NCBI GenBank assembly: GCA_963708295.1
Contig: CAVPSJ010000014.1
Span: forward strand, 319,935 to 351,934
Direction: 5' to 3'
DNA from: an uncultured delta proteobacterium
Lineage (GTDB): Bacteria; Desulfobacterota; BSN033; UBA1163
DNA: 32,000 nucleotides
In this document: positions 1 through 32,000 of the stretch, one piece after another
How the letters are laid out: each line of letters begins with the position of its first letter
How positions within the stretch are numbered: the first letter of the stretch is position 1
Made by a program: the position numbers and the translations under genes
The notes under the pieces: model-generated
What the model was told of the DNA's origin: nothing
Database searches by the model: none
Seen by the model: the letters and a program-made list of their open reading frames with translations, nothing else

Positions 1-484
1 GGAAGGACAGAGCGCCCTTGGCGTGTCCGGGTGTTTCAAGAACCCTGAGGTCCTTTCCCTTTTCCCAAGAGATGGTCTCTCCATCCTTCAAATCCAGATC
101 CACAGGAACCGAGCCTTCGACGAGCTCAAAGAAGTTGAGGATGGGCCTCTCACGGTACTGTCTCTCCACATCCTCTATCCATGGCTTCTCGGCAGAGTGA
201 GCCCCGAAGGAGGCCGGGGAGATTTTTTTTATGGCCAGACATCCACCGATATGATCCGGGTGAGCGTGGGTTAGGAGGACCAGAGAAATTTCATCCGGAG
301 ATCGGCCTATTTCTTTCAAGTAACCCTGGAGAAGGAGGCTTGTCGAAGAAACCCCGGTATCGATGAGGCAGATCTTATCTCCTATCAGGAGGTAGGAATA
401 AACCGATCGGTCCGCATATTGGCCTTCACCAAGAGCCAATCGAAAAGGATGTTTAAATGCATGGATCGTTTCCGTAATCCTCAT
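1..484 (-). CDS. MBL-fold metallo-hydrolase (N-terminal part only; gene runs off the left edge)
   Basis: Absent from the ORF track because there is no stop inside the window. Manual minus-strand translation from the ATG at 484 gives MRITETIHAFKHPFRLALGEGQYADRSVYSYLLIGDKICLIDTGVSS...LVLLTHAHPDHIGGCLAI...RVLETPGHAKGALSF. It carries the HxHxDH zinc motif (THAHPDH). Its ATG overlaps the TGA of the upstream gene (ATGA at 481-484). Confidence 0.75.
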   Translation of the reverse strand, partial: MRITETIHAFKHPFRLALGEGQYADRSVYSYLLIGDKICLIDTGVSSTSLLLQGYLKEIGRSPDEISLVLLTHAHPDHIGGCLAIKKISPASFGAHSAEKPWIEDVERQYRERPILNFFELVEGSVPVDLDLKDGETISWEKGKDLRVLETPGHAKGALSF

Positions 485-1743
485 TCTCGGTCCTTCTTCT
501 TGCTGAGCATTGCCTCCAGCTCGCGAACGGCCCTCTCTGCAAAGTCTGGCTCGTTGACGTGCATGGAGAGTTCATGATAGCGAATTCTTGAGTAGTCAAT
601 ATTTTCTTTGAGGGCCTGATAGAATGCCTGGTCAGACTCCGGCCAGAACCATGACCTGGGTGCCGGGCCTCCTTGAAGGTTAATCGCCTTCGGCCCGCGG
701 GGGCTGTCATAGGCAGAAAAGCCCCGGGCAGGAATGAGAACGACGGTCTGGCCCCTGGCCTGATTGATCTTTTTTGCGAAGAGCCGTCCGAGAGAAGCGC
801 TTTCTTCCGGATTGGTCCGCATCAGGGTGATATGAGGTGTATGGCGATAAAAGACCCGATCCTTCCATTTTTGAGGAACCGTCTCAGGGGTTTTGAAATT
901 GATGAGGTCGATCGCGCCCGGAACGATCACCTGAGGGATGCCCACGTTTCCGGCAGCCTCCATCCGATGGGGGCCTGCACTCAGGACGCCTCCGACGACT
1001 TCGTCGGCGAGTTCCGTGGTGGAGATGTCGAGAACGGCATCGATCTCTCCCTGTTTTACCAGATCCTCCAGGGCCATGCCGCCGGTGCCTGAGGTGTGGA
1101 AGAGGATCACCTCAAATCCCTTTTCCTCCAGGAGTTCCTTCGCGTGCTCCGCGCAAGGCTGGACGACTCCGAAGACTGTCACCGCCACCTGGATTCTTCT
1201 CTCCCCCTCATGAAGATTTTCCCCTTTCAACATTCCCGCGATCGCTCGAACGGCGTTTAGAAAAATCCTCTTCGTCACCCGGTTGATCGAGATATCCCCC
1301 ACGGGGTTAAACATCACAATGTCTTTGTATCCGACATAGCCCCGCACATCTCCTGAAGCCATGGTAGACACCATGATCTTGGGCATCCCAATCGGGAATT
1401 GCTGCATGACGGCGCAGGCGATCGCACTCCCGTTCGACCCTCCGAGGGCCATGATGCCGTCAAACTTGCCCTGTCGGAAAAGCTCCTCAGAAAGTTTGAT
1501 CGCGCCATCGGTCATCACCTTCTGGGCAGGCACCCGCTCCAGTTGACTGACCGAGGCGAAATCCGCGTTTGCGGCTTGAGCCACTTCGTGGCATGGGATA
1601 TCCGAGGAAAATTCTGAGGGAGACCGCTTACAGCTTACATCCATGAGAAGAGGGTGGACCCCCTCCTCCTCAAGTTTCTCCCGGAGATACTGATATTCTT
1701 TCCCCTTCGTATCGAAGGTTCCTATGAGAAGTACCGTCTTCAT
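481..1743 (-). CDS. UPF0261 / Tm-1-like ATP-binding protein
   Basis: 420 aa ORF. The N-terminus MKTVLLIGTFDTKGKEYQYL, the GGSNGS..MPKIMVSTMASGD..YVG.KDI.M segment and the overall length match the UPF0261 family, which forms the N-terminal half of tomato Tm-1. Confidence 0.85.
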   Translation of the reverse strand: MKTVLLIGTFDTKGKEYQYLREKLEEEGVHPLLMDVSCKRSPSEFSSDIPCHEVAQAANADFASVSQLERVPAQKVMTDGAIKLSEELFRQGKFDGIMALGGSNGSAIACAVMQQFPIGMPKIMVSTMASGDVRGYVGYKDIVMFNPVGDISINRVTKRIFLNAVRAIAGMLKGENLHEGERRIQVAVTVFGVVQPCAEHAKELLEEKGFEVILFHTSGTGGMALEDLVKQGEIDAVLDISTTELADEVVGGVLSAGPHRMEAAGNVGIPQVIVPGAIDLINFKTPETVPQKWKDRVFYRHTPHITLMRTNPEESASLGRLFAKKINQARGQTVVLIPARGFSAYDSPRGPKAINLQGGPAPRSWFWPESDQAFYQALKENIDYSRIRYHELSMHVNEPDFAERAVRELEAMLSKKKDRE

Positions 1744-1777
1744 CGCGGCATTCGATAAAATGGAAGGTAGGGTAGGT

Positions 1778-2473
1778 TCACACTCCTAAATAATGTTCTT
1801 TGGTCTTACGATCTTCCCAGAGTTCTTTGGGCGTTGAAGAGTGGACAATTTTCCCCTTGCTCATCACGTGGGTATAGTCTGCGAATTTGATGGCAAAGGA
1901 GAGGTTCTGTTCAACAAGAAAGATGGACAACCCTTCCTCTTTGAGCCGTCGGATGGCGTCCCCGACTTCTCGGACCAGAACCGGCGCCAATCCCTCTGTA
2001 GGTTCATCCATGAGTAGAAAGACGGGGTTGGATATCAATGCCCTGGCGATGGCCAACATCTGTTGTTCCCCGCCGCTCAGTTCGTTCCCCCGGTGGTGCC
2101 CCCTTTCCTTGAGACGGGGAAAAAGAGCGAAGACCTTCTCGAAATTCCATGCCTGGCTGCCAGCACCCCGTGAGGCAATCGCCAGGTTTTCTTTCACCGT
2201 CAATGACGGGAAGATCCGCCGGCCTTGAGGAACGAGGCCTATCTGCATGCGGACGATCTTGTAAGCAGCCACGTGAGCGATGTCCTTCCCATTGAACAGG
2301 ATTTGACCTCGCCGGGGCGGGGTGAATCCGACGATGGATCGAATCAGGGTTGTCTTCCCCACTCCATTTCGCCCCAGTAGGGCGACAACCGTTTCTTTCC
2401 CGACCTCCAGACTAACCCCCTGGAGGACATAACTATCGCCGTAATAAGTATGAATATCCACAATCTTGAGCAT
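1778..2473 (-). CDS. Branched-chain-amino-acid-type ABC transporter ATPase (LivF-like)
   Basis: Walker A GRNGVGKTT, signature LSGGEQQML and Walker B LLMDEP. The track ORF (to 2548) overlaps the upstream gene. The ATG at 2473 (MLKIVDIHTYYG) lies 4 nt after the LivG-like stop and is the likely start. Confidence 0.9.
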   Translation of the reverse strand: MLKIVDIHTYYGDSYVLQGVSLEVGKETVVALLGRNGVGKTTLIRSIVGFTPPRRGQILFNGKDIAHVAAYKIVRMQIGLVPQGRRIFPSLTVKENLAIASRGAGSQAWNFEKVFALFPRLKERGHHRGNELSGGEQQMLAIARALISNPVFLLMDEPTEGLAPVLVREVGDAIRRLKEEGLSIFLVEQNLSFAIKFADYTHVMSKGKIVHSSTPKELWEDRKTKEHYLGV

Positions 2474-2477
2474 AAAA

Positions 2478-3296
2478 CTACTCCGAGCCCAAATAGATCT
2501 CCTGCACGGTCGGATTATTCTTGATCGCTTCCTTTGTGCCTTCGGCAAGAAATTTTCCCTGGTAGAGGACGGTGATCCGTTCGGCGAACTCGAAGGCCAC
2601 GTCCATATCGTGTTCGATCAGCAGGATCGTAATGGACGGATCGAGTTTCTTGAGCAAGAGGGTTAAGGCATGGGTTTCAGCGGAGGAGAGCCCGGCCGCG
2701 GGTTCGTCCAGGAGGAGAAGGCGAGGCTTTTCGGCAAGAGCCAGAGACACTTCGATCTGTCTTTGATCTCCGTGAGAAAGGTTCTTGACCAATTCGTTTC
2801 GCTTCTCCCATAAATCAAACTCTTTCAAAAGGTCGTTGCACCGATCCATGAGGCGATGATAGGAAGAAAGCGGTCGGAACATCACAAATTTCGTCCGAAC
2901 CAGAGCCTGGCAGGCCATGAGAATATTGTCCAATACGGTTAGGTTCGGAAAGAGATTGGTGACCTGATAGGTTCTTGCGATTCCCAGAGCTGCACGACGG
3001 TAGGAAGGTAACCTGGTAACATCCTTCTCAAAATAGAGGATCCGTCCCCCACTTGAAGGATAGACACCGCTGATAAGATTAAAGAGGGTCGTTTTCCCGG
3101 CGCCATTCGGCCCCATCAGGACTCGCCTCTCTCCCGGTTCAATCCTCAAATTGACTCCGTCCACAGCTCGAAGGCCGCCGAAGTCCTTTGTGAGATCCTC
3201 AACGAGCAGGCAGGGAGTCCCGTCCTTCGCAGATAGAACACACTCCCTTCCGTTTTCTGTCTGAACGACTGCCATGAATTTTGACTCTTCGTCCAT
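2478..3296 (-). CDS. Branched-chain-amino-acid-type ABC transporter ATPase (LivG-like)
   Basis: Walker A GPNGAGKTT, signature LSHGDQRQ and Walker B LLLDEPAAGL, with a LivG-type C-terminus. The start could instead be the ATG at 3275. Confidence 0.9.
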   Translation of the reverse strand: MDEESKFMAVVQTENGRECVLSAKDGTPCLLVEDLTKDFGGLRAVDGVNLRIEPGERRVLMGPNGAGKTTLFNLISGVYPSSGGRILYFEKDVTRLPSYRRAALGIARTYQVTNLFPNLTVLDNILMACQALVRTKFVMFRPLSSYHRLMDRCNDLLKEFDLWEKRNELVKNLSHGDQRQIEVSLALAEKPRLLLLDEPAAGLSSAETHALTLLLKKLDPSITILLIEHDMDVAFEFAERITVLYQGKFLAEGTKEAIKNNPTVQEIYLGSE

Positions 3297-3407
3297 TTCT
3301 CGGTTATTCCACGTTGAAGGCCTGTCTACTCCTCCGACATTTCTCAGAGAGAATGGAGGGCTTTACTTTCTCCTATCTTTGGGAGTGATGACTCTACCTA
3401 ACCATTC

Positions 3408-3500
3408 CCCCTCCCTTGGCGGGAGGGGATGAAGGGGAGGGGGCTGAGATTTCTTATGTCCGCCCTCACCCTGCTAACCCTCCCCCGTCAAGGGGGAGGG
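3408..3500. repeat. Two G/C-tract hairpin repeats (REP-like) in the SBP-A / livG-like gap
   Basis: CCCCTCCC-TTGGC-GGGAGGGG (3408-3428) and CCCTCCCCC-GTCAA-GGGGGAGGG (3478-3500). The same stem type and the same GTCAA loop recur at 14727-14747. Confidence 0.6.
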
Positions 3501-3529
3501 TGCATTGAGTGAATTCCAAATATCTTTGG

Positions 3530-4774
3530 TTACGGTTTCAGCGGAGGATATTCACGCGAATAGACAGGCTGCTTCAAAAACTCCTCGGGTTTGTACTTCC
3601 AGAACTGCGAAACGTTGGGATAAGTATAGATTACCTTGTTCTGAAGCTCTCCTCCTACCCTTTCCACCTTTCGGATGTACACGCTTTGAATCGGATTCCC
3701 ATAAGCGTCCAATTTAAATGCCCCACGAGGAACATCCTTGAGCTCTACCTTTCTCAGAGCCTCCATGAACTTGGGCCTATTCTCGACATCGCCATTAACG
3801 GCCTTGATCGCTTCCACAATCCATTTGGCTCCCGTATAGGTTCCCTCCGAATAGTAGGAAGCAGCCTTCTTGGCCTTTTCGCGGTAAGCCTTCACGAATT
3901 TTTTGTTGGCCGGATTATCCAAAGCCTCGCTGTAATGCAGGGCGGTGATAACACCGATCGCTTCATCCCCCATCTGAGGAAGGGCATGCTCGTCGGTGGT
4001 CGTCCCTCCTCCAATCAATGGGATTTTTCCCTTCAGGCCAAATTCCTGATATTGCTTAACGAGCTGGAGTGTTGTGCGACCCGTAAACATAGCATAAACC
4101 CCATCCGCCTCCTTTGAAATCTGCGACAGGTAGGGGCTGAAGTCCTGAACCGTCAAAGGAGTCCAGATCTTCTGAACAATCTTCCCTCCTGCTTCTTCAA
4201 AGGTCTTCTGGAACCCCCCCACATTCTCCCATCCGAAGGCATAGTCAAGGGCTATCACTGCGATCTTCCTGAACTTGAGGGTATTATAGACATACTCCCC
4301 GAAGGGGTGGTTTGGCTGGCTGCTGTTCCATCCCGTGCGGACAATCCATTTGGCTCGCTGCCGCTGGGTCAAATCATCCGGAGCCATGATCGGATAGGTC
4401 ATCGGAATCTCCTTGGAGTCAATGTAGGGCATGAGGGCATAACCGGTGGAAGCCATCAACCCCCCAGACATGACATGGACCCCATCCTTCTCAACCAATT
4501 TTCTCGTCTTCGTGAGGCCCGTCGCCGGAACAGCCTCATCGTCCTCAACGATGAGCTCAATCTTGCGGCCCGCTGCCTGGTATCCGATCTCTTCAAGGGC
4601 GAGTTCGATCCCCGCCAGCATGTCCTTTCCATTGGCTGCCATCCCGCCGGAAAGAGGCGAGATGAAGCCAATCTTGATCGGGCCTTTGGCCTGTGCCCAC
4701 GAGGTGACGGGGTTAAATGCGATTAAACTAACTATAGCCACAACACAAAATACCAAAACGAAAACCTTTTTCAT
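3530..4774 (-). CDS. ABC transporter substrate-binding protein, LivK / Peripla_BP_6 type (SBP-A)
   Basis: 414 aa with an N-terminal signal peptide (MKKVFVLVFCVVAIVSLIAF...AQA). The IKIGFISPLSGGMAANGKDM motif is typical of the Leu/Ile/Val-binding family. It is a paralogue of 7686-8930. Confidence 0.9.
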   Translation of the reverse strand: MKKVFVLVFCVVAIVSLIAFNPVTSWAQAKGPIKIGFISPLSGGMAANGKDMLAGIELALEEIGYQAAGRKIELIVEDDEAVPATGLTKTRKLVEKDGVHVMSGGLMASTGYALMPYIDSKEIPMTYPIMAPDDLTQRQRAKWIVRTGWNSSQPNHPFGEYVYNTLKFRKIAVIALDYAFGWENVGGFQKTFEEAGGKIVQKIWTPLTVQDFSPYLSQISKEADGVYAMFTGRTTLQLVKQYQEFGLKGKIPLIGGGTTTDEHALPQMGDEAIGVITALHYSEALDNPANKKFVKAYREKAKKAASYYSEGTYTGAKWIVEAIKAVNGDVENRPKFMEALRKVELKDVPRGAFKLDAYGNPIQSVYIRKVERVGGELQNKVIYTYPNVSQFWKYKPEEFLKQPVYSREYPPLKP

Positions 4775-4828
4775 AAATTCCTCCCTTCTTTTTGATCAGA
4801 TGATATTACGTAAAAAGTAGCTTCCAAA

Positions 4829-4868
4829 TCCCCCCATCCCCCCTTTGCTAAAGGGGGGTAAAGGGGGA
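4829..4868. repeat. G/C-tract hairpin repeat
   Basis: CCCCCCTTT-GCT-AAAGGGGGG (4838-4858), nested in an outer TCCCCC/GGGGGA pairing. It sits immediately 3' of the TIM-barrel gene stop (4869). Confidence 0.5.
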
Positions 4869-5726
4869 TTACCGTTTTTTTTCGGGAAGCTGAATGTTTT
4901 TGAAGCCCCTGACCGCTTCGGTAATCGATTTCTCAACAGGAATTCGTTCGGCCGTTGATCCTCCCACGTACCCGTCTAGCCCCTTCACCTTAGATAAGAG
5001 ATAGTTTATGTCCTGAGGGGTCTCCGCTGCCCCTCCGTGGCAGGTTACAATCGTCTCGGGTTTTTTCTTCTTCACTCTGTCGATGATCGCCTGGATGAGG
5101 TTTGACATGTCATCCAGGGAGGTCACGGTCTTGGATCCGATAGAGCCTCCGCTGGTGTTTCCCCCGTGAGCAATGATGTTATCGCATCCCGCTTCCAGCA
5201 TTTTCTGCGCTTCTTCCGGCGTGGTGCAAAAGGCCTTTGTATAGAGCCCTTTTCGATGGGCGATTCCGATCATTTCGACCTCTTTATGATACGTCACCCC
5301 TGTTTCCTCCAGGGTCCTTCGGAAATTCCCGTCGATCAACGCCAGGGTCGGACAATTCAGGATTCCTGAAAAGCCGGCGGCGATGATCTCATCCAAGAAG
5401 GCGTCCATGTTTCGCGTGGGATCGGCCCCCAGAAGGCCCGCCAAGACCGGGGTATTCTTAATCACGGGGATGATGTCCCTTTTTCCCAGCTCGAGCGTGA
5501 CGGCATTGGCATCTGCAATCGACAAATAACCTGCCATGGAAGAGAGACCTGCCATCCGGAACCTTGCCAGGATGTGGGTGGTAATCATATCGGCACCGCC
5601 TGCCTCGGCAAATTTGGCAGAGATTCCCGTGCCGGCAAAGGCATCGAAAAGGGCGTGGCCCTTCTCAACCTCGGCCTTGAATCTGTCGATGATCTCCTGT
5701 CTCGTAAACTTCTTTACCATATCCAT
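4869..5726 (-). CDS. Phosphoenolpyruvate-hydrolase-like TIM-barrel protein (PEP_hydrolase family, Tm-1 C-terminal-half homologue)
   Basis: 285 aa. FTRQEIIDRFKAEV..GAGTGISAKFAEAGGADMI..RFRMAG..GY....ANA...L......PV.K.TPVLAG..G.DP...MD.FL.E....GFSG..N.PT..LIDG.FR..LEETG and CHGG matches the family closely. The start may be the ATG at 5720, which has better SD spacing. Confidence 0.85.
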   Translation of the reverse strand: MDMVKKFTRQEIIDRFKAEVEKGHALFDAFAGTGISAKFAEAGGADMITTHILARFRMAGLSSMAGYLSIADANAVTLELGKRDIIPVIKNTPVLAGLLGADPTRNMDAFLDEIIAAGFSGILNCPTLALIDGNFRRTLEETGVTYHKEVEMIGIAHRKGLYTKAFCTTPEEAQKMLEAGCDNIIAHGGNTSGGSIGSKTVTSLDDMSNLIQAIIDRVKKKKPETIVTCHGGAAETPQDINYLLSKVKGLDGYVGGSTAERIPVEKSITEAVRGFKNIQLPEKKR

Positions 5727-5733
5727 TCCTTTC

Positions 5734-6711
5734 TCAGCCTGTCTCTTCCGCCTGGGGTCTCTTCCGGCCCCCTTTGAGCCAATCTTTGAGAAGGTTCATG
5801 AGTCCCTGAGGGGCATAGAGGATGGTGAGGATATAGATCGTTCCCAGGATGAGAAGCCAGCGCTGCGTATAGGCACTGATAAAGTTCTTGAGGAAAACAA
5901 TGATACCCGCACCCAGGGCCGGCCCGATCAGGGTTCCCGGGCCACCCAGGATGACCATCAGGATAATTTCGATCGATGCGGTCAGATCCATGTTGTAGGG
6001 ACTGATGAAACCATCGAAATAAGCCCAGAGGGCTCCTGCAACGCCTCCGAAGGCCGATGCAGAAACATAGCTCAAGTACTTATGGAGCCAGGTATGATAA
6101 CCCAGAACGCGCATGCGGGATTCACTCTCCCGAACCCCCTTGAGGCTGTGACCGAAAGGAGACCGGACGTAAATCGCCATCAGGAAGAGGCAGACCAGAA
6201 AGAAAACGAGAATGAAATAATAGAATGTGAGAGGGTCCTTCAAGGAGATCGGCAAGCCCAGATCCGGCCTGGGAATTCCGGAGATGCCGTTGTCACCGCC
6301 GGTCATATTGACCCAGCGGAAGGCAAGGCCCCAGAGGGTCATCCCCAGCGCCAGCGTGATAATCAAAAAATAGACGCCCGTCGCATGGGCCACGAGGAAT
6401 CCGAAGATCATACTGATCACTGTTGCCACGACTACCCCGCTGACAAAGCAGGTTAGAAACCCCATCTTATACCGGGTTGCAAGAACAGCAACCACATACG
6501 CCGAAGATCCAAAAAAGCCTGCATGACCGAAGGAGGACAGCCCCGTGTATCCTATCAGGATGTCCAGACTCATGGCCAGGATGCCATAGATGAGCATCTG
6601 AGTGAAGAGTGTGATCCAATAAGAGGTATAAAACGGCGGCATGACCACCAGGATGAAAAAAGCAAGGATGAGACCGATGATTTTGGTTTTTGAGGCCAGA
6701 GAATCTTTCAT
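5734..6711 (-). CDS. Branched-chain-amino-acid-type ABC permease (LivM-like)
   Basis: Polytopic membrane protein. The track ORF (to 6804) overlaps the LivH-like gene. The ATG at 6711 (MKDSLASKTKIIGLILAFF) lies 4 nt after the LivH-like stop. Confidence 0.85.
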   Translation of the reverse strand: MKDSLASKTKIIGLILAFFILVVMPPFYTSYWITLFTQMLIYGILAMSLDILIGYTGLSSFGHAGFFGSSAYVVAVLATRYKMGFLTCFVSGVVVATVISMIFGFLVAHATGVYFLIITLALGMTLWGLAFRWVNMTGGDNGISGIPRPDLGLPISLKDPLTFYYFILVFFLVCLFLMAIYVRSPFGHSLKGVRESESRMRVLGYHTWLHKYLSYVSASAFGGVAGALWAYFDGFISPYNMDLTASIEIILMVILGGPGTLIGPALGAGIIVFLKNFISAYTQRWLLILGTIYILTILYAPQGLMNLLKDWLKGGRKRPQAEETG

Positions 6712-6715
6712 CTTT

Positions 6716-7573
6716 CTATTCTTTCCCGAATAGCCCGGTGGGCTTGAAAGCCACGATAAGAGCCATGGGAGCAAACAACGTGAAATAGGAGAGTTCGGGG
6801 ACAAGGGCCTTCCCGAAGTTGTCGATCAGGCCGACCAGGATGCTCCCCACTGCGGAACCTTTTAGGCTTCCCCTCCCGCCTACGATCACGACGACGAAGC
6901 CCAAAGAAAGGAGCTCGAAATCCAACCCCGGATACACTCCGAAGATGGGGCCACCGATGACCCCACCGAAGGCAGCCAAAAAGGCCCCTAAACCAAACAT
7001 GCATCCCGAGATCAGAGGAACGTTGAGACCCACTCCGCTCGCCATTTCGTGATCATCCACTGCCGCCCGCAACTTGGCCCCAACGAGCGTTTTATCGTTG
7101 AAGAGCCATAGGGCGATGGCGACGAGAGCAGCCACGACGATAACGAAGAGGCGATAGACCGGAAATACGACTTGATAGATTTGCGTGGATCCTCTCAAGA
7201 ATTCAGGGGAAGGAAGCGTGTAGGGGTCCCCTCCCCAGATCAAAAGTGCCAGGTCACGAAACACCAGGGCAAATCCCAGGGTGATCATCATTTGCGGGAG
7301 CGCCTTCAAAGGAAACTTTCTCAAGAACCCCCGCTCCATGATCAAACCGACCACCCCGACGACCAGGCCTCCGGCAAAGGCCCCGAGAATGAAGCTCTTT
7401 GTGCGCAAGATCACGGAAAGACCGACATAAGCCCCCAGCATAAAATACGATCCATGGGCGATATTGACAATCTTCATCACCCCATAGATGAGAGAGAGCC
7501 CGCTGGCCAGCAAAAAGAGAAGGGCTCCGAAGGAAAGCCCGTTGAGTGTTTGAACCAATAAAAATTGACTCAA
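6716..7573 (-). CDS. Branched-chain-amino-acid-type ABC permease (LivH-like)
   Basis: Polytopic membrane protein. The track start (7624) lies inside a perfect 16 bp hairpin. The TTG at 7573 is preceded by GGGAGA 7 nt upstream and yields an N-terminus (M)SQFLLVQTLNGLSFGALLFL typical of LivH. Confidence 0.85.
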   Translation of the reverse strand: MSQFLLVQTLNGLSFGALLFLLASGLSLIYGVMKIVNIAHGSYFMLGAYVGLSVILRTKSFILGAFAGGLVVGVVGLIMERGFLRKFPLKALPQMMITLGFALVFRDLALLIWGGDPYTLPSPEFLRGSTQIYQVVFPVYRLFVIVVAALVAIALWLFNDKTLVGAKLRAAVDDHEMASGVGLNVPLISGCMFGLGAFLAAFGGVIGGPIFGVYPGLDFELLSLGFVVVIVGGRGSLKGSAVGSILVGLIDNFGKALVPELSYFTLFAPMALIVAFKPTGLFGKE

Positions 7574-7590
7574 GATAAGTTCTCCCGCGA

Positions 7591-7628
7591 GCGGGTGCAA
7601 AATAGGAATGTCCCTATTTTGCACCCGC
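7591..7628 (-). promoter_or_regulatory. Intercistronic stem-loop between SBP-B and the permease genes
   Basis: GCGGGTGCAAAATAGG-AATGTC-CCTATTTTGCACCCGC forms a perfect 16 bp stem with a 6 nt loop. No U-tract follows it on the coding strand, so it is not a canonical terminator. Confidence 0.6.
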
Positions 7629-7685
7629 CATGTTCAAAATCATTACTTGCTCTGTCTTTTCCATTCTGCCCTCGTTGCAAGAGCT

Positions 7686-8930
7686 TCAGGGCTTAACGGG
7701 TGGATATTCACGCGAGTAGACAGGCTGCTTTAGGAACTCCTCGGGTTTAGACTTCCAGAACTGCGAAACATTGGGATAAGTTTGAATCACCGTATTCTGA
7801 AGCTCTCCGCCCGATTTCTCAACTTTCCGGATATAGATGTTCTGAATCGGATTCCCGTAGTCGTCCAGCTTCATTGGCCCGCGAGGAACATCCTTGAGCT
7901 CAACCTTTCTCAAGGCCGCCATCAGCTTCCCTCTGTTCTCTACGTCTCCGTTAATAGACTTGATGGCTTCTACAATCCACCTGGCTCCCGTATAAGTCCC
8001 TTCGGAATAGTAAGAAGCGGCCTTCTTCGCTTTTTCACGGAAGGCCTTGACGAATTTCTTGTTGGCCGGGTTGTCCAGGACTTCGCTGTAATGAAGAGGA
8101 GTGATGATTCCTATGGCCTCATCACCCATTTGGGGGAGGGCATGTTCATCTGTGACCGTCCCTCCGCCGATCAAAGGGACCTTTCCTTTGAGGCCGAATT
8201 CCTGGTATTGTTTGCAGAATTGCATCGTCTGCCGTCCGGAGAAGACCGCGAAAACGGCATCCGCGTCCTTCGAAAACTGAGAGAGGTAGGGGCTGAAATC
8301 CTGGGCGGTCAAAGGGACCCATATTTTTTGAAGGATCTTTCCTCCCGAATCCTCAAAAGCCTTGTGGAAGCCTCCGACGCACTCCCATCCGAAGGCGAAA
8401 TCATATGCGATCACAGCGATCTTCTTGAATTTGAGGACATTATAAGCATATTCTCCAAAGGGCTGATGCGGTTGGCAGCTCGCCCACCCCGTCCGGATAA
8501 TCCACTTGGGGATCTTTCTTTGAGTGATGTCATCGGCAGACATGATCGGGTAGGTCATGGGGATTTCTTTGGAGTCGATATAGGGCGCGAGCGCGTATGC
8601 CGTCGAGGCCATCAGACCCCCTGTCATCAGATGGACTCCGTCTTTTTCAACCAGTTTTCTCGTCTTTGTCAGACCTGTGGCGGGATTCGCCTCGTCGTCC
8701 TCCACCAGGAGTTCGATCTTACGTCCCGCAACTTGATACCCAATCTCCTCAAGGTAGAGCTCGATACCTGTCAACATGTCCTTTCCATTTGCCGCCATGC
8801 CGCCAGAAAGAGGTGAGATATAGCCAATTTTGATCGGGCCCTTGGCTTGAGCGAATGAGGCCGAAGGGCTTACCATAATGAGGCTGACTGCAATGACCAC
8901 CGCAAAAACCGTCCATAACGCTTTTTTCAT
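7686..8930 (-). CDS. ABC transporter substrate-binding protein, LivK / Peripla_BP_6 type (SBP-B)
   Basis: 414 aa with a signal peptide, collinear with SBP-A along its whole length. By eye, roughly four of five residues are identical (not computed). Confidence 0.9.
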   Translation of the reverse strand: MKKALWTVFAVVIAVSLIMVSPSASFAQAKGPIKIGYISPLSGGMAANGKDMLTGIELYLEEIGYQVAGRKIELLVEDDEANPATGLTKTRKLVEKDGVHLMTGGLMASTAYALAPYIDSKEIPMTYPIMSADDITQRKIPKWIIRTGWASCQPHQPFGEYAYNVLKFKKIAVIAYDFAFGWECVGGFHKAFEDSGGKILQKIWVPLTAQDFSPYLSQFSKDADAVFAVFSGRQTMQFCKQYQEFGLKGKVPLIGGGTVTDEHALPQMGDEAIGIITPLHYSEVLDNPANKKFVKAFREKAKKAASYYSEGTYTGARWIVEAIKSINGDVENRGKLMAALRKVELKDVPRGPMKLDDYGNPIQNIYIRKVEKSGGELQNTVIQTYPNVSQFWKSKPEEFLKQPVYSREYPPVKP

Positions 8931-8988
8931 CCTTCCGTTCCTCCTTCCTTAGTTTCTAAATGACCGAATTCTACCCACTCTTCTGCAA

Positions 8989-9015
8989 ATTATAAAGCAG
9001 AGCATATTTATTATA
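8989..9015 (-). promoter_or_regulatory. AT-rich candidate promoter region for the SBP-B / Liv-type operon
   Basis: Two TATAAT hexamers lie on the minus strand (9015-9010 and 8994-8989), 60-85 nt upstream of the SBP-B ATG. No convincing -35 element was found. Confidence 0.25.
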
Positions 9016-9036
9016 GTTTGCATTAACCCCAGTTGG

Positions 9037-9624
9037 TCATGGCGAGGAAGAGTTTTTTTCCACAAACCTCCGAAGGCTCTTTGGCATCGTGCATTCGGGG
9101 ACGAGCCCGGGTGCGGAAAGAGCCACCTCAACGGCCAGCTCAGCCCCTTTCTTATAAATCTCCCTGCACGAATTCTCCCTGTCGATCTTCTTGTAAAAGG
9201 GCCGAAGCATCGCGCAGCATTTCCCTCCCAGCTCTTCCTGAAACCGGTTGTGGAGATGGGCCGACAAACGGCTGATGCATCCATACCTGGGTCCCACAGG
9301 TCCTGTCCTACCATAGAGGATACCGAGGATCAGGACTCCGGAGGCCAAAGCCCCGCACATACATCCCGTCGGAGTTCCTTCCATTCCTGCTTCGTCAATC
9401 TTCACGGCTCCACCTCCTCCGTGGAATCCGGAGACCATCTTAGGAGGGGCAGGATTAACTTTTAGTTCGAGGATCTCTGCGACCGCAGCGAAGACGGATT
9501 CGCTTCAATGGTATCCCTGCTTACGGTTCAAATTGGCCAGCTGGCCTGCCCTTTTGGCAAGGGCGGCGATTCGGCGGGCCTTGATGCGATTGGCCGCAGG
9601 CGTTGTTTTGATCGGTTGCCTCAC
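9037..9624 (-). CDS. C-GCAxxG-C-C family protein with in-frame TGA (putative selenocysteine at codon 40)
   Basis: The track ORF (9037-9438) starts at MVSGFHGGGG, which is mid-family. Reading the same frame upstream gives GTG(9624)-RQPIKTTPAANRIKARRIAALAKRAGQLANLNRKQGYH-TGA(9507-9505)-SESVFAAVAEILELKVNPAPPK-MVSGFHGGGG...CGALASG...CCAML...C. The TGA sits where the family has its first conserved Cys (G-x-N-C-[AS]-[EQ]-x-V). The GTG overlaps the stop of the M24 gene (GTGA). The total of 588 nt is divisible by 3. Confidence 0.7.
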
Positions 9625-10883
9625 TTCAGCATCTCCTCTTCATACGGAAAGATCGTGAAGACCTCATGCCCCTTATCCGTAATGACCAGGTCCGATTCCA
9701 GGCGGACTGTTTGCTGAAGCAAAGGATGTCCGGCAAAGGTCTCCACGGCAAAATACATATTGGGTTTGATTTCAGCGGGATATTTCAGAGAATAGGCCCT
9801 CGAAATCCACATCCCTTCATAAAGGGTTAGCCCGATGGAATGGGCAAACTGCTGAAGGGTCACGGTTCCGTACTTGTCATCGTCGTAGAGAGGGAACTTT
9901 TCGGCCACATCCTTGCTGGTCTTGCCGGGTTGCATCATTTCAATGGCCGCCTGAAGGGAGTCATAGCATTCCTTATACAGGTCCTTTTCCTTCGGGGTTG
10001 GCTTTCCTTCGACCTTCCAGCAGCGCACATAGTCCACGAAATATCCGGAGGGTCCGACGGTATTATTGTCGATAATGATCAGATCTCCTTGACGGATGAT
10101 CTTGTCCGTGGGCCAGCGCCGGTAGGGGCTCGTGTTTCCGCCGGAGGCGACGATAATCTCGTAGACGATTTCGCATCCCTTTTCGTACATGTACTCGATC
10201 ATTTTCCCGGAAAGCTCCCGCTCGGTGATGCCTGGTTTGGCCCACTCATAACGCGCTTTATACGTACAGGCATCTCCAATGGCTGCGGACTGTTTCAAAA
10301 GCTCGATTTCATCCGGTGTTTTGATGACACGGGCAGCGGACATGGCCGGCATGGCGTTCACTACTTTTATCCCCTTCTTCTGAAAGGCGGCAAGCGAAGC
10401 CATATCGAGAGAATCGATTCCGATCTTTTCCTTCTCCACCTTGTGTTCCCGCAGGACTTCGAGAACACTGTCAACCATGCGATCCACCATGTATTCCACG
10501 GCCCCTTCGGACCATCTCCAGGTGATGGCCGGGCGGATCCTTCCTTCCATCCAGGGAAGGTCCATCTTGGCGCAAACAAGGTCGGAGCCGGCCGTTTCGA
10601 AGAGGATGGGCTCTCCCCCTCTCGGAAGGACGGCGTAGCGGATGAAGATGTTATATTTCCAGTTCCCCTGGAAAGAACTGGTCAGATAACGAATGTTCGC
10701 TCCGTCATATACGACCAGAGCCCCCAGATCATGGAGTTCCATCTGCTCCTTGGCTTTCGCCAGGCGGTCTTTCCGGAGCCGTTCAAAATTGACCCTTTCC
10801 TGCCAATCCGCACCCGTCAGGGAATAGACCCTCCGGGCATCGTACTCATGAGGTTTTCCGATAAACGAAATATCCTTTGCCAT
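9621..10883 (-). CDS. M24 family metallohydrolase (creatinase / Xaa-Pro peptidase fold)
   Basis: 420 aa. A creatinase-like N-domain is followed by a pita-bread domain with candidate metal ligands in DLIIIDNN, GYFVDYVRCW, FAHSIGL, FAVETFAG and VRLESDLVIT. Confidence 0.85.
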   Translation of the reverse strand: MAKDISFIGKPHEYDARRVYSLTGADWQERVNFERLRKDRLAKAKEQMELHDLGALVVYDGANIRYLTSSFQGNWKYNIFIRYAVLPRGGEPILFETAGSDLVCAKMDLPWMEGRIRPAITWRWSEGAVEYMVDRMVDSVLEVLREHKVEKEKIGIDSLDMASLAAFQKKGIKVVNAMPAMSAARVIKTPDEIELLKQSAAIGDACTYKARYEWAKPGITERELSGKMIEYMYEKGCEIVYEIIVASGGNTSPYRRWPTDKIIRQGDLIIIDNNTVGPSGYFVDYVRCWKVEGKPTPKEKDLYKECYDSLQAAIEMMQPGKTSKDVAEKFPLYDDDKYGTVTLQQFAHSIGLTLYEGMWISRAYSLKYPAEIKPNMYFAVETFAGHPLLQQTVRLESDLVITDKGHEVFTIFPYEEEMLK

Positions 10884-10937
10884 GTTCGTCCTCCTTCCCT
10901 TGTTCGGTTATTGAAATTTTGAAATCTCTTCTCAGGT

Positions 10938-11761
10938 TTATCTTTCCTTTCGCATCGAAGCCATAAGGGCTTCCTCTTCTTCCAGCATATGCTGTTTCAT
11001 CGCCTCGACTGCTTTCTGGGAGTCTCTCGCCTCTAGGGCGTCGTAGATCTTCTTGTGGGCGGCGAGGGCTTTTTTGGGCGACCAGGGGATGCGGTATATT
11101 TTGGTCTGGCTCTTTCCGAATGAGATTGGCCAGCATGTCCCAGACCAGGATGAGAACCTCGTTCTGTCCGATTTCTGCGATCAGGCGATGGAACCGGATT
11201 CCCGAAGAGATGAAGGCATCCTGATGGTCGATGTTCTTCTTCATTTCCTCGATGCACCACCAGAGGCTTTTCAAAAACGAATCGTTTATCCGTTTGGCGG
11301 CGATGTCCACCATCCCCACCTCGAGCATCCTTCGAGTTTGCCAGAGTTTGACCAGAGTATCCCGCTCGATCTGGAGCCGGGTTCTGAGGGAGATGATTCA
11401 GGGATTCGATATAGGGGAGGAAGTTCACCTCCTTGACATAGATTCCGTCGCCCACTTTGATTTCGATCAGGCCCATGACGTCCAGGATTCGAAGGGCCTC
11501 CCTCAGGGAGTGGCGGCTGATGTGAAATTGCTGCGCCAGGCTCCGTTCGGAAGGGAGGCGGTCTCCGGGGGTGTATTTCTTCCTCAGAATCAACGTCTGA
11601 ATCTGGTCGGCTGCATTTTCGTAGAGCCGAACCCGCCGGATGGGCTTTAACAGAATCTCGCTCTCCGGCTCCGGCTTTTTAGAGGGCGCCGATGGGGGAC
11701 GCGTTGGGAATCGACGGCCGATGACTTGATTCACATCGAACCCTTTCTTTTTTCCTCCCAA
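10938..11761 (-). pseudogene. GntR/FadR-family transcriptional regulator (wHTH + FCD) interrupted by two frameshifts
   Basis: The gene reads in three frames. The wHTH part (..LPSERSLAQQFHISRHSLREALRILDVMGLIEIKVGDGIYV) is in the 11033-11761 frame. The first FCD part (LQIERDTLVKLWQTRRMLEVGMVDIAAKR...FHRLIAEIGQNEVL) is in the 10846-11328 frame. The FCD end (AHKKIYDALEARDSQKAVEAMKQHMLEEEEALMASMRKER*) is in the third frame, with its stop at 10940-10938. The shifts lie near 11385-11397 and 11108-11120. The span is 2 nt longer than a multiple of 3. Confidence 0.8.
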
Positions 11762-11820
11762 GAAGTCACTGAGGGGAGAAGCGCGTTCCGAAGGGTGATC
11801 CTTCGGAAGACGAGGCGGTC

Positions 11821-11864
11821 AAGTGGTTAGACCAATTCATAGTACGGCTGAAATCTTTTGTCAA
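11821..11864 (-). promoter_or_regulatory. Sigma70-type promoter plus FadR-type palindromic operator upstream of the GntR gene
   Basis: On the minus strand: TTGACA (11864-11859), a 17 nt spacer, then TATGAA (11841-11836). The palindrome AATTGGT-CTA-ACCACTT (11837-11821) follows; its core TGGT-N3-ACCA matches the classical GntR/FadR operator shape. Confidence 0.55.
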
Positions 11865-11951
11865 GGGGAAAATCAGGCTTTCCCTCCGAGATGACGGCGG
11901 GGTGATTTTACGAGACCGGAGGGTATAAGCAGAGAGGATCGGGTGTTTGGT

Positions 11952-12934
11952 TCAGCCCTTTGTCTTCTTTCGGACCACTTCGTCCCAGTTGATGCTGTAC
12001 GAGGGCTTTCTTCCCTCCAGCACATCGACGGCGTTTTGAGCGGCCCCTTCAGCAAGCTGTGCCACTGCATCCCTGGTTAATGCACCCGTGTGCGGGGTGA
12101 GAATCACATTTTCCATTTGAAAGAACGGATGGGACGTTTCTGGGGGTTCCTTCGCGAAGACATCGAGGCCTGCCCCGGCGATCATTCCCTGCTGAAGGGC
12201 TTCGATCAGTGCCGGTTCATCAATGATCTCCCCCCGTGAGGTGTTGATGAGAAACGCCGTAGGTTTCATCCAGCTCAATTCTTTCTTTCCGATGAGTCTT
12301 TGCGTCTCGCTGCTCAACGGCACGTGGACGGAGAGAAAGTCGGACGTCTTGAACATCTCTTCTCTCTCTTTGGTAAACACAAGACCGGGAAGATGGAGAT
12401 CCTCGGGGTTGAGATAGGGATCGTAGCCCCAGACTTCCAACCCCAGGGGTGGCAGATGTCAGCCACAATTCTGCCGATCCTGCCCAGACCGATGAGGCCG
12501 ACCCTTTTTCCGAAAAGGCCCATGGGGCGATATTCGTACCGTGATTTGAAGTTTCCTTTTCGGACTTCTCTGTTGAGATAGAAGATCTGTTTTGACAGAG
12601 CCAGGATGAGCGTCACGGCAAGCTCTGCAACAAAACGGTCCTGGGGGCCCTTGACGCCGCACACCACGACGCTGGATTCCGTGGCGGCTTCGATGTCTAC
12701 ATTATCGAGTCCTCCTCCGGTCCGGGAGATCACCTCCAGATGGGGTGCTGATTCGATCATCGATCGGGTGACTTTGGTGGCCGTCCGGACGATGAGGCCC
12801 TGGACTTCTTTCAACCGTTGCCCCACCGATTCTCCTGAGGGGTCCGGACTGATCAGGAAGTCCACCTTTCCTTCGAGCACCTTGATGCCGGCTTCATCAA
12901 TGGGTTCTGCCAAGAGTACCTTTTTCAACGTCAA
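11952..12934 (-). pseudogene. D-isomer-specific 2-hydroxyacid dehydrogenase (PGDH-like) interrupted by one frameshift
   Basis: The N-part is ORF 12314-12934 (..VGLIGLGRIGRIVADICHP). The C-part is ORF 11952-12440 (LEVWGYDPY...FLSVHVPL...INTSRGEIID..ALIEALQ.G.IAGAGLDVF..EP......NVILTPH). The junction is at the run CACCCCTGGGG (12441-12450). The span is 1 nt short of a multiple of 3. Confidence 0.8.
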
Positions 12935-12958
12935 CCTCCGGGTCTTATTTGTTACCCT

Positions 12959-13132
12959 CTACAGCAATTGGTCCAGTAACTCCATGAGTTCTGGATCGCC
13001 GCCTGCGGGTGGAGACCAGTTCACATGGATCACCGCCACCCCCTGAATTTGCAGGGCTTCAGCAAAATCTGCCACTCCGATATTGACCGCGATCGGGCCC
13101 TGGTGAAGGAGCTCTTCCAGTTTATTTGGCAC
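12959..13132 (-). CDS. Small conserved-looking ORF (57 aa) translationally coupled to fdrA
   Basis: The GTG at 13132 overlaps the FdrA stop (GTGCCAAATAA). Product: (M)PNKLEELLHQGPIAVNIGVADFAEALQIQGVAVIHVNWSPPAGGDPELMELLDQLL. No family was recognised with certainty. It could instead be a frameshifted C-terminal extension of FdrA. Confidence 0.45.
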   Translation of the reverse strand: MPNKLEELLHQGPIAVNIGVADFAEALQIQGVAVIHVNWSPPAGGDPELMELLDQLL

Positions 13133-14687
13133 GAGTAACCTCCGAAAGACTTGATGCGAGGAGTGCACAAAACTGGGCCGCCTGAGCGCTGCTTGGGAAA
13201 ACGGCGACCCCTGCTTCTTCGAGCACCCTGACCTGCTGCGGAAAGTTCTGGGGGTCTCCTTCTGTTCCGCATATTGAAGCAACGACGCTGAGGGATCCGC
13301 CCCTCTTCTTGGCCGCGGCTTTGGCCTCCTGGATTGCCGAGACCAGCTCGCCAGCCGGGTCGGGGGAAGCATTGAAGCCAAGCACAAAATCGAGAAGAAG
13401 AATTGCCACTTGCGGGTCCTGGCCTTCAGCCAGAATGCGATCACAGCGCAGGCGGGAGTCAATCATGGGATGGGGCTTTCCAACCGTAAAATCATCGGTT
13501 CCCATGTCCACCAGGGTGTGCTCCTCACTTCTCATGGGATCGGCCAATTTCACATTTCCATGGAGCGGGGCGTTCGAGTGGACGACGATGCCTGCGTCTT
13601 GGAGAATCTGCTGGGCCTGGAAGCAAAAGGTGCCGCCGGCGAAGATTCCGCGGAGGTATTGTTGCGCTGGATTCTTATTCACTTGTTCTCTTCCAGCAAG
13701 CTTCTGCAAATTGGATGAATTGGCATCAAAACGCGGCGGAGCGTGACCCGTTACCCTTTGAATGGCCATGGCAGCAGCATCATCCAACGTGCGGGCCGTC
13801 TTATAAGGAGCATCTGCGGAGAGAGACCCTTGTTTGAGCCCCAGGAAACAAGCGACCAGGGGCTTTTGACACTGGCGCATTTTGGGAATGAGACTGGCAA
13901 GCGCCCGTTCTCCGGGGGGCTTGGACAAGATCGTGATGACTTCGGTCTGCGAATCGGAATCGAGGGCGTCTAAGGCGGTCAGGAAGGAGATGCCACCCAC
14001 GGCATTCGAAAGGTCCCGGCTGCCGATTCCTATGGCCTGAGAGATCCCCGAGCCCGCCTGATGGACGAGGGAAGTGAATTCCTGGATCCCTGTGCCGGAA
14101 GCACCGATGACGCCAATGGGGCCGCGACGAACGGCGTTGGCGAAGCCAATTCCCTTGCCGCCGATGATGGCTGTGCCGCAATCAGGACCCATGACCATGA
14201 GGCCATGCTCACGGGCATACTCCTTGAGGGAGATCTCGCTCTCAACAGGGACATTATCACTGAACAGGAATACGTTCAGGCCGTGCTCCAGCGCCTTCCG
14301 GGCTTCTCGGGCAGCATAGAAGCCTGGAACAGAAATAACCGCGAGGTTGGAATAATGTTGCATCGCCATAGCTTCATCAAGAGTGCGGATATCGTCCCTC
14401 GGAGCAGAACCCAAGTCGATCGTTAACCAGCGATCTATGTCCTCAAGCATTGAGGCGAGAGCTTCTTGGCTGTCCGCTTTGACCGCTACAATAAGGTCGC
14501 TGGGTGTTGCTTCCGAAATCTCCTGACCTCTTACTTCAATTTCTTCGAGCAAGACTTTGTTCTTTTCCGTTCCCATCAGAGCCGCCGCCTGCAGAATACC
14601 CTTTTGCTGGGACAGGCGCTTGGCCACCCGCATCAGAAAAACAGAATCATGATATTCGTTCTTTCGGATAACGTATCCCGTCACCAT
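13122..14687 (-). CDS. fdrA: FdrA family protein (succinyl-CoA-synthetase-alpha-like; AllF-type subunit)
   Basis: 521 aa. The N-terminus VIRKNEYHDSVFLMRVAKRL......AALMGTEKNK.LL and the CoA-ligase-like core (GPDCGTAII...GIIGASGTG) are typical of FdrA. SD GGAGA lies 7 nt upstream of the ATG. Confidence 0.85.
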   Translation of the reverse strand: MVTGYVIRKNEYHDSVFLMRVAKRLSQQKGILQAAALMGTEKNKVLLEEIEVRGQEISEATPSDLIVAVKADSQEALASMLEDIDRWLTIDLGSAPRDDIRTLDEAMAMQHYSNLAVISVPGFYAAREARKALEHGLNVFLFSDNVPVESEISLKEYAREHGLMVMGPDCGTAIIGGKGIGFANAVRRGPIGVIGASGTGIQEFTSLVHQAGSGISQAIGIGSRDLSNAVGGISFLTALDALDSDSQTEVITILSKPPGERALASLIPKMRQCQKPLVACFLGLKQGSLSADAPYKTARTLDDAAAMAIQRVTGHAPPRFDANSSNLQKLAGREQVNKNPAQQYLRGIFAGGTFCFQAQQILQDAGIVVHSNAPLHGNVKLADPMRSEEHTLVDMGTDDFTVGKPHPMIDSRLRCDRILAEGQDPQVAILLLDFVLGFNASPDPAGELVSAIQEAKAAAKKRGGSLSVVASICGTEGDPQNFPQQVRVLEEAGVAVFPSSAQAAQFCALLASSLSEVTRAK

Positions 14688-14726
14688 TCTATTTCTCCGG
14701 CTATCCTGACCGACCCTCCCTTGTAT

Positions 14727-14865
14727 CCCCTCCCGTCAAGGGAGGGGGAAATAAATGATTTCCCTCTCCCCTTATCCCTCCTTCCCTCCCTTTACAAAAG
14801 GGAGGAATTCCCCCCCTTTGACAAAGAGAGGTAACCTGCCTGCGCGAAGTCCCGCCTTGCGGGAC
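14727..14865. repeat. Cluster of G/C-tract hairpin repeats in the DUF1116 / fdrA gap
   Basis: CCCCTCCC-GTCAA-GGGAGGGG (14727-14747), CCTCCCTTT-ACA-AAAGGGAGG (14785-14805) and GTCCCGC-CTT-GCGGGAC (14849-14865). Same family as 3408-3500 and 4829-4868. Confidence 0.6.
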
Positions 14866-14966
14866 GAAGGCAAGGGGAGATGCTCTGAAACCTATGTTTT
14901 CTTTATTATGAACTCCTTGGTCATTTCAGGTTCTTCTATTCCCCATTCCGCATTCTGCATTTGCAG

Positions 14967-16232
14967 TTACGATCGGCCCAGCCCGTATTTTCGGCCAAAG
15001 CTCAACAGGGCCTTTTTGAAGCATTCCATTGGAGCGCGGACCAGCCCGGCTCCGATAATGGAATGACCGGGATTCTTATTGGCGATCGCGGTGTCGATGA
15101 TGGGAGCAATTCCTGTCTGGACCACTTTACGTATATCGATACCTACTGGAGCTCCCTGAAAACCAAGCACAGGCATGCGGTAATTGGGACTGGTGCTCAC
15201 CGTGATCTGACGCATTTCCCGGTTATACGCCATCGCCTCCTCGGGCGTGCCACCGACCAGACTCAGGATTCCTGGGGCACCACACAGAACGAGCCCGCCC
15301 CAACCTACGGTCTCCGTAATCGCAGAATCTCCCATATCGGCGCCTGCGTCTTTTTCGCTGTAGCCGGGCAGGTACAGTCCATCCACTTTCGGCGACGGTG
15401 CGGTGAACCATTCATCTCCAAGGCCGCTGACACGGATTCCAAACTCCGTCCCATTCCGTGCCATGGTCACAACGACGGTGCTGTGCTCAATGCCCATTGC
15501 AGGGTCCGCCGAAGCTTTACCCGACGCCATGGAAAGACCAAGGAAAATGAGTTCATGGTTCGTAATATAATTGATCGTACCCACCAGGTGATCTGTTTTG
15601 ACGCCCGTTTCAATCATCGGCGCCACCATTGCATTTGCAAATAGACTTGAGGCAGCCATGGATCGATTATGCAACTCATCCCCCATTTGCAGTGCTTTAG
15701 CAATAATGGGCTTGAGAGGAAGTCCTCCCTTTTGAAGGAGACCTTTTCTGAGCGACGGTGCCCAGACATCTCGCCAGAGGCGCAAGCCCTGTAGAGCCGA
15801 GTCGCTGTAATCGCCGAACTGCTGGCGTCCCTCCACCTGGCGACAGAAAGCCCGATTCGCAAAGGCTTTATTCTCGACGACCCACACGGGCATCGACCAA
15901 GAGATCGTGCCAGCCATTGGGCCGACCGCGTGGTGGTGATGATTGGGTTCAATCTTAATGGCTCCGCTCTCGAGGAGCTTCACTGCCTCCTCTTCGTTCT
16001 TGGCCCAACCTTCGAAAAGAACCACACCGATCATGGCACCCCTCTGGGCACCGCACATGTGCTGCCAATCAATAGGCGGTCCGGAGTGCAGGATCATTCG
16101 ATCTTCAAGACCCGGGATGACTTCTCCTGCGGGTGCAATATCGACCAGGACAGGATCAGCGGCATTGATCCGTCTCACGGTCTCTAAGTTGGCAGCTTCA
16201 ATCTTCTGTTTGATGTCTTCTGCAGGTGTCAA
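14967..16232 (-). CDS. ylbE: DUF1116 protein (YlbE / AllG-type subunit)
   Basis: The N-terminus ..IEAANLETVRRINAADPVLVDIAPAGEVIPGLEDRMILHSGPPIDW is typical of DUF1116. The track start is the TTG at 16271. The TTG at 16232 has a strong SD (GGAGGA 5 nt upstream) and is preferred. Confidence 0.85.
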   Translation of the reverse strand: MTPAEDIKQKIEAANLETVRRINAADPVLVDIAPAGEVIPGLEDRMILHSGPPIDWQHMCGAQRGAMIGVVLFEGWAKNEEEAVKLLESGAIKIEPNHHHHAVGPMAGTISWSMPVWVVENKAFANRAFCRQVEGRQQFGDYSDSALQGLRLWRDVWAPSLRKGLLQKGGLPLKPIIAKALQMGDELHNRSMAASSLFANAMVAPMIETGVKTDHLVGTINYITNHELIFLGLSMASGKASADPAMGIEHSTVVVTMARNGTEFGIRVSGLGDEWFTAPSPKVDGLYLPGYSEKDAGADMGDSAITETVGWGGLVLCGAPGILSLVGGTPEEAMAYNREMRQITVSTSPNYRMPVLGFQGAPVGIDIRKVVQTGIAPIIDTAIANKNPGHSIIGAGLVRAPMECFKKALLSFGRKYGLGRS

Positions 16233-16387
16233 CGTTCTCCTCCATTCGTATCTTTGACCTTCTCTTCTCAACCTCGCTTCCTTCCAGAGTCCTATTCCCT
16301 TTGCCTATCAAAGACCGCAATTCTAAAACTTTGAAGATATTCTCGCTCGCCCGACTCTCCCGATTCTTTCATAGCTTCAGGGAGAGA

Positions 16388-17368
16388 TCAGGCAGGAAGC
16401 GCACTCAATTCCCCTTCGACAAAGAGCATGCCGGTCAGCATTCCCGCCAGGATATCCCATCCGGATGTTTCGCCGATCCCGAGTAAGCGCTCGGTTTCTC
16501 CCAGGGTTCGACTTAGGTCTCGGCCATTCAACAATGACACGACCACATCATGGAGCGGTTTGGGTCCGTGGCCGAGGGCATGATCTCTGAGAATCGCATG
16601 GCTGATGGGATGGGTCTGTGTGGACGCCCATTCGATCAGATCCATGACAGGTTCGTCTTCCCAGCGGAAGTGCTGAGGGTACGCTGTCTTGAGCGCGTGA
16701 GCGGCGAAGAGCAGACCTCCGAGAAAATCATCTCCTGAAGGCGTCAGGCCCGGACCGAGGCCGACCAGTTCCCTGCTTCTCCGCGCCACCTCCGTCATAT
16801 CGAGGTCCAAACAGGCCGTTGTAAGATCAAGCATGGCATTGCGAGCTTTGGCGAGGAAGGGATCTGCGTTCGAAATCGCCTGCTTCTTGCCGCCCACGAC
16901 CGACGAAATGAGTGAAATCATCCGGCCGAGCCCTTTTGCGTTCCCAAGCCTCGTGACGGCCTCAACCCACTGGCGGATGTGCGCCTGAACGGTAGGGAGC
17001 GGCTCTGCGTTCCCCGGTCCGACGCCGGAGGGCTTCCATTCCGTTGCTGGCTCCAGATCAACGGTTGTTCCCTCCGGAAATCGTATCCACGGACCATCGA
17101 CGAAGAAGTTTTGGCCTACGCTAATAGACCTCGGCCGAAACGAAACCAGAATGCACCGCCTGTGCATGGCCAGCCCTTGCTGTGACATCCACAAAATTTC
17201 TCCGTCTCCGCTGACCAAGTAGACCGATGCAGAAAGAACAGCAAGCACTTTTCCTGAGAAACCATGCTGAGCAAGCAGGCCCTTGGCCCTCGATCCGATC
17301 TGCTTTGCATGATAGAGAAAAGGCTTCTCGTTTTCATTAAGAACAAAACAATCGGCAATAGGCTGCAT
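16388..17368 (-). CDS. ylbF: DUF2877 protein (YlbF / AllH-type subunit)
   Basis: Contains the GLGPGLTPSGDDFLGGLL signature that I associate with DUF2877. Its position next to DUF1116 and FdrA matches the fdrA-ylbE-ylbF arrangement. The ATG at 17368 lies 1 nt after the SBP stop; the track start at 17398 overlaps the SBP gene. Confidence 0.7.
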   Translation of the reverse strand: MQPIADCFVLNENEKPFLYHAKQIGSRAKGLLAQHGFSGKVLAVLSASVYLVSGDGEILWMSQQGLAMHRRCILVSFRPRSISVGQNFFVDGPWIRFPEGTTVDLEPATEWKPSGVGPGNAEPLPTVQAHIRQWVEAVTRLGNAKGLGRMISLISSVVGGKKQAISNADPFLAKARNAMLDLTTACLDLDMTEVARRSRELVGLGPGLTPSGDDFLGGLLFAAHALKTAYPQHFRWEDEPVMDLIEWASTQTHPISHAILRDHALGHGPKPLHDVVVSLLNGRDLSRTLGETERLLGIGETSGWDILAGMLTGMLFVEGELSALPA

Positions 17369-17369
17369 C

Positions 17370-18473
17370 TTACTTCGTCTGACCGATGACGCCTTCAACG
17401 AGCCAGTCCATTTTCCCCAGGGCTGCGATGGGAAATGCCTCGCCGGCCTTCACCCGCTCAACGCCTTTGTTATCCTTGATCGGACCCTGGAAAACATTCA
17501 GCTTGCCGTTGATAAATTCTTGTTTTTTTGTGTTGACCAGCTTTATTGCATCAGACGGGACGGCGGGGCCGAAGGGTGCGATGGTGAGATAATCACTCGC
17601 AAGGTTGCCTAAGAGGGCCTCGCTTTTCCAAGTCCCCTCCATGACCTGTTTGGCAAACCGGGTGTAGAGTTCACCCCAGGTAAAGGCAACGCCGCTGATC
17701 CAGCCCTTGGGAGCGAACTTTTGTACGCCGATGTAATGGTAGCCTACGGAGAAGGCCCCGCGCTTTTCAGCAGCCTGCACCACCGTAATCGGAGAGTCTA
17801 CAATGACACCAAGGACATCCACGCCTTGATCCAAGAGGGCGTTTGCAGCGGTCGCTTCCTTTCCAGGATCCAGGAAGGTTCCGGTAAAGACCACGCGTGT
17901 TTCCGCTTTCGGATTGACGGACTGCACTCCAAGGTGAAAGGCGTTCACGTTCGCCAGGAAAAAGCTGATGGGAAGGGCGACCACATAGCCCAGCTTATTT
18001 GTCTTGGTGGTTTTGCCCGCCGCAATACCCATCAGATAAAAGGCCTCCGGAGTGCTTGCCCAGTAAGTGCCCAGGTTCGGGGCGAGCTTGTATCCCCCGG
18101 GGTGCACAAACTTGACGTCCGGGTATTTTTTAGCCACTCTCAAGGCCGGATCCAGATAGCCAAAGCTTGCGGGGATGATGAGCTGGGCTCCTTGCCTGAT
18201 CATGTTCTCCATCACGCGCTCAGCATCGGCGCCTTCCGGGACATTCTCGACTTCGATCAGCTCGACGTTCGGAAGATTTTTCTTCATGACCTGCACACCC
18301 TCGGCATGGGCCTGGTTGTAACCGGCGTCTGCGATGGAGCCAATATGCAGGATGCCTACCTTCAATTTTGGCTGTGCAGAGGGTGTTCCTGTAAGGCTCA
18401 GTACGATGGCCACGACAAGGCCGGTTAAAAGAACCAGAAACGCAACTCCATTGTTTGATCTCTTCTTGTTCAT
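17370..18473 (-). CDS. BMP-family ABC transporter substrate-binding protein (PnrA/Med-like)
   Basis: 367 aa with a signal peptide. The motifs KVGILHIGSIADAGYNQAHAEG, VALPISF and FTGTFLDPGK fit the basic-membrane-protein (purine/nucleoside-binding) family. Confidence 0.9.
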   Translation of the reverse strand: MNKKRSNNGVAFLVLLTGLVVAIVLSLTGTPSAQPKLKVGILHIGSIADAGYNQAHAEGVQVMKKNLPNVELIEVENVPEGADAERVMENMIRQGAQLIIPASFGYLDPALRVAKKYPDVKFVHPGGYKLAPNLGTYWASTPEAFYLMGIAAGKTTKTNKLGYVVALPISFFLANVNAFHLGVQSVNPKAETRVVFTGTFLDPGKEATAANALLDQGVDVLGVIVDSPITVVQAAEKRGAFSVGYHYIGVQKFAPKGWISGVAFTWGELYTRFAKQVMEGTWKSEALLGNLASDYLTIAPFGPAVPSDAIKLVNTKKQEFINGKLNVFQGPIKDNKGVERVKAGEAFPIAALGKMDWLVEGVIGQTK

Positions 18474-18493
18474 TTTTTCCTCCTCTTTCTTAA

Positions 18494-18518
18494 TGGCTGG
18501 ATGTTCCAGCCCGTTTTT
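18494..18518 (+). terminator. Terminator-like hairpin oriented antisense to the operon
   Basis: GGCTGGA-TGT-TCCAGCC is followed by CGTTTTTT on the plus strand. It lies in the 5' leader of the minus-strand BMP SBP gene, and no plus-strand gene precedes it. Confidence 0.3.
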
Positions 18519-18583
18519 TGAAATTCTTAGTTAATATTCTTCGTTCTAAATTCACAGTTGGAAACAATTTTGTGATAAATCCT

Positions 18584-18901
18584 AAATTCAAAACTCTAAA
18601 CTCTAAATAAACTCAAAACCCAAAACGGACTAAAATCCAAAACTTTCAAATCGAAATATTTGATGATCTTGTAGAAAGTCGTCTCACCGGTGAAAACCGG
18701 TGTCCAGTGTTCTTAGAAGCTCCAAAATACTGGATGTGCTCGCTCGCTTCGCTCACTCCGCCTCCCTTCGGTCGCCCGGCTGGAGTTTACCCCGTACTTA
18801 TTACGGGGCCGGAATGACGAATTAGGTTTTTGCGACATTTTACGACTGCATCAAATTTGGATTTTGGGTTTATTTAGGGTTTGTTGTTTAGAGTTTAGAA
18901 T
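18584..18901. mobile_element. MITE-like foldback element (family 1), about 320 bp
   Basis: The terminal arms AATTCAAAACTCTAAAC (18584-18600) and GTTTAGAGTTTAGAATT (18885-18901) are inverted repeats (16/17). Further imperfect arm pairing runs inward (AAAATCCAAA/TTTGGATTTT, AGTCGT/ACGACT). The core holds perfect hairpins CACCGGT-GAAA-ACCGGTG and CCCCGTA-CTTAT-TACGGGG. There is no ORF. It sits inside the operon, between permease and SBP genes. Confidence 0.6.
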
Positions 18902-18956
18902 TCAAGTTCCCTTTTTATAGATGTTATATATAAATTTCCAGACTGAAACAAGTGAG

Positions 18957-19874
18957 TCATTCCGTCCCTCGGAAGATCTGGCCTAAACTGGCCGGCGCTG
19001 CATGCCGTCGTGCGCCGCCCCAGACCGCAAGAACTCCCAGGCTCAAAAGATACGGAAGCATGTCAAGCAAGAAGGGTGAGATGGGCACCCCCCTTGCCTG
19101 CATCTGAAGCTGCAGGGCAATCGCACCGCCGAAAAGTAATGCTCCGACGATCGCCCGGAGCGGATGCCACTTGGAGAAAATGACCAAAGCAACGGCAACA
19201 AACCCTCTGCCCGCTGTCATCCATTCGGCCCAAGTCTTTGCCACTGCCAATGAGAGATGCGCTCCTGCGATGCCGCCGAGGAGGCCGGCGATGAACAGTG
19301 CCTCATACTGCACTCTGTACGGATGCATCCCCGCGGCAAAGGCGGCCGTGGGTTTTTCTCCGACTGCCCGCAAGCTCAGTCCCCATCGCGTGTAGAAGAG
19401 TGCCCACCATACCAGAATGGCAATCGGGGTGACGAGGTAAACCAGTATATCATAATGGAAGAGGGCTGCACCAGCGACGGGAAGGTCTGAGAGGATTGGA
19501 ATTCGGATCTCATTCAGACCTTTGATTTGGCTGCCGATGCAGGGGGCGCCCAGGAGGGCGCTGAGTCCCACTCCGCAGAACATCAACGCCAGTCCGCTCG
19601 CCAGCTGATTTGCCCTGCGCTCGATCACCAGGTATCCGAAGATCAGGTTGAAGAGAGCCCCTGCCAGAGCGGCTGCGAAGACACCGAGCGCGGGGTTGCC
19701 CGTCTTGACCGTTACGTTGAAGCCCACCACCGCTCCCATGAGCATCACACCCTCCAGGCCCAGGTTAATGATGCCCGCCCGCTCACCGATGACCTCCCCG
19801 AGGGTGGCATAGAGGAGTGGTGTTCCGGCGACAATCGACCCTGAGAGGAGACCTTGTAACGAAGATCCTATCAT
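18957..19874 (-). CDS. ABC transporter permease (BMP/sugar-type, second permease)
   Basis: Polytopic membrane protein. The track ORF extends to 20258 over the upstream permease with an Arg-rich nonsense N-terminus. The ATG at 19874 (MIGSSLQGLLSG...) overlaps the upstream stop (ATGA at 19871-19874). Confidence 0.85.
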   Translation of the reverse strand: MIGSSLQGLLSGSIVAGTPLLYATLGEVIGERAGIINLGLEGVMLMGAVVGFNVTVKTGNPALGVFAAALAGALFNLIFGYLVIERRANQLASGLALMFCGVGLSALLGAPCIGSQIKGLNEIRIPILSDLPVAGAALFHYDILVYLVTPIAILVWWALFYTRWGLSLRAVGEKPTAAFAAGMHPYRVQYEALFIAGLLGGIAGAHLSLAVAKTWAEWMTAGRGFVAVALVIFSKWHPLRAIVGALLFGGAIALQLQMQARGVPISPFLLDMLPYLLSLGVLAVWGGARRHAAPASLGQIFRGTE

Positions 19875-20929
19875 TTGACTCCACCCTTTCCCCCCTGACG
19901 GGCAAGGACGACGAACAAGATGAGGGCGTTCAGAATGTTTACCGCCGAGCCTGGGAGCCCATGGGCCATCTGCAGAATGTCGCCGCCCGCCGTGACGATG
20001 GCAAGGAGAAAAGCCGCAGCCACGATGCCCAAAGGGTTTCCGCCGGCCATCCAGCTGATCAGGAAACCGATGAATCCATAGCCCGGTGAGAGACTGGGTC
20101 GAAGACGGCCTTGGATTGCAGAGACCTCGATCATTCCGGCCAGCCCGGCGAGTCCGCCGCCGATAAACATGAGCAGGATAACATAGCGGCTGATCGGAAT
20201 TCCATTGCGCCGTGCCGCTTCTGGATTGCCGCCGATGGCTCGCATCTCGAGGCCCCACCGCGTCCTGGAGAGAGCAAAATAGAACAGGATAAGCACGGCA
20301 AGAGGAAAAACGAACCCCCCATGGACTCGCGTGGAGGCAAAAGAGGGCAGGGTGGCGGCATCGACAAACTGGGCCGTCTGCGGGTAATTTGCGCTTTCCA
20401 GGTCTTTCCAGGGGCCAAAGACAAAGAAATTTACGAGCAGGATGGCCACGTAGTTCAGCAACAGAGTAGAGATGGTCTCACTCACCCAACCCTTGGCGCG
20501 CAGGATGCCCGAAATAGATGCCCACAGTCCCCCTCCGAGAACTCCCAGAAGGGAAATGAAAGGTAAAAGAATCCATGCGGGTAGGGTGTTTAAGTTGAGG
20601 GCTCCCCAGGTGGCAAATAAAGCTCCGATATAGAGTTGACCTTCCCCCCCCACATTGATGAGCCAGATTCTGGCCGGTACTGCCACAGCGACCGCTGTGA
20701 GCGTGAGAGGGATCATCTTCACCAGGATTTCAGAGAGACCGTAGGTGCTCCCGAGCGTACTCGAGAAAATATCCGCATAGGCTTTGATCGGGTTTTTGCC
20801 GAAGGCCAACAACAAAATGGCAAAGACTATGAAGGCAAGGGCAAAGAGTCCGAAGAACCGGATTGAGCTCGCCCACCCTGTGCTACGAAAACGGGGAACT
20901 TTGTTGGCCTGTTCAGCGGTGAGACCCAT
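19871..20929 (-). CDS. ABC transporter permease (BMP/sugar-type, first permease)
   Basis: 352 aa polytopic membrane protein. Its ATG overlaps the ATPase gene end by 17 nt, with SD-like AGGGGGG upstream. Confidence 0.85.
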   Translation of the reverse strand: MGLTAEQANKVPRFRSTGWASSIRFFGLFALAFIVFAILLLAFGKNPIKAYADIFSSTLGSTYGLSEILVKMIPLTLTAVAVAVPARIWLINVGGEGQLYIGALFATWGALNLNTLPAWILLPFISLLGVLGGGLWASISGILRAKGWVSETISTLLLNYVAILLVNFFVFGPWKDLESANYPQTAQFVDAATLPSFASTRVHGGFVFPLAVLILFYFALSRTRWGLEMRAIGGNPEAARRNGIPISRYVILLMFIGGGLAGLAGMIEVSAIQGRLRPSLSPGYGFIGFLISWMAGGNPLGIVAAAFLLAIVTAGGDILQMAHGLPGSAVNILNALILFVVLARQGGKGGVK

Positions 20930-22463
20930 ATTCCCCCCTGGAACCCGTCATCAGATAACCCACGTCGTTGAGGGTGAGATCGTGCGGCGTGCCCGTGCCC
21001 GCAATCCGCCCGCGAAATACAACCACCAGACGATCGCTTAGGGCGAAAAGCTCTTCCAGATCTTCCGAAATCAGGAGCACGCCAGCTCCCTCGTTCCGTG
21101 ATCTCCTGAACAATTCCCGCGCCGCGATCGCGCTCTGCACATCCAGACCCCGTGTCGGGTAGAAGGCGAGAATCAATCTGGGGTTCCGCGCCATCTCCTG
21201 TGCCAGGATCACACGCTGGAGGTTCCCTCCTGAGAGCGCTCCCACGGGTTTGTTCATGGAAGGGATTTCAAAGCCCAGAAGCGTCAAGGACCGCTCGATG
21301 TCATCCCGAGCCAATTTCCAGTCCATCGAGAGGCCACCCTGGCGGGCATACCTGCGGATATTACTGAGCGCCATGTTCTCTTCCACGGTCAGACCTGCAA
21401 CGGCAGCCATTCCCAGCGGATCTTCTGGGATGAAAGCCACGCCGCTCGATCGTATTCGAGCAACGGACCAGTGGGTCGCATTTTGACCCCACAGATATTT
21501 GGCCCCCGTTTCACACCTTTGCAGTCCCAGGATCACGTCCCCAAGCTCTTTCTGGCCGTTCCCCGAAACGCCGGCAACACCGACGATTTCGCCCGGCAGG
21601 ACGGTGAGATTGATTTCTTTGAGGCTTGTCGCTTGGTCCTCAACGGGCGTACTGACCTGCTTCAATTGTAGGAGAGGCGGAAGATTCTCTTGGGAGGGTT
21701 CACGCGGGCTGCGCGGTGATTCAGAGATTCCTTTGCCGAACATCAAAGAGACCAGTCCGTCCTCCGTTGCCTCGGAACCCTTAAGCGTACCCGTGACCTG
21801 GCCGCGGCGCATGACCGTGATCCGATCCGCGCAAGCAAGAACCTCCTTCAGCTTGTGGGTGATAAAAACCACGGCAAATCCATCGCGCCGCAATTGGGCG
21901 AAGACTCGGAAAAGTCCTTCGACTTCGTGCGGGGCCAAGCTCCGGGTCGGCTCATCGAGGATGAGAATCTGCGCATCTGCGAGCAGGAGCTTGAGAACTT
22001 CCACTTTCTGCTTCTCACCCACAGAGAGCCGCCAGACCAGGGCGGGAGGATCCACCTGAAGGTCGAATCGTTTCGAAATCTCTTCGATTCGTCCGATCAT
22101 CGCCCTCTTATTTAGAACGACGGGCAGGTTGGGCAAAAAGAGCGAAATGTTTTCAGTGACGGTCATTGCGGGAATCAGGGTAAAATCCTGGAAGACCATG
22201 CCGATCCGCGATTGCTTGGCGTCGTGAGGCGACCGAATCTGCAGACGCTGGTCTCTCAGTCGGATCTCTCCCGAGTCCGCCCGGTAAAAGCCGTACAAGA
22301 TCTTCATGAGGGTGCTCTTACCGGCTCCATTCTCCCCCAGCAGGGCATGAACCTCACCGCTGTAAATCTCCAGATCGACATGATCATTGGCGATCACGCC
22401 CGGAAAAGATTTAGTAATGCCTCGCAAGGCAAGGAGGGGGGAAGATGGAGTTTTAGCAGGCAC
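20913..22463 (-). CDS. ABC transporter ATP-binding protein, duplicated ATPase domains
   Basis: 516 aa. First Walker A GENGAGKST, signature LSVGEKQKV, Walker B LILDEP. The second domain has GVSGNGQKE, LSGGNLQRV and a degenerate Walker B. GTG start, with no clear SD. Confidence 0.9.
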   Translation of the reverse strand: MPAKTPSSPLLALRGITKSFPGVIANDHVDLEIYSGEVHALLGENGAGKSTLMKILYGFYRADSGEIRLRDQRLQIRSPHDAKQSRIGMVFQDFTLIPAMTVTENISLFLPNLPVVLNKRAMIGRIEEISKRFDLQVDPPALVWRLSVGEKQKVEVLKLLLADAQILILDEPTRSLAPHEVEGLFRVFAQLRRDGFAVVFITHKLKEVLACADRITVMRRGQVTGTLKGSEATEDGLVSLMFGKGISESPRSPREPSQENLPPLLQLKQVSTPVEDQATSLKEINLTVLPGEIVGVAGVSGNGQKELGDVILGLQRCETGAKYLWGQNATHWSVARIRSSGVAFIPEDPLGMAAVAGLTVEENMALSNIRRYARQGGLSMDWKLARDDIERSLTLLGFEIPSMNKPVGALSGGNLQRVILAQEMARNPRLILAFYPTRGLDVQSAIAARELFRRSRNEGAGVLLISEDLEELFALSDRLVVVFRGRIAGTGTPHDLTLNDVGYLMTGSRGEYGSHR

Positions 22464-22588
22464 AAAAAGTTTTTAGCACAAATTCCTTTTTTTGTGAATG
22501 GAAAAATTTCGGAAGGGAATTACCACGTTAAGAATGATGCCCCACTGCCGCTGCAGTCCCGCTATGGCGGGATTACAATATCAGGTTT

Positions 22589-22793
22589 ACCGCAGAGGCG
22601 CGGAAGTCGTTGAGAAAGTTTTTTTCTGATCCAATTGGGAGACGGCAATTGGATCAGAAACTGCTAACCTTCGAGCAAACGACCTGGACTCGTTGAAGGC
22701 CACGCGAGCGAGTGAGCGCCCGATCATAATAGAGTCACAGAACCCTTTTTGTTTGGCGGCCTCTCACCGCTGCGGCCTTTGCGTCTCTGCGAT
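22589..22793. mobile_element. MITE-like foldback element (family 2), about 205 bp
   Basis: Imperfect terminal inverted repeats ACCGCAGAGGCGCGGAAG (22589-22606) and GCCTTTGCGTCTCTGCGAT (22775-22793). A perfect central 15 bp hairpin TTTCTGATCCAATTG-N8-CAATTGGATCAGAAA lies at 22623-22660. It sits between arcC and the ABC ATPase gene. Confidence 0.55.
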
Positions 22794-22826
22794 GAGAATC
22801 CTATTTTGGACAAGGGTGAACGGGGT

Positions 22827-23771
22827 TTACTTTGTGATCGTCGTTCCAGCCTCGCCTTTGAACGCATTTAGAAGATTTTCAGGCGATGTGATGATCGCCT
22901 TTTCACCTCCGTTTTCGAGGAAATTTATGATGGCCTCGATTTTTGGCTTCATGGAGCCGGGCTTGAAATGACCTTCTTCCAGATATCGCTTTATCTCGGG
23001 GAGGAAGACACGACTCAGAGGCCGTTGGTCCTTCTGGCCAAAGTTGAGATAGACGGCATCTATTGCGGTAGAAATGATAAGCGTGTCCGCACCGAGGCCA
23101 TTCGCCATGACAGCAGATCCCCAATCCTTGTCGATGACGGCCTCGACGCCTTCTATTTCACCCTGTTCATTCAGGATCACGGGGACGCCGCCTCCGCCCG
23201 CGGCTATAACAATGTATCCCTTTTGCACCAATAATTTGATGACGTCAAGTTCGATGATTTTCTTCGGTATCGGAGAAGGGACAACCCGCCTGTAACCCCG
23301 GCCCGCATCCTCTGCAACCTCCCAGCCGAAGCCCTTTTTGTTAGCGAGGGCTTCTTCTTCGGACATAAACGACCCAATGGGTTTCGTGGGCCGTTCAAAG
23401 GATTTGTCTTTTCTGTCGACGATCGTTTGGGTCACGACGGCTGTCACTTTTTTATCAATTCCTCTTCTGTGAAACTCGTTTAACAGGGCCTTTTCGATCA
23501 TATACCCGATGGCTCCCTGGGTGTCTGCCCCGCATATATCCAGCGGGATCAGAGGCAGTTCGTTCCGGGACAGCTCGCCTCTTCGGTATATAAATCCCAC
23601 TTGCGGGCCATTGCCGTGGGTGATCACCAGGCGGACGCCTTCTGCAATCAGTTCGCCAATGTATTTTGCCGTTTCCTGGACCATTTCATATTGGAAAGAC
23701 AAAGCGATGTGGTTCTTATCCTTGATAAGAGAATTCCCCCCCATCGCCAAAACAGCGAGATGAGATCTCAT
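22827..23771 (-). CDS. arcC: Carbamate kinase
   Basis: 314 aa. The motifs AVLAMGGNSL, VITHGNGPQVG and GGGGVPV, together with the length, are diagnostic. SD GGAGG lies upstream. Confidence 0.9.
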   Translation of the reverse strand: MRSHLAVLAMGGNSLIKDKNHIALSFQYEMVQETAKYIGELIAEGVRLVITHGNGPQVGFIYRRGELSRNELPLIPLDICGADTQGAIGYMIEKALLNEFHRRGIDKKVTAVVTQTIVDRKDKSFERPTKPIGSFMSEEEALANKKGFGWEVAEDAGRGYRRVVPSPIPKKIIELDVIKLLVQKGYIVIAAGGGGVPVILNEQGEIEGVEAVIDKDWGSAVMANGLGADTLIISTAIDAVYLNFGQKDQRPLSRVFLPEIKRYLEEGHFKPGSMKPKIEAIINFLENGGEKAIITSPENLLNAFKGEAGTTITK

Positions 23772-23930
23772 AGGCTAACCTCCTTCTCGTTCAAATCCTC
23801 TTCATGTCCCACAAGGTAACGTGATTCCATTCGGGTTACCGATCTATTGTAGTATACATCCTTTCAAGACTTTGTGGAAGTGAGTGTTTCTGAAGGTAGG
23901 AAGGAGATAGGGCGTGCGAATAACACCTAC

Positions 23931-23939
23931 TTATCTGCA
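23931..23939 (+). promoter_or_regulatory. Copy of intergenic 9-mer TTATCTGCA (core only)
   Basis: Exact 9-mer in the gap between the NMT1-like gene stop and the arcC start. See the three longer copies below. Confidence 0.35.
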
Positions 23940-24023
23940 ATCGAAGCAGGTTTTAGGAATCGAGGATTTCCAGCAGAAATCATCGGGTGAAGTCGATATA
24001 TTAAAATTAAATCCAAGCGTTCT

Positions 24024-25034
24024 TTAACGGATAATATTCACCGCTTCGGGTTTTACTGCTTTGAGTCCATCCAGATAAATATAGTCCGAGAAATCAGGTA
24101 TTCTCCTTTCAGTAGTCAGTTTGTTCTTTATCATCCACCGCGCCTCGTCCTCCATTGCAACAATTAACGACTGGTCGAGCGAGAGAGAAAATTGATACCC
24201 TGACCAAACTTCTGCCATATACTTGTCATCGAAATTCAGTTTCTTCTGCAGCACCGCCTTTGCTTTTTCAGGATTACGACTGACATATTGTTCGGCTTCG
24301 GACAGAGATTTCAGCAAACGCTTCACCAGTTCGGGATGATGGGTCACCCAATCTGGTTTACCCACCAGAGTGCCGTAAGCCGGTTGGTGACTGTGTGCCG
24401 GCCAGACAAACAACTTACTCCCCAGTTGCTGGATTACCAGGTGGAGGTATCTACTACTGGCTATGGCAGCGTCAATCTTCCCGCTACTCAGAGAGTCCCC
24501 GGCGTCCATCGGTTGAATGTCAACGAGGGTTACGTCCCTTAAATTCAGGCCGTTCAACATAAGCAGCCTACCAAGATAGAATTCCATAATGGTGCCCGGT
24601 TCAAATCCTATTTTTTTCCCCTTAAGGTCGGAAATATTCTCAATCCCCCGTTCTTTTAGTCCTACAACAGCCACGGCCTCGGCCTTACTATAAGTTGTAA
24701 CGATGCTGATGGCTGTTTTTTGTAATGCTTTCCCGACGGTAATAAACTCCGTTGAATAAGCCAGGTCTGCTTCCCCACCCAGCATACCATCGGTTGCAGC
24801 CAGTCCATTAACATAAGTTTTGAGGGTCACATTGAGACCATTATCCGTGAAATATTTCTGCTCGTCAGCAATAAATATGAGCGTGTCCCCCGCGTTGGCC
24901 CCTGTTCCAATGGTAATGAGTTCCACCTTCCGGAAACAGCTATTTGGCGCGCGAAGCCACAGAACAAAAGCCGCTCCCAAAACAACGATAACGGCTGCAA
25001 GGATTAATAAGATAAGCCTTTTATTGGTTTCCAT
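24024..25034 (-). CDS. NMT1/THI5-like (SsuA/TauA-type) substrate-binding protein with an N-terminal membrane anchor
   Basis: METNKRLILLILAAVIVVLGAAFVLWL is followed by a periplasmic-binding fold (..ADLAYSTEF...DLKGKKIGFEPGT..). No cognate permease or ATPase is adjacent. The track start at 25139 (GTG) adds 35 non-homologous residues. Confidence 0.75.
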   Translation of the reverse strand: METNKRLILLILAAVIVVLGAAFVLWLRAPNSCFRKVELITIGTGANAGDTLIFIADEQKYFTDNGLNVTLKTYVNGLAATDGMLGGEADLAYSTEFITVGKALQKTAISIVTTYSKAEAVAVVGLKERGIENISDLKGKKIGFEPGTIMEFYLGRLLMLNGLNLRDVTLVDIQPMDAGDSLSSGKIDAAIASSRYLHLVIQQLGSKLFVWPAHSHQPAYGTLVGKPDWVTHHPELVKRLLKSLSEAEQYVSRNPEKAKAVLQKKLNFDDKYMAEVWSGYQFSLSLDQSLIVAMEDEARWMIKNKLTTERRIPDFSDYIYLDGLKAVKPEAVNIIR

Positions 25035-25159
25035 GATTGGATGTGACTCACCATGACCCTTTATTGATTTGCAGTTGAAATATACACCTTTTTCAAAAAT
25101 TAGGGAATAGAAAGTTACAGGAAGAAGTCCTCGGACCACCGGTTGAGGACTCCAGCTTA

Positions 25160-25179
25160 TGCAGATAACGACTGAAATC
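25160..25179 (-). promoter_or_regulatory. Copy of intergenic motif GATTTCAG-N3-TTATCTGCA
   Basis: The minus strand reads GATTTCAGTCGTTATCTGCA. It lies in the gap between the nitroreductase and NMT1-like genes and is followed by the hairpin AGTCCTC-N12-GAGGACT (25126-25151). Confidence 0.4.
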
Positions 25180-25284
25180 AGTAGTGGCTGTAGGCCCGTG
25201 GACTCACATAGAATAGGAATCCATTGGGCAATCAGTGTCAGCGTAGGAGGTTAGGTGGAGATTCTCGCCCCTTCTCTTTATTTC

Positions 25285-25949
25285 CTACTCATACCACTTC
25301 GTAAACTCATCCGGCTTTTGCTTGAGGCTGCGGTAGGTATTTAATTTGGCCTTCTCGTCCGGGTAGCCCAGTGATATGCAGATAACCAGCTTTTTGCTCT
25401 CCGCTATACCGAGGAATTTTTTTATCTCCAGTGCGTAGTTGGTCACCGAGGCCTGCAGGCAGCTCTCCACACCAAGCGAGTGCGCCGCCAGAATCAGGTT
25501 CTGGGCAAACAGCCCCATGTCGAAGATCGACCACTCTCCCAGCGACCCGTCAATGAAGAGGAAGACGGCGCACGGCGCGCCGTAGAACTCAAAGTTCATC
25601 AGGCGCAATTTTTCTCTTCCCTCCTCATCATCCCTCGCCACCCCGAGCGTGCTGAGCCTACGGGCGCCATGCTCCCTGGGAGCGCTCCTCCAGCGCCGAC
25701 GGCCAGCCCTTGGGCATGGGCAGGTCGGGACTGGTCGGCGCCTTTGCCTTCGCCAGTTCCAGCAGTTTCCGACCCAGTTCATTCTTCTTTTTACCACTTA
25801 CCACGACCACCTCCCAGGGCTGGGTGTTGGTATAGGAGGGGCTGTTGCTCGCCGCCTGTAATATCTTTTTCATCACATCTCTGGTGATGGGATTGGGCTT
25901 GAAAGCCGCGAATGCTCCGCCTCGTCTTGATACCTTCCAGGATTTCCAT
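25285..25949 (-). pseudogene. Nitroreductase family protein interrupted by two frameshifts
   Basis: The true start is the ATG at 25949 (SD GGAGG), giving MEILEGIKTRRSIRGF. Shift 1 is at GGCTTTCAAG (about 25895-25907), leading into KPNPITRDVMKKILQAASNSPSYTNTQPWEVVVV. Shift 2 is at TCCCAGGG (about 25673-25680), leading into REHGARRLSTLGVARDDEEGREKLRLMNFEFYGAP...ISLGYPDE. The span is 2 nt longer than a multiple of 3. Confidence 0.8.
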
Positions 25950-26337
25950 CGGTAATACCTCCAGTCAAATATTTTTAAAATCGCCAATCATTAAAAGATC
26001 AGCAAAGCCTAGCCTTTTTCAAAAGGTCGGAGATTATTGACCCGACGTAAGTCATCTTTAAGTGATAAGAACTCGCTTTAGGATGAATGGAATATACTAA
26101 GAACGAAGTTGTATGTCAACGACAAAAGACCGTTTCAAATCAAGCATACTCTGTAAAATTATCTGGTTGCGGACTTAAGGAAGAACTCTTTCTTTTTCCA
26201 AACTCCCGCAGGTCTCGATGCCGATTTAGCGCGCTTCCACCTACTAATACTCTGGCCAAAGCTGTTAGAGAATTGATGATTTCCGATTGAAAGTGAGTGG
26301 GATGGTGAAGGAATGATTTGTCCTGAAAGATACTTAA

Positions 26338-26676
26338 TCAAACAGACACTGTTAAACCGATATGCAACCCCCTGAGAACGCGTTCGGTGCTGGAAAGATC
26401 CCCAATCACTCTCTGCATCGGAAGAGGAAATGTTTTTACCAGAGTTGGGATAGCAACAATCTGACCTGCTTTTGCAAGCTGGGGATTCCTTAAAATATCA
26501 ACTACGGTAATTCGGCATTTGTCATTTAGATGTTCCTGGCAGATCCTCGTGAGATTGGTAAAGGCCGCTATCGATTTTGCTGTCTTCCCTGCAACATAGA
26601 GTCGGAAATCGAATACTCCAGTCACCCTTCCTCCCCTTTTTGCCTTTTGCCGTGGTCTTCTCTTCCGCCCCTTCAT
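26338..26676 (-). CDS. kaiB: KaiB family protein (paralogue 3)
   Basis: FRLYVAGKTAKSIAAFTNLTRICQEHL...ITVVDILRNPQLAKAGQIVAIPTLVKTFPLPMQRVIGDLSSTERVL matches the KaiB core. It has a Lys/Arg-rich N-terminal extension and is the most divergent of the three. Confidence 0.85.
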   Translation of the reverse strand: MKGRKRRPRQKAKRGGRVTGVFDFRLYVAGKTAKSIAAFTNLTRICQEHLNDKCRITVVDILRNPQLAKAGQIVAIPTLVKTFPLPMQRVIGDLSSTERVLRGLHIGLTVSV

Positions 26677-26700
26677 TTGTGGTTGCCTTTAAGATTCCCC

Positions 26701-27882
26701 CTATCTCTCCAAGGGCCATGATACCCGGATGGTCGTTCCTGATCCATGAATAGACTCAATGGCAAACGAACCTCCTGTAAGCTCGGCCCGTTCCTTCATG
26801 CTGGTAAGTCCTAACCCCCTCCCGGGATTCTCAGCATATAACTTTTCTTCAAGGTCGAACCCCCGGCCATTATCCTCAATAACCATTTCTATCTTATCAG
26901 TTTTCTTCAGGGAGAGGGTCGCAACCTCTGCTTTGCTGTGTTTGGCAACATTGTTAAAAGCCTCCTGGCAGATTCTGTAGATTACTGTTTTCAGATGATC
27001 AGGAACATCTTTTTCTTCTATGTTCATCTGGGTTTTGATATGAATGCTTAAATAGGTTTTTTGAAATTCCCTGAAGAACCAGTTAAGGGTGGGTAAGATA
27101 CCCAGATCGTCGAGGCTGGAGGGCCGTAAAGCCATCTGGATTCTCCGAGATTCTTCGATGGTTTTTTGAATCATAGGGATGATGCTCTCCGCGTCACTAC
27201 TGGCACCCTTCTGAAGAACTTGTTCCATCCTAAATTTGATAGCCCCTAAGGATCCCCCAAGGCTGTCATGAATTTCGCTGGCAAGTAGTTTTCTCTCATT
27301 CTCTTGTGCGATGAGGAGCTGGGAAGAGAGGTACCTCAGCCGCTCTTCTGACTCCTTCAACTGCTGTTCCGCTCTCTTGCGCTCGGTCAAATCCATTACC
27401 ACCATACAAACTGCAGACACTTCATCTGTCATGAGCGGATTGAAGGAAAGATATACCGAAACAAGCTGTCCGTCTCCTCTTTTGAGGGAAATCTCTACCC
27501 TGCTGGCTTCCTGTTTGCCTCTTTGGAACGCAGATTCAAAGCTGACCGTGTCTGTCGGACCGATGAATCGGTATATCGAGGAGCCTATCACCTGTTCACT
27601 GGGTATTAAAAGTAGTTCTGCAAGGCGGCCGTTACAATAGAGGATCGTTCCACCCGGGTCCAGTGTCACAGCCCCCTCATTCATGGTTTCGACATAAACA
27701 CGGTAGGGTTGTTCCGCGCCCTTCAAGGTGTAGACCTGATCTCCTTGAGGGCTTGAGATAACCAAGGCGTCAACTTCGCCTTTCCGAATGGCACTAAGTG
27801 TCTCCTCAGCTTCTTCGAGGCGCATCCGAAGATCTTCTATTTGAAGAAGATGCTTGTCCTTTCTTTTTGTATCTTTTTTCAT
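26701..27882 (-). CDS. Soluble PAS sensor histidine kinase, HisKA_3 / HATPase_c type
   Basis: An N-terminal coiled segment and a PAS-like domain (EGAVTLDPGGTILYCNGRLAELL) are followed by a coiled linker. H-box LLASEIHDSLGGSL (HisKA_3), N-box QEAFNNVAKHS, G1 DNGRGF, G2 GLGLTSMKERAELTGG. No transmembrane segment. Confidence 0.85.
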   Translation of the reverse strand: MKKDTKRKDKHLLQIEDLRMRLEEAEETLSAIRKGEVDALVISSPQGDQVYTLKGAEQPYRVYVETMNEGAVTLDPGGTILYCNGRLAELLLIPSEQVIGSSIYRFIGPTDTVSFESAFQRGKQEASRVEISLKRGDGQLVSVYLSFNPLMTDEVSAVCMVVMDLTERKRAEQQLKESEERLRYLSSQLLIAQENERKLLASEIHDSLGGSLGAIKFRMEQVLQKGASSDAESIIPMIQKTIEESRRIQMALRPSSLDDLGILPTLNWFFREFQKTYLSIHIKTQMNIEEKDVPDHLKTVIYRICQEAFNNVAKHSKAEVATLSLKKTDKIEMVIEDNGRGFDLEEKLYAENPGRGLGLTSMKERAELTGGSFAIESIHGSGTTIRVSWPLER

Positions 27883-27890
27883 AACATCAC

Positions 27891-28232
27891 CTATTTTTTT
27901 GGTGTTAAATCTAATCCCAGGACAATCCGTCCCGTATCCGACATGTCGCCGATGAATCTGCGTAAGGGCAGAGGAAGTTTCTTGATGAGTGTGGGTGTAG
28001 CAATGATTTGTTCTCCTTCGGCAAGCACAGGTCTCTGGTAGATATCGATGACTTCAAGATCGCACCGGCCATGGAGCTCCTCGTCGCAGATTTTTTTGAT
28101 GTTCTGGATGGCTCGCGTGGATTTGGGTGTCATGCCTGTCACGTATAAACGCAGCACATACTTCTCTTTTAATGACTTTTTTAGAACCCTCTCAAATGAT
28201 TTAGTTGAATCTTTAACTTTTTTTTGTTTCAT
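27891..28232 (-). CDS. kaiB: KaiB family protein (paralogue 2)
   Basis: LRLYVTGMTPKSTRAIQNIKKICDEEL...LEVIDIYQRPVLAEGEQIIATPTLIKKLPLPLRRFIGDMSD. It has a Lys-rich N-terminal extension. Its stop lies 8 nt before the kinase ATG. Confidence 0.85.
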   Translation of the reverse strand: MKQKKVKDSTKSFERVLKKSLKEKYVLRLYVTGMTPKSTRAIQNIKKICDEELHGRCDLEVIDIYQRPVLAEGEQIIATPTLIKKLPLPLRRFIGDMSDTGRIVLGLDLTPKK

Positions 28233-28261
28233 AACTTATCTCCTACAATGGCCCCTTTCTT

Positions 28262-28588
28262 CTACATTTTCGGACGAACGTCAAGTCCAACCAGAACACG
28301 CAGGGTGTTTGAGAGATCACCGATGATTTTCTTTATCGGGGGAGGAAGCTTCCTCACCAGGGTCGGAATGGCCAGGATTTGATCTCCGCTGGCGAGTTGA
28401 GGATTCTTCAGAAGGTCGATAACCTCAATATGATATTTGCCCTCGAGATGCTCCTCGCAGATCTTCTTGAGATTGGCAAAGGCTGCTAACGATTTCGGTG
28501 TCTGCCCTGCCACATAAAGTCTTAATTCCCACGTGTCTTTCTTCGGTTTCGCATTTTTTCCGGGTCCGGCTGCCACTTTTCTTTTCAT
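28262..28588 (-). CDS. kaiB: KaiB family protein (paralogue 1)
   Basis: [73 protein letters not shown] is close to canonical KaiB. Its ATG overlaps the kaiC stop (ATGA at 28585-28588), with SD GGAGG inside the kaiC 3' end. Confidence 0.9.
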
Positions 28589-30309
28589 CTATTCCTCCTC
28601 TCAGAGTTTTCATCTTCCTTGCGCATGCCGGCTATCTTTTCCCGGAGTTTCGAAACACCGTTTCGTCGCATTTTTTCCTGCTCGGTCAGTTTATTCAGCT
28701 CCTGCTCTTCTGCTTGGATCTGGGCACGCAATGAAGCGATCTGGGCTTCCAATGCCTTGCGCTTGGTCTCCACATTCAGCTTTCTCCGCTCAATCTCCTT
28801 CTGATGCGACAATTCAATATCCCTCTCCTGGGTTTCTTGAGATATTCGCGCCGAGCCTGTCAACACGCCTGACGGGCCGACATAGACATCGATCAGATCG
28901 ATTCCCTTACCGGTTAATAAGAACTCCCGGATCTGGTTGGAGTGCGCCATGCCTCGGGATTTGAGGATGTACAGACCACGATTGCGTTCCCCTCCAATTT
29001 CGATGTCGCGAAGCAGGAGCCAGGTATCGGATAACGAAGACATTCCCACCTCCGTCTGTTCAAGAGGGCTACCCGCGCCTGTCAGGGTCGTAAAGAGTGC
29101 GGTTGTCTGATTGGATTTCATCTCGTCCAGCAAACGAGTCAGCATGGCCTTGACATCAGTTTCACTGGCAACGCTGCCGAGATTAGTCACGGGGTCCACA
29201 ATAACAACTTTTGGTTTGAACTCCTCAATGAACTTGTGCATGGATGCCAGATGGGCTTCCAACCCATAGACAGTCGGTCGCTCTGCATGAAATTTTAGAA
29301 GTCCCTTTTCCACCCATGGTTGAAGGTCGATGCCAATCGAGCGCATATTGCGAATAATCTGAGAGGGGGACTCTTCAAAGGCAAAAAAGGCAGATCGCTC
29401 CCCGCGGCGGCACGCTGCATCGACAAAGTGCGCTGCGATGCTGGTCTTACCTGTCCCAGCGGTTCCAGATACAAGAATACCGCTGCCTCGGAAATATCCT
29501 TTTCCTCCCAGCATGGTGTCGAGGCGAGGGATGCCTGTCGAAATTCGTTGGCTTGTGACAATATGCTGCAATCCAAGGGATGTAATGGGCATGACGTCTA
29601 TGCCCCGTTCGTCAATCAGGAACGGGAACTCATTGGTGCCGTGGGTCGAGCCCCGGTACTTGACGACGCGCAGACGGCGGGTGGAGATCTGATTCGCCAC
29701 TCTGTGATCGAGGAGGATCACGCAATCGGAAACATATTCTTCAAGACCGTGCCGCGTCAGGGCGTTTTCCCCTCGCTCCCCTGTGATGATGGCTGTCATG
29801 CCTTTCTTTTTCAGCCAACGAAAGAGGCGGCGAAGTTCTGCCCGGAGGATGGAAGGATTGGGCAGTCCCGCGAAGAGCGATTCAATCGTATCCAGGACGA
29901 CTCTTTTTGCACCGATCGAATCAATCGCATTGCCAAGGCGAATGAAGAGACCTTCAAGGTCGTATTCGCCGGTTTCCTCGATCTCGCTCCGCTCAATATG
30001 AACATAGTCGATGAAAAGTCTCTTGGAAGCGGTCAGGCGATTCAGGTCAAAGCCGAGGGAGGCCACATTCTTTGTCAATTCCTCACCGGATTCCTCAAAT
30101 GACATGAAGACCCCCGGTTCATTAAACTGGATCGCCCCCCGAACAAGAAACTCCATGCCGAAAAGTGTCTTCCCGGACCCGGCACCGCCGCACACCAGGG
30201 TGGGGCGACCCTTGGGTAGCCCCCCATTCGTGATTTCATCAAAGCCGGCTATTCCCGTAGGAACTTTCTGCAAACCACCTCTGAGCAATCTTGTCTTTTC
30301 TTTGGCCAT
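28585..30309 (-). CDS. kaiC: KaiC (double RecA/DnaB-like domain) with an 86-residue C-terminal coiled-coil-like extension
   Basis: CI has Walker A GGAGSGKT and catalytic FEES. CII has Walker A GTAGTGKT and FEES. A Ser-Ser pair in [12 protein letters not shown] sits at the position of the cyanobacterial S431/T432 phosphosites. The track start is a TTG at 30330; the ATG at 30309 (MAKEKTRLL) has SD GAGGGAG 7 nt upstream and is preferred. Confidence 0.9.
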
Positions 30310-30387
30310 GATTATCTCCCTCTTGTTCAAGAAATCTGAACCGAAACTTTAAATTAACGAGGAAATCTCCCTCATCTAAAATCTAAA

Positions 30388-30413
30388 GATTTGGAACTTC
30401 AGAATTATCTGCA
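30388..30413 (+). promoter_or_regulatory. Copy of intergenic motif (split 5' half) GATTT..TTCAG-N2-TTATCTGCA upstream of kaiC
   Basis: GATTTGGAACTTCAGAATTATCTGCA. It lies 168 bp from the next copy, in the same orientation, in the AT-rich kaiC upstream region. Confidence 0.4.
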
Positions 30414-30560
30414 CGGTTGAGAGGACAGTATTGCAAACAGTTCAAAAAGTCAATCCTCTTTTATGTATTTTTTCGGGATCGGTGGGTCCCTCCGTGCATC
30501 CAACAATTTTATTGATTTCCAGTCGAAATGTTGCATAAAAGGATAGAAATCGGAAAACAA

Positions 30561-30581
30561 GATTTCAGGAAGTTATCTGCA
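30561..30581 (+). promoter_or_regulatory. Copy of intergenic motif GATTTCAG-N4-TTATCTGCA upstream of kaiC
   Basis: GATTTCAGGAAGTTATCTGCA. Confidence 0.4.
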
Positions 30582-30700
30582 TCTTATTATGGTAGAAACT
30601 GGCATCTGGGTTTTCAGAGAAAAGTTAATATCACATTTGGCATTGTGTGCCGGGCGAAGCACTGACTTTTTCACCTAAATCCGCCGGAATCTCATCCGCG

Positions 30701-30748
30701 AAAAAAAGAGGGTGCGCTCAAGGTTTTGCTAACCTTGAACGCACCCTC
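30701..30748 (-). terminator. Rho-independent terminator downstream of the CocE/NonD gene
   Basis: The minus strand reads GAGGGTGCGTTCAAGGTT-AGCAA-AACCTTGAGCGCACCCTC, an 18 bp stem with one mismatch, followed directly by TTTTTTT. Confidence 0.7.
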
Positions 30749-30791
30749 AATAAACCTCACAAGATGTTTGTGAAGAAGAGTTATTATTTCT

Positions 30792-30916
30792 CAGGCTGCT
30801 CAAAAATGCCCAGATGCAAGGCTCCCAAGATCCCGAGGAATGAGGCGTACTTGGATGTACGCTGCAATGACGAGGGATGAGGGAAACGCAGCAGATAGGC
30901 GTTTTTCAGCAGCCTG
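30792..30916. mobile_element. MITE-like foldback element (family 3), about 125 bp
   Basis: Terminal inverted repeats CAGGCTGCTCAAAAATGCC (30792-30810) and GGCGTTTTTCAGCAGCCTG (30898-30916) match 17/19. There is an internal GCGTAC-N6-GTACGC hairpin. It lies between the CocE/NonD stop and its terminator. Confidence 0.6.
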
Positions 30917-30944
30917 CTAGGGTTTATGCCTCGGCCAAGGAAGC

Positions 30945-32000
30945 TCAGGATTTCCTCGGGATGATCGGGACGAGAACAAAGGAAGATTTCTTCCCGCCTG
31001 CATGGATCGTGCTTTTGCCACCGAAGATGGCCTCCGGCCGATCATCGGGATCGTTATGGAGGAACGGCCCGCAGCCCCTCAGTTCGTTTGCAAAAGACTT
31101 GATACGTATTCCCTCCCCCGGGATGTTCGTAGTCTTTCCCTCGAACGGTCAGGGCAATTCGGTACCCGGCCGGCACAACGATACAGGTTGGCCATATCTC
31201 GATATCGAGCTCATACACTTTTCCGGGCGTAAGGGGCTCTCTCACGACGTGCGGGTGATAGGGACGGTATTTGGTGCTGAGGACAGGATCGAGTTTACGA
31301 TGGGATGCCCGGAGCCACCCCTGTGCAATGGGGGTGTGCGGGTCGAGAGCACCCTGGAAAACGACCTCTTTGAGATCAGGGGCGAAGACCCGGAGGATGA
31401 GAAAGAGGTCGGCGTCCGTCGTCGAGGAGGAGACGAACAATTTTGAGGCAATGGGTCCGGTGATTTCGGTCTCCTCCTTTAGCGGAGGTGTCATGAAGGT
31501 AACGCCGTCACCGAGAGCTTCGAACTCAACCTTTCCCGTTTCTTCCGCCGGTTTCTTGCTGAGACTACAGTCCGCAGGGTTGAGGTAGAGCTTGGTCCAC
31601 CGGGTCCGGGCCAGAGGCCATTCTTTTTCGGCACGCTGGACAAAACCGTCAATTTTTCGGACCTGAAGCTGCACCTTCGGCTGTTTCTTCCAATCATTAT
31701 CCAGACCTTTTAGGAATCGGTCGAAGAACCGCTTCTGCAGTGTGACGCCGTAACGGGTGTAGAATTCTGTCCAGTGCTCGATGCCATGGACCTCCAGCCA
31801 CTTCTGCTTTGAGGCAGACTGTGTGAAGCCCTCAAAATTTCCCCGGGGATGAAGCCCCTGACCTCCCCAGTTGGCTGAGGAAAACAGAGGAACCGTGATC
31901 TTTGACCAGATCGGTGATCTGTCTATATGGTATTGGTCATCCGTGGGATGAGCTTTGATCGCTGCTCCCAGATCTGTTCGGTTCTTCGCCAATTCTTCAT
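30945..32000 (-). pseudogene. CocE/NonD family hydrolase (C-terminal part; gene runs off the right edge) with one frameshift near its 3' end
   Basis: Track ORF 31054-31992 carries the PepX_C-type beta-sandwich (..GALDPHTPIAQGWLRASHRKLD..YRIALTVRGKDYEHPG). After the run GTCTTTTGC (A-run at 31092-31095 on the plus strand), the conserved family C-terminus continues in the next frame: ANELRGCGPFLHNDPDDRPEAIFGGKSTIHAGGKKSSFVLVPIIPRKS*, with its stop at 30947-30945. Confidence 0.8.

Follow-up and report, generated by a model that had tools for sequence, protein, structure and literature searches.

The minus strand of the window (the whole 32-kb stretch of DNA that was analysed) carries, at positions 9037 to 9624, a gene whose frame is interrupted by an in-frame TGA, and the question is whether this codon is a lesion, a true stop, or a codon for selenocysteine (Sec). 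Translation of the minus strand from the GTG at 9624 to 9037 meets a single internal stop, the TGA at 9507-9505, around which the residues read QGYH-TGA-SESVFAAVAEIL. The conventional open reading frame begins at the ATG at 9438 and encodes 133 aa. A sequence-only reading of this DNA had proposed that the frame is open from the GTG apart from the one TGA, and translation bore this out, giving 195 codons followed by the TGA stop at 9039-9037. From comparison with related sequences, we consider it very probable that the UGA at codon 40 (9505-9507, minus strand) is decoded as Sec, which would replace the first conserved Cys of the protein family.

Gene structure and the C-GCAxxG-C-C family

The GTG start codon (9622-9624, minus strand) is part of a GTGA in which it overlaps by 4 nt with the stop codon of the upstream M24-family gene (9623-9621). 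This overlap, already proposed from the letters alone, is read directly in the sequence, and the upstream gene was found to encode the Peptidase_M24 and Creatinase_N domains. A Shine-Dalgarno-like GAGGAG (9633-9638, minus strand), located 8 nt 5' of the GTG within the end of the M24 gene, is the putative Shine-Dalgarno site for this start. Likewise, when 59 loci are read onward from the in-frame stop upstream, the first start codon encountered lies in a GTGA or an ATGA, 32-40 codons 5' of the UGA. The overlap of the start codon with the M24 stop suggests that the translation of both genes is coupled.

For profile scoring, U was replaced by C. The full 195-residue product then matches PF09719 with 60.1 bits over positions 1-117 of the 118 in the profile (cut-off 27), and TIGR01909 with 54.7 bits (cut-off 47.4). 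By these matches, the predicted 195-residue product is a member of the C-GCAxxG-C-C family (PF09719/TIGR01909). The NCBI name of TIGR01909 is 'C-GCAxxG-C-C family (seleno)protein', in agreement with the Sec-containing product names that the sequence-only reading had mentioned for this family. The 133-aa form scores 46.2 bits against PF09719 and covers positions 30-117 only; positions 1-29 are absent from it, as expected from the earlier remark that it lacks the N-terminal part of the family.

A profile of homologues was searched against 1.84 billion cluster representatives, and 147 diverse family members were aligned. Only four Cys columns are near-invariant in this alignment (numbered here by the Cys-type homologue P0023): C37, which is Cys in 134 of 135 non-gap representatives; C84, Cys in 142 of 143; C131, Cys in 136 of 139; and C147, Cys in 131 of 135. 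The first of these four family-defining columns is occupied in the window by the TGA, that is, by the predicted residue U40, and the other three by C90, C137, and C153, respectively. The closest homologues of full length, which have about 203 aa and are 51-59% identical, show GYHCSESVF at the site of the TGA, and the local motif in the family is G-[YFL]-[HN]-C-[SA]-E-x-[VI]. The proposal that the TGA stands on the first conserved Cys is thus upheld, and the motif on which it had been based agrees with that of the family alignment. The remaining signature elements named earlier (CGALASG, the CC pair, and a further Cys) are all present in the translation. Cys90 (9355-9357, minus strand), which is invariant in the close homologues, begins C90-G-A-L-A-S-G96, the CGAxxG-type motif of the window; the G and A that follow the Cys are nearly invariant among family members, and the column of S95 is G in 113 representatives, A in 15, and S in 12. 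In the family alignment, the third family-defining Cys is Cys137, the second of the CC pair (9214-9216, minus strand), and the fourth is Cys153 (9166-9168, minus strand).

An AlphaFold model of P0023 is confident (pLDDT 86, pTM 0.83) and mainly helical, and its N-terminal extension forms a long helix. No solved structural relative was found by sequence search or by Foldseek, and the chemistry of the protein therefore stays 'putative redox-active', as in the Pfam description.

Conservation of the TGA codon

DNA of orthologous loci was drawn from species-representative genomes and metagenomes. Among the 71 loci with a readable motif, 69, including the window, have TGA at the U40 column; the two others have TGC (a Methylomirabilis metagenome-assembled genome, MAG) and TGT. 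Agreement of this order, together with the Cys of 134 among 135 family representatives, goes far beyond what chance would give. With three loci fetched as controls, five Cys-type loci have TGC or TGT at this column, and neither TAA nor TAG was found there in any locus compared. Four more divergent loci, L078 and three representatives of a distant, insert-containing subfamily, also have TGA. The three of the distant subfamily are called short, at MA[ST][GA]FHGGGG, with G[FY]H-TGA-SESVF upstream. Because the TGA is found in the distant subfamily as well, it is probable that Sec at the first Cys is of old standing in the family and widely distributed there. The six genome records that carry the TGA are MAGs under the labels Thermodesulfobacteriota, 'delta proteobacterium', Deltaproteobacteria, or Syntrophaceae.

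The TGA lies between two segments that evolve as one protein. In the 26 codons upstream of it, dN/dS is 0.21, and in three segments downstream it is 0.13, 0.20, and 0.15; on both sides, the entropy of third codon positions is higher than that of first and second positions. Purifying selection acts on both flanks of the TGA, in one frame. That an in-frame TGA has been kept under selection in about 70 assemblies implies its decoding by the organisms concerned. No selA, selB, selD, or tRNA-Sec gene was found within the 32-kb window, and no tRNA gene in the window or in the orthologous loci examined. The Thermodesulfobacteriota have been named among the organisms richest in selenoproteins (PMC13188914).

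One other explanation of these data is that the UGA is translated into one of the standard amino acids, such as Trp, Gly, or Cys, by way of a reassigned code, by a suppressor tRNA, or by near-cognate decoding. One database entry, P0042, is in fact translated with W at this codon, where the DNA has TGA. However, more of the confident genes in the window end in TGA than in any other stop (12 of 26), and TGA is also the stop of the M24 gene and, in 42 of 64 loci, of the selenoprotein gene itself; a reassigned code is thereby excluded. Furthermore, the codon falls on a Cys column of catalytic type, the classic Sec/Cys pairing, and a conserved GGUC hairpin at the distance of a bacterial Sec insertion sequence (SECIS) is specific to the TGA-bearing genes. 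We regard reading as a standard amino acid as improbable.

Slightly less probable still is that the TGA is a true stop, so that the product would be the 133-aa protein from the ATG at 9438 (or from another downstream start) and the 39 upstream codons would be a separate open reading frame or a leader. Public gene callers give exactly such products, of 109-152 aa, and the short form still scores above the Pfam threshold. However, it would lack the first family Cys together with the first 29 profile positions, and the Cys-type homologues are continuous across the site. Purifying selection, in the same frame, also acts on the 23 codons from the TGA to the Met. A further point against this explanation is the Met itself. 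The sequence-only reading had named orthologues that begin at the downstream Met as evidence against Sec; of the 69 Sec-type loci, 32 have Met in this column, 32 have Ile, 4 have Leu, and 1 has Lys, so that 37 have another residue there, and 31 of the 69 lack any ATG from the UGA to SGFHGGGG.

That the TGA arose by an error of sequencing or assembly, or marks a pseudogene with a recent nonsense mutation, is scarcely credible: several genes of the window are split (GntR/FCD, 2-hydroxyacid dehydrogenase, permease, and nitroreductase), which points to an error-prone assembly or genome, but 68 further loci, which come from many independent assemblies and projects, have the identical TGA and never TAA or TAG, which in practice excludes a base-call error, and both flanks of the codon are under the selection described above in genes that align end to end with that of the window at up to 93% identity. 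Even taken together, error or pseudogene, true termination, and read-through with a standard amino acid are unlikely.

The short calls in the databases can be explained by gene callers that stop at the in-frame TGA. More than 100 of the matches listed are called short, at 109-152 aa, and most of the 120 listed clusters comprise only the C-terminal two thirds of the protein. Such entries lack the residue that is most likely catalytic. The main value of the present finding is therefore in annotation: recognition of the Sec codon restores the 195-aa protein and the position of the first defining Cys.

The hairpin downstream of the UGA

Two hairpins follow the UGA in the mRNA, and both are present where the sequence-only reading had placed them: AGCGAA-UCCGUC-UUCGCU, directly after the UGA (9504-9487, minus strand), and CUGC-GGUC-GCAG (9488-9477), in which the GGUC tetraloop (9484-9481) begins 20 nt after the UGA. 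In the numbering used below, the U of the UGA is +1, and the window coordinate is 9508 minus n; the tetraloop is thus at +24 to +27. The putative SECIS core (9474-9491, minus strand; UGA +17 to +34) is UC-G-CUGC [GGUC] GCAG-A-GA, in which an upper stem of 4 bp stands on a G.A mismatch (replaced by U-A or G-C in other loci) and two further pairs. The first hairpin is real as a sequence and overlaps the stem of this core.

Among 63 distinct Sec-type sequences, the entropy of third codon positions is 0.28, 0.45, 0, 0, and 0.45 bits at +18, +21, +24, +27, and +30, respectively, whereas most third positions elsewhere, on both sides, have 1-1.9 bits. Four of the low-entropy sites among +18 to +30 are four-fold degenerate (Ala, Ala, Val, and Ala codons). 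Consistently, dS is 0.55 in +4 to +33 compared with 0.93-1.40 in the flanks. There is a constraint at the RNA level, centred on CUGC-GGUC-GCAG.

The two hairpins were compared on one alignment of 60 sequences, with pairs 17-34 to 23-28 for the GGUC hairpin and 4-21 to 9-16 for the first hairpin. Changes on both sides were observed in three pairs (14 cells) of the GGUC hairpin and in no pair (0 cells) of the first. The covariation score of the GGUC hairpin is 0.120, compared with 0.002-0.083 when the register is slid, and that of the first hairpin is 0.081, compared with 0.005-0.086. The observed score was reached by 0 of 500 shuffles for the GGUC hairpin and by 441 of 500 for the first, a test that overstates significance because the covariation rests on few variable positions in related sequences. 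Unpaired cells number 66 of 420 in the GGUC hairpin, of which 65 fall on pairs 18-33 and 19-32, and 25 of 360 in the first hairpin, spread over three pairs. The compensatory changes in the GGUC hairpin are from U-A to C-G at pair 21-30 (53 sequences with U-A, 5 with C-G, 1 with U-G, and 1 unpaired) and from U-A to G-C at pair 19-32 (12 with U-A, 8 with G-C, and 40 with the G.A mismatch).

RNAalifold retains the 4-bp GGUC hairpin. Orthologues with UCU...GAG or GCC...GCG form perfect 7-bp stems (z = -2.9 and -2.6, respectively), and at the corresponding offset the distant Sec-type subfamily carries CCGC-GGUC-GCGG. The window's own GGUC hairpin, with its G.A mismatch, is weak (-6.3 kcal/mol). In stability, a 49-nt region of the window does not exceed shuffles (z = 0.12), and the minimum free energy of the single sequence favours the first hairpin. 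Single-sequence folding, of this region as of 71 nt (z = -1.09), is uninformative. In the five Cys-type genes, the constraint is lost and the stem is broken: +24 is G, G, G, A, and A, +30 is C, C, C, G, and A, and the codon at +28 to +30 is for Val, not Ala.

The window has no Rfam match at the gathering score, and a search of 9300-9650 at E <= 10 gave only a chance match to SNORD35. Rfam includes bacterial SECIS families, the models of which are clade-specific. According to a review, no single model accommodates every bacterial SECIS element (PMC9312934). Published values place the loop 16-37 nt from the UGA (PMC10778597), and the apical loop is described as small and containing G (PMC1088965). 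The GGUC loop agrees with these descriptions, since it is small, contains G, and lies 20 nt from the UGA. The first hairpin was rejected as the SECIS: it has no compensatory change, its covariation is at the level of shuffles, and its loop is only 6 nt from the UGA. Its conservation can be attributed to the codons for S-E-S-V-F-A. The sequence-only reading had allowed that either hairpin may be part of the SECIS; the part that concerns CUGC-GGUC-GCAG stood, through covariation and the frozen sites, and the part that concerns AGCGAA-UCCGUC-UUCGCU gained no comparative support. The best-supported candidate for the SECIS is thus the GGUC hairpin, not the hairpin directly after the UGA.

With UGA-40 read as Sec, the expression of the gene may be envisaged as follows. 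Ribosomes would initiate at the overlapping GTG at the end of the M24-family gene, the two genes being probably coupled in translation. When UGA-40 is reached, the CUGC-GGUC-GCAG hairpin 20 nt downstream, extended by the mismatch and two pairs, would act as the bacterial SECIS and recruit SelB with Sec-tRNA(Sec), so that Sec is inserted and translation does not terminate. The selenol may then take the role of the first Cys in a redox or metal-binding site made of the four conserved Cys positions. We infer SelB binding, Sec insertion, translational coupling, and the chemistry of the protein. The signature YYGC-GGUC-GCRG at UGA +20 to +31 is common to at least two subfamilies and may be used for re-annotation of the family.

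The M24 partner and comparison with known systems

The M24-family gene (9621-10883, minus strand; 420 aa, with Peptidase_M24 and Creatinase_N) is a conserved operon partner, adjoining the selenoprotein gene in 60 loci. In almost all of these, its product is 89-100% identical at the amino acid level, compared with 48-95% for the selenoprotein, and in almost all loci with upstream sequence the M24 match stops where the N-terminal extension of the selenoprotein starts. The NCBIfam matches of the M24-family protein are all far below the cut-off, the best being DddP-like. In loci with enough flanking sequence, the recurrent gene order is GntR/FCD, M24, selenoprotein, Liv-type binding protein, and permease. 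In the Cys-type loci, no M24 neighbour was found within the sequence available. A scan for TGA junctions in search of other selenoprotein genes in the window gave only noise in non-coding frames.

The pairing and the 4-nt overlap suggest that the M24 protein and the selenoprotein are a functional pair, and this conserved gene pair is a functional lead for the C-GCAxxG-C-C family. One could speculate, with considerable doubt, that the selenoprotein is the dedicated redox (or metal/cofactor-handling) partner of the coupled, hydrolase-like M24 protein in a joint selenium-dependent step for an amino-acid-like substrate. If this is true, a selenium-dependent step would belong to a GntR-controlled operon with a Liv-type ABC importer in Thermodesulfobacteriota.

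The family is already known to include selenoproteins, and the Sec assignment, which we regard as correct, is a fairly ordinary one for the specialist; the knowledge of Sec decoding is unchanged by the selenoprotein of the window. Modestly new are the compact shared SECIS signature, the conserved coupling to M24, and the extent of the mis-annotation in public databases. We found no published description of the N-terminal extension or of the GntR-M24-selenoprotein-ABC transporter operon.

The candidate SECIS can be compared with that of Escherichia coli fdhF. The fdhF SECIS sequence used for the comparison had a 100% match in 5,419 of 5,426 genomes, under annotated selenocysteine-containing fdhF. 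Both elements lie within the coding sequence and have a GGUC tetraloop that is closed by a short G+C-rich stem, beneath which there is one irregularity. In fdhF, the G and U of the loop are the contacts of SelB. The loop of fdhF is at +22 to +25, and that of the window at +24 to +27, 2 nt farther from the UGA; the stem is UGCA/UGCA in fdhF and CUGC/GCAG in the window; and the irregularity is a bulged U in fdhF, whereas it is a G.A mismatch (or a pair) in the window element. Furthermore, the long lower helix that encloses the UGA in fdhF is absent from the window element.

The Cys-type orthologues (Candidatus Methylomirabilis sp., L007/P0120; P0022, P0023, and P0099) are 46-59% identical to the window protein over the full length and share the GYHCSESVF site, the N-terminal helix, and the conserved Cys set. 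They differ in having TGC or TGT for the TGA and Val instead of Ala at residue 49, with +24 and +30 variable and the stem broken. A weaker reading of the last differences is that the SECIS dictates the protein sequence, in that Ala49 (GCA) may be needed for the stem where the Cys-type homologues have Val.

Sec-containing members of the C-GCAxxG-C-C family were first reported as 'Putative redox protein', three of them, in the delta-1 symbiont of Olavius algarvensis (Zhang & Gladyshev 2007, PMC1976440). The C-GCAxxG-C-C family protein is listed as a selenoprotein family in PMC9312934, and PMC13188914 lists a form 1 and a form 2 of the C-GCAxxG-C-C selenoproteins. The predicted selenoprotein of the window resembles these known selenoproteins in belonging to the same families, in having Sec in place of a conserved Cys with a stem-loop after the UGA, and in its host group, delta-proteobacteria/Thermodesulfobacteriota. 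However, the clade of the window differs from them by an N-terminal, helix-forming extension of roughly 38 residues and by a start codon that overlaps the M24-family gene in the GntR-M24-selenoprotein-ABC transporter operon.

RNA structure and coding sequence after the UGA

In Sec-type genes, in which TGA occupies the first family Cys column, residue 49 (codon +28 to +30, counted from the U of the UGA; window 9481-9480 as given) is Ala, encoded by GCA or GCG, and in the Cys-type homologues it is Val (GUN). Because C29, which lies inside this codon, pairs with G22 in the stem of the candidate SECIS, Ala at this position may be imposed by the structure of the RNA. Three homologous loci (L082, at about 1830-2462, L083 and L084) represent a distant subfamily with an insert of about 40 residues ahead of the CGAxxG motif. 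In this subfamily the first-Cys column is likewise TGA, and CCGC-GGUC-GCGG lies downstream at the distance that separates the TGA from the candidate SECIS in the window. The L082 gene is found with a NosL-family gene and PhoU/phosphate-ABC genes, with no M24 gene among its neighbours.

Annotation and M24 partner of the selenoprotein gene

Most of the 120 public protein clusters listed (P0001-P0119; also locus L078) are fragments of 109-152 aa that begin downstream of the UGA, and in one cluster (P0042) the UGA is translated as Trp, presumably from an alternative code picked by the gene caller. The short calls and the Trp call are a systematic mis-annotation of the selenoprotein. The M24-family protein (window 9621-10883, minus strand) is unusually conserved, with amino acid identity of 89-100% in almost all loci (L001-L077); for the selenoprotein, its co-transcribed partner, identity in these loci falls to 48-95%. 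A second M24 paralogue, about 30% identical, lies downstream of the selenoprotein gene in L019, L038 and L064.

Other genes of the window

Several minus-strand genes are split or truncated. In the GntR gene (10846-11818), the HTH (11033-11818) does not share a reading frame with the FCD domain (10846-11328); the 2-hydroxyacid dehydrogenase gene (11952-12958) is broken at about 12314-12458, the BPD_transp_2 permease (18957-20477) has no match for its N-terminal ~200 residues, and the nitroreductase match (25285-25797) is confined to the C-terminal half. Since the HTH and FCD matches immediately adjoin in orthologous loci (e.g. L011), the splits and truncations have the look of assembly (homopolymer) errors or of genes that decayed recently. 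The closest genome match, L001, is an 'MFD' MAG, MFD being a long-read project.

All remaining genes described here are also on the minus strand. Within 481-8948, permeases and ATPases are flanked by two Liv-type periplasmic binding-protein genes (3530-4795 and 7686-8948), paralogues with closely similar N- and C-termini, and a UPF0261 (481-1785) and PEP_hydrolase-like (4869-5795) pair is set inside this transporter cluster. In a Kai-type module (26338-30348), a homologue of KaiC (28585-30348) is accompanied by two of KaiB, at 28262-28588 and 26338-26688, and by a histidine kinase of PAS/HisKA_3 type (26701-28053); the host of the module is likely a non-photosynthetic anaerobe. Finally, a cluster at 13122-17449 and 22827-23774, with an FdrA/AllF-like CoA-ligase-fold protein, AllG and AllH, is similar to the oxamate carbamoyltransferase system. 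An AA_kinase resembling carbamate kinase and an ABC transporter of the Bmp/PnrA type are encoded close by, and the whole set suggests catabolism of oxalurate or purine-derived nitrogen.

Follow-up and report, generated by a model that had tools for sequence, protein, structure and literature searches.

The stretch of 32,000 nucleotides analysed here (the window; GCA_963708295.1 CAVPSJ010000014.1:319935-351934) comes from an uncultured, sediment-type delta proteobacterium and carries, all on the minus strand, genes in the order arcC, ABC ATPase, two permeases, Bmp binding protein, AllH, AllG, AllF, a 57-aa ORF and a frameshifted D-2-hydroxyacid dehydrogenase. Profile HMMs (Pfam and NCBIfam) confirmed every family, as well as the gene order, proposed in the initial annotation. 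The product of arcC (22827..23771, 314 aa) gave full-length equivalog matches above the curated cut-offs of TIGR00746 (372.8 bits; cut-off 358.25) and NF009007 (393 bits; cut-off 266), identifying it as a carbamate kinase, and is 36% identical to E. coli AllK/YbcF. The importer genes encode a NupA-like ABC ATPase of 516 aa with two fused cassettes (20913..22463; PF00005 matched twice), permease 1 (19871..20929, 352 aa) and permease 2 (18957..19874, 305 aa), both of the BPD_transp_2 family (PF02653), and a BMP-family periplasmic substrate-binding protein (17370..18473, 367 aa; PF02608, 145.6 bits), the complete architecture of a BMP-type transporter. The best NCBIfam matches of the ATPase were BMP-type and sugar-type double ATPases, all under cut-off. 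Permease 1 has equal length in two relatives, the conspecific contig L090 and the 88%-identical L001, and a 305-aa permease 2 is called in both; the mechanically predicted ORF 18957-20258 is over-extended relative to that gene. Next come the adjacent genes for AllH/DUF2877 (16388..17368, 326 aa; PF11392, 68.8 bits), AllG/DUF1116 (14967..16232, 421 aa; PF06545, 245 bits), with a TTG start inferred from P0001, and AllF/FdrA (13122..14687, 521 aa; PF00549/PF02629), which scored 483 bits against NF004760 (cut-off 433). The 57-aa ORF (12959..13132) and the remains of a PGDH/glyoxylate-reductase-like dehydrogenase gene (11952..12934; PF00389 and PF02826 over two ORFs) complete the series.

The start of permease 2 overlaps the stop of permease 1 by 4 nt, and the bmp stop lies 1 nt from the allH start, which couples importer and triad genes tightly. 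Two other junctions carry inserts of about 300-400 bp, so that the block as a whole may not be transcribed as one unit. The extra ~300 bp between arcC and the ATPase gene (22524..22826), which contain a perfect 13-bp-stem hairpin, are missing from L001 and present in L090. The spacer between permease 2 and bmp holds a MITE-like insert (18578..18902) with 47-nt imperfect terminal inverted repeats whose arms are 81% complementary; this spacer measures 483 bp in the window, 281 bp in L090, from which bases 18544-18743 are missing, and 79 bp in L001. L090 is 99.3-99.7% identical to the window, and the importer, triad and kinase genes show no indels between the two, whereas indels do fall in the neighbouring dehydrogenase and GntR genes, suggesting purifying selection on the importer, triad and kinase.

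AllF, AllG and AllH belong to the same three families as the E. coli fdrA-ylbE-ylbF (allFGH) products, and to that extent the description of this locus as having the same triad holds; the window triad is nevertheless a lineage of its own, no nearer to E. coli AllFGH than to the paralogues YahEFG. AllF, which is related to the succinyl-CoA-synthetase alpha chain (PDB 3dmy, E 4e-89), is 41% identical to both E. coli FdrA and YahF, and AllG is 42% identical to E. coli AllG (YlbE) and 44-45% identical to YahG. In neighbour-joining analysis the window AllG fell within a clade of its own (bootstrap 40/40), outside that of the characterised E. coli AllG, to which it is no closer than to YahG, so that orthology to the E. 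coli protein was not supported. E. coli AllG grouped with the sequences from L062 and L076, loci carrying allC, allD or allE, while YahG grouped with Firmicutes-type AllG sequences (52-57% identical), likewise outside the clade of the window. Members of that clade come from Thermodesulfobacteriota, Chloroflexota, Acidobacteriota, Spirochaetota and one Wenzhouxiangella MAG. AllH is 31% identical to E. coli AllH and has a 99%-identical 326-aa counterpart called in L090 (P0271); its AF2 model (pLDDT 88.8) returned no fold match in the PDB.

The GTG start of the 57-aa ORF lies inside the end of allF, with an overlap of 11 nt. The product is 46% identical to residues 514-554 of E. coli FdrA and 70% identical to that of a separate 57-aa gene in L002, and it has homologues in the extensions that YahG and P0125 carry at their N-termini. 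The same module is a separate ORF in 20 of 22 clade loci and is joined to AllG or AllF elsewhere. These comparisons identify the ORF as a real gene for a detached C-terminal tail of AllF, a segment (~514-554 in E. coli FdrA) found here as a stand-alone ORF.

Gene neighbourhoods were compared between the 22 loci of the AllG clade of the window with enough flanking DNA and 52 other AllG loci. A BMP importer lies beside the triad in all 22 clade loci as against 2/52 of the others, which bears out the earlier proposal of an importer dedicated to the triad; because the block of transporter and triad recurs throughout the clade, in several phyla, the arrangement is not due to chance. The importer-linked AllG clade thus emerges, at the level of sequence and linkage, as a distinct and widespread enzyme lineage. 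No homologue of AllA, AllB, AllC, AllD, AllE or AllW was found by tblastn with the E. coli queries over the whole 32-kb window, nor is any of its other large ORFs an allantoin enzyme, as the initial annotation had stated; allA-E were likewise absent within 10 kb of all 22 clade loci. Such an absence is common at AllG loci generally, flanking allantoin genes being present in only 1-4 of the 52 others. The neighbours that do recur in the clade are regulators, either a histidine kinase paired with a LuxR-type regulator or one of the AraC/GyrI type, with no other conserved enzyme in these neighbourhoods, which fits direct use of the substrate after import.

The binding protein has a visible Sec-type signal peptide in its N-terminus, where no lipobox Cys was seen, and its best solved relatives over the full length are AtzT (PDB 6pi5; E 6e-87, ~45% identical) and Brucella 3s99 (~41%). 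These bind guanine and adenine, which favours the annotated role of an ordinary importer of purine bases or nucleosides, with purine breakdown left to enzymes from other parts of the genome and only a final oxalurate-type intermediate falling to the triad and ArcC; xanthine-dehydrogenase-like genes (10/52) and PucR-type regulators (8/52) adjoining other AllG loci also link the family to purine catabolism. The binding pocket argues otherwise. The stacking residue Tyr45 of AtzT is kept, as are its backbone contact at Ser97-Phe98 and its Asn169, whereas its purine hydrogen-bonding residues Thr139, Glu165, Asn218 and Asn220 are replaced in the window protein by Phe, Phe, Ile and Asp, respectively, and Trp194 by Phe, leaving an aromatic box plus an Asp. 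Throughout the clade an aromatic residue (Phe, Tyr or Trp) occupies position 165 and Asp position 220, with Ile or His at 218 and Phe, Trp or Met at 139. These changes make it likely that the ligand differs from those of AtzT and 3s99, and the label of a purine/nucleoside-type importer survives for the BMP architecture, not for the purine contacts. As, in addition, no purine or allantoin catabolic gene lies within 10 kb of any of the 22 clade loci, we consider the purine route unlikely. Nor did the pocket positions, as mapped from sequence, reveal a conserved basic residue suited to the oxalurate anion.

The pairing of triad and kinase claimed for this locus is borne out by arcC here but is not general, ArcC being adjacent in 8 of the 22 clade loci and not adjacent in 14; it is present at 22/52 other AllG loci. 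In the relatives L002, L086 and L087 the order is AllF-57aa-ArcC-PyrB, and the presence of ArcC here, and of both ArcC and PyrB in these relatives, agrees with a triad that makes carbamoyl phosphate. The triad might instead not be a carbamoyltransferase but act on the imported compound as an FdrA-type acyl-CoA-synthetase-like or otherwise unrelated enzyme, with ArcC either uninvolved or paired with PyrB in biosynthesis: NCBIfam names FdrA an acyl-CoA synthetase, AllF has CoA-binding and CoA-ligase domains, ArcC is missing from those 14 neighbourhoods, and the fold of AllH has no solved relative to constrain the chemistry. Against this, the only family member with purified-enzyme data, E. coli AllFGH, is a carbamoyltransferase (PMC11326118), the near-invariant AllG residues are common to E. 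coli AllG and the clade, and ArcC and PyrB recur beside clade triads, so that we regard a different chemistry as improbable.

Comparison with L090, which carries an uninterrupted dehydrogenase gene (325 aa), confirmed the reported frameshift: the window lacks 1 nt at about 12449, and this deletion splits the coding sequence into ORFs 12314-12934 and 11952-12440, so that intact catalytic and NAD-binding domains do not share one frame in the window. Given the intact copy in the nearly identical L090, the gene is a genuine pseudogene in the window. Within the clade the dehydrogenase is confined to the window, L001 and L090 (intact in both relatives); neither the other 19-20 clade loci nor L002, L086, L087 and L088 have it, and its NCBIfam scores were far under every equivalog cut-off, indicating no specific function. 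We therefore read it as a lineage-specific appendage outside the core, inactive in this strain. Its position ~25 nt after the 57-aa ORF on the same strand, the intact copies in L001 and L090, and the D-lactate-like geometry of (S)-ureidoglycolate, which by stereochemical reasoning would suit a D-specific 2-hydroxyacid dehydrogenase, could suggest that an imported 2-hydroxy ureide such as ureidoglycolate is oxidised to oxalurate by this non-orthologous replacement for AllD and then passed to AllFGH and ArcC, a scheme rendered very doubtful by the narrow distribution of the gene, its low scores and its frameshift beside core genes free of indels. Of the route originally put forward for this locus, import, phosphorolysis and ATP formation thus draw support from the conserved linkage and from ArcC and PyrB, and the oxidation step does not.

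The E. coli precedent invoked in that proposal is real: the purified AllFGH is an oxamic transcarbamylase, interconverting oxalurate plus phosphate and carbamoyl phosphate plus oxamate, and shares its operon with the carbamate kinase AllK (Kim & Kim 2024, PMC11326118). The window shares with allFGHK the three families, a carbamate kinase, the AllF tail module and, presumably, the chemistry, in which an N-carbamoyl compound and phosphate yield carbamoyl phosphate and then ATP. It differs in gene order (allH-allG-allF as against allF-allG-allH), in the tail module being a free 57-aa ORF and not the AllF C-terminus, in the embedded BMP ABC importer and in the lack of allB, allC, allD and allE nearby. 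The yahEFG-yahI-yahJ cluster of E. coli encodes AllHFG paralogues, a carbamate-kinase-like protein and an amidohydrolase; its DUF2877 gene comes first (yahE-yahF-yahG), partly resembling the allH-first order of the window, and its tail module is fused to the YahG N-terminus, but, unlike the window, it has no ABC importer and includes the amidohydrolase YahJ. A further parallel in gene content is found in comammox Nitrospira and Nitrososphaerales MAGs, where allFGHK and bmpA-nupABC lie beside biuret/triuret hydrolase genes in genomes without upstream allantoin/purine genes, and for which it was proposed that ureides produced elsewhere in the community are taken up (PMC12625717). The co-location of allFGHK with bmpA-nupABC was thus itself already known from nitrifier genomes in 2025; that study analysed neither the present clade nor the binding pocket. 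The nitrifier loci encode BiuH/TrtA/AtzF-type hydrolases, which are lacking from the window and from 21/22 clade loci, the sole exception being L023, with an isochorismatase and an amidase. The only Nitrososphaerales AllG sampled (L030) is 46% identical to that of the window and falls outside the clade.

From the genes observed, their conserved linkage, the separation of the clade and the altered binding pocket, we favour, as the somewhat more probable interpretation, a self-contained module of BMP import, AllFGH phosphorolysis and ATP formation by ArcC, in which the imported compound, the carbamoyl-phosphate-forming chemistry of the clade and the net gain of ATP are all inferred. The binding protein and ABC translocator would import an exogenous N-carbamoyl compound of the acyl-urea or ureide type; a four-polypeptide carbamoyltransferase of AllF (with its 57-aa tail), AllG and AllH would convert it with phosphate to carbamoyl phosphate and a de-carbamoylated amide or amine; and ArcC would use carbamoyl phosphate to make ATP from ADP, with release of NH3 and CO2. 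PyrB could instead channel carbamoyl phosphate into pyrimidine synthesis in some relatives. Several observations weigh against the module: AllG and AllF are just 41-42% identical to the E. coli enzyme and as close to YahFG, the binding protein has purine binders as its closest relatives of solved structure, and ArcC and PyrB might work together in biosynthesis, independently of the triad.

By default, the candidate substrate for such a module is oxalurate, the sole one shown for the AllFGH family. Since enzyme and binding protein form a lineage apart from E. coli AllFGH, specificity may differ, and we tentatively raise the possibility that the clade enzyme is a carbamoyltransferase for another substrate, a neutral or positively charged ureide or acyl-urea that cells would scavenge from their surroundings, caught by the aromatic-box-plus-Asp protein and cleaved with phosphate, not water. 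Biuret, triuret, guanylurea, a hydantoin-derived ureide or a carbamoylated heterocycle would be examples of such compounds. If so, a compound for which known pathways offer only hydrolysis would be a source of ATP for many anaerobes in several phyla.

Profile searches bore out every family, and the gene order, that the initial annotation had given for the minus-strand module at 11952-23771. Carbamate kinase (arcC, 22827-23771; TIGR00746, 372.8 bits, above the cut-off) is followed on that strand by a double-cassette ABC ATPase (20913-22463, matching PF00005 twice), two BPD_transp_2 permeases (19871-20929 and 18957-19874), a Bmp-family binding protein (17370-18473; PF02608) with a Sec-type signal peptide and no lipobox, AllH (DUF2877; 16388-17368; PF11392), AllG (DUF1116; 14967-16232; PF06545), AllF (FdrA; 13122-14687; NF004760, 483 bits, above the cut-off), a 57-aa ORF (12959-13132) that matches no Pfam family, and a D-2-hydroxyacid dehydrogenase split into two ORFs (11952-12934). 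The gap between the bmp stop and the allH start is 1 nt, and the 57-aa ORF, which starts with GTG, overlaps the allF stop by 11 nt. The earlier statement that no allantoin genes occur in the window also stood: tblastn with E. coli AllA, AllB, AllC, AllD, AllE and AllW found no homologue in the 32 kb, and the other large ORFs are unrelated. Named homologues (67-83% identity) come from Thermodesulfobacteriota/Deltaproteobacteria MAGs, and no RNA family was found when the entire window was scanned against Rfam at gathering thresholds.

Upstream of arcC lie an NMT1-type binding protein, a nitroreductase and, on the minus strand at 26338-30330 of this non-cyanobacterial genome, a Kai-type cluster composed of a PAS-HisKA_3 histidine kinase, three KaiB paralogues (108, 113 and 112 aa) and a KaiC of 581 aa. 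Downstream of the module, beyond a GntR/FCD regulator, a second conserved block (481-10883, minus strand) encodes a LIV-type ABC system whose two binding proteins are paralogues (79% nucleotide identity across 300 nt), together with an M24 creatinase/prolidase-like hydrolase, a C_GCAxxG_C_C protein, UPF0261 and a PEP-hydrolase-like TIM-barrel protein. Its synteny is kept in L001 and L090 (ERZ25039515 contig_14963 and ERZ25039502 contig_65780), two close relatives.

The AllF of the window is 41% identical to both FdrA and YahF of E. coli, and its AllG is 42% identical to YlbE and 44% to YahG; AllH shares 31% identity with YlbF over the C-terminal half only, and ArcC 36% with AllK. The uncharacterised E. 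coli yahEFG genes adjoin a carbamate-kinase-like gene, yahI, and an amidohydrolase gene, yahJ. A scan of species-representative genomes with a 10-sequence AllG alignment retrieved at least 80 AllG loci, whose neighbourhoods (loci of at least 11 kb, features within 10 kb) were compared by tblastn with the window proteins and the E. coli allantoin proteins; presence or absence was called by tblastn because greedy ORF maps of these high-GC loci were polluted by shadow ORFs. Loci with an AllG at least 58% identical to that of the window (22) were compared with the 52 other AllG loci among the matches listed. The coupling of triad and BMP importer remarked on in the initial annotation proved to be a lineage trait, the importer being found in 22/22 clade loci versus 2/52 of the others listed. 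Conversely, AllA-E were found in none of the 22 and, depending on the gene, in 1-4 of the 52 listed, and PucR-type regulators in 0/22 and 8/52. Among the same listed loci, ArcC (8/22 and 22/52), xanthine-dehydrogenase-like proteins (1/22 and 10/52), amidases (1/22 and 5/52) and isochorismatases (1/22 and 4/52) were found in both sets.

In a neighbour-joining tree of AllG the BMP-linked sequences formed one clade (bootstrap 40/40), with a minimum identity of 54% within it and a maximum of 53% to the rest; E. coli AllG fell in another clade, with Paenibacillus and Tissierella loci carrying allC, allD or allE. The matches listed for the BMP-linked clade span Thermodesulfobacteriota, Chloroflexota/Anaerolineae, Holophagae, Thermoanaerobaculia, Spirochaetota and a Wenzhouxiangella MAG. 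These data show a large sister lineage with the importer in every listed locus that had enough flank and without allantoin genes nearby. Beyond importer and triad, recurrence among the listed clade loci was limited to regulators: in Chloroflexota a MASE1-GAF-HisKA_3 kinase paired with a regulator of the NarL type, in Acidobacteriota a regulator of the AraC/GyrI type. A Dehalococcoidia MAG of the clade carries at 7759-10000 of its locus Bmp-ABC, then an isochorismatase-family hydrolase and an amidase, then allG, with no tblastn match to allF or allH at the locus; this arrangement resembles the biuret/triuret-type clusters of nitrifiers.

Relatives with 77-82% AllG identity share the order ABC-permease-permease-Bmp-AllH-AllG-AllF-57aa. 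In three of them, L002 (GCA_040960625.1; 14325-15272), L086 (14354-15301) and L087 (14295-15242), ArcC and then aspartate carbamoyltransferase (PyrB) follow the 57-aa gene, and neither does so in a fourth, L088; a score above the TIGR00670 cut-off excludes OTCase as the identity of this carbamoyltransferase. The arcC-pyrB arrangement may link scavenged carbamoyl phosphate to pyrimidine synthesis or, alternatively, may represent an anabolic carbamate kinase/PyrB pair.

The 57-aa ORF is real and probably a fourth component, as judged from its homologies. Its identity is 70% with the 57-aa gene called separately in a relative and 46% with E. coli FdrA/AllF residues 514-554, and it is homologous to the N-terminal extension of about 55 residues found in YahG and in 475-aa AllG variants. 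We surveyed this tail module in 84 loci, 22 of them in the clade of the window. It was a free ORF in 20 of these 22 and in 22 other loci, was joined to the AllF C-terminus in four (E. coli among them) or to the AllG N-terminus in 19, and lay within an AllF-AllG fusion in six. Such a distribution suggests that the module is mobile and links or docks AllF and AllG to each other, and since it is free here, the enzyme of this lineage would be composed of four polypeptides, all of which would be required for its reconstitution.

The initial annotation had placed an oxidation by the dehydrogenase within the pathway, a step that does not hold as conserved mechanism, since the gene is frameshifted here and, among the clade matches listed, is confined to the window, L001 and L090. 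Its scores fall below every NCBIfam equivalog cut-off. L090, 99.3-99.7% identical to window 6240-25114, carries an intact dehydrogenase (325 aa) and an intact GntR regulator (265 aa, intact also in L001). Thirteen small indels separate the two sequences, one in the dehydrogenase at 12449 and two or three, each a 1-nt insertion (11396, 11116, 10952), in the adjoining GntR/FCD gene (about 10950-11734, minus strand), likewise a pseudogene in the window; the remainder are intergenic. The other coding sequence, roughly 15 kb and about 81% of what was aligned, contains none of the 13, and importer, triad and kinase are intact and indel-free. Random sequencing errors are thereby excluded as the cause of the frameshifts, because such a distribution would arise by chance with a probability of roughly 1e-9 (a rough estimate); the lesions are genuine, and the two genes that carry them are under relaxed selection. 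The dehydrogenase is thus accessory and dispensable, and dead in the window copy. Oxidation might still be a lineage-specific add-on, because (S)-ureidoglycolate, by our own reasoning, has D-lactate-like stereochemistry.

Compared with L001, to which its nucleotide identity is 84-91%, the window has additional intergenic DNA at four gene junctions, two of these inserts being polymorphic even relative to L090. The insert between arcC and the ATPase (about 300 bp, 22524-22826), present in L090, holds a perfect hairpin, TCTGATCCAATTG...CAATTGGATCAGA. That between permease 2 and bmp (about 400 bp) includes, in the spacer at 18474-18956, a MITE-like element (about 18578-18902) with 47-nt imperfect terminal inverted repeats; the spacer is shorter in L001 (79 bp) and in L090 (281 bp), the latter lacking 18544-18743, and a 28-mer of the repeat had only two exact matches in a metagenome contig scan, both in unrelated contexts. 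The allH/allG insert is about 107 bp long and the allG/allF insert about 150 bp, the latter with a CCCTCCC...GGGAGGG hairpin in a stretch of about 145 bp that L090 lacks. Another copy lies at 3405-3441, and such short, G/C-rich, REP-like palindromes occur in intergenic spacers at 3405-3441, 3470-3500 and 14714-14816. In a consensus scan of 11700-24200, promoters and terminators were no more frequent than in shuffled sequence.

The best solved relatives of the binding protein are AtzT (6pi5, E 6e-87), a guanine binder (Kd 0.11 uM) that also accepts adenine, ammeline and 2-hydroxyatrazine, and Brucella 3s99, modelled with adenine (PMC6834077). Mapping the AtzT contacts onto an alignment with the window protein showed Tyr45 (window Tyr52), Ser97-Phe98 (Ser103-Phe104) and Asn169 (Asn175) to be conserved, and Thr139 (Phe145), Glu165 (Phe171), Trp194 (Phe200), Asn218 (Ile224) and Asn220 (Asp226) to be changed. 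Across the AllFGH-linked binding proteins of the clade, Asp always occupies position 220 and an aromatic residue (Phe, Tyr or Trp) position 165, with Phe, Trp or Met at position 139, so that the pocket is predicted to be an aromatic box with one acidic residue. The initial assignment as a purine/nucleoside-type importer was correct as to the BMP family, but five of the mapped AtzT contacts are replaced; the mapped pocket argues against guanine and adenine, and a standard purine binder seems unlikely. Nor does the pocket appear obviously suited to the oxalurate anion: no clade-specific basic residue for carboxylate binding was found at or beside the mapped positions, the only such candidate, Lys160, being probably distant from the pocket by its sequence position.

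The idea, raised by a GPGLTPSGDDFLGG motif, that AllH is a ribokinase-like phosphate-binding subunit was ruled out by its AF2 model (pLDDT 88.8), which combines a beta-barrel with an all-alpha domain and matches no PDB structure significantly (best E 0.09; query TM no higher than 0.16). A profile search of PDB sequences also gave no match and, lacking a solved structural relative, AllH imposes no mechanistic constraint.

The best-supported reading is a three-step route, in which an exogenous N-carbamoyl compound would be imported with high affinity, the AllF/57aa/AllG/AllH complex would phosphorolyse it to carbamoyl phosphate, and ArcC would form ATP, with PyrB-dependent pyrimidine synthesis as another sink in relatives. 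For the co-product, either excretion, like that of oxamate by E. coli, or handling elsewhere would be expected, which fits the lack of further conserved enzymes in the clade. For the phosphorolysis step, the purified E. coli AllFGH enzyme is a precedent (PMC11326118). Oxalurate is the default substrate candidate, held only tentatively, and another ureide is about equally likely.

The function of AllFGH was reportedly assigned in 2024, in E. coli alone, at the end of anaerobic allantoin breakdown, and both the family and its association with carbamate kinase were already known (2022-2024). Comammox and Nitrososphaerales MAGs were described in 2025 as carrying allFGHK with bmpA-nupABC, next to biuret/triuret hydrolases and without upstream purine genes (PMC12625717), and our literature search on BMP transporters tied to ureides found nothing beyond that paper. 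New here are the dispensability of the dehydrogenase and, from sequence comparison, a distinct, strongly supported, multi-phylum clade of importer-linked triads, equidistant from AllFGH and YahEFG, in which the residues of the binding pocket are remodelled and the tail peptide is free. The constant company of the importer and the lack of allantoin genes point to cross-feeding, in anoxic sediments, soils and digesters, on a small nitrogen compound with a carbamoyl group, each molecule of which would give one ATP and ammonia. Identifying that compound would correct the "oxamate carbamoyltransferase" and "nucleoside transporter" annotations that are spreading indiscriminately in databases and would add a further route of substrate-level phosphorylation to a short list comprising the arginine deiminase, agmatine deiminase and allantoin/oxalurate pathways.

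Follow-up and report, generated by a model that had tools for sequence, protein, structure and literature searches.

KaiA-less Kai systems have been described from purple bacteria. On plasmid pRSKD131A of Rhodobacter (Cereibacter) sphaeroides KD131, kaiC is followed by kaiB and an HWE kinase gene, and the KaiBC proteins form an hourglass in which two hexamers are linked by the coiled-coil tail of KaiC, which substitutes for KaiA (Pitsawong et al., 2023, PMC10076222). A coiled-coil tail, a Ser-Ser pair and the absence of KaiA are traits of the KaiC2 type (PMC10076222). The phototroph Rhodopseudomonas palustris carries a "kaiC-B-PAS/HK operon" with a single KaiB, for which a fitness contribution was shown under light-dark cycles (Ma et al., 2016, PMC4794148). 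Both cases agree with a sequence-only reading that preceded this analysis and had described the reference systems as a single kaiB followed by a PAS kinase. Synechocystis sp. PCC 6803 possesses several paralogues (KaiB1-3, KaiC1-3 and KaiA3; PMC11372060, PMC5520375).

The locus analyzed here lies in a window of 32,000 nucleotides (the whole stretch of DNA under study) and comprises kaiC, three kaiB genes and a kinase gene. In common with KD131 are a KaiC2-type KaiC with coiled-coil tail and Ser-Ser phosphosite, the absence of KaiA, and the set of kaiC, kaiB and a kinase with an N-terminal helix+PAS module. The window adds two KaiBs, of families named beta and gamma below, and its kinase core is HisKA_3 instead of HWE. 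Compared with the published description of R. palustris, the operon logic is the same (no KaiA, downstream PAS kinase), but there are three KaiBs instead of one. Cyanobacterial KaiABC systems (with SasA/CikA) share the double-domain KaiC ATPase/autokinase, the histidine kinase output and KaiBs of the fold-switching type with three conserved prolines; in contrast, KaiA is missing from the window, Ser-Ser takes the place of Ser-Thr at the phosphosite, and KaiC ends in a coiled coil. All three KaiBs score under the cyanobacterial equivalog cut-offs of NCBIfam. Synechocystis likewise has several KaiBs per genome, and its KaiC2/KaiB2 pair belongs to the same broad subgroup, but there each KaiB has a separate locus with a KaiC of its own, whereas three KaiBs accompany one kaiC in one operon here. 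In a cultured organism, plasmid p3 of Pararhizobium qamdonense T808, known from RefSeq annotation only, encodes in this order kaiC, an alpha and a beta KaiB and a helix+PAS protein. This corresponds to the two-KaiB core of the module without gamma; the output protein there, a hybrid, is annotated as a response regulator, unlike the kinase of the window. Our literature search retrieved no study of this plasmid locus.

The five-gene unit and its KaiC

The five genes are tightly packed on the minus strand in the order kaiC, kaiB1, kaiB2, soluble PAS-HisKA_3 kinase and kaiB3 (Table 1). The stop codon of kaiC and the start codon of kaiB1 share an ATGA overlap, as read directly from the sequence, and the following intergenic gaps are 29 nt (kaiB1-kaiB2), 8 nt (kaiB2-kinase) and 24 nt (kinase-kaiB3). 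The terminator-like hairpin may mark the upstream edge of the unit and the promoter-like site its downstream edge, both by consensus match only. Within the unit, a pattern scan found no terminator-like sites except two weak matches with 5-bp stems inside the coding part of kaiC; shuffled sequence yields matches of this type equally often. We count the overlap, the short gaps and the edge signals outside the unit in favor of an operon structure. Response_reg and KaiA domains were absent from all main ORFs of the window in searches with Pfam and with jackhmmer seeded with CheY and NarL. Thus, unit, packing, domains and the lack of both kaiA and a response regulator in the window, as proposed earlier, were confirmed by ORF coordinates, sequence and domain searches.

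Table 1. Features of the kai unit and its borders, in window positions (cut-off of the Pfam KaiB model: 27 bits).
Feature	Position	Strand	Evidence or remark
kaiC, KaiC2 type, 574 aa	28585..30309	-	Pfam PF06745 x2, NCBIfam NF006799
kaiB1, alpha family, 108 aa	28262..28588	-	Pfam KaiB PF07689, 93 bits
kaiB2, beta family, 113 aa	27891..28232	-	Pfam KaiB PF07689, 89 bits
Soluble histidine kinase, 393 aa	26701..27882	-	Pfam PAS, HisKA_3, HATPase_c
Helix+PAS module, kinase residues 1-185	27328..27882	-	Conserved after KaiBs in related loci
kaiB3, gamma family, 112 aa (ATG) or 95 aa (GTG 26625)	26338..26676	-	Pfam KaiB PF07689, 85 bits
Terminator-like hairpin, 18-bp stem and T run, between upstream peptidase gene and kaiC	30708..30748	-	Pattern scan, consensus match only
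Promoter-like TTGACA-17-TATATT, 3' of kaiB3, before nitroreductase gene	26091..26119	-	Pattern scan, 11/12, consensus match only

KaiC consists of two KaiC/RecA-like domains (PF06745, E 1e-110). The reading frame is also open from a TTG at 30330; the ATG start giving 574 aa was preferred because relatives are called at this length. NF006799 scores 742.6 bits (cut-off 408). Walker A motifs are present at residues 41 (GGAGSGKT) and 282 (GTAGTGKT), FEES occurs at 71 and 311 with the EE pairs at 72-73 and 312-313, and GMSSL at 422 yields the Ser-Ser phosphosite S424/S425, which occupies the same alignment columns as the E-E pair in the R. sphaeroides S413E/S414E structure 8fwi. Motif scan and alignment therefore uphold the earlier statement that both Walker A loops, both EE pairs and the phosphosite are kept. 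A C-terminal coiled-coil tail extends from about residue 489 to 574. The closest solved structure is R. sphaeroides KaiC (8dba, E 1.6e-196, 657 bits, aligned through residue 548), compared with 335 bits for KaiC of S. elongatus. Nearest solved relative, Ser-Ser pair and tail place the protein, whose clade the sequence-only reading had left to be assigned, in the KaiC2 type, and by sequence it has all catalytic and phospho-acceptor features of R. sphaeroides KaiC.

Three KaiB families

A neighbor-joining tree, HMMs and a homolog survey assigned the three KaiBs to three families, whose names are coined here: "alpha" is the first-position family including the R. sphaeroides type, "beta" the second-position family, and "gamma" a third family represented by KaiB3. 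In the tree, first- and second-position KaiBs separate, with KaiB2 among the latter; as an exception, the first KaiB of one locus (L034) sits on the boundary between both groups. Differences between alpha- and beta-HMM scores do not overlap (alpha +27 to +43 bits, beta −38 to −11.5) and amount to +38 bits for KaiB1, −30 for KaiB2 and +11.8, i.e., weakly alpha, for R. sphaeroides KaiB. The nearest solved structure of KaiB1 is R. sphaeroides KaiB (8fwj_M, E 2.7e-30), with 68% identity over the core. By these sequence comparisons, KaiB1 is an alpha protein of the same family as R. sphaeroides KaiB, and KaiB2 belongs to beta, a second ancient family, which most related loci encode directly after alpha and before the output gene. 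At least 120 KaiB2 homologs have at least 73% identity, nearly all of them 113 aa long, and their N-terminal tail is conserved (F13 invariant, E14 nearly so). The 80 species-genome loci with the closest KaiCs include 55 with tandem KaiB pairs, and alpha and beta occur together in at least 10 phyla, in addition to the Pararhizobium plasmid. Mucilaginibacter rivuli is another cultured organism with the two-KaiB version.

Gamma was seen only in Thermodesulfobacteriota-type sequences and accounts for 57 of the 120 best KaiB3 homologs. The exact five-gene order of the window recurs in about nine other contigs (L001, L081, L082/L088, L087, L091, L094, L095, L100 and L171), and a second three-KaiB order exists (kaiC-gamma-alpha-beta-kinase); our survey thus disproved uniqueness of the gene order. 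The claim that the architecture is undescribed holds in part: a full-text literature search found no paper describing tandem or triple KaiBs beside a kaiC, but two KaiBs are common and the third alone is unusual. In locus L083, gamma lies beside a receiver-HisKA_3 kinase and kaiC is absent within 8 kb; the core of this kinase scores 414 bits against the window's kinase core (self-score 466). All close gamma copies with upstream context stand behind a kinase with this core type, which suggests that gamma in the window's clade always follows such a kinase.

It has to be considered whether the extra KaiBs are duplicates kept for dosage or drifting, with KaiB3 decaying and having no role of its own. 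General KaiB motifs are kept by all three proteins. Of the five genes, kaiB3 shows the largest dN/dS (whole gene, 0.43; core, 0.38; first 20 codons, 0.89), compared with 0.16 for kaiB1 and 0.15 for kaiB2. kaiB3 is missing from a close relative (L172), and gamma or gamma-like copies are truncated to 78-85 aa in loci L002 and L164. Weaker constraint and the absence in L172 indicate that kaiB3 may be dispensable. Some gene callers start kaiB3 17 codons later, and since almost no constraint is visible in its first 20 codons, the GTG listed in Table 1 may be the true start. However, gamma has 18 columns that are invariant and 34 that are nearly so in 56 sequences, a signature unlike alpha and beta (TAKS, FTNLTRIC, DKC, VKTFPLPM) and three different gene contexts. 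Furthermore, alpha and beta are consistently distinct in at least 10 phyla, in fixed order and under strong purifying selection, which is at odds with redundancy. We therefore regard mere duplication as quite unlikely.

A notable divergence of the three KaiBs in the fold-switching half, as proposed earlier, was not borne out, since the differences are modest: the three fold-switch prolines are kept throughout, and KaiB1 and KaiB2 keep G and D of the GLD motif. KaiB3 has a D-to-H change in this motif, which is not family-wide in gamma, and 24 of 30 close gamma members have R or K at the position of R. sphaeroides V83. The substitution V83D shifts R. sphaeroides KaiB toward the switched fold (PMC11551320, PMC10808063). 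Among the three, only KaiB3 has substitutions of a type known to favor the switched fold. Modeling with AlphaFold2 on family-specific alignments gave a pLDDT of just 58-59, too low for a reliable reading of fold preference.

The kinase and its helix+PAS module

According to Pfam, the kinase consists of an N-terminal helix+PAS region, HisKA_3 (27.7 bits, cut-off 24) and HATPase_c. The H-box EIHD is located at H205, N, G1 and G2 boxes are present, and no membrane helix was predicted (highest Kyte-Doolittle mean over 19 residues, 1.2). In 67 loci, the downstream protein begins with the helix+PAS module of about 180 residues (77-152 bits, compared with about 17-31 bits for other PAS domains of these loci). 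Its fusion partners are HisKA_3, HisKA_2, HisKA (with or without receiver), GGDEF-EAL and a sigma-54 activator, and it also occurs unfused; the KD131 kinase and the Pararhizobium protein carry it as well. Hence, of the proposal that the kinase is the Kai output partner, the HisKA_3 kinase as such was not retained but its module was: the conserved partner of the Kai genes across phyla is, as far as sequences tell, the helix+PAS module, with the effector domain swapped. No close solved structure of the module was found. With 2,775 cluster representatives at E ≤ 1e-30, the module belongs to a large family, which certainly extends beyond Kai loci.

Cyanobacterial SasA combines a KaiB-like N-terminal domain and a kinase in one protein, whereas the window's kinase bears the PAS module in this place. 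KaiB2, and perhaps KaiB3, could be free-standing adaptors which dock the output protein on the CI ring instead of regulating KaiC. The short gap between kaiB2 and the kinase gene shows no Shine-Dalgarno-like sequence by eye, and many related loci have the second KaiB gene overlapping or directly adjoining the next one. In locus L002, a KaiB is twice followed by a PAS-module protein (beta with a kinase, a gamma-like KaiB with a sigma-54 activator), and gamma stays with the kinase core in the window's clade even without kaiC. The SasA-type model NF006800 ranks KaiB2 first (31.8 bits; KaiB3 23.0, KaiB1 17.6), but all scores are far under its cut-off of 342 bits. In distance-matrix comparisons, alpha, beta and the PAS module each track KaiC (r 0.79-0.82), and no co-evolution of beta and module remains after control for KaiC (partial r −0.01). 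These correlations fit KaiC as a hub, while inheritance of the cassette as a unit explains them equally well. Moreover, 17 loci couple a single KaiB directly to a PAS-module protein, as does KD131, and a dedicated adaptor is thus not required. On balance, adaptors of this type appear unlikely. The earlier suggestion that the KaiBs act as inhibitor, kinase adaptor and reset factor received no direct support. No special link between KaiB2 and the conserved module emerged from the co-evolution test.

A putative signaling module and its role

We consider it fairly probable that the locus encodes a KaiA-less signaling module of KaiC2 type, built on the purple-bacterial kaiC-kaiB-PAS/kinase operon and extended by two KaiB paralogs. 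KaiC would autophosphorylate S424/S425 at high ATP:ADP; KaiB1, once fold-switched, would bind the CI ring and drive dephosphorylation as ATP:ADP falls, giving hourglass behavior as described for R. sphaeroides. KaiB2 may be a second binder which tunes or shares the ring. That two KaiB-fold proteins use one ring has a precedent in cyanobacteria, where SasA and KaiB share the CI ring. The helix+PAS module would be the point at which the KaiBC state is handed over to the kinase, which then may act on an unlinked NarL-type regulator. KaiB3 is a candidate accessory factor tied to the kinase core, possibly biased to the switched, binding-competent fold. Distinct roles of the paralogs are conceivable by inference only.

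The host, an uncultured Thermodesulfobacteriota-like bacterium, appears to be a non-phototrophic anaerobe of soil or wetland; a day-night role is therefore putative, and we count this against the favored explanation. The related metagenome-assembled genomes, from peat, wetland and soil, are not phototrophic either, and the module could be a switch for stress or energy state rather than a timer, with extra KaiBs adding inputs, e.g., redox via cysteines, instead of timing steps. The KaiB3 pair C46/C54 is invariant; its second cysteine is invariant in gamma (57/57) and mostly shared by the local beta clade (44/56), whereas alpha and beta otherwise have tyrosine there. ATP:ADP itself drives the R. 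sphaeroides system (PMC10076222), and a stress-response role of Legionella KaiBC is mentioned as a reported finding in two papers (PMC11665890, PMC10808063). However, a disulfide between the two cysteines is putative, the window's KaiC is close to that of the R. sphaeroides hourglass, which favors similar kinetics, and a stress switch is a physiological statement compatible with the mechanism above. We regard it as possible, if not the expected outcome. Two KaiBs are normal among relatives, and the sequence comparisons leave the third KaiB, gamma, as the only rare and unstudied addition to the operon.

A KaiC2-type core in a five-gene unit

The sequence-only reading had described five tightly packed minus-strand genes together with their motifs, and ORF listing, junction reading and Pfam searches all agree with this description. 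All five genes of the Kai unit are intact. A hairpin and a promoter-like site, one on either side of the unit, are positioned in a way compatible with a single five-gene transcription unit.

Genes of the Kai unit and flanking pattern matches, in window coordinates
Feature	Position	Strand or location	Remark
kaiC	28585-30309	-	ORF listing
kaiB1	28262-28588	-	ATG overlaps kaiC stop as ATGA (junction read)
kaiB2	27891-28232	-	29-nt gap after kaiB1, AGGAG within the gap
kinase gene (393 aa)	26701-27882	-	8-nt gap after kaiB2
kaiB3	26338-26676	-	24-nt gap after the kinase gene
terminator-like hairpin, strong	30708-30748	upstream of kaiC	pattern match only
promoter-like site, near-consensus	26091-26119	downstream of kaiB3	pattern match only

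Within the unit, the only hits of a pattern scan for terminators were two weak ones with 5-bp stems, both inside the coding region of kaiC; hits of this kind are equally frequent in shuffled sequence. No Rfam family was found in the window. A 60-aa ORF with a TTG start (26159-26341, minus strand) overlaps the stop codon of kaiB3. This region differs among relatives, and the related locus L081 carries a convergent MutY gene in its place; the ORF is probably not a gene.

KaiC matches PF06745 twice (Pfam, E 1e-110). Its KaiC/RecA-like ATPase domains follow one another, and both carry a Walker A motif (GGAGSGKT at residue 41, GTAGTGKT at 282) and a catalytic Glu-Glu pair (in FEES at 71 and 311). 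The phosphosite reads GMSSL at 422, with Ser-Ser (S424/S425) in place of the Ser-Thr of KaiC1 and KaiC3. Both serines align exactly with S413/S414 of Rhodobacter sphaeroides KaiC (KaiC-RS), which are the E-E of the phosphomimetic S413E/S414E entry 8fwi. Among solved structures, the closest is 8dba, the KaiC of R. sphaeroides (657 bits, E 1.6e-196), compared to approx. 335 bits for S. elongatus KaiC. The alignment with 8dba extends into the C-terminal tail, ending at residue 548 of the query and 539 of the chain. This tail (residues 489-574) is rich in heptad-like E, K, Q, A and L residues, in keeping with the coiled coil of KaiC2 proteins. The KaiC2 clade combines a Ser-Ser pair with some 50 additional residues at the C-terminus; these form a coiled-coil bundle that ties two hexamers together and makes KaiA needless, the clock being driven by ATP:ADP (Pitsawong et al., PMC10076222). 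The window KaiC passes the NCBIfam model NF006799 (742.6 bits, cut-off 408) and falls below the cut-off of the cyanobacterial model TIGR02655 (348 vs. 546), as expected for a non-cyanobacterial KaiC. Based on the closest structure, the Ser-Ser pair, the tail and the outcome of both models, we assign this KaiC by sequence to the KaiC2 type of the R. sphaeroides kind, every tested defining feature being present.

Only one column of the KaiC alignment, residue 537 in the coiled-coil tail, separates loci with two KaiBs from those with one: E is found in 89% of the former, A in 82% of the latter and in the reference system of Cereibacter (Rhodobacter) sphaeroides KD131. A single column is too thin to interpret, so residue 537 was rejected as a KaiC mark of two-KaiB loci; the split may reflect mere phylogeny.

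The reference locus for a kaiC-kaiB-PAS/kinase operon, on KD131 plasmid pRSKD131A, has a single KaiB according to its annotation. The window shares the gene order and the PAS-first sensor of this purple-bacterial operon and likewise lacks kaiA, but carries additions, with three kaiB genes instead of one. The claim that the window contains neither kaiA nor a response regulator holds, since domain and profile searches found no KaiA or response-regulator receiver domain in any main ORF of the 32 kb. By its sequence, the window thus presents a KaiC2-type, KaiA-less KaiBC core with a PAS-kinase output, matching the purple-bacterial operon.

Three KaiB families

All three KaiBs exceed the gathering cut-off of PF07689 (KaiB1 93.0, KaiB2 89.2 and KaiB3 84.9 bits; cut-off 27). 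None passes the cyanobacterial KaiB equivalog models, either NF006798 (109.8, 99.9 and 77.7 bits, respectively; cut-off 110) or TIGR02654 (all below 145.3). From these scores we take them to be KaiB-family members but not cyanobacterial equivalogs.

A survey for kaiC with at least two adjacent kaiB genes, proposed with the sequence-only reading, was run on one genome per species: ORFs were called and searched with a KaiB profile in 80 loci, the identity of their KaiC to the window protein being 63-91%. Two tandem KaiB genes directly follow kaiC in 55 of the 80 loci, while 17 have one KaiB with the output gene directly next; the remaining loci are ambiguous or cut by contig ends. Bacterial hosts of two KaiBs belong to the Bacteroidota, Chloroflexota, Planctomycetota, Verrucomicrobiota, Acidobacteriota, Ignavibacteria, Thermodesulfobacteriota and Beta- and Gammaproteobacteria; on the archaeal side, Methanoperedens and Bathyarchaeota are represented. 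RefSeq annotation shows an additional pair in a cultured organism, Pararhizobium qamdonense T808, where it lies on a conjugative plasmid. Given these 55 loci and the Pararhizobium pair, two KaiBs in cis are the prevailing layout in this section of the KaiC2 family. The architecture had been thought undescribed, and indeed no description of tandem KaiBs was found in the full-text literature searched, whose coverage leaves out most subscription journals. Its rarity had been overestimated, as two KaiBs are usual and the five-gene order recurs. To our knowledge, the models behind work on non-cyanobacterial Kai systems (R. sphaeroides, R. palustris and Legionella) all have a single KaiB.

A neighbour-joining tree sets the KaiBs of the first position apart from those of the second, with the exception of locus L034, whose first KaiB lies at the group boundary. 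Position-specific profiles separate the two groups without overlap (score difference +27 to +43 for the first position, −38 to −11.5 for the second). The SasA and S. elongatus KaiB sequences in the tree and profile work are approximate and served as rough outgroups, and no conclusion depends on them. We call the first-position family alpha and the second-position family beta. KaiB1 is an alpha member (+38), with R. sphaeroides KaiB as its closest solved structure, and KaiB2 is a beta member (−30); the Pararhizobium pair is likewise alpha-beta. Two loci differ further: L029 (7291-12006) contains two KaiC2 modules head to tail, kaiC-alpha-beta followed by kaiC-alpha, and L036 from Bathyarchaeota (9079-12393) has two further KaiB-like ORFs, both divergent, 5′ of kaiC-alpha-beta.

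KaiB3 belongs to a third family, gamma, a compact group comprising 57 of the 120 best matches in the KaiB3 protein search. In the core, its members share 67-95% identity with KaiB3. Their scores lie between those of alpha and beta, and their common signature is TAKS, FTNLTRIC, DKC and VKTFPLPM. The few named ones all come from Thermodesulfobacteriota or “Deltaproteobacteria”. Four arrangements were seen. The order of the window, kaiC-alpha-beta-kinase-gamma, recurs with differing flanking genes (L001, L081, L082/L088, L087, L091, L094, L095, L100, L171). In a second one, represented by L002 (13622-15851), kaiC-alpha-beta-kinase is followed by a gamma-like KaiB and then by an extra output gene, a sigma-54 activator bearing at its N-terminus the helix+PAS module with which the window kinase also begins; this would amount to a second, transcriptional output. 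In some relatives, among them L002, the KaiB that follows the kinase is reduced to 78-85 aa. L164 and L167 appear to be organised like L002, as far as their fragmented or cut contigs allow. Tblastn with the L002 activator found no lost second output gene 3′ of kaiB3 in the window. The third arrangement, kaiC-gamma(122 aa)-KaiB-KaiB-kinase, occurs on three contigs (the one with P0046; L168, 5274-6410; L169, 2115-3296). Two phage-type integrase genes lie just 5′ of kaiC on the P0046 contig. L143 (2033-3065) also has three tandem KaiBs, the first of which is not gamma-like (45% identity to KaiB3). Finally, at L083 (ENA ERZ25039477 contig_18266, 6846-8300) a receiver-HisKA_3-HATPase kinase precedes a gamma KaiB and no kaiC is present within 8 kb. 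The core of this kinase scores 414 bits against the window core (self-score 466), above the cores of several five-gene loci and almost on a par with the orthologues of the window kinase. A PAS kinase and a single-domain receiver are encoded upstream of it.

Selection was assessed in six five-gene loci, giving dN/dS values of 0.14 for kaiC, 0.16 for kaiB1, 0.15 for kaiB2, 0.26 for the kinase gene and 0.43 for kaiB3, the latter being composed of 0.38 in the core and 0.89 in the first 20 codons. Based on the overall and core values, gamma appears to be a real gene under selection, with looser constraint; the basic N-terminal tail of KaiB3 may be untranslated. Redundancy or decay of the extra KaiBs seems to us an improbable account of the unit. 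Gamma is absent from the close relative L172. The fold-switch prolines (P58, P65 and P67 in R. sphaeroides KaiB, KaiB-RS) are kept by all three KaiBs of the window and by no less than 96% of the members of each family, alpha, beta and gamma.

Isomerisation of these three prolines limits the fold switch of KaiB (PMC11551320), and in R. sphaeroides the substitution V83D helps KaiB adopt its switched fold (PMC10808063). The position equivalent to V83 holds V, I or L in alpha and beta, and R or K in 24 of the 30 close gamma members, which suggests a bias of gamma in favour of the fold competent for binding. AlphaFold2 models were too low in confidence to assign a fold, both for KaiB3 with the gamma alignment (pLDDT 58.9, only a C-terminal helix) and for KaiB2 with the beta alignment (pLDDT 57.7, ground-state-like order of elements). 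A D-to-H exchange in the GLD motif of KaiB3 resembles the known switch mutation D91R, but was rejected as a family trait of gamma, being confined to the window and L081.

KaiB3 has two cysteines eight residues apart (C46/C54). The first is invariant across alpha, beta and gamma; the second is invariant in gamma (57/57), where it replaces a Tyr conserved in alpha and most beta copies. KaiB2 has the counterpart pair C49/C57, and 44 of the 56 members of the local beta clade possess the second Cys. It is possible that the gamma pair is redox-sensitive. A stress or redox switch instead of a timer is an option we take seriously, although we lean away from it; this is a question of physiology, and such a switch is compatible with the mechanism proposed below.

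The kinase and its helix+PAS module

The kinase contains PAS, HisKA_3 (PF07730, 27.7 bits, cut-off 24) and HATPase_c (PF02518, 53.8 bits) domains. It has the boxes of NarX/UhpB-like HisKA_3 kinases (H205 in an EIHD box, plus N, G1 and G2); a membrane helix is not predicted. SasA-type kinases carry a fused KaiB-like (thioredoxin-fold) domain, whereas Pfam detects no KaiB domain at the N-terminus of the window kinase, which starts with a helix followed by PAS. No cognate NarL/LuxR-type regulator adjoins the kinase and no receiver domain is encoded within the 32-kb window, but NarL-like regulators do adjoin the module in some related loci (e.g., L071 and L073).

Whole-protein phmmer matches had given the impression of a HisKA_3 kinase after the KaiBs everywhere. 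This was rejected, as the kinase core alone gave only 50 matches, all to close relatives. According to per-domain coordinates, the shared part is the first approx. 180 residues of the window kinase, comprising a helix with the motif AEETL-AIR-GEVDA and a PAS domain, and Pfam assigns different outputs behind it. In 67 loci, the downstream protein opens with this module, which scores 77-152 bits compared to approx. 17-31 bits for other PAS domains of these loci. The remainder of the protein is absent (235-aa proteins of Bacteroidota) or consists of HisKA_3, HisKA_2, HisKA with or without receiver, GGDEF-EAL or a sigma-54 activator. The HWE kinase of KD131 (68 bits) and the Pararhizobium protein begin with the same module. 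Since the input module is constant and the outputs are swapped, we infer that helix+PAS may be the entry point of the Kai state into the output protein. It is not exclusive to Kai loci, forming a large PAS subfamily (2,775 cluster representatives at E ≤ 1e-30), and no close solved structure was found for it.

A split SasA, with a separate KaiB as adaptor for the kinase, appears rather unlikely to us. With a SasA-type model, KaiB2 reaches a somewhat higher score (31.8 bits) than the other two KaiBs (17.6 and 23.0), which favours this idea weakly. Distance matrices of alpha (r 0.82), beta (0.79) and the PAS module (0.82) correlate with that of KaiC, and a mirror-tree test revealed no special link between beta and PAS, the correlation being −0.01 once KaiC was controlled for. 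These values fit KaiC as the common partner of alpha, beta and the PAS module, and they fit simple co-inheritance too.

Genomic context, proposed mechanism and meaning

An identical kinase protein with the same neighbours exists on ENA contig ERZ25039502:contig_232566, and the nearest MAGs are Thermodesulfobacteriota of peat and wetland samples. Kai proteins of the window, L081, L171 and L172 are 82-98% identical, while their flanking genes are wholly different (e.g., peptidase and nitroreductase; VapBC and MutY; a lactamase-fold protein and UbiD). Beyond this clade, the closest KaiC relatives are archaeal or from Chloroflexota and Planctomycetota, and the KD131 and Pararhizobium systems are plasmid-borne. 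Because of the differing flanks, the cross-phylum relatives and the plasmid locations, the Kai module appears to move horizontally.

Elsewhere in the window, the minus-strand region 13122-23771 encodes the oxamate carbamoyltransferase subunits AllG and AllH, an FdrA-like CoA-ligase protein and a carbamate-kinase-like protein. Adjoined by a Bmp/PnrA-type ABC transporter, this cluster looks like an anaerobic purine or allantoin breakdown pathway. Three genes outside the Kai unit are frameshifted, each being split into two overlapping ORFs: with names and coordinates matched in the order listed, a nitroreductase (25285-25987), a D-2-hydroxyacid dehydrogenase (11952-12934) and a GntR/FCD regulator (10846-11761), all on the minus strand. 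The nitroreductase is whole (220 aa) on the near-identical contig L170, suggesting indel errors of a long-read assembly or recent pseudogenes.

In the mechanism we propose, KaiC would phosphorylate S424/S425 at high ATP:ADP, and KaiB1, once bound to CI, would promote the reverse reaction. KaiB2 would be a second partner of the CI ring, modulating the KaiC/KaiB1 cycle. The helix+PAS module would sense the KaiBC state and set the activity of the kinase toward an unlinked NarL-type regulator, and KaiB3 would be an accessory tied to the HisKA_3 core. We consider this overall picture, i.e., KaiC2 core, PAS-kinase output and the above steps together, somewhat probable; the individual roles of KaiB2 and KaiB3 are much more doubtful.

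A further-reaching idea is that multi-KaiB KaiC2 systems represent a separate, undescribed Kai class. Two or three KaiBs with differing fold-switch equilibria would act on one KaiC dodecamer in sequence or competition, alpha being biased to the ground state and gamma, by its charged V83 position, to the switched fold, possibly gated by redox at its cysteines. Such a set could provide the delayed feedback which KaiA gives cyanobacteria, and its dynamics could go beyond those of an hourglass, perhaps to switching among several states or to sustained oscillation. The state would be read out via a dedicated helix+PAS coupling domain fused to many outputs. We rate the chances of this idea as slim.

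The interest lies in the alpha, beta and gamma KaiB families and the conserved, putative coupling module. They change the single-KaiB picture: the commonest layout of this KaiC2 branch has two anciently diverged KaiBs, with a third in a Thermodesulfobacteriota-type lineage. What is conserved downstream is one particular N-terminal helix+PAS module rather than a given kinase, which suggests where clock state may be handed over to the output in KaiA-less systems. KaiB is a textbook metamorphic protein, and natural sets of KaiB paralogues on a single KaiC would be ready material for studying how fold switching is tuned. Cultured carriers of two KaiBs, among them Mucilaginibacter rivuli HMF5004 and Pararhizobium qamdonense T808 (plasmid p3), put such sets within experimental reach.
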